This document shows, one piece after another, positions 1 to 64,000 of a stretch of 64,000 bases of DNA. Numbering within the stretch: the first letter of the stretch is position 1; every line of letters begins with the position of its first letter. The DNA lies in NCBI GenBank assembly GCA_964434285.1, contig CAYSUJ010000002.1, forward strand, positions 57,913 to 121,912, in the 5' to 3' direction. The stretch comes from an uncultured Candidatus Saccharibacteria bacterium (GTDB lineage Bacteria > Patescibacteriota > Minisyncoccia > Phycocordibacterales > UBA2100). The position numbers and the translations under genes were made by a program. The notes under the pieces are model-generated. The model ran no database searches and had not been told where the DNA came from. It saw nothing but the letters and a program-made list of their open reading frames with translations.

Positions 1-6
1 GTGAAT

Positions 7-282
7 ATGAAAAATCCCGGATGGATTTTAGGCCTTCTCCTAATCGCTGGTCTTTCTTTCTGGATTGCGTTGCCTCGCGAAGAAATGGGAGAGGTTCAAC
101 TAGACACGAGTTGCCTTACCGAAGTTTCTACCGAACGCCGCTCTACCAATACGTTCTTCAAGACTTTTACCTGCTACGACCACGTTGGAACGAGGCAATG
201 CTACTACTTCAAGACCGAAAACGGTGTCTGCGTAAAGCTTTATAGGTACTGGTTCAACCTTGATGGCAGTCCGACCAAGTAG
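7..282 (+). CDS. small hypothetical protein with N-terminal hydrophobic signal/anchor (MKNPGWILGLLLIAGLSFWIAL)
   Basis: ORF track 1..282 begins with GTG at position 1, so it may be truncated by the window edge. The internal ATG at 7 gives a signal-peptide-like N-terminus. I recognise no family. Confidence 0.25.
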   Translation: MKNPGWILGLLLIAGLSFWIALPREEMGEVQLDTSCLTEVSTERRSTNTFFKTFTCYDHVGTRQCYYFKTENGVCVKLYRYWFNLDGSPTK

Positions 283-405
283 CTCACATTCCTCGGACGA
301 CCAGATACCAAACTACCCCTTCAGTGGGGCGAGGTTGGATTGCGAAACCCATAAAACGGCTAAAAACCTAGATTTTTCATTTTTATATTTCCAACTTTGT
401 ATATA

Positions 406-1578
406 ATGTTCTACATGGATACTAGGCCGACAGTGATAGATATATTCAGTGGTTGTGGTGGAATGTCATGGGGATTGCATAAGTCAGGATTCAAAGTTAT
501 TGCTGGCATTGATAACTGGGAGATTGCTCTTGAGACTTTTGCAGCAAATCACCCTGACGCAAGGGTGTACCACGAGGACATTAGAAAATTGTCGCCAGAG
601 CAGATAATGAATGACCTCGGAATTGAGCAGGGAGAGCTTGATTGTCTGGTTGGTGGACCTCCGTGCCAAGGATTTTCAAAGAACGTTCCCGCCTCATACA
701 GATATTTGGAAGACCCTCGAAATCAACTTTTCCGAGACTATCTCACTTATGTAGAAGCCCTACTACCTAAGACTTTGGTGATGGAAAACGTGGCAGAGAT
801 ATATAACGCATTCGATGGGAGCGTTAGAGATGAGATTGTCGCCAAACTAGAAAGTATGGGTTATGAAGTTGAGGTAAGAGTTGTACATGTTCCCGATTAC
901 GGAGTTCCTCAAAGGAGACGCCGATGTCTTTTCTTCGCTTCCAGAACTGGGGTTAGACCCTTTTTCCCATCAGCAACTCATGCGAAAGCAGAGACACTTC
1001 TGCAGAAGAAGTTTGTCTCTGCGTGGGATGCAATATCTGACCTCCCATCAATTGAACACGGAGCTGGTACGGATGAAATGAAATATGCCTGCAATCCGAA
1101 GAACGAATATCAAGCAACGATGAGAGCAAACTCTAAAAAAGTGCTCAACCACAAGAGCCGAGCATTGAAAGATAAGCAGTACAAACGGATGGCCTCTCTA
1201 AAAGCGGGTCAAGCTCATAAGGATTTACCGCCTGAGCTTAGACCCAAAGCTGGCTATAGCGGAGCATACGGCAGACTCGACTTTGAAATGCTCGCCCCCA
1301 CCATTACACGTTGGGTTTTCCACCCAGGCTCAGGACGCTTTGGGCATCCAAAAGATATCCGCACCATTACCATGAGAGAGGCCGCACGGCTCCACTCTTT
1401 CACGGACGACTTTAGATTCTTGGGTAGCTACACAGAACAGGCGGGACAAATCGGAAACGCAGTACCCCCTCTTCTTATGACGACGCTGGCACCAGTTATT
1501 CTGACATGTCTAGCTTCGCCGAAATATAATCTATCGTTTCAGACAGCGGGAGACGCTTTGGAGAAAGCTCGAAAATAA
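406..1578 (+). CDS. DNA (cytosine-5)-methyltransferase
   Basis: Classic C5-MTase motifs are visible: IDIFSGCGG (motif I), GGPPCQGFS (PC catalytic motif IV), ENV (motif VI), QRRRR and GNAVPP (motif X). The ORF track starts at TTG 397; ATG 406 or ATG 415 is the likelier start. A TATAAT hexamer sits at 401-406. Confidence 0.9.
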   Translation: MFYMDTRPTVIDIFSGCGGMSWGLHKSGFKVIAGIDNWEIALETFAANHPDARVYHEDIRKLSPEQIMNDLGIEQGELDCLVGGPPCQGFSKNVPASYRYLEDPRNQLFRDYLTYVEALLPKTLVMENVAEIYNAFDGSVRDEIVAKLESMGYEVEVRVVHVPDYGVPQRRRRCLFFASRTGVRPFFPSATHAKAETLLQKKFVSAWDAISDLPSIEHGAGTDEMKYACNPKNEYQATMRANSKKVLNHKSRALKDKQYKRMASLKAGQAHKDLPPELRPKAGYSGAYGRLDFEMLAPTITRWVFHPGSGRFGHPKDIRTITMREAARLHSFTDDFRFLGSYTEQAGQIGNAVPPLLMTTLAPVILTCLASPKYNLSFQTAGDALEKARK

Positions 1579-2254
1579 ATGCCTTGTCGGTTAGTCGAAA
1601 TCTCTCGAACAGTTGCTTTTGGTTTGGATACCAACGGAAGGCGACGAATCTATCGGCCTTCCTAATCCCCTGAAGACCTGTTTTGGTTTTGTCTGTCCAG
1701 TGCCATTCCAGTTCTTCTGGCTTGTAGTAAGCAACGTCCTCTTCGACGTACGCATACTTATTGCGGTCTGGAGACTTTATCAAAATGCAGACCCGCTTAT
1801 CATCAACACCCTGTATCTGTGCATCTTTTTCCACTTTCTCTTGATACCAGTGCTTCAAAAGCGCCTTGCCCAAGTCAGCGGGCTTACTGTCTTTTGTCAG
1901 CGTCTTGAACCCAAGAGCTTCGGCCTTCTTAAAAATGTCAGCACGCTGAATGACTAACTCGAACTCGAATGGGGTGTTTGATATCGGCCATTGGACTGCT
2001 TTACCCGACCATCCGATTCTATTCTTGGTATCTATGACATCGAACAACCGCTTGCTTCGGATGGAGGTGAGTGGGTCAATGAGCTCCACCCGCTTTGTAT
2101 AGGCAAAGACTGCTTCCCAGATATAGTCCTCCAAGTCGTCGATGAATGGCAAAGCCATCACTGCGGCGATGGCCTTCTTGAGACGGGCTTGCTCCTCCTT
2201 GTTTAGTGAATAGTGCACATCGGGAAGGATATATGAAATGAGATACTTTTTCAA
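1496..2254 (-). CDS. putative restriction endonuclease partner of the C5-MTase (unrecognised family)
   Basis: A 252-aa ORF convergent with the MTase, overlapping its 3' end by 83 nt. Its lower GC matches the MTase. I cannot confirm a clean PD-(D/E)xK motif, so the call rests on context only. Confidence 0.3.
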   Translation of the reverse strand: MKKYLISYILPDVHYSLNKEEQARLKKAIAAVMALPFIDDLEDYIWEAVFAYTKRVELIDPLTSIRSKRLFDVIDTKNRIGWSGKAVQWPISNTPFEFELVIQRADIFKKAEALGFKTLTKDSKPADLGKALLKHWYQEKVEKDAQIQGVDDKRVCILIKSPDRNKYAYVEEDVAYYKPEELEWHWTDKTKTGLQGIRKADRFVAFRWYPNQKQLFERFRLTDKAFIFELSPKRLPLSETIDYISAKLDMSE

Positions 2255-2496
2255 AGACTGGTTTACTTACGAGAGTGAAAGTAATAATATGCCTCTACAC
2301 AACCAATATTGAGCCGCAAGGCTAGTGCCTAAACCATTTGCTTCGGCGGGTGGCATGGCATGAAATCGTTGAGGATAGAAAACCCGTCATTCAGGGCGTC
2401 CTCAACGTTGCGGAGGGAAACTTCCGTAGGGGCCTAAAAACCCTCCTGGTGGCGGGCTTTGTGTTTGCCACCGGATTACAAACGTAATTCGGATAC

Positions 2497-3084
2497 ATGA
2501 AAAGATTACTGAAATTGGCGGCAATTACAGCAGGTAGTTTTACAGGCATTTGTTTATTCATTCTCGGCTGGATATTACTCGGCGCAACGGTTGGTTTTCT
2601 CTGGTCGCTCGCCATCGTAAGCGCCTTGCTTCTTGTTGCCGCATTCGCGCTAAATCAGTTTGCTCAAACAGGGAAAGCAAAGAATGCCGGAAGGAAGATT
2701 GCCACCGCAGTCTTTAGCGTCCTGGCAATCGTCGGAATCACATACTCGGGAGCTTGGTTGATTGGCGGCGCTGAAAATAACGGCAACGATGACACTCAGG
2801 TTGAGGAGAAGGTCATGGTTGAATTCGACAGCATTAGAGCGTGGCAGTCCGTCCAGAACGATGTGAAAAACCAGTTGAAAGCTCCGTCAACCGCAAAACT
2901 ATCGAGCTACGGAAACTCTACGGTCAAGAAGCATGCAACGGAGCCAAACACGTACGTCATCCGGGGATATGTCGACGCTCAAAACAGCTTCGGAGCGATG
3001 CTTCGTCAAGAATATGTTGCAACCGTCGTGTTCTTCCCCAATGGAGGCACGTATCTCCCCATAGACATCCAGTTCATCCAATAA
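2497..3084 (+). CDS. hypothetical membrane protein (2-3 predicted TM helices at the N-terminus)
   Basis: Long hydrophobic segments are present (LAAITAGSFTGICLFILGWILLGATVGFLWSLAIVSALLLVAAFAL). There is an RBS-like ggatac upstream of the ATG. Confidence 0.4.
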   Translation: MKRLLKLAAITAGSFTGICLFILGWILLGATVGFLWSLAIVSALLLVAAFALNQFAQTGKAKNAGRKIATAVFSVLAIVGITYSGAWLIGGAENNGNDDTQVEEKVMVEFDSIRAWQSVQNDVKNQLKAPSTAKLSSYGNSTVKKHATEPNTYVIRGYVDAQNSFGAMLRQEYVATVVFFPNGGTYLPIDIQFIQ

Positions 3085-3445
3085 CCTACGGCTGGGGACA
3101 GAGATGTCCTCAGGGAGTTCTGAGATTGGTTGAGGGAAACGAAAAGCTAAAGGATATAGGTTTCCATTATCCTCCGACAATCCGCACCCTGCGGACAATA
3201 TCACCACACAAACTTTCATTGAATAAAAGGCCCTTCATGGTGTATGCTCTCCATACAACTAAATAACCTTCCGGAGGTACCGTAGAGGATCGTTTTTGAA
3301 CCTCGCTTTTTGTCCTCCGAAAGAAGCATTGCTTCCGTACGCGGAGACTTCTTTCGGATTGCAGAAGCGAGTTTTCGTTTTGGCAGTCGGAGCAATCTTC
3401 TCCTTACACATACTAGGGACGGCAATCCGTCCGACCAATGAAGCC

Positions 3446-3895
3446 ATGGATACTTCCACGGTACAAAAGAAGGCGAATACCCAGATATGGGAGCCTCTTT
3501 TTCAGCTTCTCCTCGGAGAGGAGTCCAGCGCCTCCGACAAGGAGCGCATTAGCCGCCTTTCTCAAGAGGCGGCGCAGATTAGCAGCTTTGTAAAGACCGT
3601 CCAGTCATACCCCCACGAATACGAATGGTGGTGGGACAAATTGAGTCCTAGCGAAAGAGTGGTCCTCGGTTTTCTTCTCAGCGAAATCGCTGGCTCGGGA
3701 GAAACGAGGCGTGCAATCACGGCTCACGAGCTGGAATCTGCAACCGACCTAGGACAGCCTGAGATTCGTGAGGCAACCAGACGACTCACGTCCTTGAGAC
3801 TTATAAGGGTGCTACGAGCAACCCCAGGGACGGATGTATACGTCCTGTCGCTTTACGACGAGGACGATGGTGCCTTAACCCCTAGCAAACTATGA
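3446..3895 (+). CDS. hypothetical winged-helix DNA-binding protein (WW-motif paralog 1)
   Basis: Has a YEWWWDKLSPSERVVLGFLL motif followed by a C-terminal wHTH-like segment. ORF track 3296..3895; ATG 3446 (MDTSTVQ) is the more plausible start. Its stop overlaps the next gene start (ATGA at 3892). Confidence 0.35.
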   Translation: MDTSTVQKKANTQIWEPLFQLLLGEESSASDKERISRLSQEAAQISSFVKTVQSYPHEYEWWWDKLSPSERVVLGFLLSEIAGSGETRRAITAHELESATDLGQPEIREATRRLTSLRLIRVLRATPGTDVYVLSLYDEDDGALTPSKL

Positions 3896-4626
3896 GGTTC
3901 AAAATAAAAAATGGTGAATTCACTGGATTCACCGGAGAAGACATGTCGGTCTTCTTCAAATATCCAAGAGTCTTGGAGTTCTGGTGGGGCGGTCTCAGCG
4001 GCAGTGAACACAAGGTCCTTGATTTCATTCTCCGCCAACTCATCGGGTTCCAGAAGGATGCTGATGCCATCTCTCTCGACCAGTTCACGAAAGGCATTGG
4101 GAAAAACAATCGAGGCACTGGACTTAGCGAATCGCAGGTGCGTCGAGCCGTAAAAAACCTGGAACTCAAAGGTTTCATCGAAGTCGAAAGACGTCGGTTT
4201 GGGCCGAGCATATTCAGAATCCGCTTTGCGGAAGGCGTTATCGTAGACGGGCAAGGTAATACCACAACGATTCCACAGAAAGACGTTCGTGATGTCATTG
4301 AACGCTTCCGAACAATCGATTCTGGGAATATCGAAAAAATCCTCAAAGACAAGCGTCAGTTCGCAGCCATGACACGCGTCATGACAAAATACGGACCCCT
4401 AGAGGCAGAGTGGCTCGTATGCGCCCTTCAGTTCACACGAGGAAAGGAAAACGCCCCGAGCATTGCTTCGCCGCTTGAACTCGAGAGCAAGCTACCGAAT
4501 CTAGTCGGATACATCAAAAAGCAGGCGGAGAAGTTTCCTCGCTCTGTGGTGAGCCTAGAACTCGGTGTGAACGTTGTCGGGAAAAAGCACCAAAACGCGA
4601 AACCAAGTCTCGAATTCCTAAATTAG
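3892..4626 (+). CDS. hypothetical winged-helix DNA-binding protein (WW-motif paralog 2), possible element replication/regulatory protein
   Basis: LEFWWGGLSGSEHKVLDFIL parallels the motif in the upstream gene. A wHTH-like stretch (LSESQVRRAVKNLELKGFIEVER) follows. It is translationally coupled to the upstream paralog. Confidence 0.4.
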   Translation: MRFKIKNGEFTGFTGEDMSVFFKYPRVLEFWWGGLSGSEHKVLDFILRQLIGFQKDADAISLDQFTKGIGKNNRGTGLSESQVRRAVKNLELKGFIEVERRRFGPSIFRIRFAEGVIVDGQGNTTTIPQKDVRDVIERFRTIDSGNIEKILKDKRQFAAMTRVMTKYGPLEAEWLVCALQFTRGKENAPSIASPLELESKLPNLVGYIKKQAEKFPRSVVSLELGVNVVGKKHQNAKPSLEFLN

Positions 4627-5087
4627 GTACCACCGGTCATCATGACACCGGGGTGTTCAAAAGTGATACGGAGGGGTATCAAAAAGAACACTCGACTGGT
4701 GTTCATAGTGAAACCCACAATAGAGAATAAATACCAAAAGAGGTATTTACAAGAATGGTTTTCTGGAGAGGAAGAGGTCTGGAAGAGTAAAGAGAATGAC
4801 TCTGCTCATCCCTCCAGAAGACCGCTTGTAAACATTCACTAATGTACAACAGTTGGAACTTGTTATACCTATATTCTAAGCCATATTTTGCAGTTCTCAC
4901 TGCATAATCGGCTTCCAGAAATATATGGATATCGAATCTCTCAAGGACTACTTCATCGCCGACCAGATACAGCGTATCGAATTACTCACACGAGACGAGC
5001 TAGTCCGTGAACTTATCTCAATCAAATCAGCGGAGCTGGAAGCCATGACCCCTCACGACCTTCTGAGGCTCTGCGAGACAAAAAAAT

Positions 5088-6866
5088 ATGGAAACTGACA
5101 CCATTACACCAATCACCGAGGAAACCACACAACCAGAACAAAAACAGAGGCGAGCCGCCTTATATCTGCGCGTCTCGACCGACGAGCAGGCAAAAGAAGG
5201 TTTTAGCTTAGAACTTCAGGAGGAAAAGGGGCGCGGCTACTGCAAGCTCCATGAACACGCTCTGGCAGAGAAACACATTTACAAGGACGACATCTCTGGC
5301 ACGTTTGAAGCTGAAAGGCGCCCAGGTCTAGGTATGCTTTTCGAGGCCGCGAGGAACGGAGAGTTTGACGTTGTTGTCATCTATAAGATTGACCGACTAG
5401 CCCGCAGTCTTCTGGTCCTCAAGAACACCATACACGAACTGGAGAAGCTCGGAATCGGTCTCAAGTCCGTCATGGAACAGTTCGATACGCAAACGCCGAT
5501 AGGACGAACGAACGTAAATATCCTCGGCACCTTCGCTGAATTCGAGAGAGACCAAATCCGGGACCGGACAATGGGAGGGAGAATGCGAGCAATGGAGATG
5601 GGACGATGGGTCGGCATTACTCCATACGGGTATACCAAGGACAAGGAGACACGTAAGCTCGTGGTGAACGAAAAGGAGGCGAGGGTCGTGAGAAAAATAT
5701 ACGGTTGGCTCGTGAACGAACAACTGTCCCTCAGAGAAGTTGAGAGACGCATGAATCGCTTGAAGATACCTGCTCCGTTCTCCTCAAAAATAACGAAGCG
5801 GGAAACGCAGAATTACTGGCACAAGCGGACGATAGGACGCATCTTAACCAACGAAGTATTCACAGGGCGTTTCTGCTATCGCAAGTACAAGCGTCCATTC
5901 AATAATCTGACGAGCATCACCGAATCGAGCAAACTACGACCTCAAAAAGAGTGGATATGCATAGAAACACCCCCGATTATCTCGCCGGAAATGTTCAAGG
6001 CGGCAAAACAGCAACTCCTAAGAAACCGCGAATTCGCAAAGCGGAAACTTAAGAACATGTATCTGTACTCAAAGATAGTCAGATGCGGACGATGTGGATT
6101 CAAGATGTTCGGCGGATTCCAGCCGCCTCGCGGGAAGTGGAACTACCCTGGAGGATACTACTATCACGGCATTTATCGTGAGAAAGACGCCGCAGGAAAA
6201 AGTAAACGCTGTGCGTGGTGTCCGAATTACTCCGAGGCAAGAATGGAGCCGATTTGGGAATGTCTAAGGGATATCTTGAAGAATCCGGCAAACATCATGA
6301 CCCCCCTCGAAAGATATGTACGCAAGGGAGAAGACCCTCATGTAATCACAGGACGTTTAGCTGAGATACACGAGACGTTGGAAAACCTTGGCCAGAAACG
6401 AATCAGAGCCAACGAACTCTACATTGCGAACAAAATAAAGAAAGAAGAGCTCAACAATTACTACCGAGACTACGACAAGGAGGAAAAGATACTGAACGAT
6501 GAGGCCCTGAAGCTCCGTCAGAGTCTTCTCGGGAAGGAAGAAATCGCAGACCAGAAGCGAGCGATAGAGGGGGCATATAAGCGGATACAGACGAAACTGG
6601 ACGAGACCACCCGCAGTGAGAAAGCGAAAATAATTCACATGTTCGTCGAGAGCATCACCCTCCATGCTACGGAGAACTACGCAGAGGTGGTATGCAAGTT
6701 TCCTAGCAACACGGAAACCAGAAATCCCCGTGCAGAGAGGCAAGGTCTAGGTGTGAACGGCACTGTTCCTCTCGTGCTGAGAGTAAACACAATCCCGGAA
6801 GAAGACAGACGAGCGTACATGCTCAAAACAAACCCTGGTATGTACGTCCCGAAGTCCCTGATTTAG
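5088..6866 (+). CDS. large serine recombinase (phage/ICE integrase type)
   Basis: N-terminal resolvase catalytic domain (ALYLRVSTDEQ, IYKIDRLARS), a recombinase domain, and a Cys cluster for a zinc ribbon (CGRCGF...CAWCP) with a coiled-coil C-terminus. 592 aa. Confidence 0.9.
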   Translation: METDTITPITEETTQPEQKQRRAALYLRVSTDEQAKEGFSLELQEEKGRGYCKLHEHALAEKHIYKDDISGTFEAERRPGLGMLFEAARNGEFDVVVIYKIDRLARSLLVLKNTIHELEKLGIGLKSVMEQFDTQTPIGRTNVNILGTFAEFERDQIRDRTMGGRMRAMEMGRWVGITPYGYTKDKETRKLVVNEKEARVVRKIYGWLVNEQLSLREVERRMNRLKIPAPFSSKITKRETQNYWHKRTIGRILTNEVFTGRFCYRKYKRPFNNLTSITESSKLRPQKEWICIETPPIISPEMFKAAKQQLLRNREFAKRKLKNMYLYSKIVRCGRCGFKMFGGFQPPRGKWNYPGGYYYHGIYREKDAAGKSKRCAWCPNYSEARMEPIWECLRDILKNPANIMTPLERYVRKGEDPHVITGRLAEIHETLENLGQKRIRANELYIANKIKKEELNNYYRDYDKEEKILNDEALKLRQSLLGKEEIADQKRAIEGAYKRIQTKLDETTRSEKAKIIHMFVESITLHATENYAEVVCKFPSNTETRNPRAERQGLGVNGTVPLVLRVNTIPEEDRRAYMLKTNPGMYVPKSLI

Positions 6867-6959
6867 CTCGGGAGAGGTAAGAATTATTGAAACAAGGCCA
6901 CAAACTCACGTTGTGAGGCTGTTTAGTGTTGTCCACCGCAAAGGCCCTTCGGGCAAATA

Positions 6960-7640
6960 GTGACAACAATGGTGTTCGAAAAGTATTACGACGTATTACA
7001 GGTGTATATTTTTTCCAAACCTACCTTCCTAGACGAGTTTCCTGAATTTCATCGTGATGTGATTCAGGCGCTTCGCGAACCGCTCGAGGATGGCGTGGTA
7101 TCTATTGCTCGCTCAAAAGCCTCCGCGGTATACCCGGCGAACTTTCTCCTTATTGCTGCACTGAATCCATGTCCCTGCGGCTTCTGGGGGAGTGGGAGGT
7201 GTGAATGCATGCCACATGCGATCGAGAAATACCGCCGGAAGATCTCGGGACCTATCGCGGATCGCATCGACATGTGGGTAACAGTCGGCGAGATGCCGCT
7301 CTCCATGCTCTCTACAAAGGCGAAACGCGCGTCGGGGGAAACAGTGGCAGCTCGCGAAGCAATCACGCGCGCTCGCGCCACGCAGGGTAAGCGCTTTATA
7401 GGGAGCGGCCGCGTGCACACAAACGCCGACATGAAAGCGCGCGATATAGAAGCCCATGCTCTGCTTGAAAACGACGCGGAGAAAGCCTTACAGGAAGCCG
7501 CCGAGCGTCTCAAACTCTCCGCCCGCGGCTACCACCGCACTATCAAGCTCGCCCGCACAATTGCCGATCTTGCCGAATCGGAGACTATACAAACATCACA
7601 CATGCTCGAAGCACTCCAATACCGCGCTCGCGAAATTTAA
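6960..7640 (+). pseudogene. comM: 3' fragment of comM/yifB (Mg-chelatase-like AAA+ competence protein), truncated at the element junction
   Basis: Homology begins at the Walker-B-like TFLDEFPEF and continues through the conserved ComM C-terminus (ALREPLEDG, NPCPCGFWG, ISGPIADRIDMW, LSARGYHRTIKLARTIADL). The ~280 N-terminal residues (Lon-like and Walker A) are missing. Confidence 0.75.
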
Positions 7641-7693
7641 ATAAAAAAGCGAAACAATAAAATAATCTGTACTAAAAACGGGGTGTTCATAGT

Positions 7694-8764
7694 TTAGAAC
7701 GGGTTTCGTGGACCACCACGGATCTCGAAGTGGAGGTGTGCGCCCGTTGAGCGACCACTGTTACCAACGCGAGCAATCGTCTCACCCTGACTCACATACT
7801 GGCCAACACTCACCAGTACGGCCGATGCATGAGCATAGAGTGTCTGTGTACCGTTAGGGTGACGGATGACGACATACGAACCATACCCTCCGTTCCATCC
7901 ACCTTGACGGGCCACAATCACGTCCCCAGATGCGGCTGCGACTATTGGCGTGCCGACGGGAGCGCCTATGTCGACACCGTTGTACCCGTGAATACCTTGG
8001 GTACGGACACCGCTCGTAGGGCGCATGTAATACCCAGCATATGAGGGAGATGGCGCGCCGAGCGGTGCGGCTTTGCGGATTGGCGCGGGGGCGATGATTT
8101 CACCATTTGGAATGATGATTTCAGAACCAACAGCAAGCTCTCCCTCCGCAAGACCGTTAAACTGGGCGATTTCCTCACTATCCCCCTGATACTTCTTTGC
8201 GATCGAGGCGAGCGTGTCTCCTGATTTGACCTTGTACTTAAGTCCGCTCACCGGAAGAATGGTTAATGTGTCACCCTTCTTGATAGAGGTTGCTCGCGGA
8301 AGGTCGTTTGCCCAGAGGATAGTATTCACCGAAACATCAAACATCTCGGCAACCTGGGAAAGAGTGTCCCCTTCACGCACAACATACAAGCTGATGGTCG
8401 CATTCTTAGGTTTCCCTATGTCAGCGATCGTGCCCGATGGCCCATCTTCGGCTATCACAGCACTTTCGTCGAGGATGGTCACCTCGCCACCACCTTTTGC
8501 AGGGATAGAGCTGGCGCTTGCCTCGGCAAGCGGCATAGACTGCACGGTAACCACGCGGTTCGATGACGACGCCTCTGCCTTTGAGCCAAAAAAAGATTGA
8601 AGCTCAAAGGAAAAGGCCCGAGCGGAAAGTGGGACAGCAGAGACCACTGATCCGATGAGGCAAAGGATTGAAATAACACCAAATACTCCGTTCCTGCGAA
8701 GTGTTCTTTTTTGTTTCATTTCCTGGGTTTTTTGAGATTTCCCAGAAAAGTCCTGATCGTGCAA
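7694..8764 (-). CDS. LysM-domain M23 family metallopeptidase (peptidoglycan hydrolase)
   Basis: Two LysM repeats (GDTLSQVAEMF...ILWANDL, GDTLASIAKKY) and a C-terminal M23 signature (GVDIGAPVGTPIVAAASG...YGSYVVIRH...HLHFEI). N-terminal TM anchor. Confidence 0.85.
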   Translation of the reverse strand: MHDQDFSGKSQKTQEMKQKRTLRRNGVFGVISILCLIGSVVSAVPLSARAFSFELQSFFGSKAEASSSNRVVTVQSMPLAEASASSIPAKGGGEVTILDESAVIAEDGPSGTIADIGKPKNATISLYVVREGDTLSQVAEMFDVSVNTILWANDLPRATSIKKGDTLTILPVSGLKYKVKSGDTLASIAKKYQGDSEEIAQFNGLAEGELAVGSEIIIPNGEIIAPAPIRKAAPLGAPSPSYAGYYMRPTSGVRTQGIHGYNGVDIGAPVGTPIVAAASGDVIVARQGGWNGGYGSYVVIRHPNGTQTLYAHASAVLVSVGQYVSQGETIARVGNSGRSTGAHLHFEIRGGPRNPF

Positions 8765-8977
8765 TGTTATAAGCCAACGTAAACGATTCGCCTGCTACAG
8801 GAGCCTAAGAGGGTGTTTCCCTAGATACCTCTAGAAATCCGAGCTTTTGAGCCGTTTTTGGGGTGGGAGCAGAGCGTCTTCAGAAAATATGGCTCTAAAC
8901 AAAGCTTTTATAGAGAGCCGAATCAAGCGGTATACCACCTCATGGGTAACGGTAGCTCGCGGAGGGGGTGCGAGTCA

Positions 8978-10963
8978 ATGAAAAAAACATTAAGGGAGTG
9001 GATAGCAAAAGTGTCAATTTTGGTGAGTTCACCATGGTATAGTGCCCCCGTGAATCATCTTTCGGGTCTCAACGATCGGCAAAAAGAAGCCGCCGAGCAT
9101 CTCGAAGGACCTCTCCTCATCGTGGCGGGAGCTGGTGCAGGAAAGACAAAGACTATTACGCACCGAATCGCTCACCTTATAGAGCAGGGGGCCCGTCCGG
9201 ACTGTATCCTCGCCGTTACCTTCACCAATAAGGCCGCTGCCGAGATGCGATCCCGAGCGCTTACACTCTTGGGGCTCGAGTCAAGCCTTTCATCCTTCTC
9301 ATCGCGCTCGCCGCGGATGACCACCTTTCACTCCCTTGGAGTGCAGATTTTGCGTGAACACGCGGGAACCTCCACTATTCCCGCCTCGTTTAACATCTGG
9401 GATCGAGACGACAGTACTCGCCTCATCAAGCGCATCCTTACTGAACGAGGACTCGAACGATTCACTCCACGCGCCGTTCTCGGACGCATATCGCGGGAAA
9501 AGGGTAAGGCACAGACGGTCGCAAGTTTCACCGAAAGCGCGCATTCTTTCGAGACTGAAGAAATTGCGGAGGTGTGGCGTCGCTATGAAGAAGGTCTTCG
9601 TCATGAGGGCGCACTCGACTTTGATGACCTCCTCCTCCACACACTCCTGCTTCTCCGGGAAAACGCCGTGGTTCGCGAGAAACTTCGTGAACGATGGCAG
9701 CATCTCACGATTGATGAATACCAAGACACAAACCGCGTGCAGTATGAGATTGCCCGCATACTTGCCGGCGAGCGGATGAATATCTGCGCCGTAGGAGATA
9801 TCGATCAAAATATCTACAGCTGGCGAGGAGCAGATCCACGTTACACACTTTCATTTGAGCGCGATTTTCCGAATGCGAAAGTGATTCTGCTCGAAGAGAA
9901 CTACCGATCGACGCAAACCATTCTCTCCGCAGCAAACGCAGTTATCGCAAAAAATACACGACGTTTTGAAAAACGACTCTTCACGGGAAATCCGACGGGC
10001 GAAGCGATCACTCTCTACGCTGGCGCGAGCGATAGGGAAGAGGCAATGTTTGTGGCGCGCACAACGCGCGAACTCCTTGGAAGCGGAGTTCTCGCGTCGG
10101 AAGTCGCAGTTCTCTTCCGTGAAAACTTCCAATCGCGCGCACTTGAGGAGGCATTCATCTGGGCCGGAATCCCGTATCGCGTGCTCGGCGTACGATTCTT
10201 TGACCGCGCCGAAGTGAAAGATGTGCTTGCCTACGTACGCGCCGCACTGAATCCGCGCGCCCTGACCGACTTTGCTCGTGCGGCAGGCACTCCCACACGC
10301 GGTATAGGAAAACAAACGCTCGAGAAAATTGCGCGGGGCGAGGATGCAGCGCTCTCCGGCGCCGCACGAGCAAAAGTGGATGGGTTCCGCGGATTACTAG
10401 GAAAAATTCGTACCGCACTCCTCGAAAAAACCGCCTCCGAGGCGCTTCGATACACCGCTCTGGAGAGCGGCATCGAGCGACTTCTTGCCGAGGACGACGA
10501 CGAGGCGCGCGAACGACTCACGAACATATTCGAACTCATTTCCCACGCCATGCGGTATGACGAACTCCCTGCGCCACAAGGAATAGAGAAACTCCTCGAA
10601 GATGCGGCGCTTATGGGCGAGCAAGATGCACTCCAAGATTCGCGCGAACGCCCCGTGTCCCTCATGACGGTTCACGCAGCAAAGGGCCTTGAGTTTGACG
10701 CGGTCTTTGTGACCGGCCTTGAACAAGGCCTCTTTCCCTCCGAGCGCGCAAACGACACCGAGCGCGATGACGAAGAGGAACGCCGACTCTTCTATGTTGC
10801 ACTCACGCGCGCGAAGAAACACTTGTATCTTACGCTCGCCGGCGCGCGCATGAAATATGGTTCCCGCGAGCACACCATTCCTTCGTCGTTCCTGCACGAC
10901 ATCGATGAGCGCCTCATCACATACGCCGATTCGCGTGCGTTTGAACCAACTATAGAATTATGA
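8978..10963 (+). CDS. pcrA: ATP-dependent DNA helicase PcrA/UvrD family
   Basis: Walker A AGAGAGKTKT; helicase motifs TFTNKAAAEM, TIDEYQDTN, VGDIDQNIYSWRGA, TVHAAKGLEFD. Start moved to ATG 8978 (MKKTLREW), which is preceded by a GGAGG RBS. ORF track start is 8858. Confidence 0.85.
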   Translation: MKKTLREWIAKVSILVSSPWYSAPVNHLSGLNDRQKEAAEHLEGPLLIVAGAGAGKTKTITHRIAHLIEQGARPDCILAVTFTNKAAAEMRSRALTLLGLESSLSSFSSRSPRMTTFHSLGVQILREHAGTSTIPASFNIWDRDDSTRLIKRILTERGLERFTPRAVLGRISREKGKAQTVASFTESAHSFETEEIAEVWRRYEEGLRHEGALDFDDLLLHTLLLLRENAVVREKLRERWQHLTIDEYQDTNRVQYEIARILAGERMNICAVGDIDQNIYSWRGADPRYTLSFERDFPNAKVILLEENYRSTQTILSAANAVIAKNTRRFEKRLFTGNPTGEAITLYAGASDREEAMFVARTTRELLGSGVLASEVAVLFRENFQSRALEEAFIWAGIPYRVLGVRFFDRAEVKDVLAYVRAALNPRALTDFARAAGTPTRGIGKQTLEKIARGEDAALSGAARAKVDGFRGLLGKIRTALLEKTASEALRYTALESGIERLLAEDDDEARERLTNIFELISHAMRYDELPAPQGIEKLLEDAALMGEQDALQDSRERPVSLMTVHAAKGLEFDAVFVTGLEQGLFPSERANDTERDDEEERRLFYVALTRAKKHLYLTLAGARMKYGSREHTIPSSFLHDIDERLITYADSRAFEPTIEL

Positions 10964-11739
10964 GACGCGGCGCACGCTTAGGACAGCATTTCTTGAACGC
11001 GGATTGGGTGGCTCGTGATCTAACGAAAAGCGTTGCCGTTCGGACAGGAGAGGCAATCCTCGAAATCGGTCCCGGCACCGGGGTACTGACTCGCCATCTG
11101 CTTGCGACCGGCGCACATGTAATCGCCATAGAGAAAGACGAGATACTCGTTGAAAAACTTAACGAGACATTTGCTGATGAAATTGACTCGGGCACATTCA
11201 CTCTCTTCGAGGGAGATGTGCGAGACGTCACCCCAGATACATTCCAACTCCCCACTTCCTATGTGCTCGCAGCAAATATTCCCTACTACATAACCGGTGA
11301 GATTATCCGCCACTTCCTCACCTCACTCCATCAACCGCGCGCGGCCGCTCTCTTGATCCAGAAAGAAGTGGCTGAACGTATTGTCGCTCGCGACGGCAAG
11401 GAAAGCATCCTCTCTCTTTCGGTCAAAGCCTATGGCAAGCCACGAATCGTGGCAAAAGTACCGGCAGGATGTTTTAATCCACCCCCATCAGTAGATTCCG
11501 CAATTATTCTTATTGACGATATATCCCGTGATTTCTTCGAAATAATACAGGAAGACGTCTTTTTCAGAATCGTGAAAGCCGGTTTTGCATCCAAGCGAAA
11601 AATGCTTGCGGGGAATTTGAAGGGTGTCACGTCACATGCGGGCGAAGTTTTGAAAGAAGCTGGGCTACCCGAAAAAGTGCGAGCTGAGGATGTTGATTTA
11701 GGGGGGTGGAGGAGGGTAGTTGAAAGATTGCAAAAGTAA
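10960..11739 (+). CDS. rsmA: 16S rRNA (adenine1518/1519-N6)-dimethyltransferase
   Basis: GQHFL start motif, SAM-binding LEIGPGTGVLT, NIPY motif. 259 aa. Start overlaps the pcrA stop. Confidence 0.85.
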   Translation: MRRGARLGQHFLNADWVARDLTKSVAVRTGEAILEIGPGTGVLTRHLLATGAHVIAIEKDEILVEKLNETFADEIDSGTFTLFEGDVRDVTPDTFQLPTSYVLAANIPYYITGEIIRHFLTSLHQPRAAALLIQKEVAERIVARDGKESILSLSVKAYGKPRIVAKVPAGCFNPPPSVDSAIILIDDISRDFFEIIQEDVFFRIVKAGFASKRKMLAGNLKGVTSHAGEVLKEAGLPEKVRAEDVDLGGWRRVVERLQK

Positions 11740-11852
11740 ATTTTTACTGACTCGCTCACAACTCTCGGCTCGCCGACGCTCGCCTCGGTCGCGAGCCCAG
11801 CTCGCGGTTCGGCCTTCTGTCCTCACAACGCTCCGCTCGAGTTCCCAAGAAA

Positions 11853-11878
11853 AAATCAGTGCTCAAGCACTGATTTTT
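11853..11878. terminator. bidirectional intrinsic terminator (perfect hairpin atcagtgct-caa-agcactgat flanked by A-run and T-run)
   Basis: Sequence gaaaaaatcagtgctcaagcactgatttttatt lies directly downstream of rsmA and of the minus-strand ORF ending at 11877. Confidence 0.6.
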
Positions 11879-12203
11879 ATTGGGAACTCCCCATCATATC
11901 TATATTGACGCCGGAATCGACTTGGATTGGGGCGAGAGACCAGACGCAATAATAGGGAGCACTTGCGAGACCAAGGAGCCACTGGCCGGTGCGACGCGGA
12001 GGACCGAACTGATAGGTGCGCGTCGCTGGCGTCCAGATGAAGGAGCCACCTCGCGGCCCTGATAGATACACCTGAATAGCGTTGTTGTAACAGGGACGAA
12101 CCATGGTGATCTGCCCACCAAACGGGAATGCATACGTTATATGAGGAATCGAGAGTGCGATCAGTAAACCCAAAGCAAAGACACGCATGTGCACAGTGTA
12201 CAT
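11877..12203 (-). CDS. small hypothetical secreted protein (signal peptide MRVFALGLLIALSIPHITYA)
   Basis: ORF ends exactly at the terminator hairpin and has an N-terminal signal-peptide-like segment. It overlaps the annotated N-terminal extension of the next plus-strand ORF, so only one of the two is likely real. Confidence 0.3.
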   Translation of the reverse strand: MYTVHMRVFALGLLIALSIPHITYAFPFGGQITMVRPCYNNAIQVYLSGPRGGSFIWTPATRTYQFGPPRRTGQWLLGLASAPYYCVWSLAPIQVDSGVNIDMMGSSQ

Positions 12204-12265
12204 CCTACGGCTTAGCCACAGCTATACTTACACACATGCTTCATGAGGGAGGGAACTATAACGAC

Positions 12266-13189
12266 ATGATAGGAACGCAAGCTCCCGAGATCGCCTCGAT
12301 TCCAAAAGTCGACGTAGAAATGCATAATTCTTGGATACAGCGTCATCCGTATGCGGCAGTCGCGATTGGCATCGGAGGAATCTTGATTCTCGGTGGCACG
12401 ATCGTGCTACAGCGTATGAGCGTCGCACCCACTCCTCAGAGCGGCTCGTGGGGAGGTGCCGGCGGTGCGTTTTTTGGCACGGTCAGAAATGCCACGCTTC
12501 TACACACTTCCCCCAACACAACCTCAAGCGGGGGCACCGACAATTATGCCGTCATTCCAATATACGACACTTCGTCGGGAGGAGAGGGAGTTACAGTGCC
12601 TGAAGGATTGGCCGAACTTCTTGCGCTCATTGTGCGCACAGACGATACGGGCACCACATCCACAGAAACCCCCAGCGCCTATTCATTCATCCCACAGGGG
12701 CTCGTGAGTGCTGAAAAACCCGCGAAACCACGGACACAGGCCCAGGATCGCCTGCACTCATACGGAAACGCAGTTGGCACGCTCGTGAAGCCGTTCGAAG
12801 ATAACGCACGCATCAATGCGCAAACACTCAAAAATCACACCGAGGATCGAAATAATCCGGAAAAAGCGGATCAACTTAACGCCCTCGCCCTCAATCTTGC
12901 GCAACTTGGCGTGGATATCTTGGCGACAACGGGCGTACCCGAGAGCGCCGCAGCAGCACATAAAGAATACGGCACCGCATATCGCATGCTTGGCACGCGC
13001 CTCGCGGCAATAACGAAAACACAGACGGATGAGGAGTTTTTAAATGCAATTGTGAGCTATAACACCGCTGCTGAGGAACTCACGAAGAAGTTTTTATTGC
13101 TGATTGCCATCTTTAATACTAACGAGATTACTTTTTCCTCATCAGAACCAGGCAGTATATTCATGTTTAGTGCGTCTGGGTCTCTCTAA
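12266..13189 (+). CDS. hypothetical membrane-anchored protein, first gene of the T4SS-like locus
   Basis: Single TM segment (AAVAIGIGGILILGGTIVLQ) then a Thr/Ser/Gly-rich region. No family recognised. ORF track starts at 12128; internal ATGs at 12266 and 12320 avoid the overlap with the minus ORF. Confidence 0.35.
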   Translation: MIGTQAPEIASIPKVDVEMHNSWIQRHPYAAVAIGIGGILILGGTIVLQRMSVAPTPQSGSWGGAGGAFFGTVRNATLLHTSPNTTSSGGTDNYAVIPIYDTSSGGEGVTVPEGLAELLALIVRTDDTGTTSTETPSAYSFIPQGLVSAEKPAKPRTQAQDRLHSYGNAVGTLVKPFEDNARINAQTLKNHTEDRNNPEKADQLNALALNLAQLGVDILATTGVPESAAAAHKEYGTAYRMLGTRLAAITKTQTDEEFLNAIVSYNTAAEELTKKFLLLIAIFNTNEITFSSSEPGSIFMFSASGSL

Positions 13190-13207
13190 GGGCGGTATAA
13201 TAGCGGG

Positions 13208-14050
13208 GTGAAAGCTCGTTTCTCCCGCGGCGCCTCTCCCATCGCTGTTGTCGCAGCGCTCTCTGTCGCGATACTTATTGCCACCATTGGCTCGGAATTA
13301 GGCGAGCGCTTGCGCCCTGCGCCCGTGCGTGAGGTGCAGGAGCCCTCACAAGCACGGGCGTATGTCCCCATAACGGACGCCGATGGCGATGGCGTACCCG
13401 ACTGGCAGGAGGAATTCTTTGGCGCGAACGCCTCTTCAACGGTCGCGTCTTCAACCGTACCGAGCGACCCGGTGGAAGCCTTTGGCGGCGCCGTCATGCA
13501 GTCACTTGTTTCTGGCTATCTCTCACTTAAAGAATATGATCAATACACGCCCGAACGGGGAGAGATCCTCGCCGAACGCCTTGCTGCGGAAATGAAGGCG
13601 CCCGTCATCTTCGTCCCCCACACGGAATCCGAACTCACCCTCGTTGCAGAGACCGGTGAGGCACAACTTTTACGCTACCGAAGCGATATGCGTGAAGCAC
13701 TTGCGCCAATGGTCGATCTCTCTGCGGAGCCTGAATTTTCACTCTATGCGCGTTATGTCGCGACGAACGATGTGGCATGGCTCGATAAGCTCTCTGAAAC
13801 CGCAGCACGATACCGTGCGGCCGAATCAGCCGCGCTCCAGGTCGAAGTACCCATGAGCGCGAAGGAGGTACATCTCCGCGCCGTGAACGCCCTTGGAAAG
13901 TATACGGAGACCTTGGAGCGACTTGTCCGCTTTGCGGACGACCCGATAGCCTCATTGGTGCTTTTGAGAACGTATAATGAAGATGAGCGAGAATTCCTTC
14001 TCGCGTTTGATGTATTGGCAAAATTTTATGTTGAGAACATTGAGAAATAG
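13208..14050 (+). CDS. hypothetical secreted/anchored protein (T4SS-like locus)
   Basis: N-terminal hydrophobic anchor (IAVVAALSVAILIATIG). 280 aa. No family recognised. Confidence 0.4.
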   Translation: MKARFSRGASPIAVVAALSVAILIATIGSELGERLRPAPVREVQEPSQARAYVPITDADGDGVPDWQEEFFGANASSTVASSTVPSDPVEAFGGAVMQSLVSGYLSLKEYDQYTPERGEILAERLAAEMKAPVIFVPHTESELTLVAETGEAQLLRYRSDMREALAPMVDLSAEPEFSLYARYVATNDVAWLDKLSETAARYRAAESAALQVEVPMSAKEVHLRAVNALGKYTETLERLVRFADDPIASLVLLRTYNEDEREFLLAFDVLAKFYVENIEK

Positions 14051-15635
14051 TGCACATACGTTAAAGCTTCTTCTTGGCTTCTCTCTTTTACTCTGCACAC
14101 CTTTTACGGCGCATGGCCAAGCTCAGCCAAATCCAAATAATCCTAATCTGATAAACAGCACGCCACAACAAATCGCTGCATCTTCAACACTCTCTAACGA
14201 CGGAATCTTCGGCTGTCGCGGCGTCGGTGCGCAAGTCGCTAATGTAGGAACACAAACAGCAATTGGAGGCGTGTACGTTCCCGTCAACGACGCTGCTGTG
14301 ACACTTAATACAGGATTTTTGGTATATAAGGAATGTATTCTTGATGGTGTCGCACGCAAAATCGCCGAAAATGTCTCGGCGGAGTATCTCAACCAAAGCT
14401 ACCGAGCCTTCAGTCGCGGTCGCGGCGGAAATCCGCAGTATGTGACGAATATTGGGGAAGAAATGCGACGCCAGGGAAATATTATTGTCGTAAACGCACT
14501 CCAGGGCACCTATCAAAACGCTCTTTGTCCAGCATTTAAAAATACGGTGGTAGGGGGCTATGCACGACAGTTCGTACGCTCTCAAAACTCACCAGCGTCT
14601 ACCATAACCTGCAGTCTACCGACAAACCAAGATAACTATTGGGAGACTCTTGCCGCGTTCAGGGAACGCCAAAATTACCCGTACGGTGCATACCAAATAC
14701 TCGAAACCCAACTCGACGCTACTCTTGCATATAATGAAAGAAATCAACGAGAGCGCTGGGGGTGGAACAGGGGCGTCTATGATGCGGTTGATACCATTGA
14801 CAACCCATTGAATGCACGTGTGATCACCCCCGGATTTCTTATTGCTGATTCAATATCTCAGCTCAGCGGTTCCGGCTTCCGCCAGCTTGAGAATGCGAAT
14901 GAAATTGATCAAGTGGTAGGAAACCTCTTCGGCGGACTCACCACGCAACTCATTTCCGACACCCGGGGGCTTGAGGGTCTAGCGCAATCCGTAAACGGCC
15001 AACCGTCATATCTCGACCGCATGACAGCGCAAACTTCAGCAAATGTGCGTCAGCAGGCGACAAACGCCGCCCTCTCCATCATCAGTTCCGCACGCCAGAT
15101 CGAGGTGAACTACCGCACTGCAAAAGAAGCGATTGCAACAGGGTTAAGTAACGCAATCGAGCAATTGCGCTCTGCCGAGCGCCAGTGTTGGGATCTCATC
15201 ATCCCGGCCGTACAAACCTACGCTACGGGACAGGGAGTCTCACAACTAAACATTGCGACGTCGACGCAATTCTCTCAACAAATTATTGATTCGCAGATTG
15301 CACCACTTGCAACAACAACCATTAATGAGATCCGCGCATCAGACACCACCATTGGCGCTTTGAACGAACTCATATCCAGCGTGTCCAACAGCGCCTCCCA
15401 AGCAAATCAGCAACAAGCACTCCTGCGCCTCGACACACTGGTTGCAAACGGCCAGCTCCGCACCGCACAAGACGCGACGAACGCCGCGCAACAGCGTGAC
15501 AATGTGCTCGGCGCGCTTACCACGCTGGTAACAGACACCGTAAAGGGCTGGGGGGATAGTCCTGATCCTAATATCGGTTGGTGTAACGTCAACAACACTG
15601 CGGTAGTCGAGCGGTGGTTCAATGCATGGAAATAA
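14028..15635 (+). CDS. hypothetical secreted protein (T4SS-like locus)
   Basis: Signal peptide LKLLLGFSLLLCTPFTAHGQA, rich in Q/N/A/T. About 535 aa from ATG 14028. ORF track start is 13977. Confidence 0.4.
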   Translation: MLRTLRNSAHTLKLLLGFSLLLCTPFTAHGQAQPNPNNPNLINSTPQQIAASSTLSNDGIFGCRGVGAQVANVGTQTAIGGVYVPVNDAAVTLNTGFLVYKECILDGVARKIAENVSAEYLNQSYRAFSRGRGGNPQYVTNIGEEMRRQGNIIVVNALQGTYQNALCPAFKNTVVGGYARQFVRSQNSPASTITCSLPTNQDNYWETLAAFRERQNYPYGAYQILETQLDATLAYNERNQRERWGWNRGVYDAVDTIDNPLNARVITPGFLIADSISQLSGSGFRQLENANEIDQVVGNLFGGLTTQLISDTRGLEGLAQSVNGQPSYLDRMTAQTSANVRQQATNAALSIISSARQIEVNYRTAKEAIATGLSNAIEQLRSAERQCWDLIIPAVQTYATGQGVSQLNIATSTQFSQQIIDSQIAPLATTTINEIRASDTTIGALNELISSVSNSASQANQQQALLRLDTLVANGQLRTAQDATNAAQQRDNVLGALTTLVTDTVKGWGDSPDPNIGWCNVNNTAVVERWFNAWK

Positions 15636-17826
15636 TATGGGCACACTCTTCCGTTCGTTCGCAGTAGTCGCTCTTGTGAGCGCCCTACTCGTACCATCCA
15701 TTTTTGCACAAGCACAAGGCACACCCGGTGTTGGCGGAACAGACACACAAGTAGAGAGTGGCGGCGGATCGGGGATCACCGATACCGCAGGAAACATGCT
15801 TGAATCTCCATCGCCCGGTGGTAAGTCGTGGTTTGAATCATGGATTTGGGACCCTCTACTTAACTTGCTCGGCACCTCACTCATGACACTCTCAGCAGTA
15901 GTACTCACTATTGCGGGTAAAGCATTTGATACGTTTTTAAAATTAATGATTCTCGACTTCCGCACCACTTTTGATGGCACCATCAAGGGGATCCAGATTG
16001 GGTGGCAATTGTTCCGCGATTTAGCCAATCTTGCAATCATTGGCATTTTTGTGTTTGTCGCAGTTATGACCATCCTGGGCAAAACTGAATTTGGTGCCAA
16101 AAAACTGATCGCTCGGGTGCTCATTGTTGCCGTCCTCATAAATTTCAGCCTCCTTTTTACCAATATCGCGATAGAGACCACAAATTTCCTCTCCACCAAA
16201 TTCTGGCAGGCAATGTCGCCCCAAATCAAAGATCAAGGCACTGCACAAACATTCCTGAAGGCGTTTGGAATCGAGAATTACTGGAGTGATTCGTCTAAAC
16301 TGGTATCTGGCGTCACCACAAACACAGGAAGTGGCCTCACGGGTTTCATGTATGGAGTCGTGGGCGCGATCGCGTTCCTCATGATCTCATACGTACTTTT
16401 GTATGGTGCATTTGTAATTACCGCACGAGCGCTCCTACTCATATTCGCACTCTTAACCTCCTCCATCGCGTTCGCATCCATTATGCTTCCCGACCATCTC
16501 GCAAAAACTTCATATGTAGGGTGGTATGCCTGGAAATCAAACCTCATCAAAGCTGCCATGTTTGGCCCTCTCCTTATTCTCTTCCTCTGGATAACCATGA
16601 AGATCATTCAAGAGGCCAATCCAAACGGAGCTGGGCGTGCGCTTTCTACACTCGCCCACACTCCCGAAAAAGTAACTCCGGAAGCATGGCAACAGATAAT
16701 CATACTTATGATCGGCACTGGCATTCTCTACATCGCCATCCGCTCCGCGGGCTCGTTTGCGAATTCCATTGCCGGATACAGTGATCTTAAATTCGGACTT
16801 GGAGCTTCACTTGCATACGGTTCGCGCGGGCTGGGGGTGGTCGGACGTAATACCGTGGGAAGATACGCGACATGGCGAGACCCCAAGAACGAACAAGCAT
16901 TGCTACTGGCGAAATCACGTCTTGCTAATTTGGAAAACCAAGGAATTAAGGGGTTCCAGCGCTGGCAGGCGCAATCTGAGGTAAGCAGGCTCGAGCGTAC
17001 GAAACGAAATTCTGCCCGGCTTGCCGGCGGCAGCTTCAACGCACTCAATTACGATGTAACTAAGAAGTTGGTGAAGAATCTCGGAGCCCAAGGGGCTCTC
17101 GGAGAAAAAAATAAGAGCTTTGAAGCTCGTCTGAAAGAGACAAGTAAAGAAGCGGCCAAGAAAGCCCTTACCGAGACCGTTTCAAAGAAAGACGCGATGA
17201 AATCAGCAGAAGAACTCACGCGACAACAAAAGGACATGCTGAAGCAACAGAAAGAGGGTGCTCAAAAAGTCGTGGAAGAGATCAGGAAATCTACCGTCCA
17301 GTCGGCAAGTGCACAAAAGGCAAGCGAACAGCACGCCGCCGCAGCAGAACGAGCAGAAAAAGTACGCTCCGACGCAGAGAGACAAAAGATTGACGTTGAC
17401 AGAGAACATTCCTCCGGAAATATAGACAAACAGAAGCGTGACGAGTTGATACGAGCACAGGATAACCGCATTGAGAAAGCAAATGAGGAAGTGCAAACTA
17501 CATTAAAGGCTATGGAGAGCATTAATCAGCCCCTTCGCGATGCAACCGCGAAATACGAGAAAATTGCCGAACAACACGAATCCTACGACGTGACAAAAGA
17601 AGCAGAGAAAATCGCAAGTAGAGTACTTGAAAACAACGTGGAAGCAATGAAAGAGAAGGCTGCCAAATATGCCTCGTGGCCCGGAACGAGAAACGGTCTC
17701 TTCGCTCAAGCGGCGCGTGCTCAGGTGAAAGAACAAAAGGCCAAGAAGGAGTCGGACGATAAATCATCCAAAGCATTCAAAAATACGCTGAAAGAAATGT
17801 TAAAGGATGTAGAGAAAGAAAAGTAA
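15622..17826 (+). CDS. polytopic membrane protein, VirB6/TrbL-like, with charged coiled-coil C-terminal tail
   Basis: At least 6 hydrophobic helices in residues 90-370, then a Lys/Glu-rich coiled-coil tail of ~300 aa. Its position upstream of VirB4 fits a VirB6/TrbL role. Confidence 0.45.
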   Translation: MHGNNMGTLFRSFAVVALVSALLVPSIFAQAQGTPGVGGTDTQVESGGGSGITDTAGNMLESPSPGGKSWFESWIWDPLLNLLGTSLMTLSAVVLTIAGKAFDTFLKLMILDFRTTFDGTIKGIQIGWQLFRDLANLAIIGIFVFVAVMTILGKTEFGAKKLIARVLIVAVLINFSLLFTNIAIETTNFLSTKFWQAMSPQIKDQGTAQTFLKAFGIENYWSDSSKLVSGVTTNTGSGLTGFMYGVVGAIAFLMISYVLLYGAFVITARALLLIFALLTSSIAFASIMLPDHLAKTSYVGWYAWKSNLIKAAMFGPLLILFLWITMKIIQEANPNGAGRALSTLAHTPEKVTPEAWQQIIILMIGTGILYIAIRSAGSFANSIAGYSDLKFGLGASLAYGSRGLGVVGRNTVGRYATWRDPKNEQALLLAKSRLANLENQGIKGFQRWQAQSEVSRLERTKRNSARLAGGSFNALNYDVTKKLVKNLGAQGALGEKNKSFEARLKETSKEAAKKALTETVSKKDAMKSAEELTRQQKDMLKQQKEGAQKVVEEIRKSTVQSASAQKASEQHAAAAERAEKVRSDAERQKIDVDREHSSGNIDKQKRDELIRAQDNRIEKANEEVQTTLKAMESINQPLRDATAKYEKIAEQHESYDVTKEAEKIASRVLENNVEAMKEKAAKYASWPGTRNGLFAQAARAQVKEQKAKKESDDKSSKAFKNTLKEMLKDVEKEK

Positions 17827-17828
17827 GA

Positions 17829-18398
17829 ATGAGTATGGATGTAAACAAAGACTTTAAAGAAGCCCTTGCCCAGCGATTTAAGGAACTTCCCGCGCCGGTG
17901 CAGCAAGCCATAACATCGAGTGACATTGAGAAACGATTGCGCGAACTCGCCACCCAGCACCGACTTCACGTCGATCAATGGGATGCACTTGAAAATGAGG
18001 TTATGCTTGCCTTGCTTGGATTTGAACATCCGCAGGATCTTGAGAAAAACTTACGCAGTGCGCTTGGTGTAAGCGGCGAGACTGTGCAACATGTCGCACA
18101 AGATATAAACAGGATAGTATTCGAACCAATTCGCGAGGAGCTTGAGCGCCAGCTCGAACACCCACGGGCACAGGAAAAACAGCTCACAGGTGCCGAGGAA
18201 GCGCGGGAACAGCTCTTAAGGGGACAAAAAGCGAGTGACGCACCCCCTGTAACAACCCCTCCCGCCCCAACACCCCCCGCACCAAAAACAGATGCGACGG
18301 TGGCGCGTGCGCCCACGTCCGGCGCTTACAAACCCGGCGAAACTTCAATGGTGCGTAAATCAGTTGCTGACGACCCATATCGTGAATTGCCACAGTAA
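17829..18398 (+). CDS. hypothetical protein with Pro/Ala/Thr-rich C-terminus (T4SS-like locus)
   Basis: 189 aa, no family recognised. Tightly packed after the previous gene, 2-nt gap. Confidence 0.3.
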   Translation: MSMDVNKDFKEALAQRFKELPAPVQQAITSSDIEKRLRELATQHRLHVDQWDALENEVMLALLGFEHPQDLEKNLRSALGVSGETVQHVAQDINRIVFEPIREELERQLEHPRAQEKQLTGAEEAREQLLRGQKASDAPPVTTPPAPTPPAPKTDATVARAPTSGAYKPGETSMVRKSVADDPYRELPQ

Positions 18399-18427
18399 CA
18401 CCTCAATTCATTGGTATAATCTGGGGA

Positions 18428-18931
18428 ATGCAGTTCCAAGTGCCTCAATTCATCGAGGTCGAGGATAAGATCTTCGGACCACTTACGTTCAAACAATTCG
18501 TCTACGTTGCCGGGGGACTGGGCATCGCGTATATCCTCTGGCGCGCCCTTCCGACATTCCTTGCAGCCCCCCTTGGCCTCGCATTTGCAGGACTCGGCAT
18601 TGCGCTTGCCTTTGTACAGTACAACAGCCAGCCCTTCATCGTCGCCGTTGAGCACGCATTTTTCTACCTTATTCGCGGCAAGTTGTACCTCTGGAACAAC
18701 GAGCAGGCCGTTGCGCGCGCAAAAAAAACGAATCAAGAGACTGCTGCTTCGGCACAGGCACCGTATGTGCCACACCTTTCAGACAGCAAGCTCCACGAGC
18801 TCTCCTGGAGTCTTGATATCAACGAACGCATATCATCAGGCATCGCGAGCGGGGAAGACCGTGCACGAAATGTACCAACGGACGCACTTGTGGCGCCCGT
18901 ACGAACTGCTCGCGATGCGCTTCCCCAATAA
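18428..18931 (+). CDS. small two-TM membrane protein, VirB3/PrgI-like candidate
   Basis: Two hydrophobic helices (FVYVAGGLGIAYILWRAL, LGLAFAGLGIALAFV). Its size and position just before the VirB4 N-terminal-like ORF resemble VirB3/PrgI. Confidence 0.35.
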   Translation: MQFQVPQFIEVEDKIFGPLTFKQFVYVAGGLGIAYILWRALPTFLAAPLGLAFAGLGIALAFVQYNSQPFIVAVEHAFFYLIRGKLYLWNNEQAVARAKKTNQETAASAQAPYVPHLSDSKLHELSWSLDINERISSGIASGEDRARNVPTDALVAPVRTARDALPQ

Positions 18932-18933
18932 CT

Positions 18934-19596
18934 ATGCCCGAAGCATCTACGATTCGCTCAAAAAACCGCTCTACACAAGAGTTTGTGCCGATTTCTGAGG
19001 TGCGCGACGGCATTATTGTGCTTCGCGACGGCGGGCTTCGAGCAATCCTCCTTGCTTCATCGATCAACTTCGCCCTCAAATCCGAAGATGAACAAACGGC
19101 ATTTATCGTGCAGTTTCAAAACTTTCTAAACTCTCTCGATTTTTCGTGCCAAATATTCGTTGAATCGCGCATGTTAGACATCCGCCCGTATATCGCCACC
19201 CTTGAAGTGGCATATAAAAACCAGATCGATGACCTCATGCGAATACAGATCCGCGAGTACATCGAGTTTATAAAGAGCTTCACCGAGGCGGCAAATATCA
19301 TGACAAAGAATTTCTTTGTAGTGGTGCCATATGCCGCATCGTCCCTCCCTTCCATTAGTGGTGGTGTGGGGGGGAAAATATTCGGCGCAAAAAATGCACC
19401 GAGCGCGGCTGATGCGAACCGCACGTTTGAAGAAAAAGTCTCGCAACTTGAGCAGCGTATTGCCATTGTCCAACAGGGCCTTGTCCGCTGCGGTGTACGC
19501 ACCGTGCAACTCGGCACCGAGGAGGCAATCGAGCTCTTCTACAAACTCTTCAATCCTGGGGAGGAGGGAAAGCCAATGCCTCTCAATAGTGAATAG
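18934..19596 (+). CDS. VirB4/TrbE N-terminal-domain-like protein, putative detached N-terminal part of VirB4
   Basis: The pattern VPISEVRDGIIVLRDGGLRAILLASSINFALKSEDEQ resembles the conserved N-terminal region of VirB4/TrbE/CagE ATPases. The downstream ATPase ORF lacks that region. 220 aa. Confidence 0.4.
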   Translation: MPEASTIRSKNRSTQEFVPISEVRDGIIVLRDGGLRAILLASSINFALKSEDEQTAFIVQFQNFLNSLDFSCQIFVESRMLDIRPYIATLEVAYKNQIDDLMRIQIREYIEFIKSFTEAANIMTKNFFVVVPYAASSLPSISGGVGGKIFGAKNAPSAADANRTFEEKVSQLEQRIAIVQQGLVRCGVRTVQLGTEEAIELFYKLFNPGEEGKPMPLNSE

Positions 19597-19601
19597 TGTG
19601 T

Positions 19602-19680
19602 AGACTGTAGTTTGTAGTCGGGGAAATCGGATACAATAGTATCTATGTGCACATTCACTACAGACTACAAACTACAGTCT
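19602..19680. repeat. 18-bp perfect inverted repeat (agactgtagtttgtagtc / gactacaaactacagtct) with a 43-nt spacer, between the two VirB4 parts
   Basis: Read directly from the sequence: arms at 19602-19619 and 19663-19680. Confidence 0.8.
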
Positions 19681-19693
19681 GCAGACTAACCCT

Positions 19694-21643
19694 ATGGGAT
19701 TATTCGATCTTTTTTCAAAAGGGGGGGCGGAACCGGCAGCGGTTTTACCCGTACTTCCAGAAGAAATCTACCGCACAGGCGTGCTTGGTCTTCAAGACGT
19801 CATTGCTCCCCACGCCCTCAAGGTCAATTCACGAGAACTGGACTTGGGCGAGAAAATTGCGCGGACATTCTTTGTGATTTCCTACCCCCGGTTCCTCACG
19901 ACGGGCTGGTTCGCACCCATCATCAATATCGACAAGGTTCTGGATGTTTCAATCTTCGTTCACCCCATGGATACGAACGAGATGCTTCGTAAATTTCAGA
20001 AAAAGGTCGCAGAGGTTCAATCACAGATCTCGACTCGTGAAGAGAAGGGGATGGTGCGTGACCCCGTCCTCGACACGGCCTATCAAGACCTTGAAAAGCT
20101 ACGTGATTCTTTACAACAAGCGCAGGAACGCATCTTTGAAGTGGGGCTTTACCTTACGATTTACGGCAACACCCGCGAAGAAATCGACAAAACCGAGAGC
20201 GAAATCCGCTCTATTCTTGAATCGCGCCTTGTCTACATCCGTCCTGCGTTGTTCCAGCAAGAACAAGGGTTCCGCTCGGTAATTCCGCTCGCAACAGACG
20301 AACTCGGCGTGCATACTAAGCTCAATTCCGCACCACTTTCCTCAATTTTCCCCTTTATTTCATTCGACCTCACGTCCGATAGGGGAATTTTGTATGGCAT
20401 CAACCGCCACAATTCATCGCTTATACTTTTCGACCGTTTCTCACTTGAAAACTACAATTCGGTTACGTTCGCAAAGTCGGGTTCGGGGAAAAGCTATACA
20501 ACTAAACTAGAAATTCTCCGCTCCCTCATGTTTGACACCGAGGTGATCGTGATCGACCCGGAACGCGAGTATGAATACCTCGCAGAGACAGTCGGTGGGC
20601 GTTATTTCAATATCTCACTTTCATCAGAGCACCACATCAATCCGTTTGATCTTGCAATACCGCGCGAAGACGAGTCTCCGGGCGACGTGCTCCGCAACAA
20701 CATCATTACGCTCGTGGGTCTTTTCCGCATTATGCTCGGCGGTTTGACACCAGAAGAAGATGCAATTATTGATAAAGCGATCACCGAAACCTACGCCTTG
20801 AAAGACATCACCGCAGACGCCAACTTCGCTTCTATCGAGCCGCCGCTCCTCTCGGACTTCGAACTCGTGCTCTCTGGCATGGAAGGATCGGAATCTCTCG
20901 TTGCACGTCTTTCAAAGTACACCAAAGGCACCTGGGCAGGATTCATGAACCGCCCAACAAACGTCGACATGAACAAGAAGCTCATCGTCTTTTCTGTGCG
21001 CGACATGGAGGATGATCTGAAGCCCGTCGCCATGTACATCATCACGCACCACATCTGGAACGCCGTGCGCAAAGAACTCCGCAAGCGCCTCCTCGTGATC
21101 GATGAGGCGTGGTGGATGATGAAATCGGAAGACACAGCATCCTTCCTCTTCGGCATCGCGAAGCGCGGCCGCAAATACTATCTCGGCCTCTCAACCATCA
21201 CCCAAGACGTAAATGACTTTCTTACGTCGCCCTACGGAGCGGCCATGATCACCAACTCATCAATCCAGTTACTCCTGCGCCAGTCACCAACATCGGTCGA
21301 TCTCGTCCAGCAAACGTTCAAACTTTCTGATGAAGAAAAGTATCTCCTCCTCGAATCAGATGTGGGGGAGGGGATCTTTTTCGCAGGCTTGAAGCACGTC
21401 GCGATCAAGGTCATTGCCTCGTATACCGAAGACCAAATCATTACCTCTGACCCGTCTCAGATTCTTGCCATCAAAAAGGCCAAGCAGGAACTTGTCGCCT
21501 CGCAAGATGTGCCGCCAACACCTGTCAGCTACGAGGCACGTAGTGCTGCGGCAGACGTACTCAAGAACGCGGAATTAAAGAGTGCGAGTGGGGCAACCCA
21601 GCAAGCTCCTAGTGAGCCCCCGCTCCCGCCCGGTGTTGTATGA
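19694..21643 (+). CDS. type IV secretion/conjugation ATPase VirB4 (TraE/TrsE-type), ATPase domain
   Basis: Walker A FAKSGSGKSYT and Walker B LLVIDEAWWMM. The region YPRFLTTGWFAPIIN is typical of Gram-positive-type VirB4. 649 aa. Confidence 0.8.
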   Translation: MGLFDLFSKGGAEPAAVLPVLPEEIYRTGVLGLQDVIAPHALKVNSRELDLGEKIARTFFVISYPRFLTTGWFAPIINIDKVLDVSIFVHPMDTNEMLRKFQKKVAEVQSQISTREEKGMVRDPVLDTAYQDLEKLRDSLQQAQERIFEVGLYLTIYGNTREEIDKTESEIRSILESRLVYIRPALFQQEQGFRSVIPLATDELGVHTKLNSAPLSSIFPFISFDLTSDRGILYGINRHNSSLILFDRFSLENYNSVTFAKSGSGKSYTTKLEILRSLMFDTEVIVIDPEREYEYLAETVGGRYFNISLSSEHHINPFDLAIPREDESPGDVLRNNIITLVGLFRIMLGGLTPEEDAIIDKAITETYALKDITADANFASIEPPLLSDFELVLSGMEGSESLVARLSKYTKGTWAGFMNRPTNVDMNKKLIVFSVRDMEDDLKPVAMYIITHHIWNAVRKELRKRLLVIDEAWWMMKSEDTASFLFGIAKRGRKYYLGLSTITQDVNDFLTSPYGAAMITNSSIQLLLRQSPTSVDLVQQTFKLSDEEKYLLLESDVGEGIFFAGLKHVAIKVIASYTEDQIITSDPSQILAIKKAKQELVASQDVPPTPVSYEARSAAADVLKNAELKSASGATQQAPSEPPLPPGVV

Positions 21644-22647
21644 GGGTCATAATCGTAGCACTCGCACTTCTCATCGCGCTTCCCGTGCATGCACAATCAT
21701 TTGTGACCGGTATTGAACGTACGCTTTCCATTACTACCACCCCCGCCTTTCCAACAGCAGGCGAGCCGGTGACGCTTTCGCTTGATGGCTACGCCGTTGA
21801 TATTGATCGCAGTATGGTCGTATGGTACGTGGATGAAAAGGAGATAAAACGGGGGTCAGGACTGCGCACCCTTGAAGTACAGGCGCCACCAATCGGTTCG
21901 GAAAAAAGGGTGCGCGCAGTAGCAGAAGAACCGTCAGGAATTCTGGCAACGGGCGAAGCAGCGCTACGCCCAGGATCCGTAACACTCATGTGGGAAGCAG
22001 ATTCGTACACTCCACCATTCTATCGAGGAAGGGCGCTTCCTGGATCCCAAAGCCCCATCCGCGCACAGGCGGTTCCCGATCTTCGACGCGACGCGGCTCG
22101 CATACCGACCAACGACATTGTTTTTACATGGCTTCGAGATGGCGCTCGGTTTGCCTCGGGTCGCGGGCTCACCTCAGTCACTTTTGCCGGACCGTCGCTA
22201 TTCGATATGGATAGAATTACTGTGGTTGCGGAATCGCTTGATGGCACCATCGTCGCTCGTGATGAAACAAATCTCCGAGGAGCCGACCCTAAAATAGAAC
22301 TATATGAGCACCATCCACTTTTTGGCACACTATACCACCGCGCGTTTGTGGGAACCGTTATAAATAGGGAAGCCGAACAAAAATTTGCCGCCGTGCCATT
22401 TTTTGCACCCCACTCACCACGTGATCCGAACCTTATATACAAATGGATGGTGAACACCACACCAATCGAACCGGGACCTACGACACCCGATATACTCACC
22501 ATCCGCCGCGAAGATGCCTTCGCAGGCATCATCACGATCGGACTGACACTCACGAGTATTTCTAACATATTCTTCCAAGCAACCAATGCATGGACCGTAC
22601 ACCTCTCAAGTGATGTGGTATCCAATAATCCATTTCTCGGCCTATGA
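21640..22647 (+). CDS. hypothetical secreted protein (T4SS-like locus)
   Basis: Signal peptide MRVIIVALALLIALPVHAQS. Start overlaps the VirB4 stop (ATGA). Confidence 0.4.
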   Translation: MRVIIVALALLIALPVHAQSFVTGIERTLSITTTPAFPTAGEPVTLSLDGYAVDIDRSMVVWYVDEKEIKRGSGLRTLEVQAPPIGSEKRVRAVAEEPSGILATGEAALRPGSVTLMWEADSYTPPFYRGRALPGSQSPIRAQAVPDLRRDAARIPTNDIVFTWLRDGARFASGRGLTSVTFAGPSLFDMDRITVVAESLDGTIVARDETNLRGADPKIELYEHHPLFGTLYHRAFVGTVINREAEQKFAAVPFFAPHSPRDPNLIYKWMVNTTPIEPGPTTPDILTIRREDAFAGIITIGLTLTSISNIFFQATNAWTVHLSSDVVSNNPFLGL

Positions 22648-23858
22648 AGATCTCCGTTAATCACGATACATTTCGCCTGGTTGGCATCGCCGCCATCGTA
22701 TTTCTCCTTGTAGGCCTTGGTGGGTGGTATGTGTTTCTGTCAGGAAGAACGACCGAGGTCGCATTAACAGGTGAATCACGCGGTTTTTCGGTCGGCATCC
22801 CTTCATTTTCAGGAAGTCGCGGATCTACTCTGGAGAACTTAGTGCAAGGTCTTCCACTCAACGAGGAGGTACACGTCGCTACATCATCACATCCTCGCCC
22901 GCCTCGACTATGGCAGGTCAATCAAACACCCGTTGCAGGAGCGGGATTTGTGATACAAGGAAGCACTACACTAATTCGCTTCGTCGAACGATCGAACGGT
23001 CACGTTTTTGATGCAAATGTCGAAACAGGCGAGGTGGCCCGCCGCACAAACACATCACTCGGCACCATATATGATGCACAGATCGGCTCCATAGAAGGCC
23101 TTTTACTCCGCACACTTGATGCCAGTAGTACGGTCCACACGCTTATTGGAGCATTTGGCACCACAACGGAAAACGACCTTCAAGAGTTAAACGTAGTAGA
23201 CGTTGGCCCAACTCACACCATCACATTTCGGGGTGATACACCTCTTTTACTTGTGGGAGATACGGAGAGCCGCCTTGTTGCCTCCACAACAAACTCAAAG
23301 GAACGGGCGCTCTTCACATCACCTATTCGTAAGTGGCACATTACACGCGCCGACCCTCTCATTGTCGCGGAGCCCGCAGCAAGTGGCATTCTCGGTAGCG
23401 CATTCAGCGTCGGCACAGGAGGAGTTTTAACAAACGTTGCCACAAAAAAAGGGCTTACCATTGCAGCACATCCTGAGAGTAATGTGTTTCTGGTGGGGGA
23501 AGAGGGCGAGAACCTTGCGCTCTCGGTCCTGTCAGGGACTACTACACGATCGCTGAGCATCCAAACTATTGCTGAAAAGTGCATATGGGCTCCGGGGAGA
23601 GCACTCATTGCCTACTGCGCCGTCCCCAAAGAAGCGCCGAAGTCCGGATTTCTCGACGCTTGGTACCGCGGCGCAACTCATACCAGTGACCGATGGTACA
23701 CTGTCGAATCCGCAACGGGAGCAAGTGAAATACTCTATACACCCAGTGAAGATATCGAGCTTGATGTAGAATTTCCAGCAATCGATGAAAGCGCGCGCTA
23801 TATGCTCTTCATAAATGCTCGTGATAAATCCCTCTGGGCATTGCGAATCTATGAATAA
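22644..23858 (+). CDS. hypothetical membrane-anchored protein (T4SS-like locus)
   Basis: N-terminal TM LVGIAAIVFLLVGLGGWYVFL. 404 aa. Start overlaps the previous stop. Confidence 0.4.
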   Translation: MKISVNHDTFRLVGIAAIVFLLVGLGGWYVFLSGRTTEVALTGESRGFSVGIPSFSGSRGSTLENLVQGLPLNEEVHVATSSHPRPPRLWQVNQTPVAGAGFVIQGSTTLIRFVERSNGHVFDANVETGEVARRTNTSLGTIYDAQIGSIEGLLLRTLDASSTVHTLIGAFGTTTENDLQELNVVDVGPTHTITFRGDTPLLLVGDTESRLVASTTNSKERALFTSPIRKWHITRADPLIVAEPAASGILGSAFSVGTGGVLTNVATKKGLTIAAHPESNVFLVGEEGENLALSVLSGTTTRSLSIQTIAEKCIWAPGRALIAYCAVPKEAPKSGFLDAWYRGATHTSDRWYTVESATGASEILYTPSEDIELDVEFPAIDESARYMLFINARDKSLWALRIYE

Positions 23859-24258
23859 AATTGCCCAAGGTTCCACAACAGTCACCCCATTTCCTGGAGG
23901 AGGTTCCGTTGGCACCCAAGTGCCCACAAATCAAATTCGCCCACTGAGCCAGCTTTTTGACCAAAACTCGTCGCTCGCCGACTTCTTCCAAGCGCTTTTT
24001 TATACCGCAATCGCGGTCGGCGCGACGCTCGCTGTCTTACGGCTTGGATACGCCGGATTCTTATACATGGGCGGCGATTCCTTTGGAAAAATATCCGAAG
24101 CAAAGAGAATCATGCAAGATGTTGTGGTTGGCCTCCTCCTCTTACTCGCCGTATATGTCATCCTTAATCAGATCAACCCTGACATCCTGAATCTCGACGT
24201 CTTGCGCAGCGTCCAGTCATCGCAGCAAGCTCCGGCAACAAATACGTTTACACAGTAG
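23851..24258 (+). CDS. small two-helix hydrophobic protein, VirB2/TrbC pilin-like candidate
   Basis: Two hydrophobic segments (ALFYTAIAVGATLAVLRLGYAGFLYM and VVVGLLLLLAVYVILNQI) in a ~135-aa protein at the end of the T4SS-like operon. Start ATG 23851 overlaps the upstream stop. Confidence 0.35.
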   Translation: MNKIAQGSTTVTPFPGGGSVGTQVPTNQIRPLSQLFDQNSSLADFFQALFYTAIAVGATLAVLRLGYAGFLYMGGDSFGKISEAKRIMQDVVVGLLLLLAVYVILNQINPDILNLDVLRSVQSSQQAPATNTFTQ

Positions 24259-24721
24259 CGTCGCTCGTGTAGCGAATAACGACACGGCGAGAGCGCCCCT
24301 CACCTTGAGACTCAGTCTTTATATTGGGTGCGTCCTGGAGTGTGGTGTGGACAATAAGGCGTTCGTACGCACTCATGGGGGACAGCTCAACGTCATACTG
24401 AAACGACCGCGCACGCTCGGCCATCATCAAGGCCTTCGTCTGTAAATCGCGAATTTGACGCGAACGATAGTCATTTACATCGACGAGAAAGTGCGGCTCC
24501 TCCCCGGTCTCTCCAGCCTTGGCCCGGTTATGCTCCACAATGCGCTTCACAAGATAATCGAGGGCGTGGACGGTGTCGCCGTGGGTTCCTATAAGTGCTT
24601 TCCCGTCGGGCGCATTCACCGAGAGCACCATCTGTCCAGCGATATCTATTTCGGTCACATCAGAGTAGGGAATCCCAATTGCGTCGAGAAGGGAGTGAAG
24701 AATCGACTGCGGAGATTGCAT
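24248..24721 (-). CDS. jag: Jag/KhpB-like RNA-binding protein (KH + R3H domains)
   Basis: R3H-like motif region and the conserved position downstream of yidC. 157 aa. Confidence 0.7.
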   Translation of the reverse strand: MQSPQSILHSLLDAIGIPYSDVTEIDIAGQMVLSVNAPDGKALIGTHGDTVHALDYLVKRIVEHNRAKAGETGEEPHFLVDVNDYRSRQIRDLQTKALMMAERARSFQYDVELSPMSAYERLIVHTTLQDAPNIKTESQGEGRSRRVVIRYTSDATV

Positions 24722-24762
24722 ATCCTCCTTGTATCACAATTCCAGTGGCGAACCAAGTTGTG

Positions 24763-25497
24763 CTACACCTTGTTTTGTTTTAAACCGCGCCCCATGAGTA
24801 ATTCTTGACCAATCATAAAAATGTTGCTGGTCGCCCAGTAGAGGGGGAGAGCGGCTGAAAGACTGTATGAAATGGCGGTAAACAAGACAGGGAGGACATA
24901 ACGCGCTTGTAAGTCGAAGCTGCGCGCCATATCAGCAGAAAACGAGGCCTCTTCGGTATGCATTTTCGGCTGACGCGGCCCCATGGAGAGGCGTGTGTAG
25001 ATATATTGGGTCACACCAGTAAGAAGCGCCAAAAGAAGGCTCCTTTCGCCCATGTCTATCAGACCAAGAAACGACATGTCTACCTTCGGCGGTGCAGGTA
25101 TAAAACCGTAGAGAATTTCGCTATTAATGGCCGGCAATCCACCTTTCCAAAAGACCCAGTACAGTCCGAAAAGTATGGGAAGTTGGAGGAGAACGAGGAA
25201 AAATGTCGAAAAGGGGCGTATACCCCTCTCCTTATAGAGTGCGAACATGGCGCGCGCCTGCTCTTCCTGATTATCCTTGTATTTCGTTTTAAGCGCCTCC
25301 ATCTCCGGCGCAATCGCACGCATTGCGACCTGTGTACGTATAGCCTGTCGTGAGAGGGGAATGAGGAGTACTTTAACGGCGAGCGTGAGAATGATGACGG
25401 CAATACCCACATCGTGCCCAGGCACGATGTCTATGAGATACACGAGGGCATTATACAGCGGCTCGTAGATTCCCTCGTTGAATGCCGCGCGAAACAT
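24763..25497 (-). CDS. yidC: membrane protein insertase YidC (short Gram-positive/Oxa1-like form)
   Basis: Conserved YidC core with multiple TM helices. 244 aa. Sits in the canonical rnpA-yidC-jag context. Confidence 0.85.
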   Translation of the reverse strand: MFRAAFNEGIYEPLYNALVYLIDIVPGHDVGIAVIILTLAVKVLLIPLSRQAIRTQVAMRAIAPEMEALKTKYKDNQEEQARAMFALYKERGIRPFSTFFLVLLQLPILFGLYWVFWKGGLPAINSEILYGFIPAPPKVDMSFLGLIDMGERSLLLALLTGVTQYIYTRLSMGPRQPKMHTEEASFSADMARSFDLQARYVLPVLFTAISYSLSAALPLYWATSNIFMIGQELLMGRGLKQNKV

Positions 25498-25515
25498 CCG
25501 CGCATTGTAGCGCGG

Positions 25516-25866
25516 TTACTGACGAGTGCCAGAGGGAGTAATGTGCACTTTGTTCAGAAGCGTATTGATATCCTCGCGAAGCTGCGCCATCGACGTCCGC
25601 AAACTGCCATTTTTAGCATACGCAATCATGACCATGCCCGGGGGGAATAATGAATATACGTCTCGAAATATGGCTCTAACGCGACGCTTTACTCGATTCC
25701 GATCAACAGCATGTCGCGCAACCTTTTTGGATACCACACATGCAAAACCCGATCGCGACCTCCCCGGCACGACACCAATGGCGAGAGTAATATACGGTCC
25801 CGAAACCCGCCTCTTTATCTGTAGACGGGTAAAATCATGCCGTGAAAGCCTATAGGGGGCAGACAT
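25516..25866 (-). CDS. rnpA: ribonuclease P protein component
   Basis: RnpA motif KKVARHAVDRNRVKRRVR. The start codon overlaps the rpmH stop (TAATG). Confidence 0.85.
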   Translation of the reverse strand: MSAPYRLSRHDFTRLQIKRRVSGPYITLAIGVVPGRSRSGFACVVSKKVARHAVDRNRVKRRVRAIFRDVYSLFPPGMVMIAYAKNGSLRTSMAQLREDINTLLNKVHITPSGTRQ

Positions 25867-26000
25867 TAGGCGGCGAGGCGTGCGCGTCCCTTGCGCAAGC
25901 GACGCTGGATGACGCGTCGGCCGTTTTTGGTAGCAAGACGGGCGCGATACCCGTGTGTTCGAGCGCGCTTTCGTTTCTTTGGCTGGTAGTTTCGCTTCAT
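25866..26000 (-). CDS. rpmH: 50S ribosomal protein L34
   Basis: Hand translation gives [44 protein letters not shown]. It is below the 60-aa ORF-track threshold. Confidence 0.9.
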
Positions 26001-26057
26001 GCGGAGACTATAGCCTAAAAAGCCACTTTTTCCAAGCCCGCCTCGATATCCCCAGTG

Positions 26058-26066
26058 TTATACACA
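26058..26066 (+). promoter_or_regulatory. DnaA box (TTATACACA, matches TTATNCACA) in the rpmH-dnaA intergenic region
   Basis: 9-mer read directly from the sequence, upstream of dnaA. Confidence 0.45.
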
Positions 26067-26187
26067 GGTTGTAAACACTTCCTCACTGTGTCACAACCAC
26101 TTCACGAGCAGAGACGCACGCGTATAATAGCCACACTATGCGTGCGTGCATATCGTTTGTATGTGATCTCCATAGTGCTCTCTCACT

Positions 26188-27537
26188 ATGATAAGCAACA
26201 GAGAACTTTGGCAAAATGCGCTCGTCCAAATTGAACTTGGTACATCTGAGGCTAGTTTTCGTACATGGTTTCGAAACACAGACATCGTATCGCGGGATAG
26301 TAACGTGATTCAACTCGCAGTACCCTCTAAAATTGTGAAGGAGTGGTTGATGGAAAAGCACCATAAACTCATTCTCGGAACGCTGCGCTCTCTCGATAAC
26401 ACGGTGCGCACCGTCGAATACGTGGTCAACCGTTCTGTGGGTGAACCACGACGCGTTGAAAAAACGGCTCAACCACAAGCAAACACTTCGATTGACCTCG
26501 GACAGCTCTACATCGATAAGCGGGATAACCTCAACCCCCGTTATACCTTTGAGACATTTGTTGTTGGCCCCTTTAATCAGCTCGCCCACGCCGCTGCAAA
26601 AGCAGTTATTGAACGCCCGGGGCTCGCCTATAATCCCTTTTTCGTCTATGGCGCGAGTGGCCACGGTAAGACGCACCTCATTCAGGCAATAGGGAACTAC
26701 TTCAAGAAAACACATACGAACAAAAAGGTATTTTATGTTTCCTCCGAACGCTTTGCGGTCGACTTCATTAATGCCGTTTCTCGCGGCCGCGCCAACGAAT
26801 TCAAAGATCAGTACCGTCAATATGACGTCCTCATTATGGACGACGTCCAGTTCATGGCAGAGAAAGAGCGCACACAGGAAGAGTTATTTCACCTCTTCAA
26901 CGCGATGCATGACAATAATAAGCAAATAATTTTCTCTTCAGATAAGCACCCAATGCTCCTCCCAGGCTTTGAAGACCGGGTGCGCGGACGACTCTCAGCC
27001 GGCGTCATCATGGAAATTCCAGAACCTGATGTGGAGTCACGAATCGCAATTATCAAGGCAAAAATCGATCAGCTCGGCTTTAGTCTCCCGGACGACATCA
27101 TCACACACATAGCCGAAACAGTGCGCGGCAATATTCGCGAGCTTGAAGGAATCATCAACATGATTGTGTGTAAGTCCCAATTGAAGGGGAAGGCGATTAC
27201 ATTGCCGGATGTGCGAACGCTCATTAAACATAACGTCCGCCCCTCAAAAGGCGTTTCAGTGGAAGAGGTGGTGCGCCGTATTGCGCAGTACTACGAAGTG
27301 GCTGAGAAGAGTATCTATGAGAAAACGCGCAAAAAAGAAGTGGTGAAGCCACGTCAAATCATCATGTACATCCTCAGAGAGGAATTTAACGTCTCATATC
27401 CTTCTATAGGGGAGAAACTCGGCGGCCGCGACCACACCACCGTCATACACTCGTGCGAAAAAATAAAGGATGAGGTAAAAAAGAGCACCTCTCTTGATCA
27501 GGAGCTTGAGCATATCCGCACCTTGGTGCACGCATAA
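26188..27537 (+). CDS. dnaA: chromosomal replication initiator DnaA
   Basis: AAA+ Walker A GASGHGKTHL, Walker B VLIMDDVQF, sensor and box VII regions, and a C-terminal DNA-binding domain. 449 aa. Confidence 0.95.
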   Translation: MISNRELWQNALVQIELGTSEASFRTWFRNTDIVSRDSNVIQLAVPSKIVKEWLMEKHHKLILGTLRSLDNTVRTVEYVVNRSVGEPRRVEKTAQPQANTSIDLGQLYIDKRDNLNPRYTFETFVVGPFNQLAHAAAKAVIERPGLAYNPFFVYGASGHGKTHLIQAIGNYFKKTHTNKKVFYVSSERFAVDFINAVSRGRANEFKDQYRQYDVLIMDDVQFMAEKERTQEELFHLFNAMHDNNKQIIFSSDKHPMLLPGFEDRVRGRLSAGVIMEIPEPDVESRIAIIKAKIDQLGFSLPDDIITHIAETVRGNIRELEGIINMIVCKSQLKGKAITLPDVRTLIKHNVRPSKGVSVEEVVRRIAQYYEVAEKSIYEKTRKKEVVKPRQIIMYILREEFNVSYPSIGEKLGGRDHTTVIHSCEKIKDEVKKSTSLDQELEHIRTLVHA

Positions 27538-27760
27538 CTATGGGGACAATTCATGAACAACTCATGAATACGTGTGGACAAAATGCAAGAGTTCGTGATG
27601 ATTTTTATATCCCCACCACCACCCCGAAGTTATTATGTGAGTTTTCCCCAGCGATCGAGGTCAAAAAAACACTTAATTTGTTTGGTTTTATAGCCTTTTC
27701 CACCTATACACAGTGCTAATAGTAATAATAAGTATTTCATTAATAAAAATAATACACACT
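27538..27760. promoter_or_regulatory. candidate oriC: dnaA-dnaN intergenic region with DnaA-box-like 9-mers and an AT-rich unwinding element
   Basis: tgtggacaa at 27573-27581 and ctatacaca at 27704-27712, plus an AT-rich run (tagtaataataagtatttcattaataaaaataata) at about 27717-27755. Confidence 0.5.
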
Positions 27761-28858
27761 ATGCATTTCACAGCGACACACGACTCTTTGTTGAAGGCGA
27801 TACATATCGCGGAACGAATCGTTGGTAAAAAAGAGTCACTCCCTGTTCTTTCGTGTGTCGTGCTTGACGTGGGTGGTAGCGAGTGTGTGGTGAAAAGTAC
27901 GAATCTGGAAGCGGGTGTTGAGGTGCGGGTACATGCTGATGTAAAGGAGAAAGGAGTTATTGCGGTTCCTGCTTCAATCTTGTCGCAAACAATTCGTTCT
28001 TCATCGGGTGACAAAATTGTCCTCCGTGTTGATCAGGGTAATCTCCGCGTGGAAGCTAAGGGGTTGAAAACCGTTATAAAAGCGCTGCCTCACGATGAGT
28101 TTCCTTCGATTTCACGCGATACAACAGAAAATACCATTCATATCCCTCGCGAAATCCTTCTCACGCTGCTTCATTCGGTTTCCTATGCGGCGTCGTCCTC
28201 TATGATTCGTCCTGAGTTAGGAAGTGTGTATATTTCAATTGAGAGCGGCGTTTTGACGGCGGTAGCAACAGACTCATTTCGACTCGCTGAAAAAACAACG
28301 ACGCTCAAGGATGATGTTTCAGGTGACGTACTCATCCCATTGAAGCATGTGCAAGAAATCACGCACATTCTGGAGAAATTAGGGGATGCCGACGTAACGC
28401 TTGCGACCAGTGATGCGCAACTCTCACTCACAACGGACGCTGTTGCGTTTGTATCGCGGGTCATTGACGGAACCTTTCCGAACTACAAAGAGATTATTCC
28501 CAAAAAATTCTCGACCGAAGTGACGCTTTTGAAAGCTGATTTTGCTGAGTCGCTCCGAAAGGCGCGCATATTCTCGGGTGCAGATCAACATGTTGGTTTC
28601 CATGTATACCCGAAGAAAAAAGTATTTGATCTCACGGCACAAAGCGCCTCCATTGGCGAGATGTCGGATTCACTTGAGGCAGCGCTCTCAGGTGAGGATG
28701 TTGATGTGAATTTCCATATTGGGTACGTCGCAGACGCACTCCAATCAATCCCTGCAGATTCGATTGTTTTGGGCTTTTCTGGCGCCGGTAAACCACTTGT
28801 TATGCGTGGGGTAGGGGACGACACCTTTACCTATCTTGCGATGCCTTTAAATCGCTAA
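27761..28858 (+). CDS. dnaN: DNA polymerase III beta sliding clamp
   Basis: Position immediately after dnaA and the conserved clamp N-terminus (MHFTATHDSLLKAIHIAERIVGKKESLPVL). ORF track start is 27713; ATG 27761 is the likelier start. Confidence 0.85.
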   Translation: MHFTATHDSLLKAIHIAERIVGKKESLPVLSCVVLDVGGSECVVKSTNLEAGVEVRVHADVKEKGVIAVPASILSQTIRSSSGDKIVLRVDQGNLRVEAKGLKTVIKALPHDEFPSISRDTTENTIHIPREILLTLLHSVSYAASSSMIRPELGSVYISIESGVLTAVATDSFRLAEKTTTLKDDVSGDVLIPLKHVQEITHILEKLGDADVTLATSDAQLSLTTDAVAFVSRVIDGTFPNYKEIIPKKFSTEVTLLKADFAESLRKARIFSGADQHVGFHVYPKKKVFDLTAQSASIGEMSDSLEAALSGEDVDVNFHIGYVADALQSIPADSIVLGFSGAGKPLVMRGVGDDTFTYLAMPLNR

Positions 28859-31231
28859 TCATTGAGCGCTAAAGGTAGTGGTGTGCTCAACAGGTCCAAG
28901 AAGGCTGTCTGCAACCGCCCGGAGCGATTGGATTCCTGGTGTGCGCGGCTGCACTGCGATCACATATGGTGCCTGCGCCGATACCCCAACAAATTCACCG
29001 TTCAAATAATAGGTGACACTTCGGATCCCAAGGAGGGGATCGAATGAAACAGATGTATCGAAGGGTGTTGTAAAGGGAATTTGAGCTGCTGGCGCAGGTG
29101 ACGTAATGCGGAAGTTTACATTCTGTGCGCTTGTTGTTCCAGTGCCGAGTCCGTTTGCCCATGCGCTCGCAGCGTACTCCCAATAGGGGAACTGAGCATC
29201 GCTGAAATTTGGTGAACCACTACGCGGGGAATCCTTATTCACCCAGTAGAGGATATCGTGGAGTCCGAGTGAGGGGTTCGTGTTCCATTCGCCACGGAGG
29301 ACGGGTGGAAGGGTGGCTTCTTCAGGATCTGGTGCGGGAGGAGTGAATTCACCCGAACTATATTTTTCGATCGCCAAGGTCATAAATTCATTCCAGAGTG
29401 GCGCGATTACGAATGATGCGACGCGTCGCTCGAGAGGCGTATTGTCGTTGTTACCGCCCCATGCTCCGACGGAAATAGAGGGCGTGTAGCCAACAATCCA
29501 CACATCGCGATAGTCGTTTGTGGTGCCCGTTTTTGCCGCAACGTCGTGTCCGGGGAAGTGGAGCGGAGAGTTTGCGCCGAACGCAGGTGTGCGCGCATTG
29601 TTATCGGAGAGTACGTCGTTCACAAGTCGAGCCACCTGGGGGTCGAGCGCGCGGATCTCGTGTTTCTCGTAGGATTCAAGCACTTCTCCTTTGCTATCCT
29701 CCACACTCAAAACACCGGTACTCGCATTTCTGATTCCCTCATTCGCAAAAACACTATACGCGCTCGTGATGTCGAAAAGGGTCACTTCGCCACCTCCGAG
29801 TACGAGGGTGAGGCCGTAGCGATCCTGGTCTTCAAGCGTGGAGATACCCATATCGCGCGCAGTCTCAATTGATTCAGGTATACCCGCAAGATAGAGCGTC
29901 TTCACGGCAGGTATGTTTTGCGATTGTGCGAGTGCGTTGCGGAGCGTTATTGGGCCCTTAAAAGAGCCGTCGTAATTCCCAGGGCTGTAGCAGGGAGGTT
30001 CTGAATTGAGTACATCAGAAACGCTGCAGGCTGTTGAGAACTGGGTGGGGACATCAAAGACCACTGTCTCCGGGGTGTAGCCCTTTTCAAACGCCGTCGC
30101 GTAGACGAATGGCTTGAATGAGGAGCCTGGTTGGCGCTTAGCAAGGGCCACATTCACTTTTCCGTCAATGTCTTCGTCAAAATAGCCGCGGGATCCGACC
30201 ATGACAAGCACTTGACCTGTTTTGGGATCAACAGCGACAAGGCCTGCGTTTTCTGCATTAAAATTCTTCTCATTTTCGAGCGCGCGACGATTCACAATCT
30301 CTTCCGCCTTCAATTGGAGCTCCCAGTCAAGCGACGTGACGACACGGAGGCCACCTTGTGCAACAAGATCTGCGCCGTATTTTTCTTCGAGATATTCAAG
30401 GACATAGAAAACAAAATGTGGTGCCTTTATGCCAGAATCACTTTGTGGGCGGAAGGTAACCTGTTCAGCGCTCGCCGTCGTATATTCTTCATCGTTTATA
30501 TAGCCAAGGTCACGCATGCGGGAGAGCACGAGGTTCTTTCTACCCTCAAGCTCCTCGCGGCGGTTGCCGTAGGGAGAATAGCGTGTCGGTGCCTGGGGAA
30601 GAGCAGCGATGTATGCTGCCTCGGCAATTGTGACGTCCTTTGCTGGCTTGCCGAAGAAGTATTGCGTTGCCTCCTCGACGCCGTAAATCGTTCCTCCGTA
30701 CGAAGTTTCATTAAGATATATCGTCAGAATCTCGTCTTTGGTGGCGATGTGTTCAAGTTTCATCGCAAGCACAATCTCTTTCGCCTTGCGAATCAAAGTT
30801 TTGTCCTGTGTGAGAAGAGTGTTCTTCACTACCTGCTGCGTGATGGTCGAGCCACCTTGCCCTACGATGCCGGGGATGAGGCGAAGGTTCACGAGGACCG
30901 CGCGGAGGAAAGAGAGTGGGCGAAATCCTTTGTGCTGGTAGAAACTATCGTCTTCGATCGCGACCGATGCGTTGCGGATGTAAGGCGAAATAGCGTCAAG
31001 GGGTACTTCGGTGCGGCGCATGGTGCCGTGAACATCGTACAGAAGCACCTCACCCGTACGATCGTAAATTTTTGTGCTCTCACCAACAATGCGGTTCTCG
31101 ATGGTGTCTACCGCGGGGACGGATGCAAAAAATGCCCATGCAACAAACACGCCACCTGCAGCAATTGCAAGGAGGATACCAAAACGCATAGTATGATGCG
31201 CGACACGGCGATGTTTGCTATGTGTACTCAT
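28859..31231 (-). CDS. penicillin-binding protein 1A (bifunctional glycosyltransferase/transpeptidase) with C-terminal extension
   Basis: GT51 motifs (EDDSFYQHKGF, GGSTITQQ) and the transpeptidase SxxK region. N-terminal TM. 790 aa. Confidence 0.85.
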   Translation of the reverse strand: MSTHSKHRRVAHHTMRFGILLAIAAGGVFVAWAFFASVPAVDTIENRIVGESTKIYDRTGEVLLYDVHGTMRRTEVPLDAISPYIRNASVAIEDDSFYQHKGFRPLSFLRAVLVNLRLIPGIVGQGGSTITQQVVKNTLLTQDKTLIRKAKEIVLAMKLEHIATKDEILTIYLNETSYGGTIYGVEEATQYFFGKPAKDVTIAEAAYIAALPQAPTRYSPYGNRREELEGRKNLVLSRMRDLGYINDEEYTTASAEQVTFRPQSDSGIKAPHFVFYVLEYLEEKYGADLVAQGGLRVVTSLDWELQLKAEEIVNRRALENEKNFNAENAGLVAVDPKTGQVLVMVGSRGYFDEDIDGKVNVALAKRQPGSSFKPFVYATAFEKGYTPETVVFDVPTQFSTACSVSDVLNSEPPCYSPGNYDGSFKGPITLRNALAQSQNIPAVKTLYLAGIPESIETARDMGISTLEDQDRYGLTLVLGGGEVTLFDITSAYSVFANEGIRNASTGVLSVEDSKGEVLESYEKHEIRALDPQVARLVNDVLSDNNARTPAFGANSPLHFPGHDVAAKTGTTNDYRDVWIVGYTPSISVGAWGGNNDNTPLERRVASFVIAPLWNEFMTLAIEKYSSGEFTPPAPDPEEATLPPVLRGEWNTNPSLGLHDILYWVNKDSPRSGSPNFSDAQFPYWEYAASAWANGLGTGTTSAQNVNFRITSPAPAAQIPFTTPFDTSVSFDPLLGIRSVTYYLNGEFVGVSAQAPYVIAVQPRTPGIQSLRAVADSLLGPVEHTTTFSAQ

Positions 31232-31318
31232 ATGTTAGGAGCGCGCACGTATTAAAAGTCTACCGTGTCTCTCGCATTCTGCCCAGCTCAGCTCTAAGAC
31301 GCAGATGATGCTCGGACA

Positions 31319-31789
31319 TTACCGCGAGTGGGCGAGATGGGTGAGGCCGACGGCGATCGCATCGTATTCATCGTCGTGACGAATGGGTTTCTCAATCTTG
31401 AGAAGGATGTTGAGCATCGAAGCCACTTGTTTTTTGTCGGCGCGGCCACTGCCAGTGGTTGCACTTTTTATCTGTGCTGGGGTGTATTCAAAAGAGCGAA
31501 TGCCAGCGACAGTAGCTACCTGCATCAAGGCGCCACGAACTTCCGCCACCTGCATCGCGGTTTTCTGGTTTGAGTTGAAAAACAAACGCTCCATCGCAAG
31601 GGCGTCCGGCGCGTGCAGCCGAATCAAGCGCTCACACTCAGCAACCACTTGCGCCATGCGTTCGGTAAAGCCGTCTTTTGTGGAGGTTTCGATGCAATCT
31701 GAATAGAGCCACTGCTCTTTTCCATTATTCTTTTCAAGAATGGCAACACCGCAGCGTCCGTATCCGGGGTCGATGGCAATCACTTTCAT
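31319..31789 (-). CDS. ruvC: crossover junction endodeoxyribonuclease RuvC
   Basis: MKVIAIDPGYGRCGVAIL N-terminus and RuvC acidic residues. 156 aa. Confidence 0.9.
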   Translation of the reverse strand: MKVIAIDPGYGRCGVAILEKNNGKEQWLYSDCIETSTKDGFTERMAQVVAECERLIRLHAPDALAMERLFFNSNQKTAMQVAEVRGALMQVATVAGIRSFEYTPAQIKSATTGSGRADKKQVASMLNILLKIEKPIRHDDEYDAIAVGLTHLAHSR

Positions 31790-31801
31790 GTCCCAATCGT
31801 A

Positions 31802-32332
31802 TCACTCGGCATTCGTGTACACTTCCTGCACATCATCAAGAGCATCCATGAGCTCTAGCGCTTTCATAAGGATTTCGTCGTCTTCCGGGGAGAGTGGAAT
31901 GGGGGCAGTGGGGGTGTAGCCCTCGTCGCCTTTCGTGAACGCCCAGAGGGCGGCGCCGGGAGCCGCGAGTGCAATTGCATGTTTCGCGAATATTGCCTTC
32001 AGCCCCTGAAGTGTGCGGTTGGTGTTGTCGGTGACCGCTTCGATGATGATGGCGGCACCCCCAGGGCCGTATGCTTCGTAGACGACCTGCTCCATGGCGC
32101 TTGCGTCTGCCGAGGTGCCTTTGGCGACTGCGCGCTCGATAGTGTCTTTCGGCATGTTGGCTTTCTTTGCGGTTTCAATAATTGAGCGGAGCCCGGCAGA
32201 ATTCACGTCACCATTCGCTTTCTTACTCTCCACGGCAATGCGGCGCCCAAGCTTCCCCCACAAATTACTCTTCGCAGCATCCGCCGCGCCCTTCTGCCTC
32301 TTTATCTGCGCCCATTTATTATGTCCAGCCAT
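31802..32332 (-). CDS. yebC: YebC/PmpR family DNA-binding transcriptional regulator
   Basis: Canonical MAGHNKWAQIKRQK start. ORF track start is 32362; ATG 32332 is the likelier start. Confidence 0.85.
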   Translation of the reverse strand: MAGHNKWAQIKRQKGAADAAKSNLWGKLGRRIAVESKKANGDVNSAGLRSIIETAKKANMPKDTIERAVAKGTSADASAMEQVVYEAYGPGGAAIIIEAVTDNTNRTLQGLKAIFAKHAIALAAPGAALWAFTKGDEGYTPTAPIPLSPEDDEILMKALELMDALDDVQEVYTNAE

Positions 32333-32358
32333 GACGACGTTGTATCGCAGAACGCACC

Positions 32359-33375
32359 TCAAATCAATTTTGGTTGATCCATTTTTGGCATTTCTGCCCC
32401 CAGGTGCGCATATCCTTTCTCTGTGGCCACACGCCCGCGTGGAGTTCGCTCCAGAAGACCAAGTTGCATAAGGTAGGGCTCGTGGACCTCTTCGATCGTC
32501 GCTTCTTCTTCTGAGAGCGCGGCGGAGATGGTTTTGAGGCCGACGGGACCGCCTTTGAATTTGTCGATGAGGATTCCCAGAATGTCTCGGTCTATTTGAT
32601 TCAGGCCGAGTTCGTCCACTTCTAGAAGCGCGAGTGCTTTTTTCACCGTCTTTAGATCGAGCATCTCGTCGCTCACCTGTGCGAAGTCGCGACAGCGCTT
32701 CAAGAGATAGTTCGCGGTGCGGGGTGTTGCGCGGGAGCGGCGGGAGATTTCTTTCACCGAATCATCATCGACGGCGATCTCGAGAATTTTTGCTGAGCGA
32801 TGGAGGATGGTGCCAATCTCCGCCTCGGTGTAGTAGGTGAGGCGGAACGTGCCGCCGGAAAAGCGTGAGCGAAGCGGTGAGGAGAGCATCGAGATGCGTG
32901 TGGTTGCTGCGATGAGGGTGAATGGCGGGAGCTCGAGTTGCACGGTGCGCGCCGAAGGACCCTTGCCGATCACGATATCGAGGACGCCGGACTCCATAGC
33001 GGGGTACAGAATCTCTTCAATCGTGCGATTGAGGCGGTGAATTTCGTCGATGAAGAGCACATCACCCGGTGAGAGGTTGGTGAGAATGGAGGCGAGATCG
33101 CCTACGCGCTCTATTGCGGGGCCCGAGGTGGAGCGAAGGGAGGAGCCGATCTCTTTCGTTATCAAATGGGCGAGCGTCGTCTTCCCGAGACCGGGCGGAC
33201 CATACAAAAGAATGTGTTCCGGTTGCTGAGATCGACCCTTGGCAGCGGCGAGGAGGATGCGAAGGTTCTCCTTGATGGTGGCTTGTCCTACATATTCGTC
33301 CCAAATGCCAGGGCGGAGTGCCTGGTCGAGCGAGCGAGCGGACTTACCTATAGTTTCTTGGGTTTTTTGGGACAT
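32359..33375 (-). CDS. ruvB: Holliday junction branch migration ATPase RuvB
   Basis: Walker A GPPGLGKTTLA, Walker B VLFIDEIHRL, sensor region. Start moved to MSQKTQET (ATG at 33375). ORF track start is 33468. Confidence 0.9.
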   Translation of the reverse strand: MSQKTQETIGKSARSLDQALRPGIWDEYVGQATIKENLRILLAAAKGRSQQPEHILLYGPPGLGKTTLAHLITKEIGSSLRSTSGPAIERVGDLASILTNLSPGDVLFIDEIHRLNRTIEEILYPAMESGVLDIVIGKGPSARTVQLELPPFTLIAATTRISMLSSPLRSRFSGGTFRLTYYTEAEIGTILHRSAKILEIAVDDDSVKEISRRSRATPRTANYLLKRCRDFAQVSDEMLDLKTVKKALALLEVDELGLNQIDRDILGILIDKFKGGPVGLKTISAALSEEEATIEEVHEPYLMQLGLLERTPRGRVATEKGYAHLGAEMPKMDQPKLI

Positions 33376-33376
33376 A

Positions 33377-33405
33377 TTGACAACAGCACCCTGACATGCT
33401 ACACT
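33377..33405 (+). promoter_or_regulatory. sigma70-like promoter candidate: TTGACA, 17-nt spacer, TACACT, reading rightward into the ruvB-pilB gap
   Basis: Hexamers and spacing read directly from the sequence. A hairpin plus T6 (tggcgttaccgcgccatttttt) follows about 12 nt downstream. Confidence 0.3.
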
Positions 33406-33688
33406 AGCTGACAGAAGTGGCGTTACCGCGCCATTTTTTGTTTGCCACGAAGGCACAACAAAACTCAATCAGGGGCGCAGATCTCCGAGCATACCAGGAC
33501 TCCTTCAAGGATGAGGCGGTGCCCGCTTTATGCGGATCCACTACCTCTTTCCTCAGACTTTGTCCGACTTTCGATGTTCTATTGAAAGCATGCTCGGAGA
33601 TGTGCGACTCTCACGAGAATTTCTACAGAAACGATAGCATCGAAACGCGAATACACAACATATTTTTCGTGTCGTGATGTACACGATA

Positions 33689-33761
33689 CAAAAAACACCG
33701 ACGCAAGCCCGCACACTAATGTAAAAACAAACATTAGTGTGCGGGCAAGTCGGTGTTTTTT
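33689..33761. terminator. strong bidirectional intrinsic terminator: 15-bp perfect stem gcccgcacactaatg / cattagtgtgcgggc, flanked by an A-run and a T-run
   Basis: The sequence caaaaaacaccgac...gtcggtgtttttt is itself palindromic. It lies downstream of pilB on the minus strand. Confidence 0.7.
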
Positions 33762-33880
33762 GTGATTGTTCGGGCAAAATATGTTCTGAGGGTCTCTCGC
33801 AGGTCGACGGGCCGAGAGTGAGCGCTGGCAGAGCACTGCCAGACAGCGACCCGAAGAACATATTTTGACTGAACAAACCT

Positions 33881-35593
33881 TTATGAAATTGTTTCGAGCA
33901 TCACTTCGTCGTGAAGATCGACGACGCGGCCAAGTTCATCGAGTGATGTGACGCCTTGTAAGACTTTCACCGCGCCGTCTTGTGCCATGCGGCGGATTTG
34001 TTGGGGTTTTGCCGCGCGCCAGATCTCGCGTTCGCTCGTTGTGGTGCGGATCACCGCTTCTACTGCTTTGTCCATGAGAATAACTTCAACAACACCAACG
34101 CGGCCTTTGTAGCCGATGCCGCCACACTTTTCGCAACCCTTGGCGACCCATGATGTATCGCGCTTTTCCGGTACACCCTCCGGGTGGGGGATGTGTGCGA
34201 GGAGGAGTTCCATCGTGTGTGCGTCTTCTGGCGAGAGCGGTGTTTCCACACGGCAGTGTTCGCAGAGTTTGCGCACGAGGCGTTGTGCCATCGAAACGGT
34301 GAGAGCGGCGCCGAGAATATCAGCGTGCATGCCCATGTCGATGAGGCGGGGGAAGGTACCCGCGGCGTCGTTCGTGTGAAGCGTCGAGAACACCAAGTGA
34401 CCGGTGAGCGAGGCATTCACGGCAGTGGAGGCCACTTCTGCATCGCGGATCTCGCCAACCATGATGATGTCGGGGTCCTGGCGGAGTGTGGAGCGCAAGC
34501 CCGAAGCGAAGGTGTAGTCTTTCGAGACTTGCGTCTGCACGACGCCAGGAAGGTGATATTCGATCGGGTCTTCGATTGTCACCACTTTGATTTCAGGGTT
34601 CGAGACTTGTTTCAGGAATGCGTAGAGTGTTGTTGTTTTACCGCTACCAGTCGGGCCGGTGTTGAGAATCATGCCGTTTGGCTTCGCAATTTCCTTATTG
34701 AAAATCTCCATCAGATACGAATCGAAGCCGAGCTTCTCCATCGGGAGTGCGATTGTGGATGGATCGAGAATACGCATCACGATGGTTTCTGCATAGGCGC
34801 CCGGAAGCACCGAGGCACGGATTTCTATCTCTTTTTCGTTGACCTGAATGGAGAAGCGGCCGTCTTGTGCGGCGTTTTTCACGTTGAGCTTGAGTCCGGA
34901 GAGGAGTTTGAGGCGAGACGAGAGAAGATTGTAGGTAGGGCCGTCGAATATGGTTACTTCAATGAGGACGCCGTCGAGGCGATAGCGCATGCGCACACCG
35001 GTTTCCTCCGGCTCGAGGTGCACGTCGGATGCTCCGAGTGCGAGTGCTCCAGCCATGATGACTTCCAAGACGCGTGAGATGCGATGGGTGTCTTTACTTC
35101 CTGCTAGATTTTGAATTTCTACCTTCACATCTGCAAGCGTCTTTATTTCCGCCAGCATGCGCTGGATGGTTTCGTTGGAGAGTGTGAGGAGGCCGGCCTC
35201 TGTTTCGGTTGCAAATGAGATGTCGTGGTAGCGGTCCCATGCGTGATCAAGCGAGGCGCGAGAAACGATAAAGCGGCGCACCTCAAACCCGAGGCGCTCA
35301 ACATTTTGTATGGTGCGCACCGTGTCGTCGCGCTCGGGGGAGCGAGCGGCGATCCAGATTTTTTTATTCAGCTTATGAAAAGCGGCCACTTCGGTTTCGC
35401 GCGCGTCTTTTTCAGGGATCAGGCGGAGTGCATCGGTATCAATAGACTTTTTAGTGAGATCCACATACTCGACGCCGTATTTACCCGCAAGCATTTCTGC
35501 AAGCTGCTCTTCCTCGCGTCGATGCAGCTCCTCCAAGCGCTCTTCCTGCTTATGCTCATTGAATTGGGCTCCCATGCGTATATAGTAGCGCAC
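33881..35593 (-). CDS. pilB: type IV pilus / type II secretion assembly ATPase PilB/GspE family
   Basis: Walker A GPTGSGKTTT, Asp box, Walker B IIMVGEIRD, His box, and a tetracysteine motif CEHC...CEKC. 570 aa. Confidence 0.85.
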   Translation of the reverse strand: MRYYIRMGAQFNEHKQEERLEELHRREEEQLAEMLAGKYGVEYVDLTKKSIDTDALRLIPEKDARETEVAAFHKLNKKIWIAARSPERDDTVRTIQNVERLGFEVRRFIVSRASLDHAWDRYHDISFATETEAGLLTLSNETIQRMLAEIKTLADVKVEIQNLAGSKDTHRISRVLEVIMAGALALGASDVHLEPEETGVRMRYRLDGVLIEVTIFDGPTYNLLSSRLKLLSGLKLNVKNAAQDGRFSIQVNEKEIEIRASVLPGAYAETIVMRILDPSTIALPMEKLGFDSYLMEIFNKEIAKPNGMILNTGPTGSGKTTTLYAFLKQVSNPEIKVVTIEDPIEYHLPGVVQTQVSKDYTFASGLRSTLRQDPDIIMVGEIRDAEVASTAVNASLTGHLVFSTLHTNDAAGTFPRLIDMGMHADILGAALTVSMAQRLVRKLCEHCRVETPLSPEDAHTMELLLAHIPHPEGVPEKRDTSWVAKGCEKCGGIGYKGRVGVVEVILMDKAVEAVIRTTTSEREIWRAAKPQQIRRMAQDGAVKVLQGVTSLDELGRVVDLHDEVMLETIS

Positions 35594-35595
35594 GT

Positions 35596-36057
35596 ATGGG
35601 TATGCATCTCAAAAACCTCGAAGACGTGCGGACAGAGGCGGCGCGATTCGCCTCTTCGTGCGTACCAGGCGCAGGCGCGACGGTCGTCACGCTTTCGGGT
35701 GAGCTTGGTGCCGGGAAGACGACGTTTATGCAGGGAATCGCGCGAGCGCTCGGCGTGGAAGAGGCGGTGACGAGCCCGACGTTTGTCATTATGAAGATCT
35801 ATGACCTCGTAGATCAGCCATTCAAGCGGCTTGTGCACATGGATGCGTATCGCCTGAAGGGTAAGGAGCATTTGCGGGTGTTGGGGTGGGATGCCCTTAT
35901 TGCGGATCCGGCAAATCTTATCTGTATTGAGTGGCCAGAAAAAATCGAGGGTGCGATTCCTGAAGATGCGATACGCATCACACTTCGGTATAGTGGTGAG
36001 GGGCGAGAGATTATCTATGGCACAGAAAAAAACGACACAACGACTCCTCATACTTGA
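35596..36057 (+). CDS. tsaE: tRNA threonylcarbamoyladenosine biosynthesis protein TsaE
   Basis: P-loop LSGELGAGKTTFMQGIARAL and SPTFVIMKIY, typical of YjeE/TsaE. 153 aa. Confidence 0.8.
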   Translation: MGMHLKNLEDVRTEAARFASSCVPGAGATVVTLSGELGAGKTTFMQGIARALGVEEAVTSPTFVIMKIYDLVDQPFKRLVHMDAYRLKGKEHLRVLGWDALIADPANLICIEWPEKIEGAIPEDAIRITLRYSGEGREIIYGTEKNDTTTPHT

Positions 36058-38401
36058 TTCGCACGCGATACTGCACCGTGCGTTCCATGCGATTCCAGAT
36101 TTTGCCACCTCAAAAGGTGAGCCGACAGGCGCTCTCTATGGGCTCATTACGATGCTTCTCAAGTCGATCTATGATTTCAGTCCTGATTACATTGTGGCTG
36201 CGCGGGATCTCCCGGGCGGCACGTTTCGCGACGAACTCTTTGCGGACTACAAGGGTAAGCGCGCAGAAATTGACGAAGGACTCGTCTCTCAATTATCAAA
36301 AGCTCCGGCGCTCCTCGAGGCGTTCGGTATTCCTGTCTATTCCGCCGAGGGGTTTGAAGCAGATGATGTGATTGGGACGATTGTGGAAAAATTGAAGAAG
36401 AAAGATGTGGAGATCATCATCGCGACGGGAGACGCCGACATGTTTCAGCTCGTGGAGGAGAAGAAGGTGCGCGTGTTTCACTTGCGGCAAGGTATCAATG
36501 ACTTAGTGCTCTACGACGATGAGCGCGTGCGTGAGCGCTATGGCTTTGGCGCGGAGCACGTCATTGATTACAAGGGAATTCGCGGAGACACGTCGGACAA
36601 CATCCCTGGCGTGCCGGGTGTTGGTGAGGGAAGTGCGACGAAACTGATTAATATATTCGGTTCACTTGAAGAGCTGTATGCAGCGATAAAGGAAGATGGC
36701 GTTGAGGATGTTGCGAAAGAGGCGGGAGTGCAGAAGCGCTACGTGCAGCTCGTTGCCGACAATAAGAAGCAGGCACTCTTCTCGCGCGAGCTTGCCACAA
36801 TCAGTCGAAAAGCGCCGATACCGTTTGCGCTGCCAGACAAAGAATGGAACGTGATTGATCACATAGCCTCTATCGATGCTGTGTGCGACACGTATGAATT
36901 TCGCTCCATCAAAGAGCGCTTGCATAGCAAGGTGAAGACACTGGGCGCGGCGGATGTTGTGAATGAAGAAGTCGTGGAGGAGGAAGTGCTCGATGGGCGT
37001 GTTGTTAAAGAGGTGGCAATCATGCTGTGGTTACTGAATTCTGAGATGGGAAGCGCCACTCTGCAGGAGATACTCGATTATTCGGGAAAGAAAACGTTTG
37101 CCGAGGCGCGCGCGGTTATTGAAAAGAAATTGCGCGAGACGGGGCGCTTGCAGGAAGTTTTTGATGAAATAGAACAGCCACTCATTCGCGTTGTTGGGGA
37201 GATGAATGCGCGCGGTGTGTGTATCGACAAGAAGAATCTCCAAGGGCTTGAGAAGGAGTACCGTACGTCACTCGGTGAAATTGCGGGACGCATCTTCCAG
37301 CATGCGGGGCGTGAGTTCAATATCAATTCCCCTCGCCAGCTCGCCGTTGTCATCTATGATGAACTCAAGCTTGAGCCCGAGAAGCAGAAAAAAACGGCAA
37401 CAGGTCAGCGTACGACAAAAGAGGAGGAGCTCGCAAAACTTTCTGATCAGCATCCGATCATTGAAGACATTCTCCAATTTCGTGAGTTGCAGAAGTTGCT
37501 TTCGACCTACATCGAGAAGATGTTGGAATTGATTGCGCCCGACGGACGATTGCGTGCCGAATTTTTACAAAACAGCACGGTGACCGGGCGCATGGGATGC
37601 AAGGATCCGAATCTTCAGAACATTCCCATACGCACGGAATACGGTCGTCGTATTAGAAGCGCGTTTATTGCTCCTGAAGGAAAGACACTGATCGCGCTTG
37701 ATTATTCGCAGATCGAACTCCGTATAGCGGCGGGGCTTTCGGGGGATACAAAACTCATTACGGTGTTTCAAGAAAAACACGACATTCATACCGCGGTTGC
37801 CGCGAATGTGTTTAACGTTGTGCCGGCAGATGTCGATAAAGAGATGCGCCATCGAGCAAAGATCATCAACTTTGGCATTCTCTATGGCATGGGGGCGAAT
37901 GCGCTCCGGCAGAATCTGGGTGGAAGTGTGACGCGCGATGAGGCGGCGCTTTATCTTGAAAACTATTTTGCGCAGTACCCCGGGCTCTCGGCGTGGGTCG
38001 AGAGTATTAAGAACTCTGCAAAAGAGAAGGGATATGTCGAAACATTCTTCGGGCGTCGTCGGTATCTCCCTGGTTTTAAGTCAGCAATCCCGATGCTCCG
38101 CGCGCAGGCTGAGCGCTTTGCGGTGAATGCGCCCATCCAGGGGACTCAGGCGGACATCATTAAGCTTGCGATGGTGCGTGCTGACAAGCTCATTGAAAAG
38201 AAAGGCTGGCGAGATCGCGTGGGGCTTCTCCTCCAGGTGCATGACGAACTCGTGTATGAAGTTGACGATGAGTTGGTCGAAGAAGTCGGCACCGCCATTA
38301 AGGATGTGATGGAGTCGGCTCTCCCGAAGGGCTCTCTCGGTGGTGTTCCTATTATTGCGGAGATGGCGCGGGGCACGAACTGGGGCGATATGCAGAAATA
38401 G
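36017..38401 (+). CDS. polA: DNA polymerase I (5'-3' exonuclease + polymerase; short form)
   Basis: 5'-nuclease N-terminus (LLILDSHAILHRAFHA) and polymerase motifs A/B/C (DYSQIELRI, KIINFGILYGM, QVHDELVYE). Start at MAQKK (36017) overlaps the tsaE 3' end by 41 nt. ORF track start is 35891. Confidence 0.85.
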   Translation: MAQKKTTQRLLILDSHAILHRAFHAIPDFATSKGEPTGALYGLITMLLKSIYDFSPDYIVAARDLPGGTFRDELFADYKGKRAEIDEGLVSQLSKAPALLEAFGIPVYSAEGFEADDVIGTIVEKLKKKDVEIIIATGDADMFQLVEEKKVRVFHLRQGINDLVLYDDERVRERYGFGAEHVIDYKGIRGDTSDNIPGVPGVGEGSATKLINIFGSLEELYAAIKEDGVEDVAKEAGVQKRYVQLVADNKKQALFSRELATISRKAPIPFALPDKEWNVIDHIASIDAVCDTYEFRSIKERLHSKVKTLGAADVVNEEVVEEEVLDGRVVKEVAIMLWLLNSEMGSATLQEILDYSGKKTFAEARAVIEKKLRETGRLQEVFDEIEQPLIRVVGEMNARGVCIDKKNLQGLEKEYRTSLGEIAGRIFQHAGREFNINSPRQLAVVIYDELKLEPEKQKKTATGQRTTKEEELAKLSDQHPIIEDILQFRELQKLLSTYIEKMLELIAPDGRLRAEFLQNSTVTGRMGCKDPNLQNIPIRTEYGRRIRSAFIAPEGKTLIALDYSQIELRIAAGLSGDTKLITVFQEKHDIHTAVAANVFNVVPADVDKEMRHRAKIINFGILYGMGANALRQNLGGSVTRDEAALYLENYFAQYPGLSAWVESIKNSAKEKGYVETFFGRRRYLPGFKSAIPMLRAQAERFAVNAPIQGTQADIIKLAMVRADKLIEKKGWRDRVGLLLQVHDELVYEVDDELVEEVGTAIKDVMESALPKGSLGGVPIIAEMARGTNWGDMQK

Positions 38402-38402
38402 T

Positions 38403-39035
38403 ATGTTATCTGTATTCATCGGAACCGACAGAGAAAAAGCGCGTGCGGCGCTTGAGAAGCGCGTGGAGAAAGAGGCGAAAGGTGCACGGGTGGTGCGGAT
38501 TACTGATGCGCATGCACTAGCCGACTTTGAGACTGTGTTGCAAGGCGGCGGCATGTTTGCCGAGAAGCGCGTGCTCGTGTTTGAGAACGTGTGTGAGAAC
38601 GATGAGATGGAGCCAGTACTTCTTGCAGCATTACCGAGGCTTGCTGAGAGTGATGACAAAGTGTTTGTGTATGAAATGAAGCCGCTCGCGGATTTGAAGA
38701 AGCAGCTTCAGAAGTACGCGGAGGATTTTGAGACGCACGATGTGCCGAAACGTGGGCGTGAAAATGATATTTTTGCGCTCGCGAACGCACTGCGCGCGCG
38801 CAATAAAAAGCAGCTCTGGGTGGGTTATATGCGTGAGGTCGCAAAAGGTTCCGCACCGGAAGCCACGCATGGCTTTCTCTTTTGGGCGGCTAAAGACATG
38901 TACCTCAAATCAGGCGGAAGAGATGTTGGTGCCGCGAAGCTTATCGCCGAGCTTACGGAATTGCCGCACGTGGCGAGAAGGAAGGGGGAGGATTTGGATT
39001 ATGCACTTGAGCGGTTTGTGCTCTCCATAAAATGA
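38403..39035 (+). CDS. hypothetical protein, possibly a short DNA polymerase III delta subunit (HolA)-like
   Basis: Weak resemblance to the HolA N-terminal region and its position right after polA. 210 aa from ATG 38403. Confidence 0.3.
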   Translation: MLSVFIGTDREKARAALEKRVEKEAKGARVVRITDAHALADFETVLQGGGMFAEKRVLVFENVCENDEMEPVLLAALPRLAESDDKVFVYEMKPLADLKKQLQKYAEDFETHDVPKRGRENDIFALANALRARNKKQLWVGYMREVAKGSAPEATHGFLFWAAKDMYLKSGGRDVGAAKLIAELTELPHVARRKGEDLDYALERFVLSIK

Positions 39036-40285
39036 TTCATTATGAGGGTATGTCACAGACCGTGCGGAAATGTTTTCTTTTTTTAGTTGGAGTGTCGATG
39101 CTTATTGGACTAGGTCTTTTTGTGCCACAACCTGCGCATGCGCTCGGGGGTGCCGCGAACGCGATCTGTTTTGAGCCTGGGATGTGTCAGTATGGGACGA
39201 GGTGTGGGAAGAATGGCCCCCCTGGTGTCTTGAATAAGCCCTGCTTTGACACGGTTAACGGTATTCGGATTGATGGTCTTTGTGTTGCGCCACAAAAATG
39301 TGAAGGAAAATCAGGTGGGGGTGCCGGCGGCGTGGGCGATCAAATGATCAACTCTATGCTCGGACAGGCAATGCAGCAGATAATGCAGGCGCTTCAGGGC
39401 GGTGGAGGAGGCGGAGGCGGAGGTGGTGGTTCGGGCGCGACGCCTGAATCCGGCCTTGCGGGGTGCACAAACTACTATCAAGTCACCACTCCTTCAACGG
39501 ATCCGTGTGCCATTTATTCTCCCTCGGCTGTGCTTGATGCGGGCGCTTCTGGTTCCTCCGGCATTGCCGACAACCTTCTCGGTGCACTTGGTTCATCAAA
39601 TCCATCTAATGTGAGTGGTGGTCTTCTCGATACTATTAAAAACGTAACGGGAACTGGCTCCAATACCGAGACACAGTCACAAGCACCGACGCCGGGGAAT
39701 CAGGGACTTTCTGGCGACTTACGCGTCGGGAATGCCGGCGCCACCATCTTTGCGAATCTTCGCGAGGGCTTAAGTGAAGTTGCTGGATTCTTCGGTGGTT
39801 CCACCGGGGGTGCTTCACAAGCACTTTCGGCAGCAGGGCGTCTTTGTGCGACACGACCGTGGGAGAGTGGTATTGCGGGGAGAAGCATCGCCCCGTCGTT
39901 TTTTGACGGCATTTGTCGGCTCAGCGGCTATCAAGTGGGTGTCATTACACCAACACAGACAGGGCGGTCGAGTGGCAGTAATTCTCCGACACAAAATAGC
40001 AACGTACCACGTGTGAATCTGGCAGGCACTGTCGGCGATGTTCCTCCCGAAGCAGATATATGGGCGGAGCCCGCATCGGTGCGGCTCGGTACGCGCACCT
40101 ACATCTTCTGGCGTGCGCAGGGAGTGATCTCGTGTGCATCGACGGGGCCGAACTTCTCGCAAAATTCGCTCTCAGGAGGTGCCTCAACTGTGCCCATTTC
40201 CGGGCCAACGACGTTCTCCATCGAGTGCCTCACGAGCGCAAGCACGACCATCCGCGACAGCGTGACCGTGCAGATTGCGATCTAA
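39032..40285 (+). CDS. secreted Cys- and Gly-rich protein with a C-terminal beta-sandwich-like repeat domain
   Basis: Signal/TM at the N-terminus, a poly-Gly tract (GGGGGGGGGGGSG), and a C-terminal ~80-aa domain sharing a W...C...TTF.IEC pattern with three repeats in the 45336 ORF. Confidence 0.4.
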   Translation: MIHYEGMSQTVRKCFLFLVGVSMLIGLGLFVPQPAHALGGAANAICFEPGMCQYGTRCGKNGPPGVLNKPCFDTVNGIRIDGLCVAPQKCEGKSGGGAGGVGDQMINSMLGQAMQQIMQALQGGGGGGGGGGGSGATPESGLAGCTNYYQVTTPSTDPCAIYSPSAVLDAGASGSSGIADNLLGALGSSNPSNVSGGLLDTIKNVTGTGSNTETQSQAPTPGNQGLSGDLRVGNAGATIFANLREGLSEVAGFFGGSTGGASQALSAAGRLCATRPWESGIAGRSIAPSFFDGICRLSGYQVGVITPTQTGRSSGSNSPTQNSNVPRVNLAGTVGDVPPEADIWAEPASVRLGTRTYIFWRAQGVISCASTGPNFSQNSLSGGASTVPISGPTTFSIECLTSASTTIRDSVTVQIAI

Positions 40286-40358
40286 ATAGCTTCGAGCGGC
40301 CGGGCTGTCGGCTTTCGAAAATTCACGTTTGTAGAACGGCGTGGTATAAGTTTTCTAC

Positions 40359-40432
40359 CCGCCCATAGCTCAGTTTGGTAGAGCAATCGCCTTTTAAGCG
40401 AGTGGTCGTTGGTTCAAATCCAACTGGGCGGA
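40359..40432 (+). tRNA. tRNA-Lys (anticodon TTT)
   Basis: Hand-folded cloverleaf: acceptor CCGCCCA/TGGGCGG, D arm GCTC..GAGC, anticodon loop CTTTTAA, T loop TTCAAAT. No encoded CCA. Confidence 0.85.
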
Positions 40433-40437
40433 CTGTA

Positions 40438-40779
40438 TTACAGCGGCAGATCGAAGGCAAAGGGTCCTGCGCCAGTTATGAGAAGTGTGAAGCTCATGAC
40501 GAGTGCGAGCCAAAGTGTGCTTTTCGGGAGCGCGCGCTCGTTTCGCATGAGCGATTCGGTTATTGCAAGAAGCGCGATGAGTGCCATTGGTTGCGTGAGT
40601 GCTCCTACGAAGAGAAGGAGTGCGGCGAGGCCGGTGACGACCCCTGAGGCGCGTGTCCATGTGTTTTCTCCACGGATGCCGTGGAGGGCGAGTGTTCCGA
40701 GGATAGCAGCAACGGCGACGCGTATCATGAGTGCGGAGAACGGCGCGAGGTAGAGGAGTTCGGGGAAGTAGGAAAGCAT
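40438..40779 (-). CDS. DoxX-family small membrane protein
   Basis: Four hydrophobic helices in about 113 aa, DoxX-like. ORF track is 40438..40830; ATG 40779 is the likelier start. Confidence 0.4.
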   Translation of the reverse strand: MLSYFPELLYLAPFSALMIRVAVAAILGTLALHGIRGENTWTRASGVVTGLAALLLFVGALTQPMALIALLAITESLMRNERALPKSTLWLALVMSFTLLITGAGPFAFDLPL

Positions 40780-40832
40780 GGCATTGAGTGTATCGTCTTG
40801 CTCACGAGGCGACAAGCAGATAGGGTGCATGC

Positions 40833-41306
40833 ATGGAGCGCTATCTCATACTGCATAATCTGCGAAGCGCACATAATGTGGGGGCAATTTTTCGTACCGC
40901 AGATGCAGCCGCAGTTTCGCACGTCTACCTCACTGGCTACACGCCAGCGCCACTCGACCGCTTTAAGCGACCACAAGGAGAGATCGCGAAGACCGCGCTC
41001 GGCGCAGAAAAAGCAATTCCATGGACGAGCGCTCGTTCACTTGCTCGTGTGATGAAAACCCTGCGCGCGAAAGGAGTGCACATCGTCGGGGTTGAGCAAG
41101 ACGAACGAGCGCGAGACTACCGGCTCTTCAAGCCGGAAAAGGGAGTGGCATTTCTCTTTGGAAATGAAGTGAACGGGCTCGCGCCTGCGACGCGTGCGGC
41201 GTGTGACGATCTTATCGAAATCCCGATGCTTGGTATGAAGGAGTCACTGAACGTTGCGACAACGGCGGGTATCATCCTTTTTTCAACGCTCCCATTCGAT
41301 CAGTAG
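40833..41306 (+). CDS. SpoU/TrmH-family RNA 2'-O-methyltransferase
   Basis: SPOUT motifs: HNVGAIFRTADA, FLFGNEVNGL, SLNVATTAGIILF. 157 aa. Confidence 0.8.
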   Translation: MERYLILHNLRSAHNVGAIFRTADAAAVSHVYLTGYTPAPLDRFKRPQGEIAKTALGAEKAIPWTSARSLARVMKTLRAKGVHIVGVEQDERARDYRLFKPEKGVAFLFGNEVNGLAPATRAACDDLIEIPMLGMKESLNVATTAGIILFSTLPFDQ

Positions 41307-42325
41307 GTGAACACGTCGACTGTGCGTCCTTCGGCGTCGAGGAGTCGAATGACGTCATGTGATGTGCGCCACAACTCGCCGCTTGAGCCGAGGAAAAGTC
41401 TCCACACGTTTTCTTGAAAATCTGCTCGATAGCTCTGCGAACGAACACAGCCATTGTACGAAAGCGTATCGCCTAATTGTGTTCGGCAGGCTTGTGTGAG
41501 TGTGTGGGGGAGTTCTTGTGGGAAACGACATGATTGCATTCCTTGGAGTACATCGAAACATTCTGAACCAAGACGTGTCAGATTTTGCTCGGTGAGCGGT
41601 ATGAGCGACGATGGGGAGGGACAGTTCTCTGAAAGTGGTGGCGTGAATGGTTGGAATTGTTGGAGATACCCCGTGCAGGAATTTTCTCGAAATGAAACAC
41701 CGACTGGTGAAGCGCCGCTCGTGACGATCGCGATGCCGCCCGGCGCGAGTGTGACGGCGCCGAGTGTATTCGGAAGCCCTTGAGCGAAAACGGATGTGGC
41801 GCTTGGGATGGTGACCTTCATGCCCGTGAGCGCGCTTTCCAGTGTCCAGCCACGGATATCAATTGCTGCGCTATTTTGGTAATCGGCTTGGAGTTGTATG
41901 TATTCTTCTGATGCGTTCGTTGCGTGGATACCTGCGTCGCGTGCGATGAAAACAGCGCGCGCAAAGGGTGAGGGCGTACCGAAATCACGCATTGCCGCGG
42001 CTTCGCGGTTGAGTCGTTCGTATTCGTTGGTGAGTGCGATGAGCTGTGCTTCGGCGCTTCCTGAGTCTTGTGCATATGGATCAGCGATGTTGAGTGCATC
42101 GGTTATATCAATCGTCGGGAAGAGCTGTGCCGGCTGCCAGGGGAGGCGAAATTCTCCGCCTTCTCTTGTTGCTGTCGGCGAGAGAAAGTTAATTGCAGAG
42201 ACGCCTTTAAATACTTCGCGTGGACCACCGCCGATAACCCAAAGCGCTACCGCAGCAAGCACGATTGCGATTAAGAGCCAGAGAACAACCCGACGGAACA
42301 TGCGCATAGTATACCCGCACACCAA
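41300..42325 (-). CDS. secreted protein with a lamin-tail-domain (LTD)-like segment
   Basis: N-terminal TM/signal. The segment EEYIQLQADYQNSAAIDIRGWTLES...LAPGGIAIVTSG resembles the LTD fold signature (GWTL). Confidence 0.35.
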   Translation of the reverse strand: MVCGYTMRMFRRVVLWLLIAIVLAAVALWVIGGGPREVFKGVSAINFLSPTATREGGEFRLPWQPAQLFPTIDITDALNIADPYAQDSGSAEAQLIALTNEYERLNREAAAMRDFGTPSPFARAVFIARDAGIHATNASEEYIQLQADYQNSAAIDIRGWTLESALTGMKVTIPSATSVFAQGLPNTLGAVTLAPGGIAIVTSGASPVGVSFRENSCTGYLQQFQPFTPPLSENCPSPSSLIPLTEQNLTRLGSECFDVLQGMQSCRFPQELPHTLTQACRTQLGDTLSYNGCVRSQSYRADFQENVWRLFLGSSGELWRTSHDVIRLLDAEGRTVDVFTY

Positions 42326-42354
42326 ACGAGTTACGTTTGGTGTGCGGGTATATC

Positions 42355-43599
42355 TTAACCGCGCATTTTGCGGAGTTCTTCACGTACCACCTGCGCGTCG
42401 CTCCAGGGAACGGCGCTTCCGCGTGCACCTTGAATGGTGGGGTCAGTACCTTTGCCGGTCACAATGACGCAATCGCCGGAGCGTGCGAGTGAAAGTGCGC
42501 GCGCGATCGCGGAGCGACGATCCATAATTATTTCTGGTGTGTGTTTTTCGATACCGCGGCCGAGCATGTCGACGATACCGCGCGGATCTTCATCGTAGGG
42601 ATCTTCGTTGGTGAGAATTATGGTGTCGCAATATGTATCGGCCACTCCGCCCATGACGGGGCGCTTCCAGAGATCGCGCCCACCACCTGTTGAGCCGAGC
42701 ACACATACTTTGCGACGATTTGGGTAGGCTTCATAGATTGCGCGGAGTGAGTCTGGTGTGTGCGCGTAGTCGACGATCGCCGTAAATGGTTGCCCCTCGT
42801 CGACCTCTTCGGCGCGCCCGGGGATGCGGCGGACTTCCGCTATGCCGCGAGCGATAGCATCTTCGCGAATACCGAACGCACGTGCGAATGTTGCAGCAGC
42901 GAGTGCGTTCAGGAGTGAAAATTCCCCTGGGAGCGGCACGGTGACACGTGTTTCTCCGAGCGTAAAAAAGCCGTCGCGCTCGCGTGCTTCAAATGGAGTC
43001 GCGCCAGTGAGGGAGAATGGTATGGGGGACTCAACAGGCAGCGATAGATAGCGGCCACTCTCCGAGTCGTCCGCGTTCGCGATCATGTAGCGAGGGCGCT
43101 TGCGTGATCGTGCGAGTTGTCGGCCTAGTTCGAATTTCGCATCAGCATACGCCTGCAGCGAGCCATGTGATTCTATGTGTTCAGGAGCGAGGTTGATGAA
43201 GAGGAGGGCGTTCAGTGAAATAAACCGATGCCGATATTGTCGCGCGCCTTCAGAGGTGAGTTCGATGAATACGATGCCGCATCCGGCGCGAGCCGCCTTC
43301 GCGATAAAATTTTGCACGAAGAAGCGCCCAGGGATTGTCATGCGCCTTGTGTTTGGTTCGCTGTTTGCACCTATCTTAAAACGAATACTACTTGAACTAG
43401 CCGTTTTCCAGCCGGCCGCTTCAAAAATCGCGCTGAGATATTCAATGGTGGATGATTTTCCTTTGGTCCCAGTCACGCCGACTACCACCACGTCGCGCGA
43501 GGGGAAGCCGCAGAGAAGTGCTGCGAGAAACGCCAACACAAAGTGATATGCGGACAGTAGTGGAGAGGGGAGTGCGGACCTAACTTTCTTCTTTATCAT
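42355..43599 (-). CDS. Mur ligase family protein (MurE/MurF-like UDP-N-acetylmuramoyl-peptide ligase)
   Basis: P-loop GVTGTKGKSST and Mur ligase middle and C-terminal domain patterns. Start at MIKKKV (43599). ORF track start is 43683. Confidence 0.7.
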   Translation of the reverse strand: MIKKKVRSALPSPLLSAYHFVLAFLAALLCGFPSRDVVVVGVTGTKGKSSTIEYLSAIFEAAGWKTASSSSIRFKIGANSEPNTRRMTIPGRFFVQNFIAKAARAGCGIVFIELTSEGARQYRHRFISLNALLFINLAPEHIESHGSLQAYADAKFELGRQLARSRKRPRYMIANADDSESGRYLSLPVESPIPFSLTGATPFEARERDGFFTLGETRVTVPLPGEFSLLNALAAATFARAFGIREDAIARGIAEVRRIPGRAEEVDEGQPFTAIVDYAHTPDSLRAIYEAYPNRRKVCVLGSTGGGRDLWKRPVMGGVADTYCDTIILTNEDPYDEDPRGIVDMLGRGIEKHTPEIIMDRRSAIARALSLARSGDCVIVTGKGTDPTIQGARGSAVPWSDAQVVREELRKMRG

Positions 43600-43600
43600 A

Positions 43601-44170
43601 TCAGCGGCCGAGGAGTTTGAGTGCTTCGCGCAGGCGCTCAGAGCTTCCAGTAATAGCCGAAGGAACTTTGCGTAGGATGTCACGCGCCTCTGCGTGGGAG
43701 TAGCCGAGTGCTTTCATGGCTTCGAGCGCTTCTTCGTCACCGCGCATCGCGCCGTGTGCTGTTTCAGAGCCTGTGCCGACTTTGTCGCGCAACTCGAGCA
43801 CGATCTTCTCTGCCGTTTTGCGCCCGATGCCGGAAACTTTGGTGAGATATTCCGCTTCGCCCTTCGCAATCGCAGTGCGAAGCGTTTCGGTGGAGGCGAT
43901 ATCGAGAATGGCGAGCGCGGAGCGCGGGCCCACGCCGGAAACAGTGAGAAGAAGTTCGAAGAAACGAAGTTCCTCTTCCTCGGCGAATCCATACAGGCTG
44001 AAGGTGTCTTCGCGCACGTGAGTATGTACCCATCCTGACCATGGATCATCGAGGTTGAGTGATGTAAGGAGCTGCTTCGTGCATGAGAGCTCATAGCCCA
44101 CGCCGCCCACGAGGAGAATCAGGCGGCCAGAGCGCGTACCCTTCACGGTGCCTTCCAGGTAGCCGATCAT
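43601..44170 (-). CDS. ruvA: Holliday junction DNA helicase subunit RuvA
   Basis: MIGYLEGTV start, HhH motifs (LLTVSGVGPRSA, VSGIGRKTAEKI) and the C-terminal RuvB-interaction domain. 189 aa. Confidence 0.9.
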   Translation of the reverse strand: MIGYLEGTVKGTRSGRLILLVGGVGYELSCTKQLLTSLNLDDPWSGWVHTHVREDTFSLYGFAEEEELRFFELLLTVSGVGPRSALAILDIASTETLRTAIAKGEAEYLTKVSGIGRKTAEKIVLELRDKVGTGSETAHGAMRGDEEALEAMKALGYSHAEARDILRKVPSAITGSSERLREALKLLGR

Positions 44171-44260
44171 GGAGAGAAGTATACCGTATACAGTATTCCG
44201 TGTGGCGCAGAGAGGGGCGGAAACCCTTGTTTTTCTGGCTATATGGTGTAATATCGCGCC

Positions 44261-44500
44261 ATGGCAAAAACAAAGTCCGCGAAGAAAGCATATCGCGTCG
44301 AGCTCCGACGCCGCGTTTTTAATGTACGTCGTGCGAAAGCGATGCGTGATTCAGTAAAGGCGGTCGCGAAATCAGCCGATGCGAAGGATCTTCCTGCGGC
44401 ACAGAAGGCGATCGATAAGGCGGTCAAGCGCGGACTCATCAAAAAGAATACGGCGGCACGTATGAAGTCGCGCCTCGCAAAGAAAGTGGCGACAAAGTAA
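44261..44500 (+). CDS. rpsT: 30S ribosomal protein S20
   Basis: MAKTKSAKKA start and the basic S20 pattern. 79 aa. Confidence 0.9.
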   Translation: MAKTKSAKKAYRVELRRRVFNVRRAKAMRDSVKAVAKSADAKDLPAAQKAIDKAVKRGLIKKNTAARMKSRLAKKVATK

Positions 44501-44544
44501 TCCGTACTTTACGCAGGAGGTACCCTCCTGTATCGTGTGTGGAA

Positions 44545-44616
44545 CCTCTCGTAGTTTAATGGATAGAACGCGAGCTTGCGGTGTTCGTAATCCAGGTTCG
44601 ATTCCTGGCGAGAGGA
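44545..44616 (+). tRNA. tRNA-Arg (anticodon GCG, by hand fold)
   Basis: Acceptor CCTCTCG/CGAGAGG, T loop TTCGATT, anticodon stem CGAGC/GTTCG with loop TTGCGGT, giving anticodon GCG and G37. This anticodon is unusual for Arg, so the isotype assignment needs tRNAscan confirmation. Confidence 0.6.
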
Positions 44617-44919
44617 CTAAGAAGTGATACGCTTACATGGTGCGCGTCCAAGCGCCAGAATCTCCCGCAACATCGCGGTGTCTCCATAGGTGACAAAACA
44701 GATACCTTGGAAATTTCTCCTAAACTTCTTACTCGTACTTCGTTTCTTCACGAAGAATTTTCCGAATTGGGTTCCAGGCACGTGAAGCAATTCGGACCAA
44801 TAGCGAACAGATTCTTTCTTAAGATGATAGTAGTGCAAACGGAGGCGCACTTATATGCGTTTTTCATCAAGATTAAAACAGTTTCGGAGCATTGAATGTA
44901 TAACAACACTAATTGTGGA

Positions 44920-45312
44920 TCAGTATTGGCAAACGTAAGCGCACCACCCCCCCCCTTTCTTTCCTTCCGCCCAATACAGCATGGCCAGGAGTGATTTTTG
45001 AATCTCTTTGTCTTGTGTGGGTACTTTTTCTGCTGTAAGCACAGCTCTTGCTTCGTATGTTGCATACCGCTCCTGTTTATTCTTGGTGATTTTTGCCACC
45101 GCAAGTTTGCGAACACGTTTCATATGTTCCAACTGCGCACTTTTGTCGAATACTCCGGCGTATTTCTTACCTAACCAAACGGAGAGAGTACTCTTTGGAA
45201 TAGGGTATATTTTTCGGATTTCAGAGTAAGTTTTTCCTTCTTTTCGGAGTTGCTCCACTTCTGCTTTCACCGTACTTTCATAACGAATACTACCCATTTC
45301 TATAGTAAACAA
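44920..45312 (-). CDS. HTH-domain protein ending in a G9 homopolymer-encoded poly-Gly (possible truncated/frameshift-prone gene)
   Basis: HTH-like TYSEIRKIYPIPKSTLSVWL. The C-terminus is ...WAEGKKGGGWCAYVCQY, with the GGG run encoded by 9 consecutive G on the minus strand (C-run at 44947-44955 on plus). Confidence 0.3.
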   Translation of the reverse strand: MFTIEMGSIRYESTVKAEVEQLRKEGKTYSEIRKIYPIPKSTLSVWLGKKYAGVFDKSAQLEHMKRVRKLAVAKITKNKQERYATYEARAVLTAEKVPTQDKEIQKSLLAMLYWAEGKKGGGWCAYVCQY

Positions 45313-45335
45313 TATACCTCCAGAGGAAATATTCT

Positions 45336-47657
45336 TTGTTCAATTATGTGGATAAAATGCTCTTTCCCCACACTCTCGTTGCGAGAGTGGGCACGAGGAC
45401 TCATGATAGGAGCATGTTGTTTTCCGCTTCACCGCGCGGGGGTTCTGTTTTGGGAGTTGTAGTGTCGCTCATGATCTTAGGCGCAGTGGCGATTGGTATT
45501 GATGACATTCACGTCGCCCGATTGGAGAGTAGTTCTCAGACTGCTGCGATTTTTTCTACTTATAGCTGCACAACTTCGAATGTCAATACGAATTCGGATT
45601 GTGAATCCATTAACGGTAAGCCCGCCTTCAAGGGTGTATCTCTTAACTCTGACGAATATAAAGAGATTACTTGTAACATAGGAAGTGATTTTATTATTCG
45701 GATCAACACAGACGGGAGTGACGGCAAAATATACTATGCTGATGCGAACGGGGAACCCGCGGCGCATGCACAATCCCAATGTGAGGCTGAATCCTCAGAG
45801 TTGTGGCGGGGAAAACCACCACGTCAGTGCGTTTCCGATCCTGCGCAACAGAATTCAAATCGGTGGAAGTGTTATGTGAAAGTCTGTTTTAGGTCAAATC
45901 AAAGCGCTGCTGGGAAGGATGGCGTAGGGTGCGGGCCATACAGGACTGATGAACCAACGGAGGTGGGGGTACGTATAGCCAGTGGTGCCGGAGAGGTTGT
46001 GACAAAGGCTTCGCGGCCAACAAAGCCTGAAGATCTACCAAGGTTGATAAATAACAGCAACAACCCTCTCGAGCAGGCACAGTTGAAGGCGCAGCAATTA
46101 GCGACTGGAAATATAAGTAGCGAAACGTCGACTGGTATCGCGCAGGCATTCACCGAGCAAGACATTACACAGCAGCACGAAGCGTTTGCGCAGGCACAGA
46201 CCACACTCAGTGTAGAGAAGTTGGCGTTGGAGCAATGTCAATCATCAGCACAGGGAACTATAGATCCCAGTATGTTTTGCGCGGAGCAACTCACGAGCGT
46301 TTCTCGGGCAGAGGAGCGTCTGAGTAAGGAGCAGATTCGGTTGGGTGAAATGCAAGGATATGCCCAAAGTTTGGGTGTTCATACATCATCGTTTGTGCCA
46401 ACCACTCTGCCAGCAGCACAAACGCCGCCGTCTAGCAATCCAAGCATCGATGAATTTGGGTGTGACCGTCGTCTCGATCCAGTATCGTATCGGATTTGTC
46501 GGAATTCCGGCCAGTCTATTAATGTTGGACCATCAGGGGGATATTCATCGTTTGGTCCCGGACGGCAGGGTGTAACAGTGGGGACGGGATACGCAGCGTA
46601 TCCCGGCTACAGTGTTGCGCAACAGGATAATTACTGTATCCCGACCTATAACCCCCAAATTGTCGAGCAACGTCCAGCGGTACCAGGATGTTTAAATTAT
46701 CGTTCCGGGTTTACTGCGCAACAACAATGTGCAACGACCGGTGCGAGTGGGTGGATTAACATTGGTCTTTCAGTACTTTCAACTCTTACGGGCGGACGCG
46801 GACTGAATCAGCAGAATTGTATTCGCAGCACCAATACGGCGACCAATGCGGGCGTTGATGCAAATGGTGTACCCCTTCCTTCGTGCTCAATCAACCCGTC
46901 GCAGACACAGGTGCAGGTGGGGGGAACGCCAGTGACGCTCTCATGGCAGTCGCAGAATGCGTTTGCGGCGACGCTTTCGAGTAGTGGGGGTGTCGGCGTG
47001 AACGGCAGTGTCACCGTGCAGCCGCAGCAAACAACCACGTATACACTCTCATTGCAGGGATATCGCAATACGCAGACGGGACAGGTGCTCTCGGGGCAGT
47101 GTTCAACACAGGTTGTGGTGGGTAGTGCAGGGACCACAACTAATGGTGGTCCTACGGCACAAATAGCATGCTCTCCGCAGTCAGCCGATGTTGGCATGTC
47201 AGTAGCTGTCTCATATGCATGTCTGAACTCAAACACTAGTTCCGGCTCGGGATTCTCAACCAATAATCAATTGAGCGGTTCAGCGACACCGATTGTTGAA
47301 AACCCGTCGATCGGATCAGATAGCATCACGTATGGATTAACCTGCTCGAAAGAGGGCGTTACGGACACTGCCCAATGTACGGTGCGGGTGAATAAAACAG
47401 CACTTGTGCTTGTTGCATACCCCAATCGAATTAGACATAACGAGGAGGTGAATATCGGCTGGGTCACAGCGGGAATGCAAGCGTGCACCATTTCATCACC
47501 TGAACTTGCTGGATTTACTAGCGATAATGCTGGTGGGACCAGTGTATCGGGCACTGTCCGAACGCCTCCGCTGACCACAGATGCGCGATTTGTCCTCACA
47601 TGTACGTCTCGGTCGGGAGCAACGAGAGTTGCTGAGACATCGGTCGATGTGGACTAG
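45336..47657 (+). CDS. large Cys/Thr/Ser/Gly-rich surface protein with three C-terminal ~80-aa beta-sandwich-like repeats
   Basis: TM/signal near the N-terminus (VLGVVVSLMILGAVAIGI). Three tandem repeats share the pattern V..G..V.L.W.S...C...S...G...GS.TV.P..TT.Y.L.C. The first ATG may be internal. 773 aa. Confidence 0.45.
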   Translation: MFNYVDKMLFPHTLVARVGTRTHDRSMLFSASPRGGSVLGVVVSLMILGAVAIGIDDIHVARLESSSQTAAIFSTYSCTTSNVNTNSDCESINGKPAFKGVSLNSDEYKEITCNIGSDFIIRINTDGSDGKIYYADANGEPAAHAQSQCEAESSELWRGKPPRQCVSDPAQQNSNRWKCYVKVCFRSNQSAAGKDGVGCGPYRTDEPTEVGVRIASGAGEVVTKASRPTKPEDLPRLINNSNNPLEQAQLKAQQLATGNISSETSTGIAQAFTEQDITQQHEAFAQAQTTLSVEKLALEQCQSSAQGTIDPSMFCAEQLTSVSRAEERLSKEQIRLGEMQGYAQSLGVHTSSFVPTTLPAAQTPPSSNPSIDEFGCDRRLDPVSYRICRNSGQSINVGPSGGYSSFGPGRQGVTVGTGYAAYPGYSVAQQDNYCIPTYNPQIVEQRPAVPGCLNYRSGFTAQQQCATTGASGWINIGLSVLSTLTGGRGLNQQNCIRSTNTATNAGVDANGVPLPSCSINPSQTQVQVGGTPVTLSWQSQNAFAATLSSSGGVGVNGSVTVQPQQTTTYTLSLQGYRNTQTGQVLSGQCSTQVVVGSAGTTTNGGPTAQIACSPQSADVGMSVAVSYACLNSNTSSGSGFSTNNQLSGSATPIVENPSIGSDSITYGLTCSKEGVTDTAQCTVRVNKTALVLVAYPNRIRHNEEVNIGWVTAGMQACTISSPELAGFTSDNAGGTSVSGTVRTPPLTTDARFVLTCTSRSGATRVAETSVDVD

Positions 47658-48124
47658 AAACCGACCGCTTCCAAAATCTTGTGCGCAAGCGGCTCTTGCA
47701 TGGGGACCTCTTCTGCTCGTTCGCTCAGAAAGGTTCGTATCGCTTCGGGATCCATGTTTCCAAGTGGAATGACGAGATTCGGTGCCATGAGGGCTATTGT
47801 GTCAACAAGAAGTGTTGGTTCACCAACTTCCGTTTCAACCCAGAACGAGATGATGTTTTCGTATGGGTGGAGGGTCGGGCCGGTGTGTATTCCTTTTTCA
47901 GATACCTCGAAATCATGTAGTTCCGGCGGGTGATGTGCGATAAGTGCGATCGTTCCTGCGGCGATAAGGATGACGAGCGCGAAGAGTACGTTTGAGAAAA
48001 GGACGCTGGTGAGTGCCGCGGAAACCGCAATGATGCCGAGTGCCCAAAACCAATCAGAACCACGCTCGATGTGTTCGTGCTCATATGCACTCCACCGCAA
48101 AGAACCCGAATGCTCTTCGGACAT
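47654..48124 (-). CDS. hypothetical membrane protein (2-3 TM helices)
   Basis: Hydrophobic segments WFWALGIIAVSAALTSVLFSNVLFALVILIAAGTIALIA. 156 aa. Confidence 0.35.
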   Translation of the reverse strand: MSEEHSGSLRWSAYEHEHIERGSDWFWALGIIAVSAALTSVLFSNVLFALVILIAAGTIALIAHHPPELHDFEVSEKGIHTGPTLHPYENIISFWVETEVGEPTLLVDTIALMAPNLVIPLGNMDPEAIRTFLSERAEEVPMQEPLAHKILEAVGF

Positions 48125-48184
48125 GAGTGCATTCTACTATGAGTTACATGCACAAATTGGTGCGGTGTGGTACAACAGTCGCAC

Positions 48185-48269
48185 GGAGGGGTGGCAGAGT
48201 GGTCTATCGCGCTTGTCTTGAAAACAAGAGTCTCGAAAGGGACCGTGAGTTCGAATCTCACCCCCTCCG
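48185..48269 (+). tRNA. tRNA-Ser (anticodon TGA)
   Basis: Acceptor GGAGGGG/CCCCTCC, anticodon loop CTTGAAA, long variable arm (GTCTCGAAAGGGACC), T loop TTCGAAT. It aligns well with the E. coli tRNA-Ser(UGA) architecture. Confidence 0.85.
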
Positions 48270-49895
48270 CATTTTGATTAGTTCAGGGTTAAAAGAAACA
48301 TTTTGTCCCTTGTATAAAGGATTTTTAGAGGTTCTAACCTGCACTAATTCACGTTCTGCCTCTGGCAGATTTTCGAAGATGAATTGGAACGGTTTACGTA
48401 GTTCTACATTGATATTTTGGTCTTTTAGTATGAGGTTCGAACCAAGACAAGCAAAGATAGCTCGTTTTGTTTCTATATCTCCATTCGTAAACCAAGTACT
48501 AGCGTAACGTGCAAAATTGTACGTTCTTTCGCTGAGTTCCACCCACTGTTCCATATCCTTGCTGTGAGCCTCTATATCGCCCTCTAGGAGGTGTTTTTCG
48601 TGCAATAGAGCATTCTTCAAGGTCTTATAATCACTGTCGCTGATAAGCGATCCATCGAGGTTGTCAGGCGATGTGTACTTGATAAGCATTGCGTCGATCT
48701 GCTTTGTGATAGTAAGAACACGCTTCTGCTTCTCAGCAAAAGACTGCTCATAACTTCGAGCTTCATTTTGGCGGATTTCGTGCAAATACTTAATTGCCCA
48801 ATCTCGGAATCGATCAGAAATAGTAAGACCGTGAATTACAGTATCAATCTGTCTACTCAGCTCAGCTAACTCAATCGTTCTTTCAGGGCACTTCTGGTCT
48901 ATTCGCTTTGTACAACGATAGTAAACGTAATAATGCACGTTTCCATTTTTCTGTCGTTTGGTCTTTTCTTCTGCGGTTATAGAAGCACCGCAATGACCGC
49001 ACTTCATCAGCCCAGTAAAAGCAAAACGTCTTGTAAGAGGACGAGGACGTGATCGATTATCACCTAAGAGATTCTGCACTCTCTCAAACTCTTCTTCCGT
49101 AACCATAGGTTTATGCAGACCCTTGTACCAATTCCCACTACCTTTTGGATACTCAAAATATCCGCAGTAAAAGCGGTTGTTGAACATCTTATAGATTGAC
49201 GCTCGACAAAGAGCAGTCCCTGCAAACTTCTTTGTTGTACGGGTCTTAAAGTTCCATTCTTTATTGGCAATTTCTATAATCTGTGGAGGTGTATATCGTC
49301 CTGTAAGCATCATCTGCCACATCTGATTGACCATATCGAATCTTTCAGGATCGGCGACAATGATATTTTCACCTTTCTCTCGAATAACTGTATTAAGATA
49401 GCCAAGCGGAGCACGAGACGGATACCAACCCATTTTCAATTTGGTTTCTAGTCCACGCTTTACGTTTTTACTCAAATCACGAGTGAACTGATCTGCAATT
49501 CCAAAGTCGATATACGATAACAATGCGTTATCTTCTGAAAGGTAAATACGATCGCTTGTGATGATTCGTTTAATTTCTCCACGTTTAAGCAAACCAAGAA
49601 TAATTCCAGCTTCCTCAGGATTTCTTGCAAGACGATCAAGCTTCCAACAGATTATTGCATTGATAGCACCATTTCTGATTTGCTTAATCATCGCATCAAA
49701 CTCCTTTCGTTGATATGGAGTTTCGGCAGATTTTTCTTCGTGAAAAGTCTTCTTGATTTTGAGATTTAACCTTTCAACCGTTTCATTCGCCCACTCTCTT
49801 TGAGAGCCGATACTAAGAATCTGCTTCTCCTTATCTTCGGTACTCTTTCGAGAGTAGTTGCATAGTATTTCATTTTCATTGTTAATTTTTTTCAT
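48258..49895 (-). CDS. large serine recombinase (integrase of the tRNA-Ser island)
   Basis: Resolvase N-terminal domain (YSRKSTEDKEKQ, ICWKLDRLARN), recombinase domain, Cys cluster for a zinc ribbon (CGHCGAS...YYRCTKR) and a coiled-coil C-terminus. Its last ~12 nt overlap the tRNA-Ser 3' end. 545 aa. Confidence 0.9.
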   Translation of the reverse strand: MKKINNENEILCNYSRKSTEDKEKQILSIGSQREWANETVERLNLKIKKTFHEEKSAETPYQRKEFDAMIKQIRNGAINAIICWKLDRLARNPEEAGIILGLLKRGEIKRIITSDRIYLSEDNALLSYIDFGIADQFTRDLSKNVKRGLETKLKMGWYPSRAPLGYLNTVIREKGENIIVADPERFDMVNQMWQMMLTGRYTPPQIIEIANKEWNFKTRTTKKFAGTALCRASIYKMFNNRFYCGYFEYPKGSGNWYKGLHKPMVTEEEFERVQNLLGDNRSRPRPLTRRFAFTGLMKCGHCGASITAEEKTKRQKNGNVHYYVYYRCTKRIDQKCPERTIELAELSRQIDTVIHGLTISDRFRDWAIKYLHEIRQNEARSYEQSFAEKQKRVLTITKQIDAMLIKYTSPDNLDGSLISDSDYKTLKNALLHEKHLLEGDIEAHSKDMEQWVELSERTYNFARYASTWFTNGDIETKRAIFACLGSNLILKDQNINVELRKPFQFIFENLPEAERELVQVRTSKNPLYKGQNVSFNPELIKMRRG

Positions 49896-49964
49896 AAAAT
49901 TGGAGTGATCTTGATAATTTAATTATAACTTATTTTGTAATGGAGTTCCATTTTTACCCTTACG

Positions 49965-50141
49965 CTACGCCGTTTTTTCGACTTTTCCATTTTTTAATTT
50001 CCGAGCTTTTGCCAATGCGATACCTCTTTTTGTTGCCTTGCTTCTTTGCTCATATTCAAAGCGTGCAAGACCAAAAGAAATCATATTAACCATAAAATCA
50101 CGGTAATCTATAAGCAATTCATTTGTTGTTTTCATTTTCAT
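49965..50141 (-). pseudogene. remnant of a serine recombinase/resolvase catalytic domain (C-terminal alpha-E region only)
   Basis: A 58-aa ORF found by hand. The segment ISFGLARFEYEQRSKATKRGIALAKARKLKNGK matches the resolvase pattern G.FAEFER....RTK.GLA.ARARG.KGG. Confidence 0.35.
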
Positions 50142-50295
50142 TTTTTACCCAGTCCTTTTTGATCGGACGATAGGATTGATTAACTGCTAGTAATACTGCG
50201 ACGGCTTCATCGAGAGCGATTTCATCTGGCAGAACTTCTCCAAACTCATCGTTCCAAATTGCTTTGAACTCCTTTAACGCTTGGTCGCTAATCAT
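50119..50295 (-). CDS. small hypothetical protein (58 aa, acidic)
   Basis: Hand translation: MISDQALKEFKAIWNDEFGEVLPDEIALDEAVAVLLAVNQSYRPIKKDWVKNENENNK. It overlaps the neighbouring genes at both ends. Confidence 0.2.
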   Translation of the reverse strand: MISDQALKEFKAIWNDEFGEVLPDEIALDEAVAVLLAVNQSYRPIKKDWVKNENENNK

Positions 50296-50566
50296 TTGCG
50301 TGTAGGAGTTGCTTCACTTCTTTAATCGCTGAAATGAAGCTCTTGGGTTCGACCTTTGCTCTGCCATACAAAAAATCCTCCACAAGTTCCGCTTTGCCAT
50401 CAGAGTTAGTGAAAGCAAAGTAAACCTGTCGAGGATTAGTCCTGTTTATATGAGACAGCTGAAAGCCATTAGCAATGAGAAAAGCCGTGATATAGAAATC
50501 TTTGGTTGTGAAGCTTTTCGCATTTACATCTTTCATTCTTCGAGCATACGCAAAAAGACCTGCCAA
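50288..50566 (-). CDS. small hypothetical protein (92 aa), unrecognised family
   Basis: TTG start per the ORF track. The pattern FTTKDFYITAFLIANGF is reminiscent of small phage/ICE-associated proteins of unknown function. Confidence 0.3.
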   Translation of the reverse strand: MAGLFAYARRMKDVNAKSFTTKDFYITAFLIANGFQLSHINRTNPRQVYFAFTNSDGKAELVEDFLYGRAKVEPKSFISAIKEVKQLLHAND

Positions 50567-50601
50567 CTATATGACAGGAGTTGATACCACAATCTGTAAG
50601 G

Positions 50602-51366
50602 TTAGAGCTTTCTTAAAGTACCGAGAGCGTCTTTGTATCTCTTACGATAAACAGCTACATCTGCATAGCCAAACCCTCGCTCTTTATCAAGAATGTGAAT
50701 TATTTTCTCAATTTCTAATGCAATCTTATGGTCATTTAATCCTTCTTGAGATAACAACCACACCCTCCGAGCCAGATCACCAATTTTTGAAACCTTTAGC
50801 GGTAGTTTTTCTTTTTTAAGCTGAGTGAGTTTTTTCAGGGCTTTCTCAATATCTCGCTTAGTTGTCCATTCAAATATCTCTACGTATAAACTATTCGGAT
50901 TGATAAGAAACTTATTGATGTCCCTGTCTGCATCGGTATGAGTAATGGAAAAAATTGGATAGTGGCTTATAGAGCTATATTTAGCTCTCATAGGAGCAAT
51001 AATTGTGTCATATACAAATTGCCATACACTCGCTCGATATACTTTTGGAATCTCAAAATCAGCCAGTAAAGTGTCTGTCTCCTGTACGAGATTATGATAC
51101 CTACTCTTCGATTTGTGCTCCCATACGAGAGCTTCGGCAGAATCAGAAAAACCTGCTTCTGGCAATTTATATTTCTTGCGAAGTTGCTTAATCCTAGTTT
51201 GAAAATGAGGGTGGTCAGAAAGAAGTACAAAAAATCTCTCACGACTCTCTATAAACTTTTTATCTGGTGTACCACTGGTACACCGAGACGATACAATTCC
51301 TATATTTTCTTCTAGTTTCTGCTTGAGTATTTGATTTTTATTTTTTCCGTTAGCTCTTTCAGTCAT
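50602..51366 (-). CDS. hypothetical protein (254 aa), unknown function, in the island operon
   Basis: No motif recognised. Sits 5 nt downstream of the DUF2779-like gene. Confidence 0.35.
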   Translation of the reverse strand: MTERANGKNKNQILKQKLEENIGIVSSRCTSGTPDKKFIESRERFFVLLSDHPHFQTRIKQLRKKYKLPEAGFSDSAEALVWEHKSKSRYHNLVQETDTLLADFEIPKVYRASVWQFVYDTIIAPMRAKYSSISHYPIFSITHTDADRDINKFLINPNSLYVEIFEWTTKRDIEKALKKLTQLKKEKLPLKVSKIGDLARRVWLLSQEGLNDHKIALEIEKIIHILDKERGFGYADVAVYRKRYKDALGTLRKL

Positions 51367-51370
51367 AGAT

Positions 51371-52984
51371 TTATTTTTTCACTAGTTCAGAAAAGAACTT
51401 CCACAACACGTACATTGCATAAGTATCGAGTTTACAGTATTCAAGCATTTGTCGTTCCTTTTCTTTCATTTCATCACCGACCAATTCTCCGACAGTGATT
51501 TTTCTATACGCTTCAATAGCATCAGTACCGCTTTGAACACCTAAAACCTTATATGAAAGATGTGGAGCGAGAACGGGTAAAACTTTCTTAATAGACGCTC
51601 TGCCCTCGAAGCCCGGATGTATGTAATGCTGACCGTCAACAATATCCATCAAATCATAAGTACGACTAACAACATCAAGAAAGAAATCTTTATAATCAGG
51701 CAGTAGGTTTGCAAGTTCCTTGTTTCGAGAGTTTTCAAAAGTTTTATACCAAGAGATTACTGTTCCTGAGTTACCAATATGTTTTCGCAGACTTTCTGCA
51801 ATACGCTCTGACGGCTCTCCGTCCAGTATTAGAGACTCGTAATGCTTTGGTTCTGAATCCTTATTTTCAAGTACGTGTAAGGAGTATTGAAATACTATTT
51901 GTTGATACGGACGATACCCGCTATATGGAGGTATTGCGGTGGGATATGTTTCGTAATCAAGAAAGTAAAGAGGAAAAATTAGTGAATCAAGTTCGGCTTT
52001 TAATGACTCAAAATCAACCATTGGCTCTTGAGACTTGTGGACTAGCACTTGGTTCAGCTTTCTAGGTTTACTTTGCTTTGCTGTACCTCTCGCTTCTTTG
52101 GGTTTCAAGCGATCATCAACAGGTACGTCAGCAACCTCTAAGATGCCCTCTGCGAGCAATTCACTCAGGTATTTCTTACTATTACCAATTCTATTGAGAT
52201 CGTGAACGCTATATGCGGGCACGTGAGGGTTTATATAACCAAATGCTGAACAGTGCGAATTACGTCCTTTGTAGTAGCAAGGACAGGGTGCAGACGGTAC
52301 TTCTGTGCTTAATAAGTAAGTATGGGCATAGGACATCTCAGAAATCGCAATCGTTTTAAGAATATCTATAACCTCAGTTTTATCTTCGATAATGAAAAGT
52401 TGATTTGGAGTAAAATCAAGATCGCCACTTCTTACATACGCACGATTAAGTCTTACTAGAAACTTTTGATTTATTGAAACTCCACATTCTTCTGCGACAT
52501 TTACCTGAAAAGCGAGATCGTATTCATATTGAAGCTCTTTCTTTTTGTTGACTCGTTTCGGTTTACCGTCGTCTTCCTCCTCGTCCTCATCTTCGGTTGT
52601 GGACATTTTAATTTCGTAAATATCATACTTTCCAACTGAATCATTCCACTTCAAAACGTCCAGTGCGGCGAGATATTTATCTGTTGCAAAAACAGGTTGA
52701 AAAATGACAGGTGTTCGCTCTGCTATTAGTTTCTTAGTAAGCTCTTGTGCACCCGCACTTCGTCGCTCAACGAGAAATCCATTGGGGAACATTCCACGTG
52801 CCAACTCTTCCACATCATTACCCATTTCTGCTAAAGACTTCTCAAACTCAGACGGTTCAAATCTTGCGTATTCTTCAAGTCGATTTCTCTTAACCCAAAC
52901 ATTATTTGGACATTCTCGATAAAGTATAAAGTCTGTTTTTGTTAAAAGGTTTGTTGCCATACGTTTGTTAGCCGAGAACATCAA
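51371..52984 (-). CDS. predicted nuclease fusion: N-terminal Cas4/RecB-like PD-(D/E)xK Fe-S nuclease + C-terminal DnaQ-like (DEDD) exonuclease-like domain (TM0106/DUF2779-like)
   Basis: N-terminus has LTKTDFILYRECP, then D..EIK (YDIYEIKMS), the RecB-family QxxxY motif (QYEYDLAF) and a C-terminal Cys triad (CPCYYKGRNSHC). The C-terminal domain has an Exo-I-like FLDYETY and YCKLDTYAMYVLW. 537 aa. Confidence 0.55.
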   Translation of the reverse strand: MMFSANKRMATNLLTKTDFILYRECPNNVWVKRNRLEEYARFEPSEFEKSLAEMGNDVEELARGMFPNGFLVERRSAGAQELTKKLIAERTPVIFQPVFATDKYLAALDVLKWNDSVGKYDIYEIKMSTTEDEDEEEDDGKPKRVNKKKELQYEYDLAFQVNVAEECGVSINQKFLVRLNRAYVRSGDLDFTPNQLFIIEDKTEVIDILKTIAISEMSYAHTYLLSTEVPSAPCPCYYKGRNSHCSAFGYINPHVPAYSVHDLNRIGNSKKYLSELLAEGILEVADVPVDDRLKPKEARGTAKQSKPRKLNQVLVHKSQEPMVDFESLKAELDSLIFPLYFLDYETYPTAIPPYSGYRPYQQIVFQYSLHVLENKDSEPKHYESLILDGEPSERIAESLRKHIGNSGTVISWYKTFENSRNKELANLLPDYKDFFLDVVSRTYDLMDIVDGQHYIHPGFEGRASIKKVLPVLAPHLSYKVLGVQSGTDAIEAYRKITVGELVGDEMKEKERQMLEYCKLDTYAMYVLWKFFSELVKK

Positions 52985-54314
52985 CGATCTTATCTATCGT
53001 CAAAATCCCTGTCTCAAGAAATAGGTCTTCGAGTTGTGTGTGGTCGATGTCGGCGTTTGATAATTTTTTCCCAACTACATAAAGTAAATCCTTAGCTCGA
53101 ACCAAAACAACAGGAACACGAGTGACTCTGTAAATATCCTTTAGTGAGCTATCAAGTGATGTTCTATCGTTAAACTCTGACGAGACGATAAGAAAAGATA
53201 CTTTGTCGACTCTTTGTCTTTGGAGTTCTCTTTGTTTATTTTTAATATATTCAACAATCTCTCTATCCTGTGTACCGATCGTATACTCTTTTTCACGAGC
53301 TTTTGCATCGTACACGACGGCGTAATAACCCGAATGCCCATCAGAAGAAATTGCGACACCATCTGGCTCTCTACCTCTTCCTTGACCTAATTCAGTCGCA
53401 TTAAAACCTAGAATTGTAAAAACATAACGGAGTTTTGTTTCAAACGCCTTTTCAGGTTTAATGTTTCTTTTTATTGACCATTCAGTTTCTTGATTCAATG
53501 CAAGTTTTTCAAGATCGGCAACAATAGAAGGAATCCAACTTTCATCGTCCACTTTAATTGCCTGAGTCGATTTACTTTGATTAGGAGTTGTCTTTATGTT
53601 TTCTTCTATAACATCTGTATGTTTTTTGGTGAACTGCTTCCAAAGAACGTGCTCTACAAACCATACAGGATGACGATCATTTACATTTGCTTTTTCAATA
53701 TAAAAAGTACGGATTGCAGAATATATTTCTACAAAGTATTTATATTCATCTCCAGTTGTCTCTTGTGTTTTGAAGTCAAAACCAAGATTTTCCAGCACAT
53801 TTTTTGCTGACCCATAAAAAACTGGGAGAGTTTCAGGACTTTGAACTTCCCAAAAATAAGACAACATAAAAGACAGATTCACTCTCGGAATACTTTTAGG
53901 ATTGTCGGATTTTGTCTTGAGCTGAGTTAGGTATTCTGCGAGATTATTTATCTTTACTACCGCTTCATCTAGTGTTTGAGGTAAAGAGAGGGCTTCTTTT
54001 AAGTGATCATCTTTTTCAGAATCCTCAATGTTTTTTACAAACTGATTCAACTGCATTTGACCACTAAAGCCACTAAATCCCCAATATGGATATTTACGAC
54101 TCATCAAATCACTTTTCTCCTTAAACTCAGTAGAAGATAGAGCACCTTTCAGAAACTCATTAACAATATCTTTAATTTCAGCGATGGCTTCAACTCTCTT
54201 ATCATCAAAAGATGCAAACTCTATATCAACACCATTATCGGTAACAGTAGAGGATTTTTGAAACTCCTCTAGGTATACTCGCAATTCGTTTTCTTGTTCT
54301 TGTGTAAGATTCAT
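52968..54314 (-). CDS. protein with unknown N-terminal domain and a C-terminal Mrr-type PD-(D/E)xK restriction-endonuclease-like domain
   Basis: C-terminus FETKLRYVFTILGFNATELGQGRGREPDGVAISSDGHSGYYAVVYDAKAREKEY matches the Mrr_cat pattern (GDGGIDG...QAK). Start is likely ATG 54314 (MNLTQEQ) rather than 54422, which overlaps hsdR. It overlaps the downstream nuclease gene by 17 nt. Confidence 0.5.
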   Translation of the reverse strand: MNLTQEQENELRVYLEEFQKSSTVTDNGVDIEFASFDDKRVEAIAEIKDIVNEFLKGALSSTEFKEKSDLMSRKYPYWGFSGFSGQMQLNQFVKNIEDSEKDDHLKEALSLPQTLDEAVVKINNLAEYLTQLKTKSDNPKSIPRVNLSFMLSYFWEVQSPETLPVFYGSAKNVLENLGFDFKTQETTGDEYKYFVEIYSAIRTFYIEKANVNDRHPVWFVEHVLWKQFTKKHTDVIEENIKTTPNQSKSTQAIKVDDESWIPSIVADLEKLALNQETEWSIKRNIKPEKAFETKLRYVFTILGFNATELGQGRGREPDGVAISSDGHSGYYAVVYDAKAREKEYTIGTQDREIVEYIKNKQRELQRQRVDKVSFLIVSSEFNDRTSLDSSLKDIYRVTRVPVVLVRAKDLLYVVGKKLSNADIDHTQLEDLFLETGILTIDKIVDVLG

Positions 54315-54327
54315 AAATCCTAATTTG

Positions 54328-56781
54328 TTATCTAATAATTGAATACACTTTCTCTCGAATCGACCGCACAAATCCAAACAATCCCTCAGGATATGTTGAC
54401 TGTATAGCTTCCTTTTTAGCATTCATATTTGGCAACAGGAATGTCTGGGCTGAAAGATTTTCTTCTCCACTGGTTTTATATTTCTCCATAATGTCTCTGA
54501 TCGCTTCACCAACCACTTTTCCGTACTGGTCGATATTCTGTGCATTCTCTCGCATAAAGTGTTTTACACGATCCTCACGAGTGATAAGTGGTGCATTAAA
54601 GGCAATATGAGCAATCACATCAAAAGCATCGATGTCTTCGAGATTCTCAATAGACTTAATGAGTCCGATATTCACTCGTTTGTCTTCAAGGTCTGTAATC
54701 AACTGCTCACGCTTATCTGAATCGAGCCACAACTCTCTTAGTTCGGTTGTCGAATGTACAGTTTGCACAATCTTGTCTCCTGAGTATTTTCGATACTCCG
54801 CATACGACAATTTTGAGCCATCAAACTCAACTTCAATTTCCTCGTCGATTGTTACAGTAATTCCCTTAACCGTAATCTTCTTTGGTGCAGACCTCCACGG
54901 CTTCAAGCGGAACTCATAAGGCATCTCTTCGTCCGATGTATGCGGAGCAAGTTTTTTGCCTAACTTCTTGTAATTAGCGTGCTCGATGGTGATACGCACT
55001 TCATCATTTGACGGCAACCCAAATATCTTAAAGAGTCCGTTCTCGTCTGTTTTTCCTGCTTTCTCCCAACGCCCAAGCTTTATTTTTATGTTGGCATTTG
55101 CAACAGGTTCTTCTTTTCTATCGTCAACAACAACGCCCATAAGAAGTTTATCGAAAGGTGGCAACGGTTCTTCTGGTGGCTCTGGTGGCTCAGGTTTTTC
55201 AGTTGGAATATCCCACTCATCAATGAGGCGGGTAGCGTTAGTGAAATCGAGAATCCTAAAGAAACCCTTACCCTCGAACAAGCGTGATCCACGTCCTATA
55301 ATCTGCTTGAAAAGCACCCTAGAGGCGATTGGACGCATAAATACGATGTTCTGTACGTGCGGAATATCAACGCCAGTAGAGAGCAAATCAACAGTGGTGG
55401 CGATGACAGGCATAGCTCGCTCTTTGTCTCGGAACTTGGTCAGGTCGTCTTTATCTTCTGCTACGACACGAGAGGCATATTCTTCTGAGTTTTTAATCTC
55501 ATTAAGCTTATCTTTTACTGCTTGTGCGTGTGCCATATCGACACAAAAAATAATCGTCTTTCCATACGGATTCGTCTTATCAAGAACTTCTATTACCTTA
55601 CGAGAAAGCAATTCAATCTGTTGTGGAATCGTAACAGCTTTTTCGTATTCAGGTGGTTCGTAAAAATCTTTTACATCTTCGGGATTTATTTCATCGTCGT
55701 AAATTACTTCTTCGGCGGCTGAAACGTTCAAACCCTCTCGGTAAAGATTAGTTGTGATTTTGTATATCTTATAGGGCACAAGATAGCCGTCCTCGATTGC
55801 CTGACCGAGCGAGTATTCAAAGACTGGTTCTCCAAAGTATTCGTACACGTCGATGTTATCCTCACGCTTTGGAGTAGCGGTCATACCGAAGTTTTGAGCT
55901 GTACTGAAATGTTCAAGAATCAAACCCCAATCTCCGTATCGGGAACGATGACACTCGTCAATTACAATCAAATCAAAGAAGTCCTGAGGAATCTGCTTGT
56001 AAAACTCATTCGTGAAAAGTGTTTGGTACGTAGCAAAATAAATATCCTTGTTTTTATTAAAAGTTCCACCCTCAATTTTGCACCGAGCGTCGCCAAAAGG
56101 TTCATAGTCTCGACTGTATGCGTCATCACGTAAGATAACTCGATCACAAAGAAATAGCACTCGGCTAACAGTCTTTGACTTGTAGAGCTTCCAAATAATT
56201 TGAAACGATGTAAATGTTTTTCCTGTACCAGTTGCCATTGTTAGAAGTGTTGCGTGCTTCTTGCTTGCAATACTCTCAATAGAGTTCTTGATTGCAGTTT
56301 CCTGATATGCACGAGGTCGGCGAGCACCAGTGAGGTATAGCGGGTACATTAAAGCGTCCTGCTTTACTTCAACTAATCCTTTCCATTCAACATACGCTTC
56401 ATACATCTGCTCAGGAGAAAGAAAGTCTGTTACTTCCTCAGTTTTCATTGTTCGTCGATCGTGCAAATAGGTAGTATGTCCATTTGAAATATATGCAAAA
56501 GGTACATCAAGACGCTTAGCATAGTCTTGTGCTTGGCTCAGGTGCTTGAGAGGGTCTTCATCTTCTGCTTTTGCCTCAAGTACACCAATGACAACGTTCT
56601 TATACATCACTACATAGTCAGCAAACTTAGCAGTAGGTAAACGCTTGAAATCCTCACCCTCGACGAAGAAGCGATCATCTGAGATCGGATACTGGCGGAG
56701 GAGATATTCTTCTTTCCAACCGCTTTCTAGTATTTTTGGGTCGATGAGCTTGACCCTTGTATCATCTTCTGAGTAAGGCAT
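54328..56781 (-). CDS. hsdR: Type I restriction enzyme R subunit (HsdR)
   Basis: N-terminal HsdR nuclease region (MPYSEDDTRVKLIDPKILESGW), helicase motif I LLTMATGTGKT, motif II VIDECHRS, and motifs III-VI. 817 aa. Confidence 0.85.
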   Translation of the reverse strand: MPYSEDDTRVKLIDPKILESGWKEEYLLRQYPISDDRFFVEGEDFKRLPTAKFADYVVMYKNVVIGVLEAKAEDEDPLKHLSQAQDYAKRLDVPFAYISNGHTTYLHDRRTMKTEEVTDFLSPEQMYEAYVEWKGLVEVKQDALMYPLYLTGARRPRAYQETAIKNSIESIASKKHATLLTMATGTGKTFTSFQIIWKLYKSKTVSRVLFLCDRVILRDDAYSRDYEPFGDARCKIEGGTFNKNKDIYFATYQTLFTNEFYKQIPQDFFDLIVIDECHRSRYGDWGLILEHFSTAQNFGMTATPKREDNIDVYEYFGEPVFEYSLGQAIEDGYLVPYKIYKITTNLYREGLNVSAAEEVIYDDEINPEDVKDFYEPPEYEKAVTIPQQIELLSRKVIEVLDKTNPYGKTIIFCVDMAHAQAVKDKLNEIKNSEEYASRVVAEDKDDLTKFRDKERAMPVIATTVDLLSTGVDIPHVQNIVFMRPIASRVLFKQIIGRGSRLFEGKGFFRILDFTNATRLIDEWDIPTEKPEPPEPPEEPLPPFDKLLMGVVVDDRKEEPVANANIKIKLGRWEKAGKTDENGLFKIFGLPSNDEVRITIEHANYKKLGKKLAPHTSDEEMPYEFRLKPWRSAPKKITVKGITVTIDEEIEVEFDGSKLSYAEYRKYSGDKIVQTVHSTTELRELWLDSDKREQLITDLEDKRVNIGLIKSIENLEDIDAFDVIAHIAFNAPLITREDRVKHFMRENAQNIDQYGKVVGEAIRDIMEKYKTSGEENLSAQTFLLPNMNAKKEAIQSTYPEGLFGFVRSIREKVYSIIR

Positions 56782-56785
56782 ATAT

Positions 56786-58450
56786 TTATACTTGTAAAAT
56801 CTTTTGATCCCACTTATTTTTCTTTATAAAAGAAATGGTGCGATAGGTTTCGGAATCTTGAAATCTATTCGGCTTCCACTCCTGCAACTTCTGACGTATC
56901 ACGACATCGTCAGAAGTCTTCTCGTCCTCAATAATTTTGCAAACTGTCGCCAACAATTCAATTGAATGACTATCAGACGAGAAATAGTGAGGCATCATTT
57001 TGTCTAAGTAGTCTGTCATTTGCTGTTTAAGCGTATCTTCTACCTGATTTAAGATATAGCTACCGCTTACTCCTAAAGCAAGCACTTCCATACCCTTAAC
57101 ACCTTTTCTCATAAAAAACTGCTTCCGAGAAGATAGTCCATCTTCAACGGCACGCTTAATTTCTGAGCTGTAAGGTCCAAACGATTGCTGTGTAAAAGAA
57201 ACACCTAAAGGGGTTTTGAAAACTGTCTGTGCGATGTATAAAACTTTGGCAACAACCATCTCTCCTCTCTGAAAACGCCTAACTATAAGTGAAATTGCTT
57301 GCTGTACAGGAGAAACTACCGTACTAGCAGTTTGAACAGGTGCATTTTGTAATCTTTGCAACATTGAGAATAAAAATCTGTTTTTCACCTCAAGAGCATT
57401 CGTTTCAACCCTCTCTATAATGTTTTTAAGCTCAATAATATATTGGATTTTCTTAACAATTCTTTTTTGAGTCAGCAGATCAGGCAAGAGGATTTTTTCT
57501 TTCAAGAAAATATCCTCTTTGAATCTCTTTCTGTTTGTTGCTCCTTGACTAGCTATCTGAAATAGCTTCACAAAAGCAGGTGTACTTAGTATTTCATTTA
57601 AGAAAAGAGGGTCGATTGATTTTTCTTGTATGTTATAGGATAGAAAATCTGCGGTCGTTATAGCTCCCTCACAATCCTGCGGAATGATACCAAAAGCACC
57701 GTTTCGTGCATCGATTTTTGAAATAACGAATTGACCCGCTTTAACTACATATTGTTTCTTTGTACCAATATCAGAACCGAGAACTTTGTCTCTTAATTGA
57801 ACACCATTTGAATACATTCTGATTGTTATTCTTTTGTACAAAGTGTCATCAGCAACCTGATGTGTCTGATTATTTCGTATTAACAGATCGGAAATAGTAA
57901 ACTCTTTTAACTCATAGCGTGCTAAATCTCCAACAACCATACGACGCAATCCCGCAATATCTTGCGAGGCATTTTCTGACACTGAAAGTAATCTGTTTGT
58001 AACGTCCTGAACTTTTTCTCCTTGTGATGCAATTAAATCTTGCTTATCAATAGGTAGGAAAGGTATCTCAAAGTTTCCAAAATCTCCCTTGTTTATAGAC
58101 TTTTTAGCTGCTCCCTTTGCAAGATTCGCAACAATATCCTTTGAAAGTGCAGTAAGAAGAGCGTAATAAAACTTGAGATTTATTTTATCAGTATATTCTT
58201 TTTGTGGAGTGAGAATAAAACAGAGATCGCTAGCGATAAACTTACCTTCGACAAAGTGAACTCTACCTAACGACCCACTGGCTGCTACGGCAATTACCAA
58301 AGCGGTACAGTCGTGAGAGTAGCTATTGTGATTTTTCCATTCTTTGGAGGCAGTAATAAAAGTAAACTCACCAGACTTGTTTTTGGTGCTTTGTAATGTG
58401 CCTTTCTCAATAACGAAAAGCTCTTTAATTTTCTTGGTTTCAATCTTCAT
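56786..58450 (-). CDS. hsdS: Type I restriction enzyme S subunit (HsdS) with an extra ~210-aa C-terminal domain
   Basis: Two target-recognition-domain halves with conserved helical spacers (FEIPFLPIDKQDLIASQGEKVQDV and ILLPDLLTQKRIVKKIQYIIELKNI), followed by about 210 additional residues. Typical HsdS is about 400-450 aa; this one is 554 aa. Confidence 0.7.
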   Translation of the reverse strand: MKIETKKIKELFVIEKGTLQSTKNKSGEFTFITASKEWKNHNSYSHDCTALVIAVAASGSLGRVHFVEGKFIASDLCFILTPQKEYTDKINLKFYYALLTALSKDIVANLAKGAAKKSINKGDFGNFEIPFLPIDKQDLIASQGEKVQDVTNRLLSVSENASQDIAGLRRMVVGDLARYELKEFTISDLLIRNNQTHQVADDTLYKRITIRMYSNGVQLRDKVLGSDIGTKKQYVVKAGQFVISKIDARNGAFGIIPQDCEGAITTADFLSYNIQEKSIDPLFLNEILSTPAFVKLFQIASQGATNRKRFKEDIFLKEKILLPDLLTQKRIVKKIQYIIELKNIIERVETNALEVKNRFLFSMLQRLQNAPVQTASTVVSPVQQAISLIVRRFQRGEMVVAKVLYIAQTVFKTPLGVSFTQQSFGPYSSEIKRAVEDGLSSRKQFFMRKGVKGMEVLALGVSGSYILNQVEDTLKQQMTDYLDKMMPHYFSSDSHSIELLATVCKIIEDEKTSDDVVIRQKLQEWKPNRFQDSETYRTISFIKKNKWDQKILQV

Positions 58451-59897
58451 ATAAAATCTTTTCCAAATCAGCAGATATTTTTTCTGCGTCTTTTAAGGAA
58501 GTTTTGATTGAGTGCAACAACTCCTTTTCTGTTTTATCAGCGTCTTCGTTAGCAATAGAGTTTGTATTCTTGACCGAAAGAGAGTATCCATTTTCTTTAA
58601 TGGCTTCTATCGGAACAACCCAACTATGGTCAGATTTTGCACGCTTTTTCCATAGCGTAAAAATATCTTTCAAATCTTCCTCCTGAATTGGCTGAGTTCT
58701 TGTGAAGTTGCCTTTGAGTTCACCGAACCACACTTCTTTTGTCGATCCTGTCTTCTCAAAAAAGATTAAGCTAGTCTTCACTGTTGCACCCATTTGAGCA
58801 AAAGCACCTTGTGGAAGTTGAATAACTGAATGAACATTAAACTTTTCCAAAAGTTCTTGGCGTATGCGAGCCATTACTCCACCACCGAACAACACATTAC
58901 CCTCAGGCAAAATAACACCGCAACGACCGCCATTTTTTAGTCGCTTCATAATGTATTGGAGTGCTAATGCCTCAGTCGCTCCAACAGCTATTGGGTAGTT
59001 ACTCTGAACGGCTTTGGTTTCTTCTGCTCCAAAAGGAGGGTTGGTTAAAATAACGTCCATTTTTGCACTCTCAGAAATGTTGTGTACATCTTCTGAGAAA
59101 GTATTTACACGGGTTAAATTAGGAACAAGAATATGGTGCAAAATGAGGTTCATTGTTCCAATTAAGTAAGGTAAGGGCTTCTTTTCTTGTCCGTAAAAAG
59201 TTTTAGTTTGCAAAGTTTTCCAAGTGCGAATATCTTTTGATGAGTTTTCGTATAGATAATCAAAGCTTTCAACAAGAAAACCACCCGATCCTACGAATGG
59301 GTCGAAAATGGTGTCGCCGATTTTTGGATCGACCATTTTTATCATCAACTTAATAATCGGGCGAGGAGTATAGAACTCTCCTGACCAACCACCCTCGCTT
59401 CCCATAGCTTGCAAGATTTCCTCGTATACCTGAGAAAGCAGGTGAGTATCTTGGAAATGATGCTTTTCAATTTGATCGAGAATCTCTACTACTTCAAGCA
59501 GGGTATACGGCGAATACACTTTGTTGTGAAGCTCACGAAATATCTCTCCGATTTTATCTTTTTCTCGTGTCCCTTTAAGTGATTTAAGATATGGAAAAAG
59601 TTTCTTATTTACAAAATGAATCAACTCTTCTTTGTCTTTCCAATCTTTTTTAGCCCAAGCTGACCATCGGTACTCACTATCGATAACAGGTTTATATTTC
59701 TTACCCTCTGCTTCATCAAGGTCTTTAAGTTGATCCTCAACACCTTCAAAGATTCTTAGGAAAAGAAGCCAAGAAAACTGCTCGATATAATCTTTTGCAC
59801 CTACACCATCATCACGACGCAAAATATCGCAGACCTTTTTGATGTCCGCTTTCGTAAGTCCTGTCTTTGTTGGTTTTTGTTTACGTTTCTTGGTCAT
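58440..59897 (-). CDS. hsdM: Type I restriction-modification N6-adenine DNA methyltransferase (HsdM)
   Basis: HsdM N-terminal domain, SAM-binding DPFVGSGGFL, catalytic LTNPPFG. 485 aa. Overlaps hsdS by 11 nt. Confidence 0.9.
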   Translation of the reverse strand: MTKKRKQKPTKTGLTKADIKKVCDILRRDDGVGAKDYIEQFSWLLFLRIFEGVEDQLKDLDEAEGKKYKPVIDSEYRWSAWAKKDWKDKEELIHFVNKKLFPYLKSLKGTREKDKIGEIFRELHNKVYSPYTLLEVVEILDQIEKHHFQDTHLLSQVYEEILQAMGSEGGWSGEFYTPRPIIKLMIKMVDPKIGDTIFDPFVGSGGFLVESFDYLYENSSKDIRTWKTLQTKTFYGQEKKPLPYLIGTMNLILHHILVPNLTRVNTFSEDVHNISESAKMDVILTNPPFGAEETKAVQSNYPIAVGATEALALQYIMKRLKNGGRCGVILPEGNVLFGGGVMARIRQELLEKFNVHSVIQLPQGAFAQMGATVKTSLIFFEKTGSTKEVWFGELKGNFTRTQPIQEEDLKDIFTLWKKRAKSDHSWVVPIEAIKENGYSLSVKNTNSIANEDADKTEKELLHSIKTSLKDAEKISADLEKILYED

Positions 59898-60100
59898 TGG
59901 TTTTTCTTTGAAAGTTTCTTTGATTTCGACTCGACATTTGTATTATCGGCAAGAAACTTTTTGAGATCGCTTTCGCTGATCCTCCAATAACCGATTTTGG
60001 TAGCTCGCAGTTTACCAGAGTGAATATAGCGAAAGACAGAACGATCGCTGACTCTCAGAATACCTGCAACTTCTTTCAAGCTGTGTAGCTTTTCGGTCAT
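59894..60100 (-). CDS. excisionase/AlpA/MerR-like helix-turn-helix protein (possible Xis or R-M controller)
   Basis: HTH LKEVAGILRVSDRSVFRYIHSGKLRATKIGYWRISESDL. Its stop overlaps the hsdM start (ATGA). ORF track is 59894..60217; MTEKLHS (60100) is the likelier start. Confidence 0.5.
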   Translation of the reverse strand: MTEKLHSLKEVAGILRVSDRSVFRYIHSGKLRATKIGYWRISESDLKKFLADNTNVESKSKKLSKKNQ

Positions 60101-60390
60101 ATAATTGGTATTTACATCATACCTCGGATCGTGTACTTGTGTCAAAATGTGGCAAGGTGATATTTGTGTAAAAGTATTCACGTTTTTGAATGTAATGTAA
60201 TTAGGATTATGTAACATTGACGCTATTTTTTCGGCTCATTTTTCATATCCAAAAAGATCGTTTTGCCGTTCTCATCGATTCTAATTTTTCCTTCTGCAAG
60301 TAGTCGCCTATGAATCCCTCGAAGCACCTCTCCGAGTTCAGAGATGCTCTTTATTTCCGCATCAGTAAAAATGTGTTTCTTCTTTTTCAT

Positions 60391-61323
60391 TTAAGCTACG
60401 TTCATTCCCTCAAAACACTCTGCGACTTTGATTGCTTTCTCTCCAATATCGACCTCGTCATCGTATACAATCAGCATTTCAAGATTCTTGTGCCGACTGA
60501 ACTTCCGTACGTCTCGAACATCAAAGCGTTTTAAGAGTGTAGTAATGAAATAGTGGCGAAAACCGTGCACAGTCTTGTCGATTCCTAGCTCCTCAAACAA
60601 CTCTTTCATCTCTCGCTTGATTGTCATTGTCGTTATCCTCTCGCTCTTACGATTTCCCAGTCCTTTGAATACTGCACCTGACGATACTTTATTTATCTTG
60701 AGATGAGATCGGAGGGCTTTTACTGTTTCTGGTAGTAGGTATATGGATTCCTTGTCATCTCGTCCTTTCCCTTGAACGGAAGCTTTCTTATTCACAAGCG
60801 ACAAATCATCAATATCAAGGCGAATAATCTCTATCTGTCGCAGTCCTTGAAACGCTAGAAGACAAAAAAGTGCTTTGAGTCTGGCGTATTTTGCTGTCGA
60901 GGGTAGATTATGCACTTTCGCTACCAACGTCTCTATTTCTGCTTGATTTAAGCCCTCTAACTTGTGTCTATTGCTTTGATTAAAAGCTTTGATGTTTTGG
61001 GTAATATCTGTCGGGATCAGTCCTCTGCGATTCAACTCCTTGAGAAAAATGCGAGCCGTAGCGAGATATTTATTCTTCGTCGCTACGGCAAAGTCTGATC
61101 GTTCTCCAAGATGTCGTTTGAACTCTAGGAACGTGTTGTGATTGAAAGCGGTATTTTGTACGAACGTGAGAAAAAGTCCTATTCTGCTTTTATATTCCTG
61201 TCTTGTGCTCAGGTTCACGTCGAGTAGGTCGAATATCTGCTTTGCCTTTTCCTCAAATCCCTCAGTTGCGAAGACCGATTGATTTTGCGGTAGCAGATTA
61301 TTTGTCATAGCAGATATGCTCAA
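60391..61323 (-). CDS. tyrosine recombinase / phage-type integrase
   Basis: N-terminal SAM-like core-binding domain. The C-terminal catalytic region has HGFRHYFITTL and a tyrosine in NLEMLIVYDDE. 310 aa. Confidence 0.8.
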   Translation of the reverse strand: MSISAMTNNLLPQNQSVFATEGFEEKAKQIFDLLDVNLSTRQEYKSRIGLFLTFVQNTAFNHNTFLEFKRHLGERSDFAVATKNKYLATARIFLKELNRRGLIPTDITQNIKAFNQSNRHKLEGLNQAEIETLVAKVHNLPSTAKYARLKALFCLLAFQGLRQIEIIRLDIDDLSLVNKKASVQGKGRDDKESIYLLPETVKALRSHLKINKVSSGAVFKGLGNRKSERITTMTIKREMKELFEELGIDKTVHGFRHYFITTLLKRFDVRDVRKFSRHKNLEMLIVYDDEVDIGEKAIKVAECFEGMNVA

Positions 61324-61696
61324 CAGCTAGACCTCTTTGAATGAATGACGGCTCTAGCATTTCGTGTCGATGACACTTTTTATAATCTCCCTCCGAGCAC
61401 ATCACACACATTCTTTCTCCTCCATTATTCTCTGCAATAACACAGATTTCATCTATCGTGTCCTCGTAATCTACATTCTCTCCTTTACCGCCCAAGTTAT
61501 TACCTCTCCACCGATACTCGATTCCTGCTTCTGCCATAGACTCTCGCAGGGCTTTCTCGTTGTACTGAGGTTGAAACCGTGAGCGTGGGATCGAACGAAT
61601 GTCGATTAAAACCTTTATATTGTTGTCTTTGAGTTTTTGTAAAAACTCAGTGATTGGCTTGGTGCTGTGTCCAATCGTGAATATGGTTGCTTTCAT
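61298..61696 (-). CDS. DUF488-family protein
   Basis: IFTIGHS...VLIDIRSIPRSRFQPQYN...AGIEY...LGG matches the DUF488 pattern from memory. 132 aa. Confidence 0.5.
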   Translation of the reverse strand: MKATIFTIGHSTKPITEFLQKLKDNNIKVLIDIRSIPRSRFQPQYNEKALRESMAEAGIEYRWRGNNLGGKGENVDYEDTIDEICVIAENNGGERMCVMCSEGDYKKCHRHEMLEPSFIQRGLAVEHICYDK

Positions 61697-61702
61697 ATTT
61701 TT

Positions 61703-62239
61703 TTATTTTGATTGATAAACGACCTCACCATCAAAGGTGATTTTCTCTGGTTTCCAACTAGCGATGTTTCGATGATCGCCACCTGTATAAATCATCACAG
61801 CTTCCCAGTTAGATCGGAGGGTTGCACCGTAGCTGTTCTGACTATCGACGCACGACGAGACTTTGTATTTATTCTCTCCGAGGTTGGTTGCAGTTCCTCT
61901 ACAAAAGTCTGCTGTCGAGGGAGATTTGAGCAATCGTGTGATATACGGCTCTGCGTATGCGATTGCTGACTGTTGGTAGTCGTACGCTGTCGGTTGCTCT
62001 GGTTGAGAACGGACAGTCGAACTTCCGCCTATGCTAGAAATAATAATGCTAGAAAAAACACCGACGACCATAATAACTGCGAGGAGTTTTACAATCGGCG
62101 ATGTGGGCTGTGGCAACTTACTTCCACAATGCGAACACTTCTTTGCCTGTGGGGATACTTCCGCAAGGCATTGAGGACACTTCTTCGTTGGGTTTTTGTC
62201 CATAAAAAATAAGCTAGCTAATAATTGGCTAGCTGACAT
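61703..62239 (-). CDS. membrane protein with N-terminal zinc-ribbon (CPQC...CSHC), one TM and an extracytoplasmic domain
   Basis: Cys pairs spaced 11 aa apart, then the hydrophobic segment LLAVIMVVGVFSSIIISSIG. 178 aa. Confidence 0.35.
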   Translation of the reverse strand: MSASQLLASLFFMDKNPTKKCPQCLAEVSPQAKKCSHCGSKLPQPTSPIVKLLAVIMVVGVFSSIIISSIGGSSTVRSQPEQPTAYDYQQSAIAYAEPYITRLLKSPSTADFCRGTATNLGENKYKVSSCVDSQNSYGATLRSNWEAVMIYTGGDHRNIASWKPEKITFDGEVVYQSK

Positions 62240-62472
62240 TTAGCTCGGATAGACTCTGAACCACACGCCAGCTAGGTCTTGCGACCCCATAGACCTTTCG
62301 ATCTATGACCCAACGAAGAGCCACTGAACGTGTGGTTCAGAATCTTCGTTGGGGTTTCGCTCCATATTTACCAACAAAAGTCAGTAAACTTAGGAGCATT
62401 TTTTATTCAGTTGTATATATATTTTAGCAAAAATACACCTTAAAGCAAAGGTTTTTAAGCGTCTGTGGAAAA

Positions 62473-62802
62473 TTATTTACTCTCAATCATTCCCTTAAAA
62501 CGTCTGCTTTTATATTCAAGCTTCAAGCACGAGCGACAACCGAGAACGTTTTGCAAAGGGTGCTTCAATAGAATACCTGATCGTCTTTTACAGCGTGGAC
62601 ACATAAACCAAAATCTTAAACCGTCGTTACCAGTCTTTGAGGTAGTGATGAGTACATTCTCATTGAGCATTTCAAACTGAACACGCAGGATCGTCTCTTT
62701 GAGTTTTGTTTTGTAATCACGTAAAAGATCGGAGACCGCCACTTTCTGACAGTCTTCTACTAAAAAAGTATTTCCTAAATTATTGACGTTCATTGATTTC
62801 AT
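62473..62802 (-). CDS. small Cys4 zinc-finger protein (CPRC...CRSC), hypothetical
   Basis: 109 aa. Overlaps the upstream gene by 23 nt. Confidence 0.3.
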   Translation of the reverse strand: MKSMNVNNLGNTFLVEDCQKVAVSDLLRDYKTKLKETILRVQFEMLNENVLITTSKTGNDGLRFWFMCPRCKRRSGILLKHPLQNVLGCRSCLKLEYKSRRFKGMIESK

Positions 62803-63385
62803 CTTGTTTATCGTAGTTATTTATCTGCTGATTCTGAGCGAAGAACGCTGTTTTGGCACTTACATTGAACGGCAAAGTGGGTGCTTTAATCTGTCTCAAT
62901 GTCATTATCGAGTTATTGTGCTGTCTATGTGCTCGGTCTAGCTCTTTGCCAATAAAGTTGTAAAAATCAGTCTTCTCTCTATCGGCTACGGTTTCTCTCA
63001 AAATATAGCCATTCAATAGCTTGGAATAGTGAATTATTCTTACGTGAGAACTGGCTATGGATTCTGCCAATGTTTTTTCAATCGTTGTTTTGCAATCATA
63101 CTCACGCTCAGTTTCTCTGATCGTATTTATTAAAAATGGGCGGTATTCCTCAATAACAGAGTCCGCTATTGGGAGGTGGGTATCAATACCAAGTGCCATA
63201 GCAACCTTTTGGTAATCCTCATAAAGCTTTGGCGTGAGCTCTTTTCCTTTGTTTTTATCCATTCCACTCGCAAAATCCTCAATTAGTCTGTCAGGGCTAT
63301 AAAGACCGCCTCTTACGGTCATATATTTCTTTACTCGTTCTCTGCTTCCTTTTGTATTGATTTGTAGCTTGTTTTCCTTAGACAT
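62780..63385 (-). CDS. hypothetical protein (201 aa), first gene of the minus-strand island operon
   Basis: Low-GC coding region with no recognised motif. Confidence 0.3.
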   Translation of the reverse strand: MSKENKLQINTKGSRERVKKYMTVRGGLYSPDRLIEDFASGMDKNKGKELTPKLYEDYQKVAMALGIDTHLPIADSVIEEYRPFLINTIRETEREYDCKTTIEKTLAESIASSHVRIIHYSKLLNGYILRETVADREKTDFYNFIGKELDRAHRQHNNSIMTLRQIKAPTLPFNVSAKTAFFAQNQQINNYDKQDEINERQ

Positions 63386-63502
63386 ACTAAAATAGGATTA
63401 TCTAGTGAGTGATGTCGACACTCTCCTGAGATAGTAAAGGTATATAAAAATAATTAGATGGCACTACCCAATAGGTTCTAATGTCATCTACTACTCTCCG
63501 CC

Positions 63503-63925
63503 GTGAAAAAGATAATGGTTTTTGGGACGTTCGACATGATCCATAAGGGTCATGAGGATCTGTTTCGGCAGGCGCGCTCACTGGCCGCTGAGCCGTATTT
63601 GATTGTGTCGGTTGCGCGGGATTCGGCGGCGAAGCGGCACCGGGGGTTTCTGCCACAGAATAATGAAGAGGTGCGGCGAGCGCAGCTCGCCGCACATGAG
63701 TCAATTGATGAGGCGGTGCTTGGTGATGAAGAAGGGTATGTTGCGCATATTACGCAAGTGAATCCGGACATTATTGCGCTCGGATATGACCAGACGGGTG
63801 AGTATGTAGACCATCTGGAGGAAGTGCTTGTGCGAGCAGGGCTCACTCCGCAGATCGTACGTCTGGAGGCATTCAAGCCAGGCACCTACAAGACATCGAA
63901 AATTATTAAGGACCGTCCTTTATAA
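63503..63925 (+). CDS. cytidylyltransferase-like nucleotidyltransferase (HxGH family; FAD synthetase/TagD-like)
   Basis: [17 protein letters not shown] carries the (T/H)xGH nucleotidyltransferase signature. GC content returns to core-like values here. Confidence 0.6.
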
Positions 63926-64000
63926 ATGAGCGGCATACGGAATACTGCATACGGTATACTCCCTCCATGAGATATTTAGGCATTGATTACGGTGCGAAGC

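Follow-up and report, generated by a model that had tools for sequence, protein, structure and literature searches.

The gap at 33376-33880 is predicted to encode, on its + strand, an independently transcribed non-coding structured RNA whose length is about 350 nt here, compared to about 210 nt in minimal relatives, and that this is a real structured sRNA gene was judged very probable. The gap is bounded by the stop codon of a pilB-like gene for a type II/IV secretion ATPase (33881-35593; Pfam T2SSE in relatives) and by the ATG of ruvB at 33375 (coding sequence 32359-33375, 338 aa), both on the - strand, within the 64,000-nt stretch of DNA that was analysed as a whole and is called the window here. 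The whole sRNA gene comprises a promoter (33377-33405), a start near 33413, a conserved core (33468-33614) and a terminator (33688-33763), all read on the + strand. The first-pass annotation had proposed a rightward structured RNA of about 300-350 nt running from promoter to big terminator, and this proposal stands, with the transcript extending on the + strand from about 33413 to about 33765.

The gap had also been called exceptional. It is among the largest in the window but it is not unique, as crude tiling with ORFs left about six other ORF-poor gaps of 300-700 nt. Stretches of this kind are located at 4627-5087, 25867-26187, 49896-50601, 52985-53489 and 53811-54327, and none of them matched Rfam at gathering thresholds. 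The folding energy of the ruvB-proximal gap is far past the shuffled expectation on both strands, with z = -12.1 for the + strand and z = -10.7 for the - strand. The same window contains two copies of the LOOT RNA (Rfam RF03000), at 2326-2444 (+) and 62274-62396 (-), with scores of 70 and 78 bits.

Covariance-model matches, folding and covariation define the conserved core (33468-33614, +) as three helices, P1, P2 and P3, which meet in a three-way junction with at most about 5 unpaired nt and together span about 127 consensus positions. P1, the long closing helix, pairs 33472-33492 with 33590-33611; it contains the perfect 12-bp long-range pairing of 33481-33492 with 33590-33601 that had been noticed initially and that extends to 33471-33492 with 33590-33611, and across the family it is bulged and 20-28 bp long. 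P2 (33497-33565) is a long irregular arm with a conserved AGGAyG...yUUCCU/CUAUCCU pairing, in which the invariant nucleotides are AGGACG...GGU...CyAUCCU. The P3 hairpin (33568-33588) has the form ACUUUC...GAAAG in the window and ACUUU-loop-AAAG in the family. Family-wide conservation is limited to 33468-33614, and the 5′ hairpins, a hairpin at 33637-33680 and a palindrome in the terminator are lineage-specific additions.

Alignment of six cores with MAFFT, without model fitting, gave an RNAalifold consensus of 49 pairs, of which 29 show compensatory changes and one is an invariant U:G, and the individual minimum-energy folds concurred with this consensus. In 19 sense cores, 92.8% of the cells pair, compared to 40-45% (about 42%) in slid controls, and double changes occur at 35 of the 49 pairs; none of 500 shuffles reached the observed values. 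When both clades were combined (24 cores), 92.4% of the cells were paired and 37 of the 49 pairs showed double changes. The counts for the 19 and 24 cores were made on model-fitted alignments, which lean towards structure, and the unfitted six-core result and the slid controls serve as the guard against this bias. A covariance model built from the six cores (R1) matched the window at 33468-33614 (+) with 48.6 bits (E 4.5e-8), and a second model (R2) gave 85.4 bits (E 3.6e-15) for what was its only sense match in the window, where the core is single-copy.

The RuvB of the window falls in the Patescibacteria, near Kaiserbacteria, with 80% identity to the RuvB of locus L002; the homologues are 337-338 aa long and cover 100% of the window protein in alignment. 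Plain blastn of the gap against 80 ruvB loci gave no match. The regions upstream of ruvB in L001-L006 showed the same architecture when they were read by eye and for structure, and since the similarity was seen only in this way, a plain nucleotide search would wrongly imply that relatives are without the region. Further loci were collected via RuvB homologues and by a context-blind DNA pattern over metagenomes. Eight true copies were recognised by covariance model among the 80 pattern loci kept, the others being mostly chance matches, and all eight are flanked by pilB and ruvB and run opposite to ruvB. The core is present upstream of ruvB, on the opposite strand, in all of the 27 related loci examined, both Kaiserbacteria-like and Nomurabacteria-like. 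The first-pass annotation had suggested that covariation of the region be examined across related genomes; the helices covary strongly, and the region is kept in these 27 loci. Six Nomurabacteria-like loci, whose RuvB is about 70% identical to that of the window, gave full-length matches of 31-39 bits to the Kaiserbacteria-derived model. ruvB is the constant neighbour of the sRNA, whereas the gene on the other side varies among pilB, TrmB and hypothetical genes; pilB is the usual, non-obligatory neighbour, and in L085, L212, L214 and L004 other genes take its place or separate it from the sRNA.

A search of about 70 ruvB loci from other phyla with R2 produced no match, and no gap was present upstream of ruvB in Doudnabacteria, Falkowbacteria and one ‘Saccharibacteria’ locus. 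L003, L006 and L010 are not detected by the covariance models; in L003 and L006, P1 and the AGGACG/CUAUCCU motifs can be recognised by eye. L010, a distant genome labelled Bdellovibrionales MAG (RuvB 59% identical), carries opposite ruvB, at about 2230-2540, a TTGACA-17-TACTAT promoter, a long closing helix (CUGUAGACAA / UUGUCUACAG) and a terminator; this unit is an architectural analogue only. A scan of viral contigs for the core found none.

The sRNA promoter (33377-33405, +) has the form TTGACA-17 nt-TG-C-TACACT, with a TG extension, and is the sole promoter-like site within 33200-34000. Its -35 hexamer begins 2 nt from the ruvB start codon. The match is by itself not significant in the window (2 matches compared to 1.5 expected), and its weight comes from conservation across orthologous loci, not from window statistics. 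TTGACA/T-16/17-TAnnnT, usually with the TG, was kept in 15/15, 7/8 and 4/4 loci of three locus sets, the eighth locus of the second set being one in which sequence does not cover the promoter region. The rightward TTGACA-17-TACACT promoter of the first reading is thus present, and its hexamers are conserved.

The transcript would start near 33413 on the + strand, at the A of a conserved CAGAAG, and this putative start is followed by a 5′ stem-loop and a U-rich tract (33413-33443, +). In the stem-loop, which had been recorded as a hairpin with a T-run after the promoter, 33416-33423 pairs with 33428-33435, and a U-run continues to 33439. The hairpin and U-tract are retained in related loci with different stem sequences (for example GCGGA/UCCGC, UCCCGC/GCGGGA and GCGCU/AGCGC). 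The hairpin is missing from L002, L125 and L132, indicating that it is accessory. A GC-rich hairpin with a U-tract and covarying stems is found in the window (33416-33443) and in L084, L085, L087-L091, L094, L116 and L152, where it is placed just 3-30 nt or so past the predicted start. It looks like an intrinsic terminator at the extreme 5′ end of the RNA, a placement that no model considered explains. A further small hairpin (UUGUUUGCC...GGCACAACAA; 33437-33462, +) is lineage-specific, being present in the window and L081 only.

The sRNA terminator (ACACCGAC...GUCGGUGU followed by U6; 33688-33763) has outer arms (33688-33702 and 33749-33763) that form the perfect 15-bp stem that had been described at the outset, to which an inner perfect 16 bp is now added. 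This inner element is a palindrome (GCCCGCACACTAATGT / ACATTAGTGTGCGGGC) that sits in the terminator loop at 33707-33746, with arms at 33707-33722 and 33731-33746; in L081, where the terminator stem is the same, a plain GCGCAAGU loop takes the place of the palindrome. Because of the excessive length of its loop, the window terminator escaped a simple terminator scanner. The terminator is flanked by an A-run, such that read-through from pilB on the - strand could also stop there. Related loci have ACACCC..GGGUGU terminator stems followed by UUUUGUGGU, and in the Nomurabacteria-like clade the role of terminator falls to P1 and its U-run. In its 3′ part, the sRNA of the window also contains a lineage-specific hairpin (33637-33680, +) that includes the initially listed ‘tcgtgatgtacacga’ and is shared with L081, L084 and L085 only.

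A second hairpin, at 33776-33866, had been listed as part of the RNA. It is present, within a separate imperfect hairpin element just past the pilB stop codon (33766-33876, no strand assigned; arms 33766-33797 and 33845-33876), but it does not belong to the sRNA: it comes after the terminator, and in the closest relative its orientation is reversed. The element is probably the pilB terminator. Its inner 91 bp (window 33776-33866; L081 2555-2645; L082 607-697; L083 606-696) aligned by blastn in plus-to-plus orientation, with 90% identity to L081, L082 and L083, even though the flanks are reversed. This pattern suggests a 91-bp inversion between terminal inverted repeats (AAAATATGTT / AACATATTTT), probably mediated by these repeats.

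The inserted palindromes and the invertible hairpin element, together with an 86-aa ORF at 33417-33677, would fit the notion that the region is not a gene for an RNA, but either a protein ORF or a set of hairpins left by a mobile or repeat element. This notion was given almost no credence. The frame of the ORF, which had been doubted from the beginning, is interrupted by single-base indels in the closest relative (L081), its substitutions are distributed over the three codon positions as 10/7/10, with no third-position bias, and no ORF is common to the related loci. In addition, the window contains one copy of the core, 27 loci keep it in synteny, its pairs covary, and the viral contigs scanned contained no match. 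The spurious 86-aa ORF should give way to an ncRNA feature in the annotation.

Known RNA families were searched on several levels. Scanning the 64-kb window with Rfam 15 at gathering thresholds returned only the two LOOT RNAs and three tRNAs, all outside the gap, and a permissive scan of the gap (E <= 10) returned only hairpin-type miRNA matches to the big terminator hairpin. For the motif in six related loci, Rfam gave nothing at E <= 5 and likewise none at gathering thresholds. ARAGORN found no tRNA or tmRNA. These results are in line with the original judgement that the RNA is not RNase P RNA, tmRNA, SRP RNA or 6S RNA. A divergent member of one of these four families, or of another Rfam family, would have the size, strong promoter, terminator and rod-like shape that are typical of stable RNAs, and none of the four is otherwise present in the window; such an identity is nevertheless very improbable, given the negative scans and a tight three-way junction without family-specific features. 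P4-type RNase P sequences, an SRP domain IV motif, tRNA-like ends and a 6S-type central bubble are all absent from the consensus. The conserved AGGACG, GGU, CUAUCCU and ACUUU/AAAG are not known as motifs of RNase P RNA, SRP RNA or tmRNA.

The ruvB-facing RNA resembles 6S RNA in its abundant-type promoter, its length of about 200 nt, its long closing helix and its elongated shape, but differs in having a branching hairpin at the junction and a closing helix that is not formed by the 5′ and 3′ ends. 6S RNA was rejected on the basis of the tight junction, which leaves no large central bubble, and of the lack of an RF00013 match even at permissive E-values. Hammerhead-like, T-box-like and SRP-like resemblances, seen by eye, were dropped as not conserved across loci. 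A riboswitch or cis-leader for a + strand gene was also rejected, since what follows downstream is limited to the terminator and to the convergent pilB, met from its 3′ end, and since a helix of the length of P1, 20-28 bp, is not switchable. Searches of the literature did not turn up any account of a ruvB-facing structured RNA. The family is new, in that it has no Rfam 15 match; its general kind, a structured sRNA running from promoter to terminator combined with a cis-antisense RNA, is familiar. Its fold is more elaborate than usual, and the promoter-in-transcript geometry has been conserved.

This geometry results from a candidate ruvB promoter inside the sRNA unit. On the - strand of the window, a candidate extended -10 element (TGCTATCGT) is located at 33631-33639, with a -35-like TTGTGT at 33658-33653, and TGnTAnnnT was found at a consistent position on the ruvB strand in 21 of 22 loci. 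The conserved tail ACGAUAGCA, at 33631-33639 in the window, corresponds on the ruvB strand to TG-Y-T-A-n-n-n-T, where only the TG, the TA and the final T are fixed; this is the pattern expected of a -10 element, and the tail was read as the ruvB extended -10 for this reason. A ‘cgatagcatcg’ hairpin had been listed here initially; the sequence is present, but it is better read as the extended -10 on the other strand. A pseudoknot between ACGAUAGCA and the CUAUC or GGUGAYGCU loops was also tried, and was rejected as it is without covariation and is broken in L085 and the window, whereas the -10 reading fits.

In the window, the ruvB mRNA would start near 33624 and would carry a leader of about 250 nt that is antisense to the sRNA core. 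The sRNA would begin 38 nt upstream of the ruvB ATG, with the ruvB ribosome-binding site outside it. Throughout the clade of the window, the candidate ruvB -10 lies just inside the sRNA terminator, and the conserved terminator stem provides a TTGC -35-like box; the ruvB leader of this clade, about 250 nt long, would be antisense to the sRNA over its full length. The six Nomurabacteria-like loci have a perfect TGCTATAAT for ruvB, 25-35 nt past the sRNA start; the predicted ruvB mRNA of this clade would overlap only the sRNA 5′ end, by about 25 nt, with the core wholly outside it. In the Nomurabacteria-like loci L004, L005 and L212-L215, the sRNA -35 box is formed by ruvB codons 1-2 (ATGTCAAGC). 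Under both arrangements, the predicted ruvB promoter would be contained within the sRNA transcription unit.

With the candidate ruvB promoter of the window clade upstream of the whole core, the ruvB leader would hold the complement of the core, and the - strand does fold well beyond chance (z = -10.7). Both observations would agree with a cis-regulatory element in the 5′ UTR of the ruvB mRNA, with the + strand promoter being incidental. Several asymmetries make this improbable. The excess of G:U cells over A·C cells, 84 to 20 and, with both clades together, 116 to 29, favours the + strand. At one near-invariant pair, 14 of the 19 sequences have U:G and five have G:C, and on the - strand this U:G would become C·A. 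In 14 of 19 sequences, folding is less stable for the antisense than for the sense strand (p = 0.002). TTGACA/T-16/17-TAnnnT is carried by the strand opposite ruvB in every locus with sequence covering the region, and at the terminators of L002, L089-L091, L094, L152 and others the U-run is found solely on the sRNA strand. Furthermore, the TGCTATAAT of the six Nomurabacteria-like loci is found on the ruvB side of the core, which would place the core outside the leader. An assignment of the RNA to the ruvB strand, which was made from two G:U pairs in P1, was overturned by the opposite-strand promoter, the terminators and the G:U/A·C and energy asymmetries. Promoter conservation, strand-specific terminators, the G:U excess over A·C and sense-fold stability thus place the RNA on the + strand.

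How the sRNA might act on ruvB was considered in the light of this arrangement. Control of ruvB by convergent-promoter interference combined with antisense action is the proposed mechanism, and is held at close to even confidence. The sRNA promoter and the ruvB promoter would face each other, and firing of the strong sRNA promoter would drive RNA polymerase over the ruvB promoter, causing occlusion and collisions. The same transcription would yield a stable antisense RNA able to base-pair with the 5′ portion of the ruvB message. The combined effect would be to set the level of RuvB, and also of the downstream yebC/ruvC where these are co-transcribed. The conserved fold may confer RNA stability or present a partner-binding surface, which is the least supported step of the proposal. 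Certain features count against the mechanism. A covarying three-way junction with invariant AGGACG/AUCCU/GGU is not required by pure interference or antisense action, the core of the Nomurabacteria-like clade would share no stretch with the predicted ruvB mRNA, the sRNA of the window appears to leave the ruvB ribosome-binding site uncovered, and the terminator-like 5′ hairpin would be unexplained.

A different possibility is that of a structured RNA acting in trans, as part of an RNP or as a decoy for a protein or RNA polymerase, with the fold itself being the function and the position at ruvB reflecting only compact-genome synteny or co-regulation. This possibility is less likely than not. 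It would account for the invariant junction and loop nucleotides with their heavy covariation, and for a full consensus promoter, which is typical of abundant stable RNAs. The location of the Nomurabacteria-like core outside the predicted ruvB mRNA also favours it, suggesting that the fold has a function which does not depend on pairing with ruvB. However, trans action does not predict that the linkage to ruvB should be strict (27 of 27 loci) while the other neighbour changes, that the predicted ruvB promoter element should always be inside the sRNA unit, or that the -35 box should be built from ruvB codons 1-2 in one clade and lie 2 nt from the ATG in another. A combination of the two ideas is speculative and, on the whole, unlikely. 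The sRNA would represent a new class of trans-acting structured RNA of Paceibacteria-type CPR, a scaffold or decoy for a recombination or transcription protein, and its production would be hard-wired against ruvB transcription by the face-to-face promoters, which would result in an RNA-based toggle in organisms for which very few regulators are known.

Convergent-promoter interference with antisense action has precedents among characterised systems. RnaG of Shigella flexneri is an ncRNA transcribed from a promoter that faces the promoter of its target, icsA; it is complementary to the target 5′ region and controls icsA by transcriptional interference and antisense-induced attenuation (PMC2879508). 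This layout would match the one predicted for the window's clade. There is no sequence or structure kinship between the two RNAs, and the ruvB-facing RNA differs in having a covarying three-way-junction core across orders and, in one clade, in a predicted overlap with its target mRNA of just 25 nt or so. The promoters of the prgQ/prgX (Qs/Anti-Q) locus of the Enterococcus plasmid pCF10 likewise face each other and give transcripts that overlap and are a few hundred nt long, and the combination of polymerase collision and antisense RNA leads to switch-like behaviour in a plasmid conjugation system with a regulatory protein. In contrast, ruvB is a housekeeping repair gene on the chromosome for which no protein regulator is known, and its RNA is unrelated.

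SOS-linked cis-antisense RNAs of the SymR/symE type are part of toxin-like systems, and are short RNAs that cover the ribosome-binding site. The ruvB-facing RNA would share with them the placement of a small antisense RNA over the 5′ end of a gene of the DNA-damage or repair sphere, whereas it is long and elaborately folded, and would leave the ruvB ribosome-binding site uncovered in the window. The LOOT RNA of the same genome is comparable as a conserved, covarying RNA of unknown function from mostly metagenomic, CPR-type genomes. The two differ in fold and sequence, with no Rfam cross-match, and the ruvB-facing RNA is strictly gene-associated, unlike most orphans.

The Patescibacteria (CPR) have tiny genomes with few transcription factors, and almost no regulatory RNAs have been characterised in them. 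In the ruvB-facing RNA, a structured RNA is strictly tied to the gene of a Holliday-junction helicase, and the promoter geometry predicts that the two would be transcribed in a mutually exclusive manner. The finding fills an annotation gap, and gives the study of RNA biology and gene regulation in bacteria that have not been cultured a concrete, testable starting point.

Follow-up and report, generated by a model that had tools for sequence, protein, structure and literature searches.

Two adjacent nuclease genes, here called A and B, follow a Type I restriction-modification operon in a 64,000-nucleotide stretch of DNA (the window), and a conserved two-gene module made of A and B is not supported by our comparisons. 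We consider it probable that the region is the 3' end of the Type I operon (HTH-hsdM-hsdS-hsdR) on an integrative island of a Patescibacteria-like genome, to which the two independent genes would have been added as separate cargo. Since its N-domain is also present on McrB GTPases and GmrSD-type enzymes, the reading we favour for A is that of a restriction endonuclease, so far uncharacterised, that depends on DNA modification (Type IV-like) and is often located at the 3' end of Type I operons. The neighbourhoods of B's relatives suggest an end-processing nuclease that serves DNA motors.

The island, its operon and the distribution of the two genes

The GC content falls from about 0.52 to about 0.39 between 48.2 kb and 63.4 kb of the window, and this segment includes genes for a serine recombinase and for a tyrosine integrase, along with a tRNA-Ser. 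These features bear out the island setting proposed by a sequence-only reading of the same DNA, and the defence-island pattern that it described was also borne out. No convincing att-like repeat of the tRNA-Ser end in direct orientation was seen across the island, as expected for a serine recombinase. The features of the island, in the direction of transcription of the operon, are:

60391..61696 (-): island backbone, with a tyrosine integrase (60391-61323) and a DUF488 gene (61298-61696)
60116..60145 (-): promoter-like site upstream of the HTH gene, TTGACA-18-TATGAT, 11/12, identified by consensus match alone
59894..60097 (-): small HTH regulator, about 67 aa, counted from Met41 of a 107-aa ORF
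58440..59897 (-): HsdM, Type I methyltransferase (N6_Mtase, E 2.4e-62; HsdM_N; PADLOC MTase_I, E 1.9e-140)
56786..58450 (-): HsdS, Type I specificity subunit, 554 aa (Methylase_S in two stretches; PADLOC Specificity_I)
54328..56781 (-): HsdR, Type I restriction subunit (ResIII, EcoEI_R_C, HSDR_N; PADLOC REase_I, E 2.2e-133)
53619..54314 (-): gene A, helical domain at the N-terminus (aa 1-232), predicted reader of DNA or of modified bases, absent from Pfam
52968..53540 (-): gene A, FokI-type PD-(D/E)xK cleavage domain at the C-terminus (aa 259-448), with D318, D336 and K338 as catalytic residues
51968..52960 (-): gene B, N-terminal half, Cas4/AddB-like PD-(D/E)xK nuclease with 1+3 Cys, assigned from conservation and the published HHpred analysis of a family member
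51371..51967 (-): gene B, C-terminal DUF2779, DEDDy 3'-5' exonuclease-like domain of RNase H fold (PF11074, E 1.9e-37)
50602..51366 (-): p254, 254-aa backbone gene of the island family, with no family match in four libraries
50559..50578 (-): terminator-like hairpin directly 3' of p254, identified by consensus match alone
48258..49895 (-): large serine recombinase, abutting tRNA-Ser (48185-48270, +) and marking the island end

The hsdM, hsdS and hsdR genes are all there and co-directional, and make up a Type I restriction-modification system. The small HTH gene has a counterpart at the equivalent position of locus L027, a 68-aa HTH_17 gene (98.7% identity over residues 33-107). HsdS extends about 170 aa at its C-terminus beyond the assigned domains, and its C-terminal part is 61% identical in the same locus. 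The promoter-like site is a possible start of an HTH-hsdM-hsdS-hsdR-A-B-p254 transcription unit; the count of such consensus sites in the region is no greater than in shuffles.

We placed the start of A at position 54314, which gives a protein of 448 aa. The homologs listed (about 120, of 430-460 aa) align from that Met, AGGA precedes it, and it lies 13 nt downstream of the hsdR stop. Of the range of 448-484 aa proposed earlier only the lower end is retained: the 484-aa start was rejected, since the extension would overlap hsdR and the homologs begin at the shorter form. The homologs of B start from the ATG at 52960; the A/B junction is therefore more likely TAA-CAAACGT-ATG, with a 7-nt spacer, than the 17-nt overlap described before, which would need a TTG start. 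Both open reading frames stand, and so does their tight packing.

The distribution of the two genes argues against a coupled module, because DUF2779, the family of B, occurs within 10 kb in 0/26 other A loci, A is present in 1/84 B loci, and a sister island (L111) carries A without B. The single B locus with A is the same island, at 97-99.6% identity. The sister island retains hsdR (91% identity), A (74%), p254 (75%) and the serine recombinase (87%). The gene-pair co-occurrence check put forward by the sequence-only reading thus found no conserved pair neighbourhood. The hsdR-A-B segment is 97-99.6% identical in two islands that differ in their recombinases, hsdS target-recognition domains and downstream genes, which implies that the three genes have travelled as a block at least once. 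This block, the adjacency of A and B on one strand (7-nt spacer or 17-nt overlap), and the prediction of both as nucleases on a defence island are what one would expect if a sensor-nuclease and a nuclease-exonuclease formed an obligate, translationally coupled new anti-phage system. We regard this as very improbable given the counts above, the direct succession of A and p254 in the sister island, and the fact that A and B each have their own, different recurrent neighbours. The expectation that no named defence system would be recognised was correct, as PADLOC finds none for A, B or p254.

The gene downstream of B belongs to the island and is no partner of B. The 15 homologs of p254 adjoin DUF488, tyrosine integrase or serine recombinase genes, with variable cargo, and p254 is a backbone gene of this island family. 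It was rejected as a partner of B, being absent from all 84 B loci and directly following A in L111; in L027 an unrelated gene takes its place. No match to it was found in four libraries, including PADLOC, PHROGs and NCBIfam. The DUF488 protein matches PADLOC PDC-M45B (E 3.7e-30), and the DUF488 and tyrosine integrase pair recurs in L027, L112 and L114.

Gene A and its N-terminal domain

The C-terminal domain of A scores 33.8 bits with PF09254 (cut-off 25; E 2.9e-8), a family present in all full-length A homologs listed. Its fold resembles the FokI catalytic domain, and FokI-like enzymes are its top structural matches. A Pfam search at E ≤ 0.01 returned FokI_cleav_dom alone and no Mrr catalytic domain. 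Hence, the Mrr-type label given to A from the sequence was rejected; the nuclease fold and the unplaced N-terminal domain named with it hold. The 'GREPDG...YDAKA' signature noted at the time is also real, being conserved in 34 homologs: P317, D318, D336 and K338 never vary among them, and A337 hardly does. A has no match in PADLOC, PHROGs or NCBIfam, and phmmer and profile searches against PDB sequences gave nothing significant.

The N-terminal domain is widespread, with 598 cluster representatives in an exhaustive profile search (about 600 clusters at 50% identity). Among 40 long proteins carrying it, we found AAA_5 in 28, GmrSD_N in 4, and EVE, HNH and Mrr_N in one each. For example, L024 encodes an A-type N-domain (E 6e-30) joined to a genuine McrB GTPase (E 9e-96 against E. 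coli McrB), with McrC downstream (E 8e-65), and in P0119 it is fused to GmrSD_N and HNH (43% identity, E 4e-70). The opposite exchange is seen as well: in P0114 and P0110 a FokI domain of the A type (57% identity) stands behind another N-domain. In true McrBC systems, the N-domain of A takes the position of McrB's modified-base reader, and GmrSD-type enzymes carry it too. It is because of these associations that we read A as Type IV-like. Many A loci lack an adjoining methyltransferase (L005, L009, L013, L014, L018), as would be the case for a Type IV enzyme. In contrast with McrBC and GmrSD, A has neither a GTPase motor nor DUF262, and its effector is a FokI-type nuclease in the same polypeptide. 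A would then be a stand-alone restriction endonuclease, made of a helical reader, a disordered linker and a FokI-type cleavage domain, the last of which, by analogy with FokI, would need to dimerise in order to cut both strands close to where the reader binds.

The sensor may be an inactivated glycosylase-like fold, as in END nucleases. These associate an inactivated EndoIII/Ogg sensor with a nuclease, END-Mag being composed of a PD-DExK nuclease and an Ogg-like sensor, and they include McrB fusions (bioRxiv 2025, PMC12191111). The N-domain of A resembles HhH-GPD glycosylases weakly: its best Foldseek match in the PDB is MagIII, which is not significant (E 0.35). No Asp is invariant in the N-domain alignment. 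Unlike in END nucleases, there is no profile signal for glycosylase families; hmmscan of 14 N-domains against Pfam gave none at E ≤ 10, and the N-domain profile found nothing among PDB sequences. The nuclease is FokI-like in A, whereas it is NucS-like or PLD in END nucleases. The domain order of A appears reversed relative to END-Mag, whose name 'PD-DExK-iEndoIII' suggests, rather than states, an N-terminal nuclease (PMC12191111). Modification-dependent enzymes of the MspJI/AspBHI type differ in having an SRA-like beta-fold reader specific for 5mC/5hmC, while the predicted reader of A is all-helical.

A has defence genes as neighbours and typically closes the array. In about 10-12 of the 26 loci, hsdM- or hsdR-like genes lie upstream; elsewhere the neighbours are AbiE, a PHP-AAA_21 ATPase, Schlafen, C5 methyltransferases or a deaminase. 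The L002 locus shows an HTH-hsdMSR-A cassette followed by an unrelated 789-aa gene. In L008, two C5 methyltransferases are encoded directly upstream of A, an arrangement that resembles Type IIS restriction-modification rather than Type IV.

These neighbours bear on two other explanations for A. It could be a Type IIS-like enzyme whose N-domain reads a sequence and which cuts unmodified DNA, the host being shielded by a neighbouring methyltransferase. Its cleavage domain and overall layout are those of FokI, a pair of methyltransferases precedes it in L008, and hsdM, an N6-adenine methyltransferase, is upstream in many loci. However, no single methyltransferase family is kept beside A, and the five loci named above have none. 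The specificity of HsdM is set by HsdS, which is variable, while the N-domain of A is conserved. The recognition domain of A is also unrelated to that of FokI, and is instead common to McrB and GmrSD, i.e. to Type IV chassis. We therefore think that a Type IIS-like A is unlikely. Still less probable, in our opinion, is that A serves as an accessory of the Type I enzyme, e.g. as an additional cleavage module recruited by HsdR or HsdM. Such a role would fit the position of A, which directly follows hsdR in L002, L027, L111 and the window itself, as well as the Type I-like genes that precede it elsewhere, but in over half of the loci Type I genes are missing from its surroundings. Where they do adjoin it, they belong to different families, with 23-29% identity to the window's hsdR and hsdM in most loci, and A carries a reader domain of its own. 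Furthermore, Type IV genes are commonly found beside Type I operons, as in the hsd-mrr-mcrBC region of E. coli K-12.

Gene B and its upstream neighbours

B is a clear member of DUF2779 (PF11074), with 128.8 bits against a cut-off of 23.3 and a match over the full profile (1-126). The sequence-only description of B as a Cas4/RecB-like Fe-S nuclease joined to a domain like a DnaQ-like exonuclease is largely borne out in its motifs: among 33 homologs, D109, E124 and K126 (E124-I-K126) and Q160 are invariant in the N-terminal half, as are the exonuclease residues D343 and E345 (D343-Y-E345), D444, Y516 and D520. Of the Fe-S cysteines, C234, C236 and C245 are invariant and C25 nearly so. DUF2779 belongs to the exonuclease clade of the RNase H-like superfamily (PMC3985635). 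The Cas4-like assignment of the N-terminal half is drawn from the HHpred analysis published for the family member MMSYN1_0389 (PMC13621843), as our alignment of B by hhalign with a small set of Pfam-positive Cas4-like neighbours covered the D..ExK segment alone (probability 1%), and the B profile found nothing significant among PDB sequences. In PADLOC, PHROGs and NCBIfam the one match was a weak one to UU173_fam (51 bits, cut-off 225). MMSYN1_0389, a fusion of a solo-Cas4-like nuclease and a DEDDh/y exonuclease, shares the D..ExK and DEDD+Tyr residues with B, but keeps two Fe-S cysteines where B has all four, and is part of a minimal core genome whereas B is on a mobile defence island.

We collected B loci by a metagenome scan with the alignment as query. 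A co-directional helicase lies immediately upstream of B in 24 of the 62 loci with at least 1.5 kb of upstream sequence, a frequency that is biased because the roughly 80 loci sampled are the closest relatives of the query. Among these helicases, 19 are SF1 proteins (AAA_11/AAA_12 with MTES_1575), two are SNF2 and three are HsdR. The SF1 helicases match the PADLOC models PDC-S37 (E 1e-67 to 2e-61), Hhe and MkoA. Two loci (L044, L093) have independent hsdS-x-hsdR-DUF2779 arrays, and serine recombinases occur within 6 kb of B in eight loci. We suggest a role of B in processing ends for DNA motors because its relatives most often follow Hhe/PDC-S37-like SF1 helicase-nucleases, SNF2 helicases or HsdR. 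The usual partner of the closest relatives thus matches candidate defence models. PADLOC counts these as single-gene systems and has no DUF2779 model. No Hhe/PDC-S37-like SF1 helicase is present in the whole window, where A is immediately upstream of B and the nearest motor, HsdR, is two genes upstream. B would combine a Cas4/AddB-like Fe-S nuclease with a DEDDy 3'-5' exonuclease, with no reader or motor of its own, and here would most likely trim or degrade DNA ends made or exposed by motors, HsdR being the sole one in the operon.

B might instead be a housekeeping nuclease for DNA repair or end resection, standing in for RecBCD or AddAB in reduced genomes and carried by the island as a passenger with no defence role. 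The conservation of DUF2779 (mean column identity of 68%; more than 3400 matches at 60-80% identity across Patescibacteria), the proximity of rpoD and dnaG in about 10 loci, and the quasi-essentiality of MMSYN1_0389 in the minimal Mycoplasma JCVI-syn3.0 (PMC13621843) fit housekeeping repair as well as defence. A screen for survival in cell culture yielded a transposon mutant of this family in M. bovis, and a search of 50,697 phage records gave no match to B, both of which are in line with a housekeeping role. On the other hand, the closest relatives of B are mostly found directly behind the motors listed above, several of these arrays lie beside serine recombinases and HTH or WYL regulators, as expected of mobile defence-type cargo, and B itself is within the low-GC island. 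We give the housekeeping explanation a real but minor chance, higher than that of either alternative for A.

Implications for Patescibacteria and modification-dependent enzymes

Setting aside the A and B pair as a system removes a false lead. A points to an uncharacterised, predicted reader domain that spans at least three Type IV-type architectures. Its ligand, once identified, would represent a new specificity among modification-dependent enzymes, useful for mapping DNA modifications. Such enzymes also bear on phage therapy, since many of the phages involved are hypermodified. B, in turn, is a widespread predicted double nuclease, and its repeated position behind large DNA motors leads to a testable hypothesis on its partners. 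A bolder proposal, which we hold only tentatively, is that the N-domain of A is a new modified-base sensor, derived from an inactivated HhH-GPD glycosylase and mounted on McrB, GmrSD or FokI-type chassis, with A acting against hypermodified phages, and that, separately, DUF2779 is the end-degrading partner of Hhe/PDC-S37-like helicases, SNF2 and HsdR in Patescibacteria. If true, A would define a FokI-type branch of the END nuclease principle, and DUF2779 would be the end-degrading partner so far missing for the helicase-based defence genes of these bacteria. The island family itself, with its DUF488 gene, tyrosine integrase, variable cargo, p254 and serine recombinase, illustrates the shuffling of defence cargo between tRNA-targeting elements in Patescibacteria.

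Composition of the tRNA-Ser island

The G+C content falls from ~0.52 to ~0.39 across roughly 48.2 kb to 63.4 kb of the window, and all genes of this low-GC block are on the minus strand. They are listed here from 5' to 3' (descending coordinates).

Features of the low-GC block
61298-61696, minus strand: DUF488 gene, first of the series
60391-61323, minus strand: tyrosine integrase, 3' of the DUF488 gene
60145-60116: promoter-like site, 5' of the HTH-to-p254 run (consensus match only)
Between the tyrosine integrase and hsdM, minus strand: small HTH gene
58440-59897, minus strand: hsdM
56786-58450, minus strand: hsdS
54328-56781, minus strand: hsdR
52968-54314, minus strand: gene A
51371-52960 (or to 52984), minus strand: gene B
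50602-51366, minus strand: 254-aa gene (p254)
50578-50559: terminator-like hairpin, 3' of the HTH-to-p254 run (consensus match only)
48258-49895, minus strand: large serine recombinase, last gene of the series
48185-48270: tRNA-Ser(tga), start of the block

Spacers from the HTH gene to p254 range from -11 to +13 nt. Gene A starts at the ATG at 54314, 13 nt past the hsdR stop and with AGGA in front. Its homologs have 430-460 aa and their alignment begins at the same Met, which favours 448 aa over the longer start in the range of the sequence-only reading (448-484 aa). Homologs place the start of B at the ATG at 52960, giving the junction TAA-CAAACGT-ATG. The two genes are closely packed, as had been proposed, but the 17-nt overlap requires a TTG start that the homologs do not use.

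The island belongs to a family with the backbone DUF488, tyrosine integrase, variable cargo, p254-like gene and serine recombinase, to which L027, L111, L112 and L114 also belong. This island family uses different tRNA genes (Ser in the window, Asn in L027); in L112, tRNA genes for Thr and Gln lie close by. Cargo may be missing, consist of an SNase and a 430-aa unknown gene, or comprise Type I R-M and A, with or without B. In the window, the DUF488 and tyrosine integrase genes share 26 nt, and the DUF488 protein has a hit to PDC-M45B, one of the candidate defence models of PADLOC (E 3.7e-30). HsdS (554 aa) has a ~170-aa C-terminal extension (roughly aa 380-554) past its two Methylase_S domains, without family assignment, which is kept in L027 (61% identity) while the target-recognition domains differ. 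In HsdR, aa 548-614 give a weak CarboxypepD_reg-like beta-sandwich match that stays under the gathering threshold (E 3.5e-6). It separates the helicase core from EcoEI_R_C, an unusual feature for an HsdR. Elsewhere in the window, a weak second serine-recombinase-like match (5163-6179, plus strand, 20% identity, E 7e-7) lies in a strongly AT-skewed stretch (4-8 kb) and may mark another mobile element.

Distribution of A and B across genomes

The genes described in the sequence-only reading exist and most of its domain calls hold. Its expectation that they match no named defence system was also borne out, since no PADLOC model covers A, B or p254. Its central claim was that A and B form a coupled defence module, and this is not what their distribution shows. 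A profile scan over 185,579 species genomes retrieved 26 loci with relatives of A, spanning Patescibacteria, Omnitrophota, Verrucomicrobiota, Bacteroidota, Elusimicrobiota and Bdellovibrio, and none has a DUF2779 gene (the family of B) within 10 kb. Among 84 loci with relatives of B (80 from metagenomes and 4 others), A is present in a single one, L027, which carries the same hsdR-A-B block as the window (97-99.6% identity). There, the island is placed at tRNA-Asn, its serine recombinase is different (24% identity), the hsdS target-recognition domains differ and an unrelated 251-aa gene replaces p254. The sister of the window island, L111 (identities of 91% for hsdR, 74% for A, 75% for p254 and 87% for the serine recombinase), lacks B, and its p254 begins 5 nt after A. 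In L112 and L114, p254 sits between the DUF488/tyrosine integrase genes and the recombinase with quite different cargo; it belongs to the island backbone. These comparisons show that A and B are separate cargo genes, not a pair. On this modular island, two mutually independent nuclease genes have been appended to a Type I R-M operon.

In the Adlerbacteria copy (L002) of the HTH-hsdMSR-A cassette, the place that B holds in the window is taken by another add-on, a gene at 11357-13726 whose 789-aa product neither Pfam nor PADLOC recognises.

The N-terminal domain and nuclease of A

In the structure model of A, aa 1-232 form a helical domain, which a disordered linker (aa 234-258) connects to a FokI-type nuclease. 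The C-terminal motif (P317 D318 ... D336 A337 K338) is invariant in the homologs, in agreement with the nuclease signature reported earlier, but the domain matches PF09254 (33.8 bits for a cut-off of 25), and we rejected the Mrr-type label in favour of FokI-type.

The N-terminal domain has no match in Pfam, PDB sequences, PHROG or NCBIfam. It precedes GmrSD_N and HNH in the protein P0119 (43% identity and E 4e-70 for the N-terminal domain) and a true McrB GTPase in a 705-aa protein of L024 (E 6e-30 for the N-terminal domain), whose GTPase part matches residues 162-444 of E. coli McrB (E 9e-96) and is followed by a gene for McrC (E 8e-65). An exhaustive profile search with this domain gave 598 cluster representatives; among 40 long ones, 28 carry AAA_5, 4 carry GmrSD_N, and EVE, HNH and Mrr_N occur in one case each. 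The proteins P0114 and P0110 have a different N-terminal domain joined to the same FokI domain (57% identity). The N-terminal domain is thus a mobile module. In McrB, the position that it takes in these fusions is occupied by the modified-base reader, and this speaks most strongly for A as a Type IV-like fusion of reader and nuclease. We conclude that A is probably a modification-dependent restriction enzyme of an uncharacterised family, with an undescribed reader domain.

The neighbourhoods fit this interpretation. A usually closes an array of co-directional defence genes, and Type I R-M genes lie upstream in about 10-12 of the 26 loci; other neighbours include AbiEi/AbiEii, a PHP-AAA_21 ATPase, Schlafen/AlbA_2, a deaminase and C5 methyltransferases. 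A recent preprint (2025) described END nucleases, in which inactivated EndoIII/Ogg sensors are fused to PLD, NucS-like PD-DExK (END-Mag) or McrB, and which restrict phages with hypermodified DNA (PMC12191111). A may be a FokI-type counterpart of these enzymes, although its N-terminal domain showed no sequence-level link to them.

L008 (2973-5065) has two C5 cytosine methyltransferase genes directly upstream of the A homolog, and is the sole A neighbourhood resembling Type IIS R-M rather than a Type IV enzyme. On a haloarchaeal plasmid (L115; Natronosalvus halobius, NZ_CP099998.1, 164548-167588), the N-terminal domain (22.5% identity) is part of a protein annotated as 'AAA family ATPase'; the gene for a hypothetical protein of 447 aa starts 2 nt further on, and the two are probably a McrBC-like pair. 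The match starts ~200 nt upstream of the annotated ATPase start, which may be too far downstream.

Gene B and its association with helicases

B clearly belongs to DUF2779 (PF11074, E 1.9e-37) and has the motifs noted from the sequence: D109, E124-x-K126, Q160 and the cysteines C25, C234, C236 and C245, as well as the C-terminal D343-x-E345, D444, Y516 and D520, are invariant or nearly so in 33 homologs. The family architecture, a Cas4-like PD-(D/E)xK domain and a DEDDh/y exonuclease, was already predicted (PMC3985635, PMC13621843). Our profile-profile test of the Cas4-like half gave no firm match, and this label is a prediction from the family literature. B has two predicted nuclease domains but neither a reader nor a motor.

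Sufficient upstream sequence was available for 62 B loci. In 24 of these, a co-directional gene for a large helicase shortly precedes B, either next to it or one or two genes away, and the gap between B and the gene before it ranges from -38 to +59 nt. Most of the helicases (19/24) are of the SF1 AAA_11/AAA_12 type, carry an MTES_1575/DUF559-like nuclease and match the PADLOC models PDC-S37, Hhe and MkoA, two are SNF2 proteins of the DrmD/BrxH type, and three are Type I HsdR, including two independent hsdS-x-hsdR-DUF2779 arrays (L044 and L093). The closest relatives of the window B (64-80% identity) are nearly all in this helicase class, and several of their arrays adjoin serine recombinases and regulators of the HTH or WYL type. 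Other B loci have rpoD/dnaG, thioredoxin, a Cas4-like gene or an RNase_H_2 exonuclease in the vicinity. B probably processes DNA ends for a translocase, and HsdR is the sole candidate motor in the window island. A serious rival is that B is a housekeeping repair nuclease: the DUF2779 family is highly conserved and one of its members is quasi-essential in JCVI-syn3.0.

SF1 helicase and DUF2779 genes look like a conserved helicase and double-nuclease pair in Patescibacteria (L031-L047, L074, L079, L083, L099 and L110; e.g. L038, 462-5273 then 5245-6861), with helicases of 1170-1820 aa and the MTES_1575/DUF559-like part at the C-terminus. PADLOC counts these helicases as a single-gene system, whereas in Patescibacteria a DUF2779 gene very often follows immediately downstream. 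A search of the window found neither an SF1 helicase of this type nor another copy of DUF2779. B belongs to an already defined domain family, and its link to DNA motors is new and testable.

Follow-up and report, generated by a model that had tools for sequence, protein, structure and literature searches.

[quoted passage not shown] The 64,000-nucleotide stretch of DNA analysed here, which we call the window, raises the question of whether this view is complete, for its hsdS gene runs on well past the point where a specificity subunit normally ends. An earlier note, made from the sequence alone, had claimed that a Panacea/DUF4065-like extension of ~210 residues follows the DNA-recognition part of this HsdS, that such an accessory, toxin-neutralising type of domain would be an unusual addition to an S subunit, and that it could couple R-M specificity to a toxin module, perhaps to the neighbouring pair of nuclease genes. 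We therefore ask what the extension is, how far it has spread among HsdS proteins, and what it may do there.

The hsd operon and its extended specificity subunit

The operon lies on the minus strand of the window and is tightly packed in the order HTH_17 gene, hsdM, hsdS and hsdR, with the 3' end of hsdM overlapping the start of hsdS by 11 nt and the start of hsdR lying 4 nt past the hsdS stop. Its features are the following, the cassette 3' of hsdR being given as context only.

59894..60217, minus strand: HTH_17 gene (excisionase/MerR-like) at the head of the operon, PF12728 E=5e-12
58440..59897, minus strand: hsdM, N6_Mtase E=2e-62 and HsdM_N
56786..58450, minus strand: hsdS with its extension (hsdS::ext), an uninterrupted 554-aa open reading frame including its stop at 56786-56788, Methylase_S E=8e-20
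57881..58450, minus strand: HsdS residues 1-190, TRD1 and central conserved helix, with the Pfam Methylase_S match at residues 3-148
57347..57880, minus strand: HsdS residues 191-368, TRD2 and C-terminal conserved helix, the canonical end of HsdS
57311..57346, minus strand: linker, residues 369-380 (NAPVQTASTVVS), poorly conserved and with no regular secondary structure
56789..57310, minus strand: residues 381-554, domain resembling the C-terminal one of DarG (Panacea superfamily), a winged helix and then a helical bundle
54328..56781, minus strand: hsdR, 817 aa, with ResIII, Helicase_C, EcoEI_R_C and CarbopepD_reg_2 matches
50602..54422, minus strand: variable cassette 3' of hsdR, shown as context
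52968-54422, minus strand: FokI-cleavage-domain protein of the cassette (Pfam)
51371-52984, minus strand: DUF2779 protein of the cassette (Pfam)
50602-51366, minus strand: 254-aa protein of the cassette without a family match (Pfam)

Up to its last conserved helix the protein is an ordinary specificity subunit. Two Methylase_S (PF01420) TRD regions at residues ~3-340 are the sole Pfam matches in HsdS, 67 Specificity_I models of PADLOC match it (best E=5e-31), and its gene stands in one operon with hsdM and hsdR. Canonical Type I systems likewise have two TRDs with conserved helices, a tight operon and swappable cassettes at the operon edges. Within the product of hsdR there is an insert that resembles CarboxypepD_reg, besides an EcoEI_R_C domain. 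The hsdM/hsdS/hsdR arrangement of the window recurs in the related loci L031-L039, two of which (L038 and L039) also have the HTH_17 gene, and TRD1 is common to the window protein and the half-size HsdS of L032 (E=5e-51). The whole operon is carried on a low-GC island with two recombinases that adjoins a tRNA-Ser gene; the island is integrative, though a search of its far end for an att-type copy of the 3' half of tRNA-Ser found none.

The HsdS models available in PADLOC and NCBIfam cease to match the window protein around residues 356-381 (Specificity_I spans residues 186-381, and mad5, a profile of 392 positions, spans residues 4-356), and the final conserved HsdS helix stops at Q368, where the linker begins. 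Past a normal HsdS there are ~186-190 aa, made up of the 12-aa linker and a folded domain of 172 aa (residues 381-552). The extension claimed in the earlier note is thus present but shorter than the ~210 aa stated, given that the interval 56786-57418 (residues 345-554) also takes in ~24 residues of the HsdS helix.

We are very confident both that this fusion is real and that its domain has been correctly identified. Six contigs, drawn from independent samples of JGI, Logan and ENA, encode the identical 554-aa protein, which rules out an artefact of assembly or a frameshift; a third TRD is ruled out by the absence of any Methylase_S signal from residues 369-554 in Pfam and by the different fold, and a dimerisation coiled coil of HsdS by the winged helix and helical bundle of the domain. 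With the unusual length of HsdS as the sole point in their favour, there is hardly any chance that one of these three accounts for the extension. Five apparent copies of the domain as a separate open reading frame beside hsdS (in L003, L009, L012, L013 and L014) are actually frameshifted or IS-disrupted fusions.

The extension is a DarG-type C-terminal domain

The first indication of kinship comes from the models of DarG, an antitoxin whose C-terminal domain binds and inhibits the toxin DarT as one part of a dual mechanism. The PADLOC DarG model (PDLC02990) matches the extension over profile positions 147-310 of 329 (E=3e-11), and the NCBIfam DarG family NF048014 matches it with its C-terminal half only (positions 183-324 of 338, E=1e-8); the DarG match of the extension amounts to 35 bits against a family cut-off of 250. 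A family profile of 31 sequences, named A2, aligned over the whole domain with the C-terminal domain of M. tuberculosis DarG in the PDB (7yk3_B, E=3e-10), both having in common the motifs K..LY, F/YGPY, ELLA, W and K...F/Y, with an identity of ~16% between the extension and M. tuberculosis DarG. An AF2 model of the extension reached a pLDDT of 97 and a pTM of 0.92, the pLDDT being lower only over the 6 linker residues with which the model begins, and Foldseek paired this model with 7yk3_D/B at a probability of 1.0, the DarG C-terminal domain being the sole structural match over its full length. Searches of the extension in Pfam, in PHROGs and, as a single sequence, in the PDB returned no meaningful match. 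On profile and model evidence together, the extension is judged homologous to the C-terminal, DarT-binding domain of DarG, and it is a non-catalytic domain of the DarG-CTD type. The earlier suggestion of an accessory domain of the antitoxin type, neither TRD nor coiled coil, is borne out by these DarG matches.

The window protein is, however, not a DarG. The counterpart of the C-terminal, DarT-binding domain is there, but the N-terminal ADP-ribosyl-glycohydrolase macrodomain of DarG is not, with no Pfam Macro match and with only the C-terminal part of the DarG profile aligned. A search for DarT (DUF4433) gave no match in the ORFs of the island, outside 1-45 kb of the window, with Pfam, PADLOC and PDB sequences, or in 30 neighbour ORFs of related loci. 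Thus, where DarG has a macrodomain and a DarT partner, the extension lacks the former and shows no DarT in the loci examined, and where the DarG domain is joined to a glycohydrolase, the extension is joined to HsdS instead. The two also differ in charge, since the extension is basic, whereas the C-terminal domain of DarG is reportedly an ssDNA mimic, going by the title of the 2023 report by Deep et al.

Panacea and YwgA-like relatives

The Panacea/DUF4065 assignment of the earlier note stood only in part. When the proposed Pfam search was run, PF13274 (gathering score 25.7 bits) gave no match to the window extension at E<=1, so the window protein does not fall in that family. Yet PF13274 appears below threshold in 7 of the 31 A2 members (best E=4e-4) and in several standalone relatives (E 0.002-0.04), and it is the only Pfam family that recurs among the extension relatives, never above threshold. 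The motif quoted in the earlier note (AK.LY.AQ ... FGPY) is genuine and lies among the best-conserved parts of the family. A profile-profile comparison of the family with a narrow Panacea alignment of 57 sequences (Neff 3.4) gave a non-significant hhalign probability of 2-13%, and the comparison with a single Panacea protein was not significant either, despite the motifs aligning in identical order in hhalign against Panacea. Because that probability is only 2-13%, we do not claim homology to Panacea at the sequence level from hhalign. DUF4065 proteins have been described as homologous to the DarG C-terminal domain (PMC13621843, 2026).

In fold, the extension has the winged-helix core with added helices that characterises Panacea; Panacea/DUF4065 is ~30 residues shorter, and the extension has additional C-terminal helices. 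In organisation the two differ, in that a Panacea antitoxin has a gene of its own and shares a two-gene operon with its cognate toxin, while the extension forms part of HsdS and no partner gene is conserved beside it. At the level of sequence, then, the extension family is to be placed as DarG-CTD/YwgA-like and not as PF13274 Panacea; the extension, Panacea/DUF4065 and the YwgA-like proteins form one fold group and very probably one superfamily.

Apart from HsdS proteins, the extension profile brought up as relatives only the YwgA-like proteins just named. These are standalone proteins of ~175-195 aa (JGI 'uncharacterized protein YwgA') which match the C-terminal region of DarG with E values down to 1e-13, and full-length DarG, with macrodomain and C-terminal domain, was not seen among the non-HsdS relatives checked. 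In the loci with visible context (L024-L026 and L029), their genes lie immediately 3' of a gene for an HD + HD_assoc_2 phosphohydrolase. They differ from the extension in standing alone outside the hsd operon and in being only 22-25% identical to it; conversely, the window domain is fused and its island has no HD gene. The domain group therefore has three contexts: it accompanies DarT, it accompanies an HD enzyme, or it is joined to HsdS.

Distribution and conservation of the fusion

Far from being unusual, as had been supposed, the fusion defines a large lineage of HsdS proteins. When the profile was run exhaustively against 1.84 billion cluster representatives (clusters at 50% identity), 170 clusters passed E<=1e-3, and 97 of these also passed E<=1e-10. 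From the 170 clusters 152 representatives were retrieved, and 91 of them are at least 500 aa long (median 600 aa), with N-terminal parts that are HsdS; every one of these 91 long representatives carries the domain, in all cases ending within 15 residues of the C-terminus. A word-indexed homology search gave 5 relatives of the extension, or 21 with the family profile. Among the named genomes that carry the fusion, Bacteroidota predominate (Flavobacterium, Chryseobacterium, Chitinophagales and Saprospiraceae), and it is also found in Ignavibacteria, Leptospira, an acidobacterium and uncultured lineages. A scan of viral contigs found the fusion on none of them, and no locus came out of a scan of genomes made with the subfamily to which the window protein belongs. 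We conclude that the fusion is ancient and widespread. The domain is kept in half-size, single-TRD HsdS proteins and in HsdM-HsdS fusions as well, and from the half-size forms it follows that a complex would hold one or two copies of it. The fusion occurs together with two distinct HsdR clades, of ~817 aa and of ~925-940 aa.

The extension is also the best-conserved segment of these proteins, with a mean identity to the window protein of 34% across 90 fusions, against 20-24% for TRDs and helices, and with 49-69% against 15-30% elsewhere among the ten closest relatives, both sets having been selected by the extension and so biased upwards in its favour. Within the window subfamily, identity to the window is 77-81% for HsdR, 68-76% for HsdM, 52-59% for the extension and 24-48% for the conserved helices of HsdS. 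The fused domains are, moreover, uniformly basic, with a mean net charge of +8 and a median pI of 9.4 (n=87).

Neighbouring genes

We sampled the neighbourhood in 28 loci from the homology scans, 17 of them genome and 11 metagenome loci, and all 28 are hsd operons or fragments of them, in which hsdM and hsdR are the sole recurring neighbours. The cassettes beside hsdS::ext or after hsdR are of the defence type and of many kinds: a NOV_C nuclease, GmrSD, an AbiC-like protein, AAA_15/21 ATPases (one with an HNH nuclease), a MORC-like ATPase, a KAP NTPase, a PD-(D/E)XK nuclease, DUF3800, GIY-YIG/RAMA, reverse-transcriptase fragments, and DUF4268 with an AAA ATPase; in L002, a bona fide MqsA-Panacea antitoxin is among the neighbours. 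The FokI-like gene of the window cassette stands beside the identical HsdS::ext in the window and in L019, whereas in L018, where HsdS::ext and HsdR are again identical, the next gene is not the FokI-like one but a DUF4268 gene. The whole cassette of L032-L039 is different from that of the window, and close relatives have at the cassette position GmrSD, reverse-transcriptase fragments, an AAA ATPase, or nothing. Within the covered stretch of L006 hsdM comes directly after hsdS::ext, and within that of L039 a recombinase comes after hsdR, with no accessory gene in either. PADLOC gave no match for the genes neighbouring the operon in the window.

The edges of hsd operons are known as hotspots at which defence modules are embedded. 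One of these modules is darTG, which lies between hsdS and hsdR in EPEC (gene order hsdM-hsdS-darT-darG-hsdR) and in other bacteria. In the EPEC operon and in EcoprrI/PrrC the accessory module has a pair of genes to itself, unlike the present case, where an antitoxin-type domain is covalently joined to HsdS and a gene for a cognate toxin cannot be seen. PrrC is kept silent by EcoprrI. The proposed coupling of the extension to the neighbouring nuclease pair did not hold up, because the identical HsdS::ext occurs with another cassette, because L006 and L039 have no accessory gene, and because embedded modules are already known at hsd edges.

The same loci bear on a broader form of that idea, in which an adjacent toxin or nuclease, whatever its family, would be kept inactive on the R-M complex and be freed by phage anti-restriction proteins. 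By analogy this would suit the homologues of the domain, since the DarG C-terminal domain and Panacea neutralise toxins through direct binding and Panacea pairs with many unrelated toxins, and a defence-type gene does adjoin hsdS::ext or hsdR in most loci. These adjacent genes are, however, heterogeneous and in some loci absent, with no family recurring across loci and with unlike cassettes beside one and the same HsdS::ext; embedded cassettes are common also in hsd operons that lack the domain, and the neighbours in the window are unmatched in PADLOC. We consider it unlikely that the domain holds such effectors.

Possible functions of the domain

The reading that we favour, and only tentatively, is that the domain regulates its own R-M enzyme through the binding of a partner. 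Like its relatives, the HsdS-borne domain would act by binding a protein and not by catalysis, and its partner would most likely be a component of the R-M enzyme, because only hsdM and hsdR always accompany it; our best guess would be HsdR, the potentially self-toxic nuclease/motor subunit. The domain may then serve as a built-in antitoxin-like brake on restriction, or as a regulator of its assembly or turnover. Uncontrolled activity of HsdR is lethal, and EcoKI-type restriction alleviation consists of the degradation of HsdR by ClpXP. A brake would be useful when the island operon enters an unmethylated host, and this version is attractive because the operon rides on an integrative island and must establish itself in such hosts. 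The version of a turnover adaptor is attractive because of EcoKI-type alleviation by ClpXP and because the Panacea protein SocA works via proteolysis of its toxin, SocB. Against the favoured reading, the faster divergence of the extension relative to HsdR and HsdM argues against a tight interface with a constant surface, and the occurrence of the fusion with two distinct HsdR clades argues against HsdR as the partner.

A more specific version, which we regard as rather doubtful, would make the domain a hard-wired antitoxin that binds HsdR and either sequesters it or passes it to a ClpXP-type protease, or, as a variant, latches interchangeable effectors. If this were true, the extension would be a lineage-specific switch for restriction alleviation, and under the variant the R-M complex would be a guard, whose disruption by phage anti-restriction would free a second line of defence. 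Physical crosstalk between DarG-type C-terminal domains and R-M enzymes, if true, could also explain why DarTG is frequent inside Type I operons.

As an alternative to regulation of the R-M enzyme through a protein partner, the winged helix could bind nucleic acid, adding a non-specific contact to DNA or RNA or autoregulating the operon as many antitoxins do. For a strongly basic domain, which the fused domains consistently are, nucleic-acid binding fits at least as well as protein binding does. The sole full-length structural match, however, is a known protein binder, the operon already has its dedicated HTH_17 gene, and for autoregulation a regulator tethered to the enzyme would be unusual, all of which leaves this possibility with a rather small chance of being correct. 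We give still less credit to the domain as a sensor or decoy that captures acidic DNA-mimic anti-restriction proteins of the Ocr/ArdA type, or another phage trigger; its basic charge, the defence-island context and the fact that it diverges faster than HsdM and HsdR, as a surface in an arms race should, would agree with this role, but its core motifs are strongly conserved, and we find it improbable.

Very improbable, finally, is an inert remnant of a partly deleted darTG-like module that once lay between hsdS and hsdR, for which hsdM-hsdS::ext-hsdR would be the expected deletion product: a relic would decay, but here an intact domain keeps the same position in ~90 diverged lineages of several phyla, is more conserved than other parts of HsdS and is modelled with a pLDDT of 97.

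Origin and significance

Because darTG is known between hsdS and hsdR, we put forward as a likely origin the hypothesis that a deletion took out darT and the macrodomain, running from the 3' end of hsdS to within darG, and so left exactly the order hsdM-hsdS::CTD-hsdR. Two observations touch on this origin, namely the low identity of the extension to M. tuberculosis DarG given above and the lack of a full-length DarG among the relatives checked.

What the window holds is a new combination of two known kinds, a Type I HsdS and an antitoxin domain of the DarG/Panacea type. Our literature search found no description of an HsdS-antitoxin or HsdS-DUF4065 fusion, and nothing relevant on YwgA. The only source name that we saw for a member of the fusion, the fragment P0001, is “hypothetical protein”, and the Pfam, NCBIfam and PADLOC models tested assign no family to its extension. 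That ~90 lineages of HsdS carry a conserved antitoxin-type, partner-binding domain points to control at a further level, or to a coupling with other defences, neither of them described in the literature searched. It also provides a concrete test of two linked questions raised in 2016, why DarTG is so frequent inside Type I operons and whether there is crosstalk between the two systems. For the DarG-CTD/Panacea/YwgA group itself, HsdS becomes a third context beside the toxin-antitoxin and the HD-phosphohydrolase pairs.

The cassette slot behind hsdR and its surroundings

The slot behind hsdR is a swappable cassette position, and it was compared at the following places:

Window 50602-54422, cassette slot after hsdR
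L018:11902-15217, the slot in a locus with an extended HsdS and an HsdR identical to those of the window
L032-L039, the slot downstream of hsdR in close relatives

In the window and in L019, the slot holds a FokI-like gene, a DUF2779 gene, and a gene for a 254-aa protein, and L018, whose extended HsdS and HsdR are identical, carries DUF4268, DUF2779, and a 251-aa gene product instead. In the close relatives, the slot contains GmrSD with DUF5655, RT fragments, or DUF4268 with AAA_15/21, or is empty. The start of the FokI-like gene is uncertain because its longest ORF, which overlaps the hsdR 3' end by 95 nt (window 54328-54422), and the public call in L019 (469 aa), which starts later and still overlaps it by ~50 nt, begin at different points.

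The window HsdR (54328-56781) has an insert that is unusual among HsdR proteins, namely a CarboxypepD_reg-like beta-sandwich segment (residues ~548-614; E about 1e-5 to 1e-6, under the Pfam threshold) placed after the helicase core and before the EcoEI_R_C domain.

The operon sits on a low-GC stretch (~0.35-0.41 GC vs. 0.45-0.52 in the flanks), for which two intervals are of note:

Window 48185-49895, low-GC stretch
Window 60391-61696, low-GC stretch

A tRNA-Ser lies at its start, and the last 13 nt of this tRNA gene are shared with the gene of a large serine recombinase. A search of the far end for repeats of the tRNA-Ser 3' half found none of at least 12 nt. Tyrosine recombinase, DUF488, and DUF5659 genes also lie within it.

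Architectures of the extension and its relatives

Some relatives have a half-size, single-TRD HsdS with the extension (371 and 375 aa), and two loci join HsdM, half HsdS, and the extension in one ORF. These forms are found at:

L032:7404-8519, half-size HsdS with a TRD homologous to TRD1 of the window HsdS
L034:2861-3988, half-size HsdS with extension
L036:5925-8519, HsdM-HsdS-extension ORF (864 aa; zero N bases)
L041:3-1847, HsdM-HsdS-extension ORF

The GEM..AK motif (GEMVVAK in the window) has a conserved Met, Met398 (~57241-57243), which is most likely a structural residue; gene callers start the truncated ORFs P0002, P0029, and P0049 at this Met, and internal initiation there might, with lower probability, give a free domain.

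The protein P0005 (NCBI, 241 aa; from a 1.5-kb contig) is an RHS-repeat protein (PF25023 and PF03527) whose last 79 residues are 95% identical to the C-terminus of the window's extension; either misassembly or true recombination may have produced it.

Standalone relatives (~184-194 aa; P0136, P0123), of a type labeled "YwgA" by JGI, follow an HD + HD_assoc_2 phosphohydrolase gene (~415-423 aa) at 1-3 nt:

L024:1329-3156, gene pair
L029:172-2003, gene pair
L025, L026, and L030, gene pairs

The two genes appear to form an uncharacterised module based on a domain of the DarG-CTD type, with a possible role in defence or as a toxin-antitoxin system.

One Bacteroidota operon also encodes a Panacea antitoxin:

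L002:6717-12822, extended hsdS, NOV_C nuclease gene, 115-aa ORF, MqsA-HTH-Panacea gene, and hsdM, in this order

Its antitoxin is a genuine Panacea protein (PF13274, E=5e-19), so that this single operon combines the two branches of the fold group.
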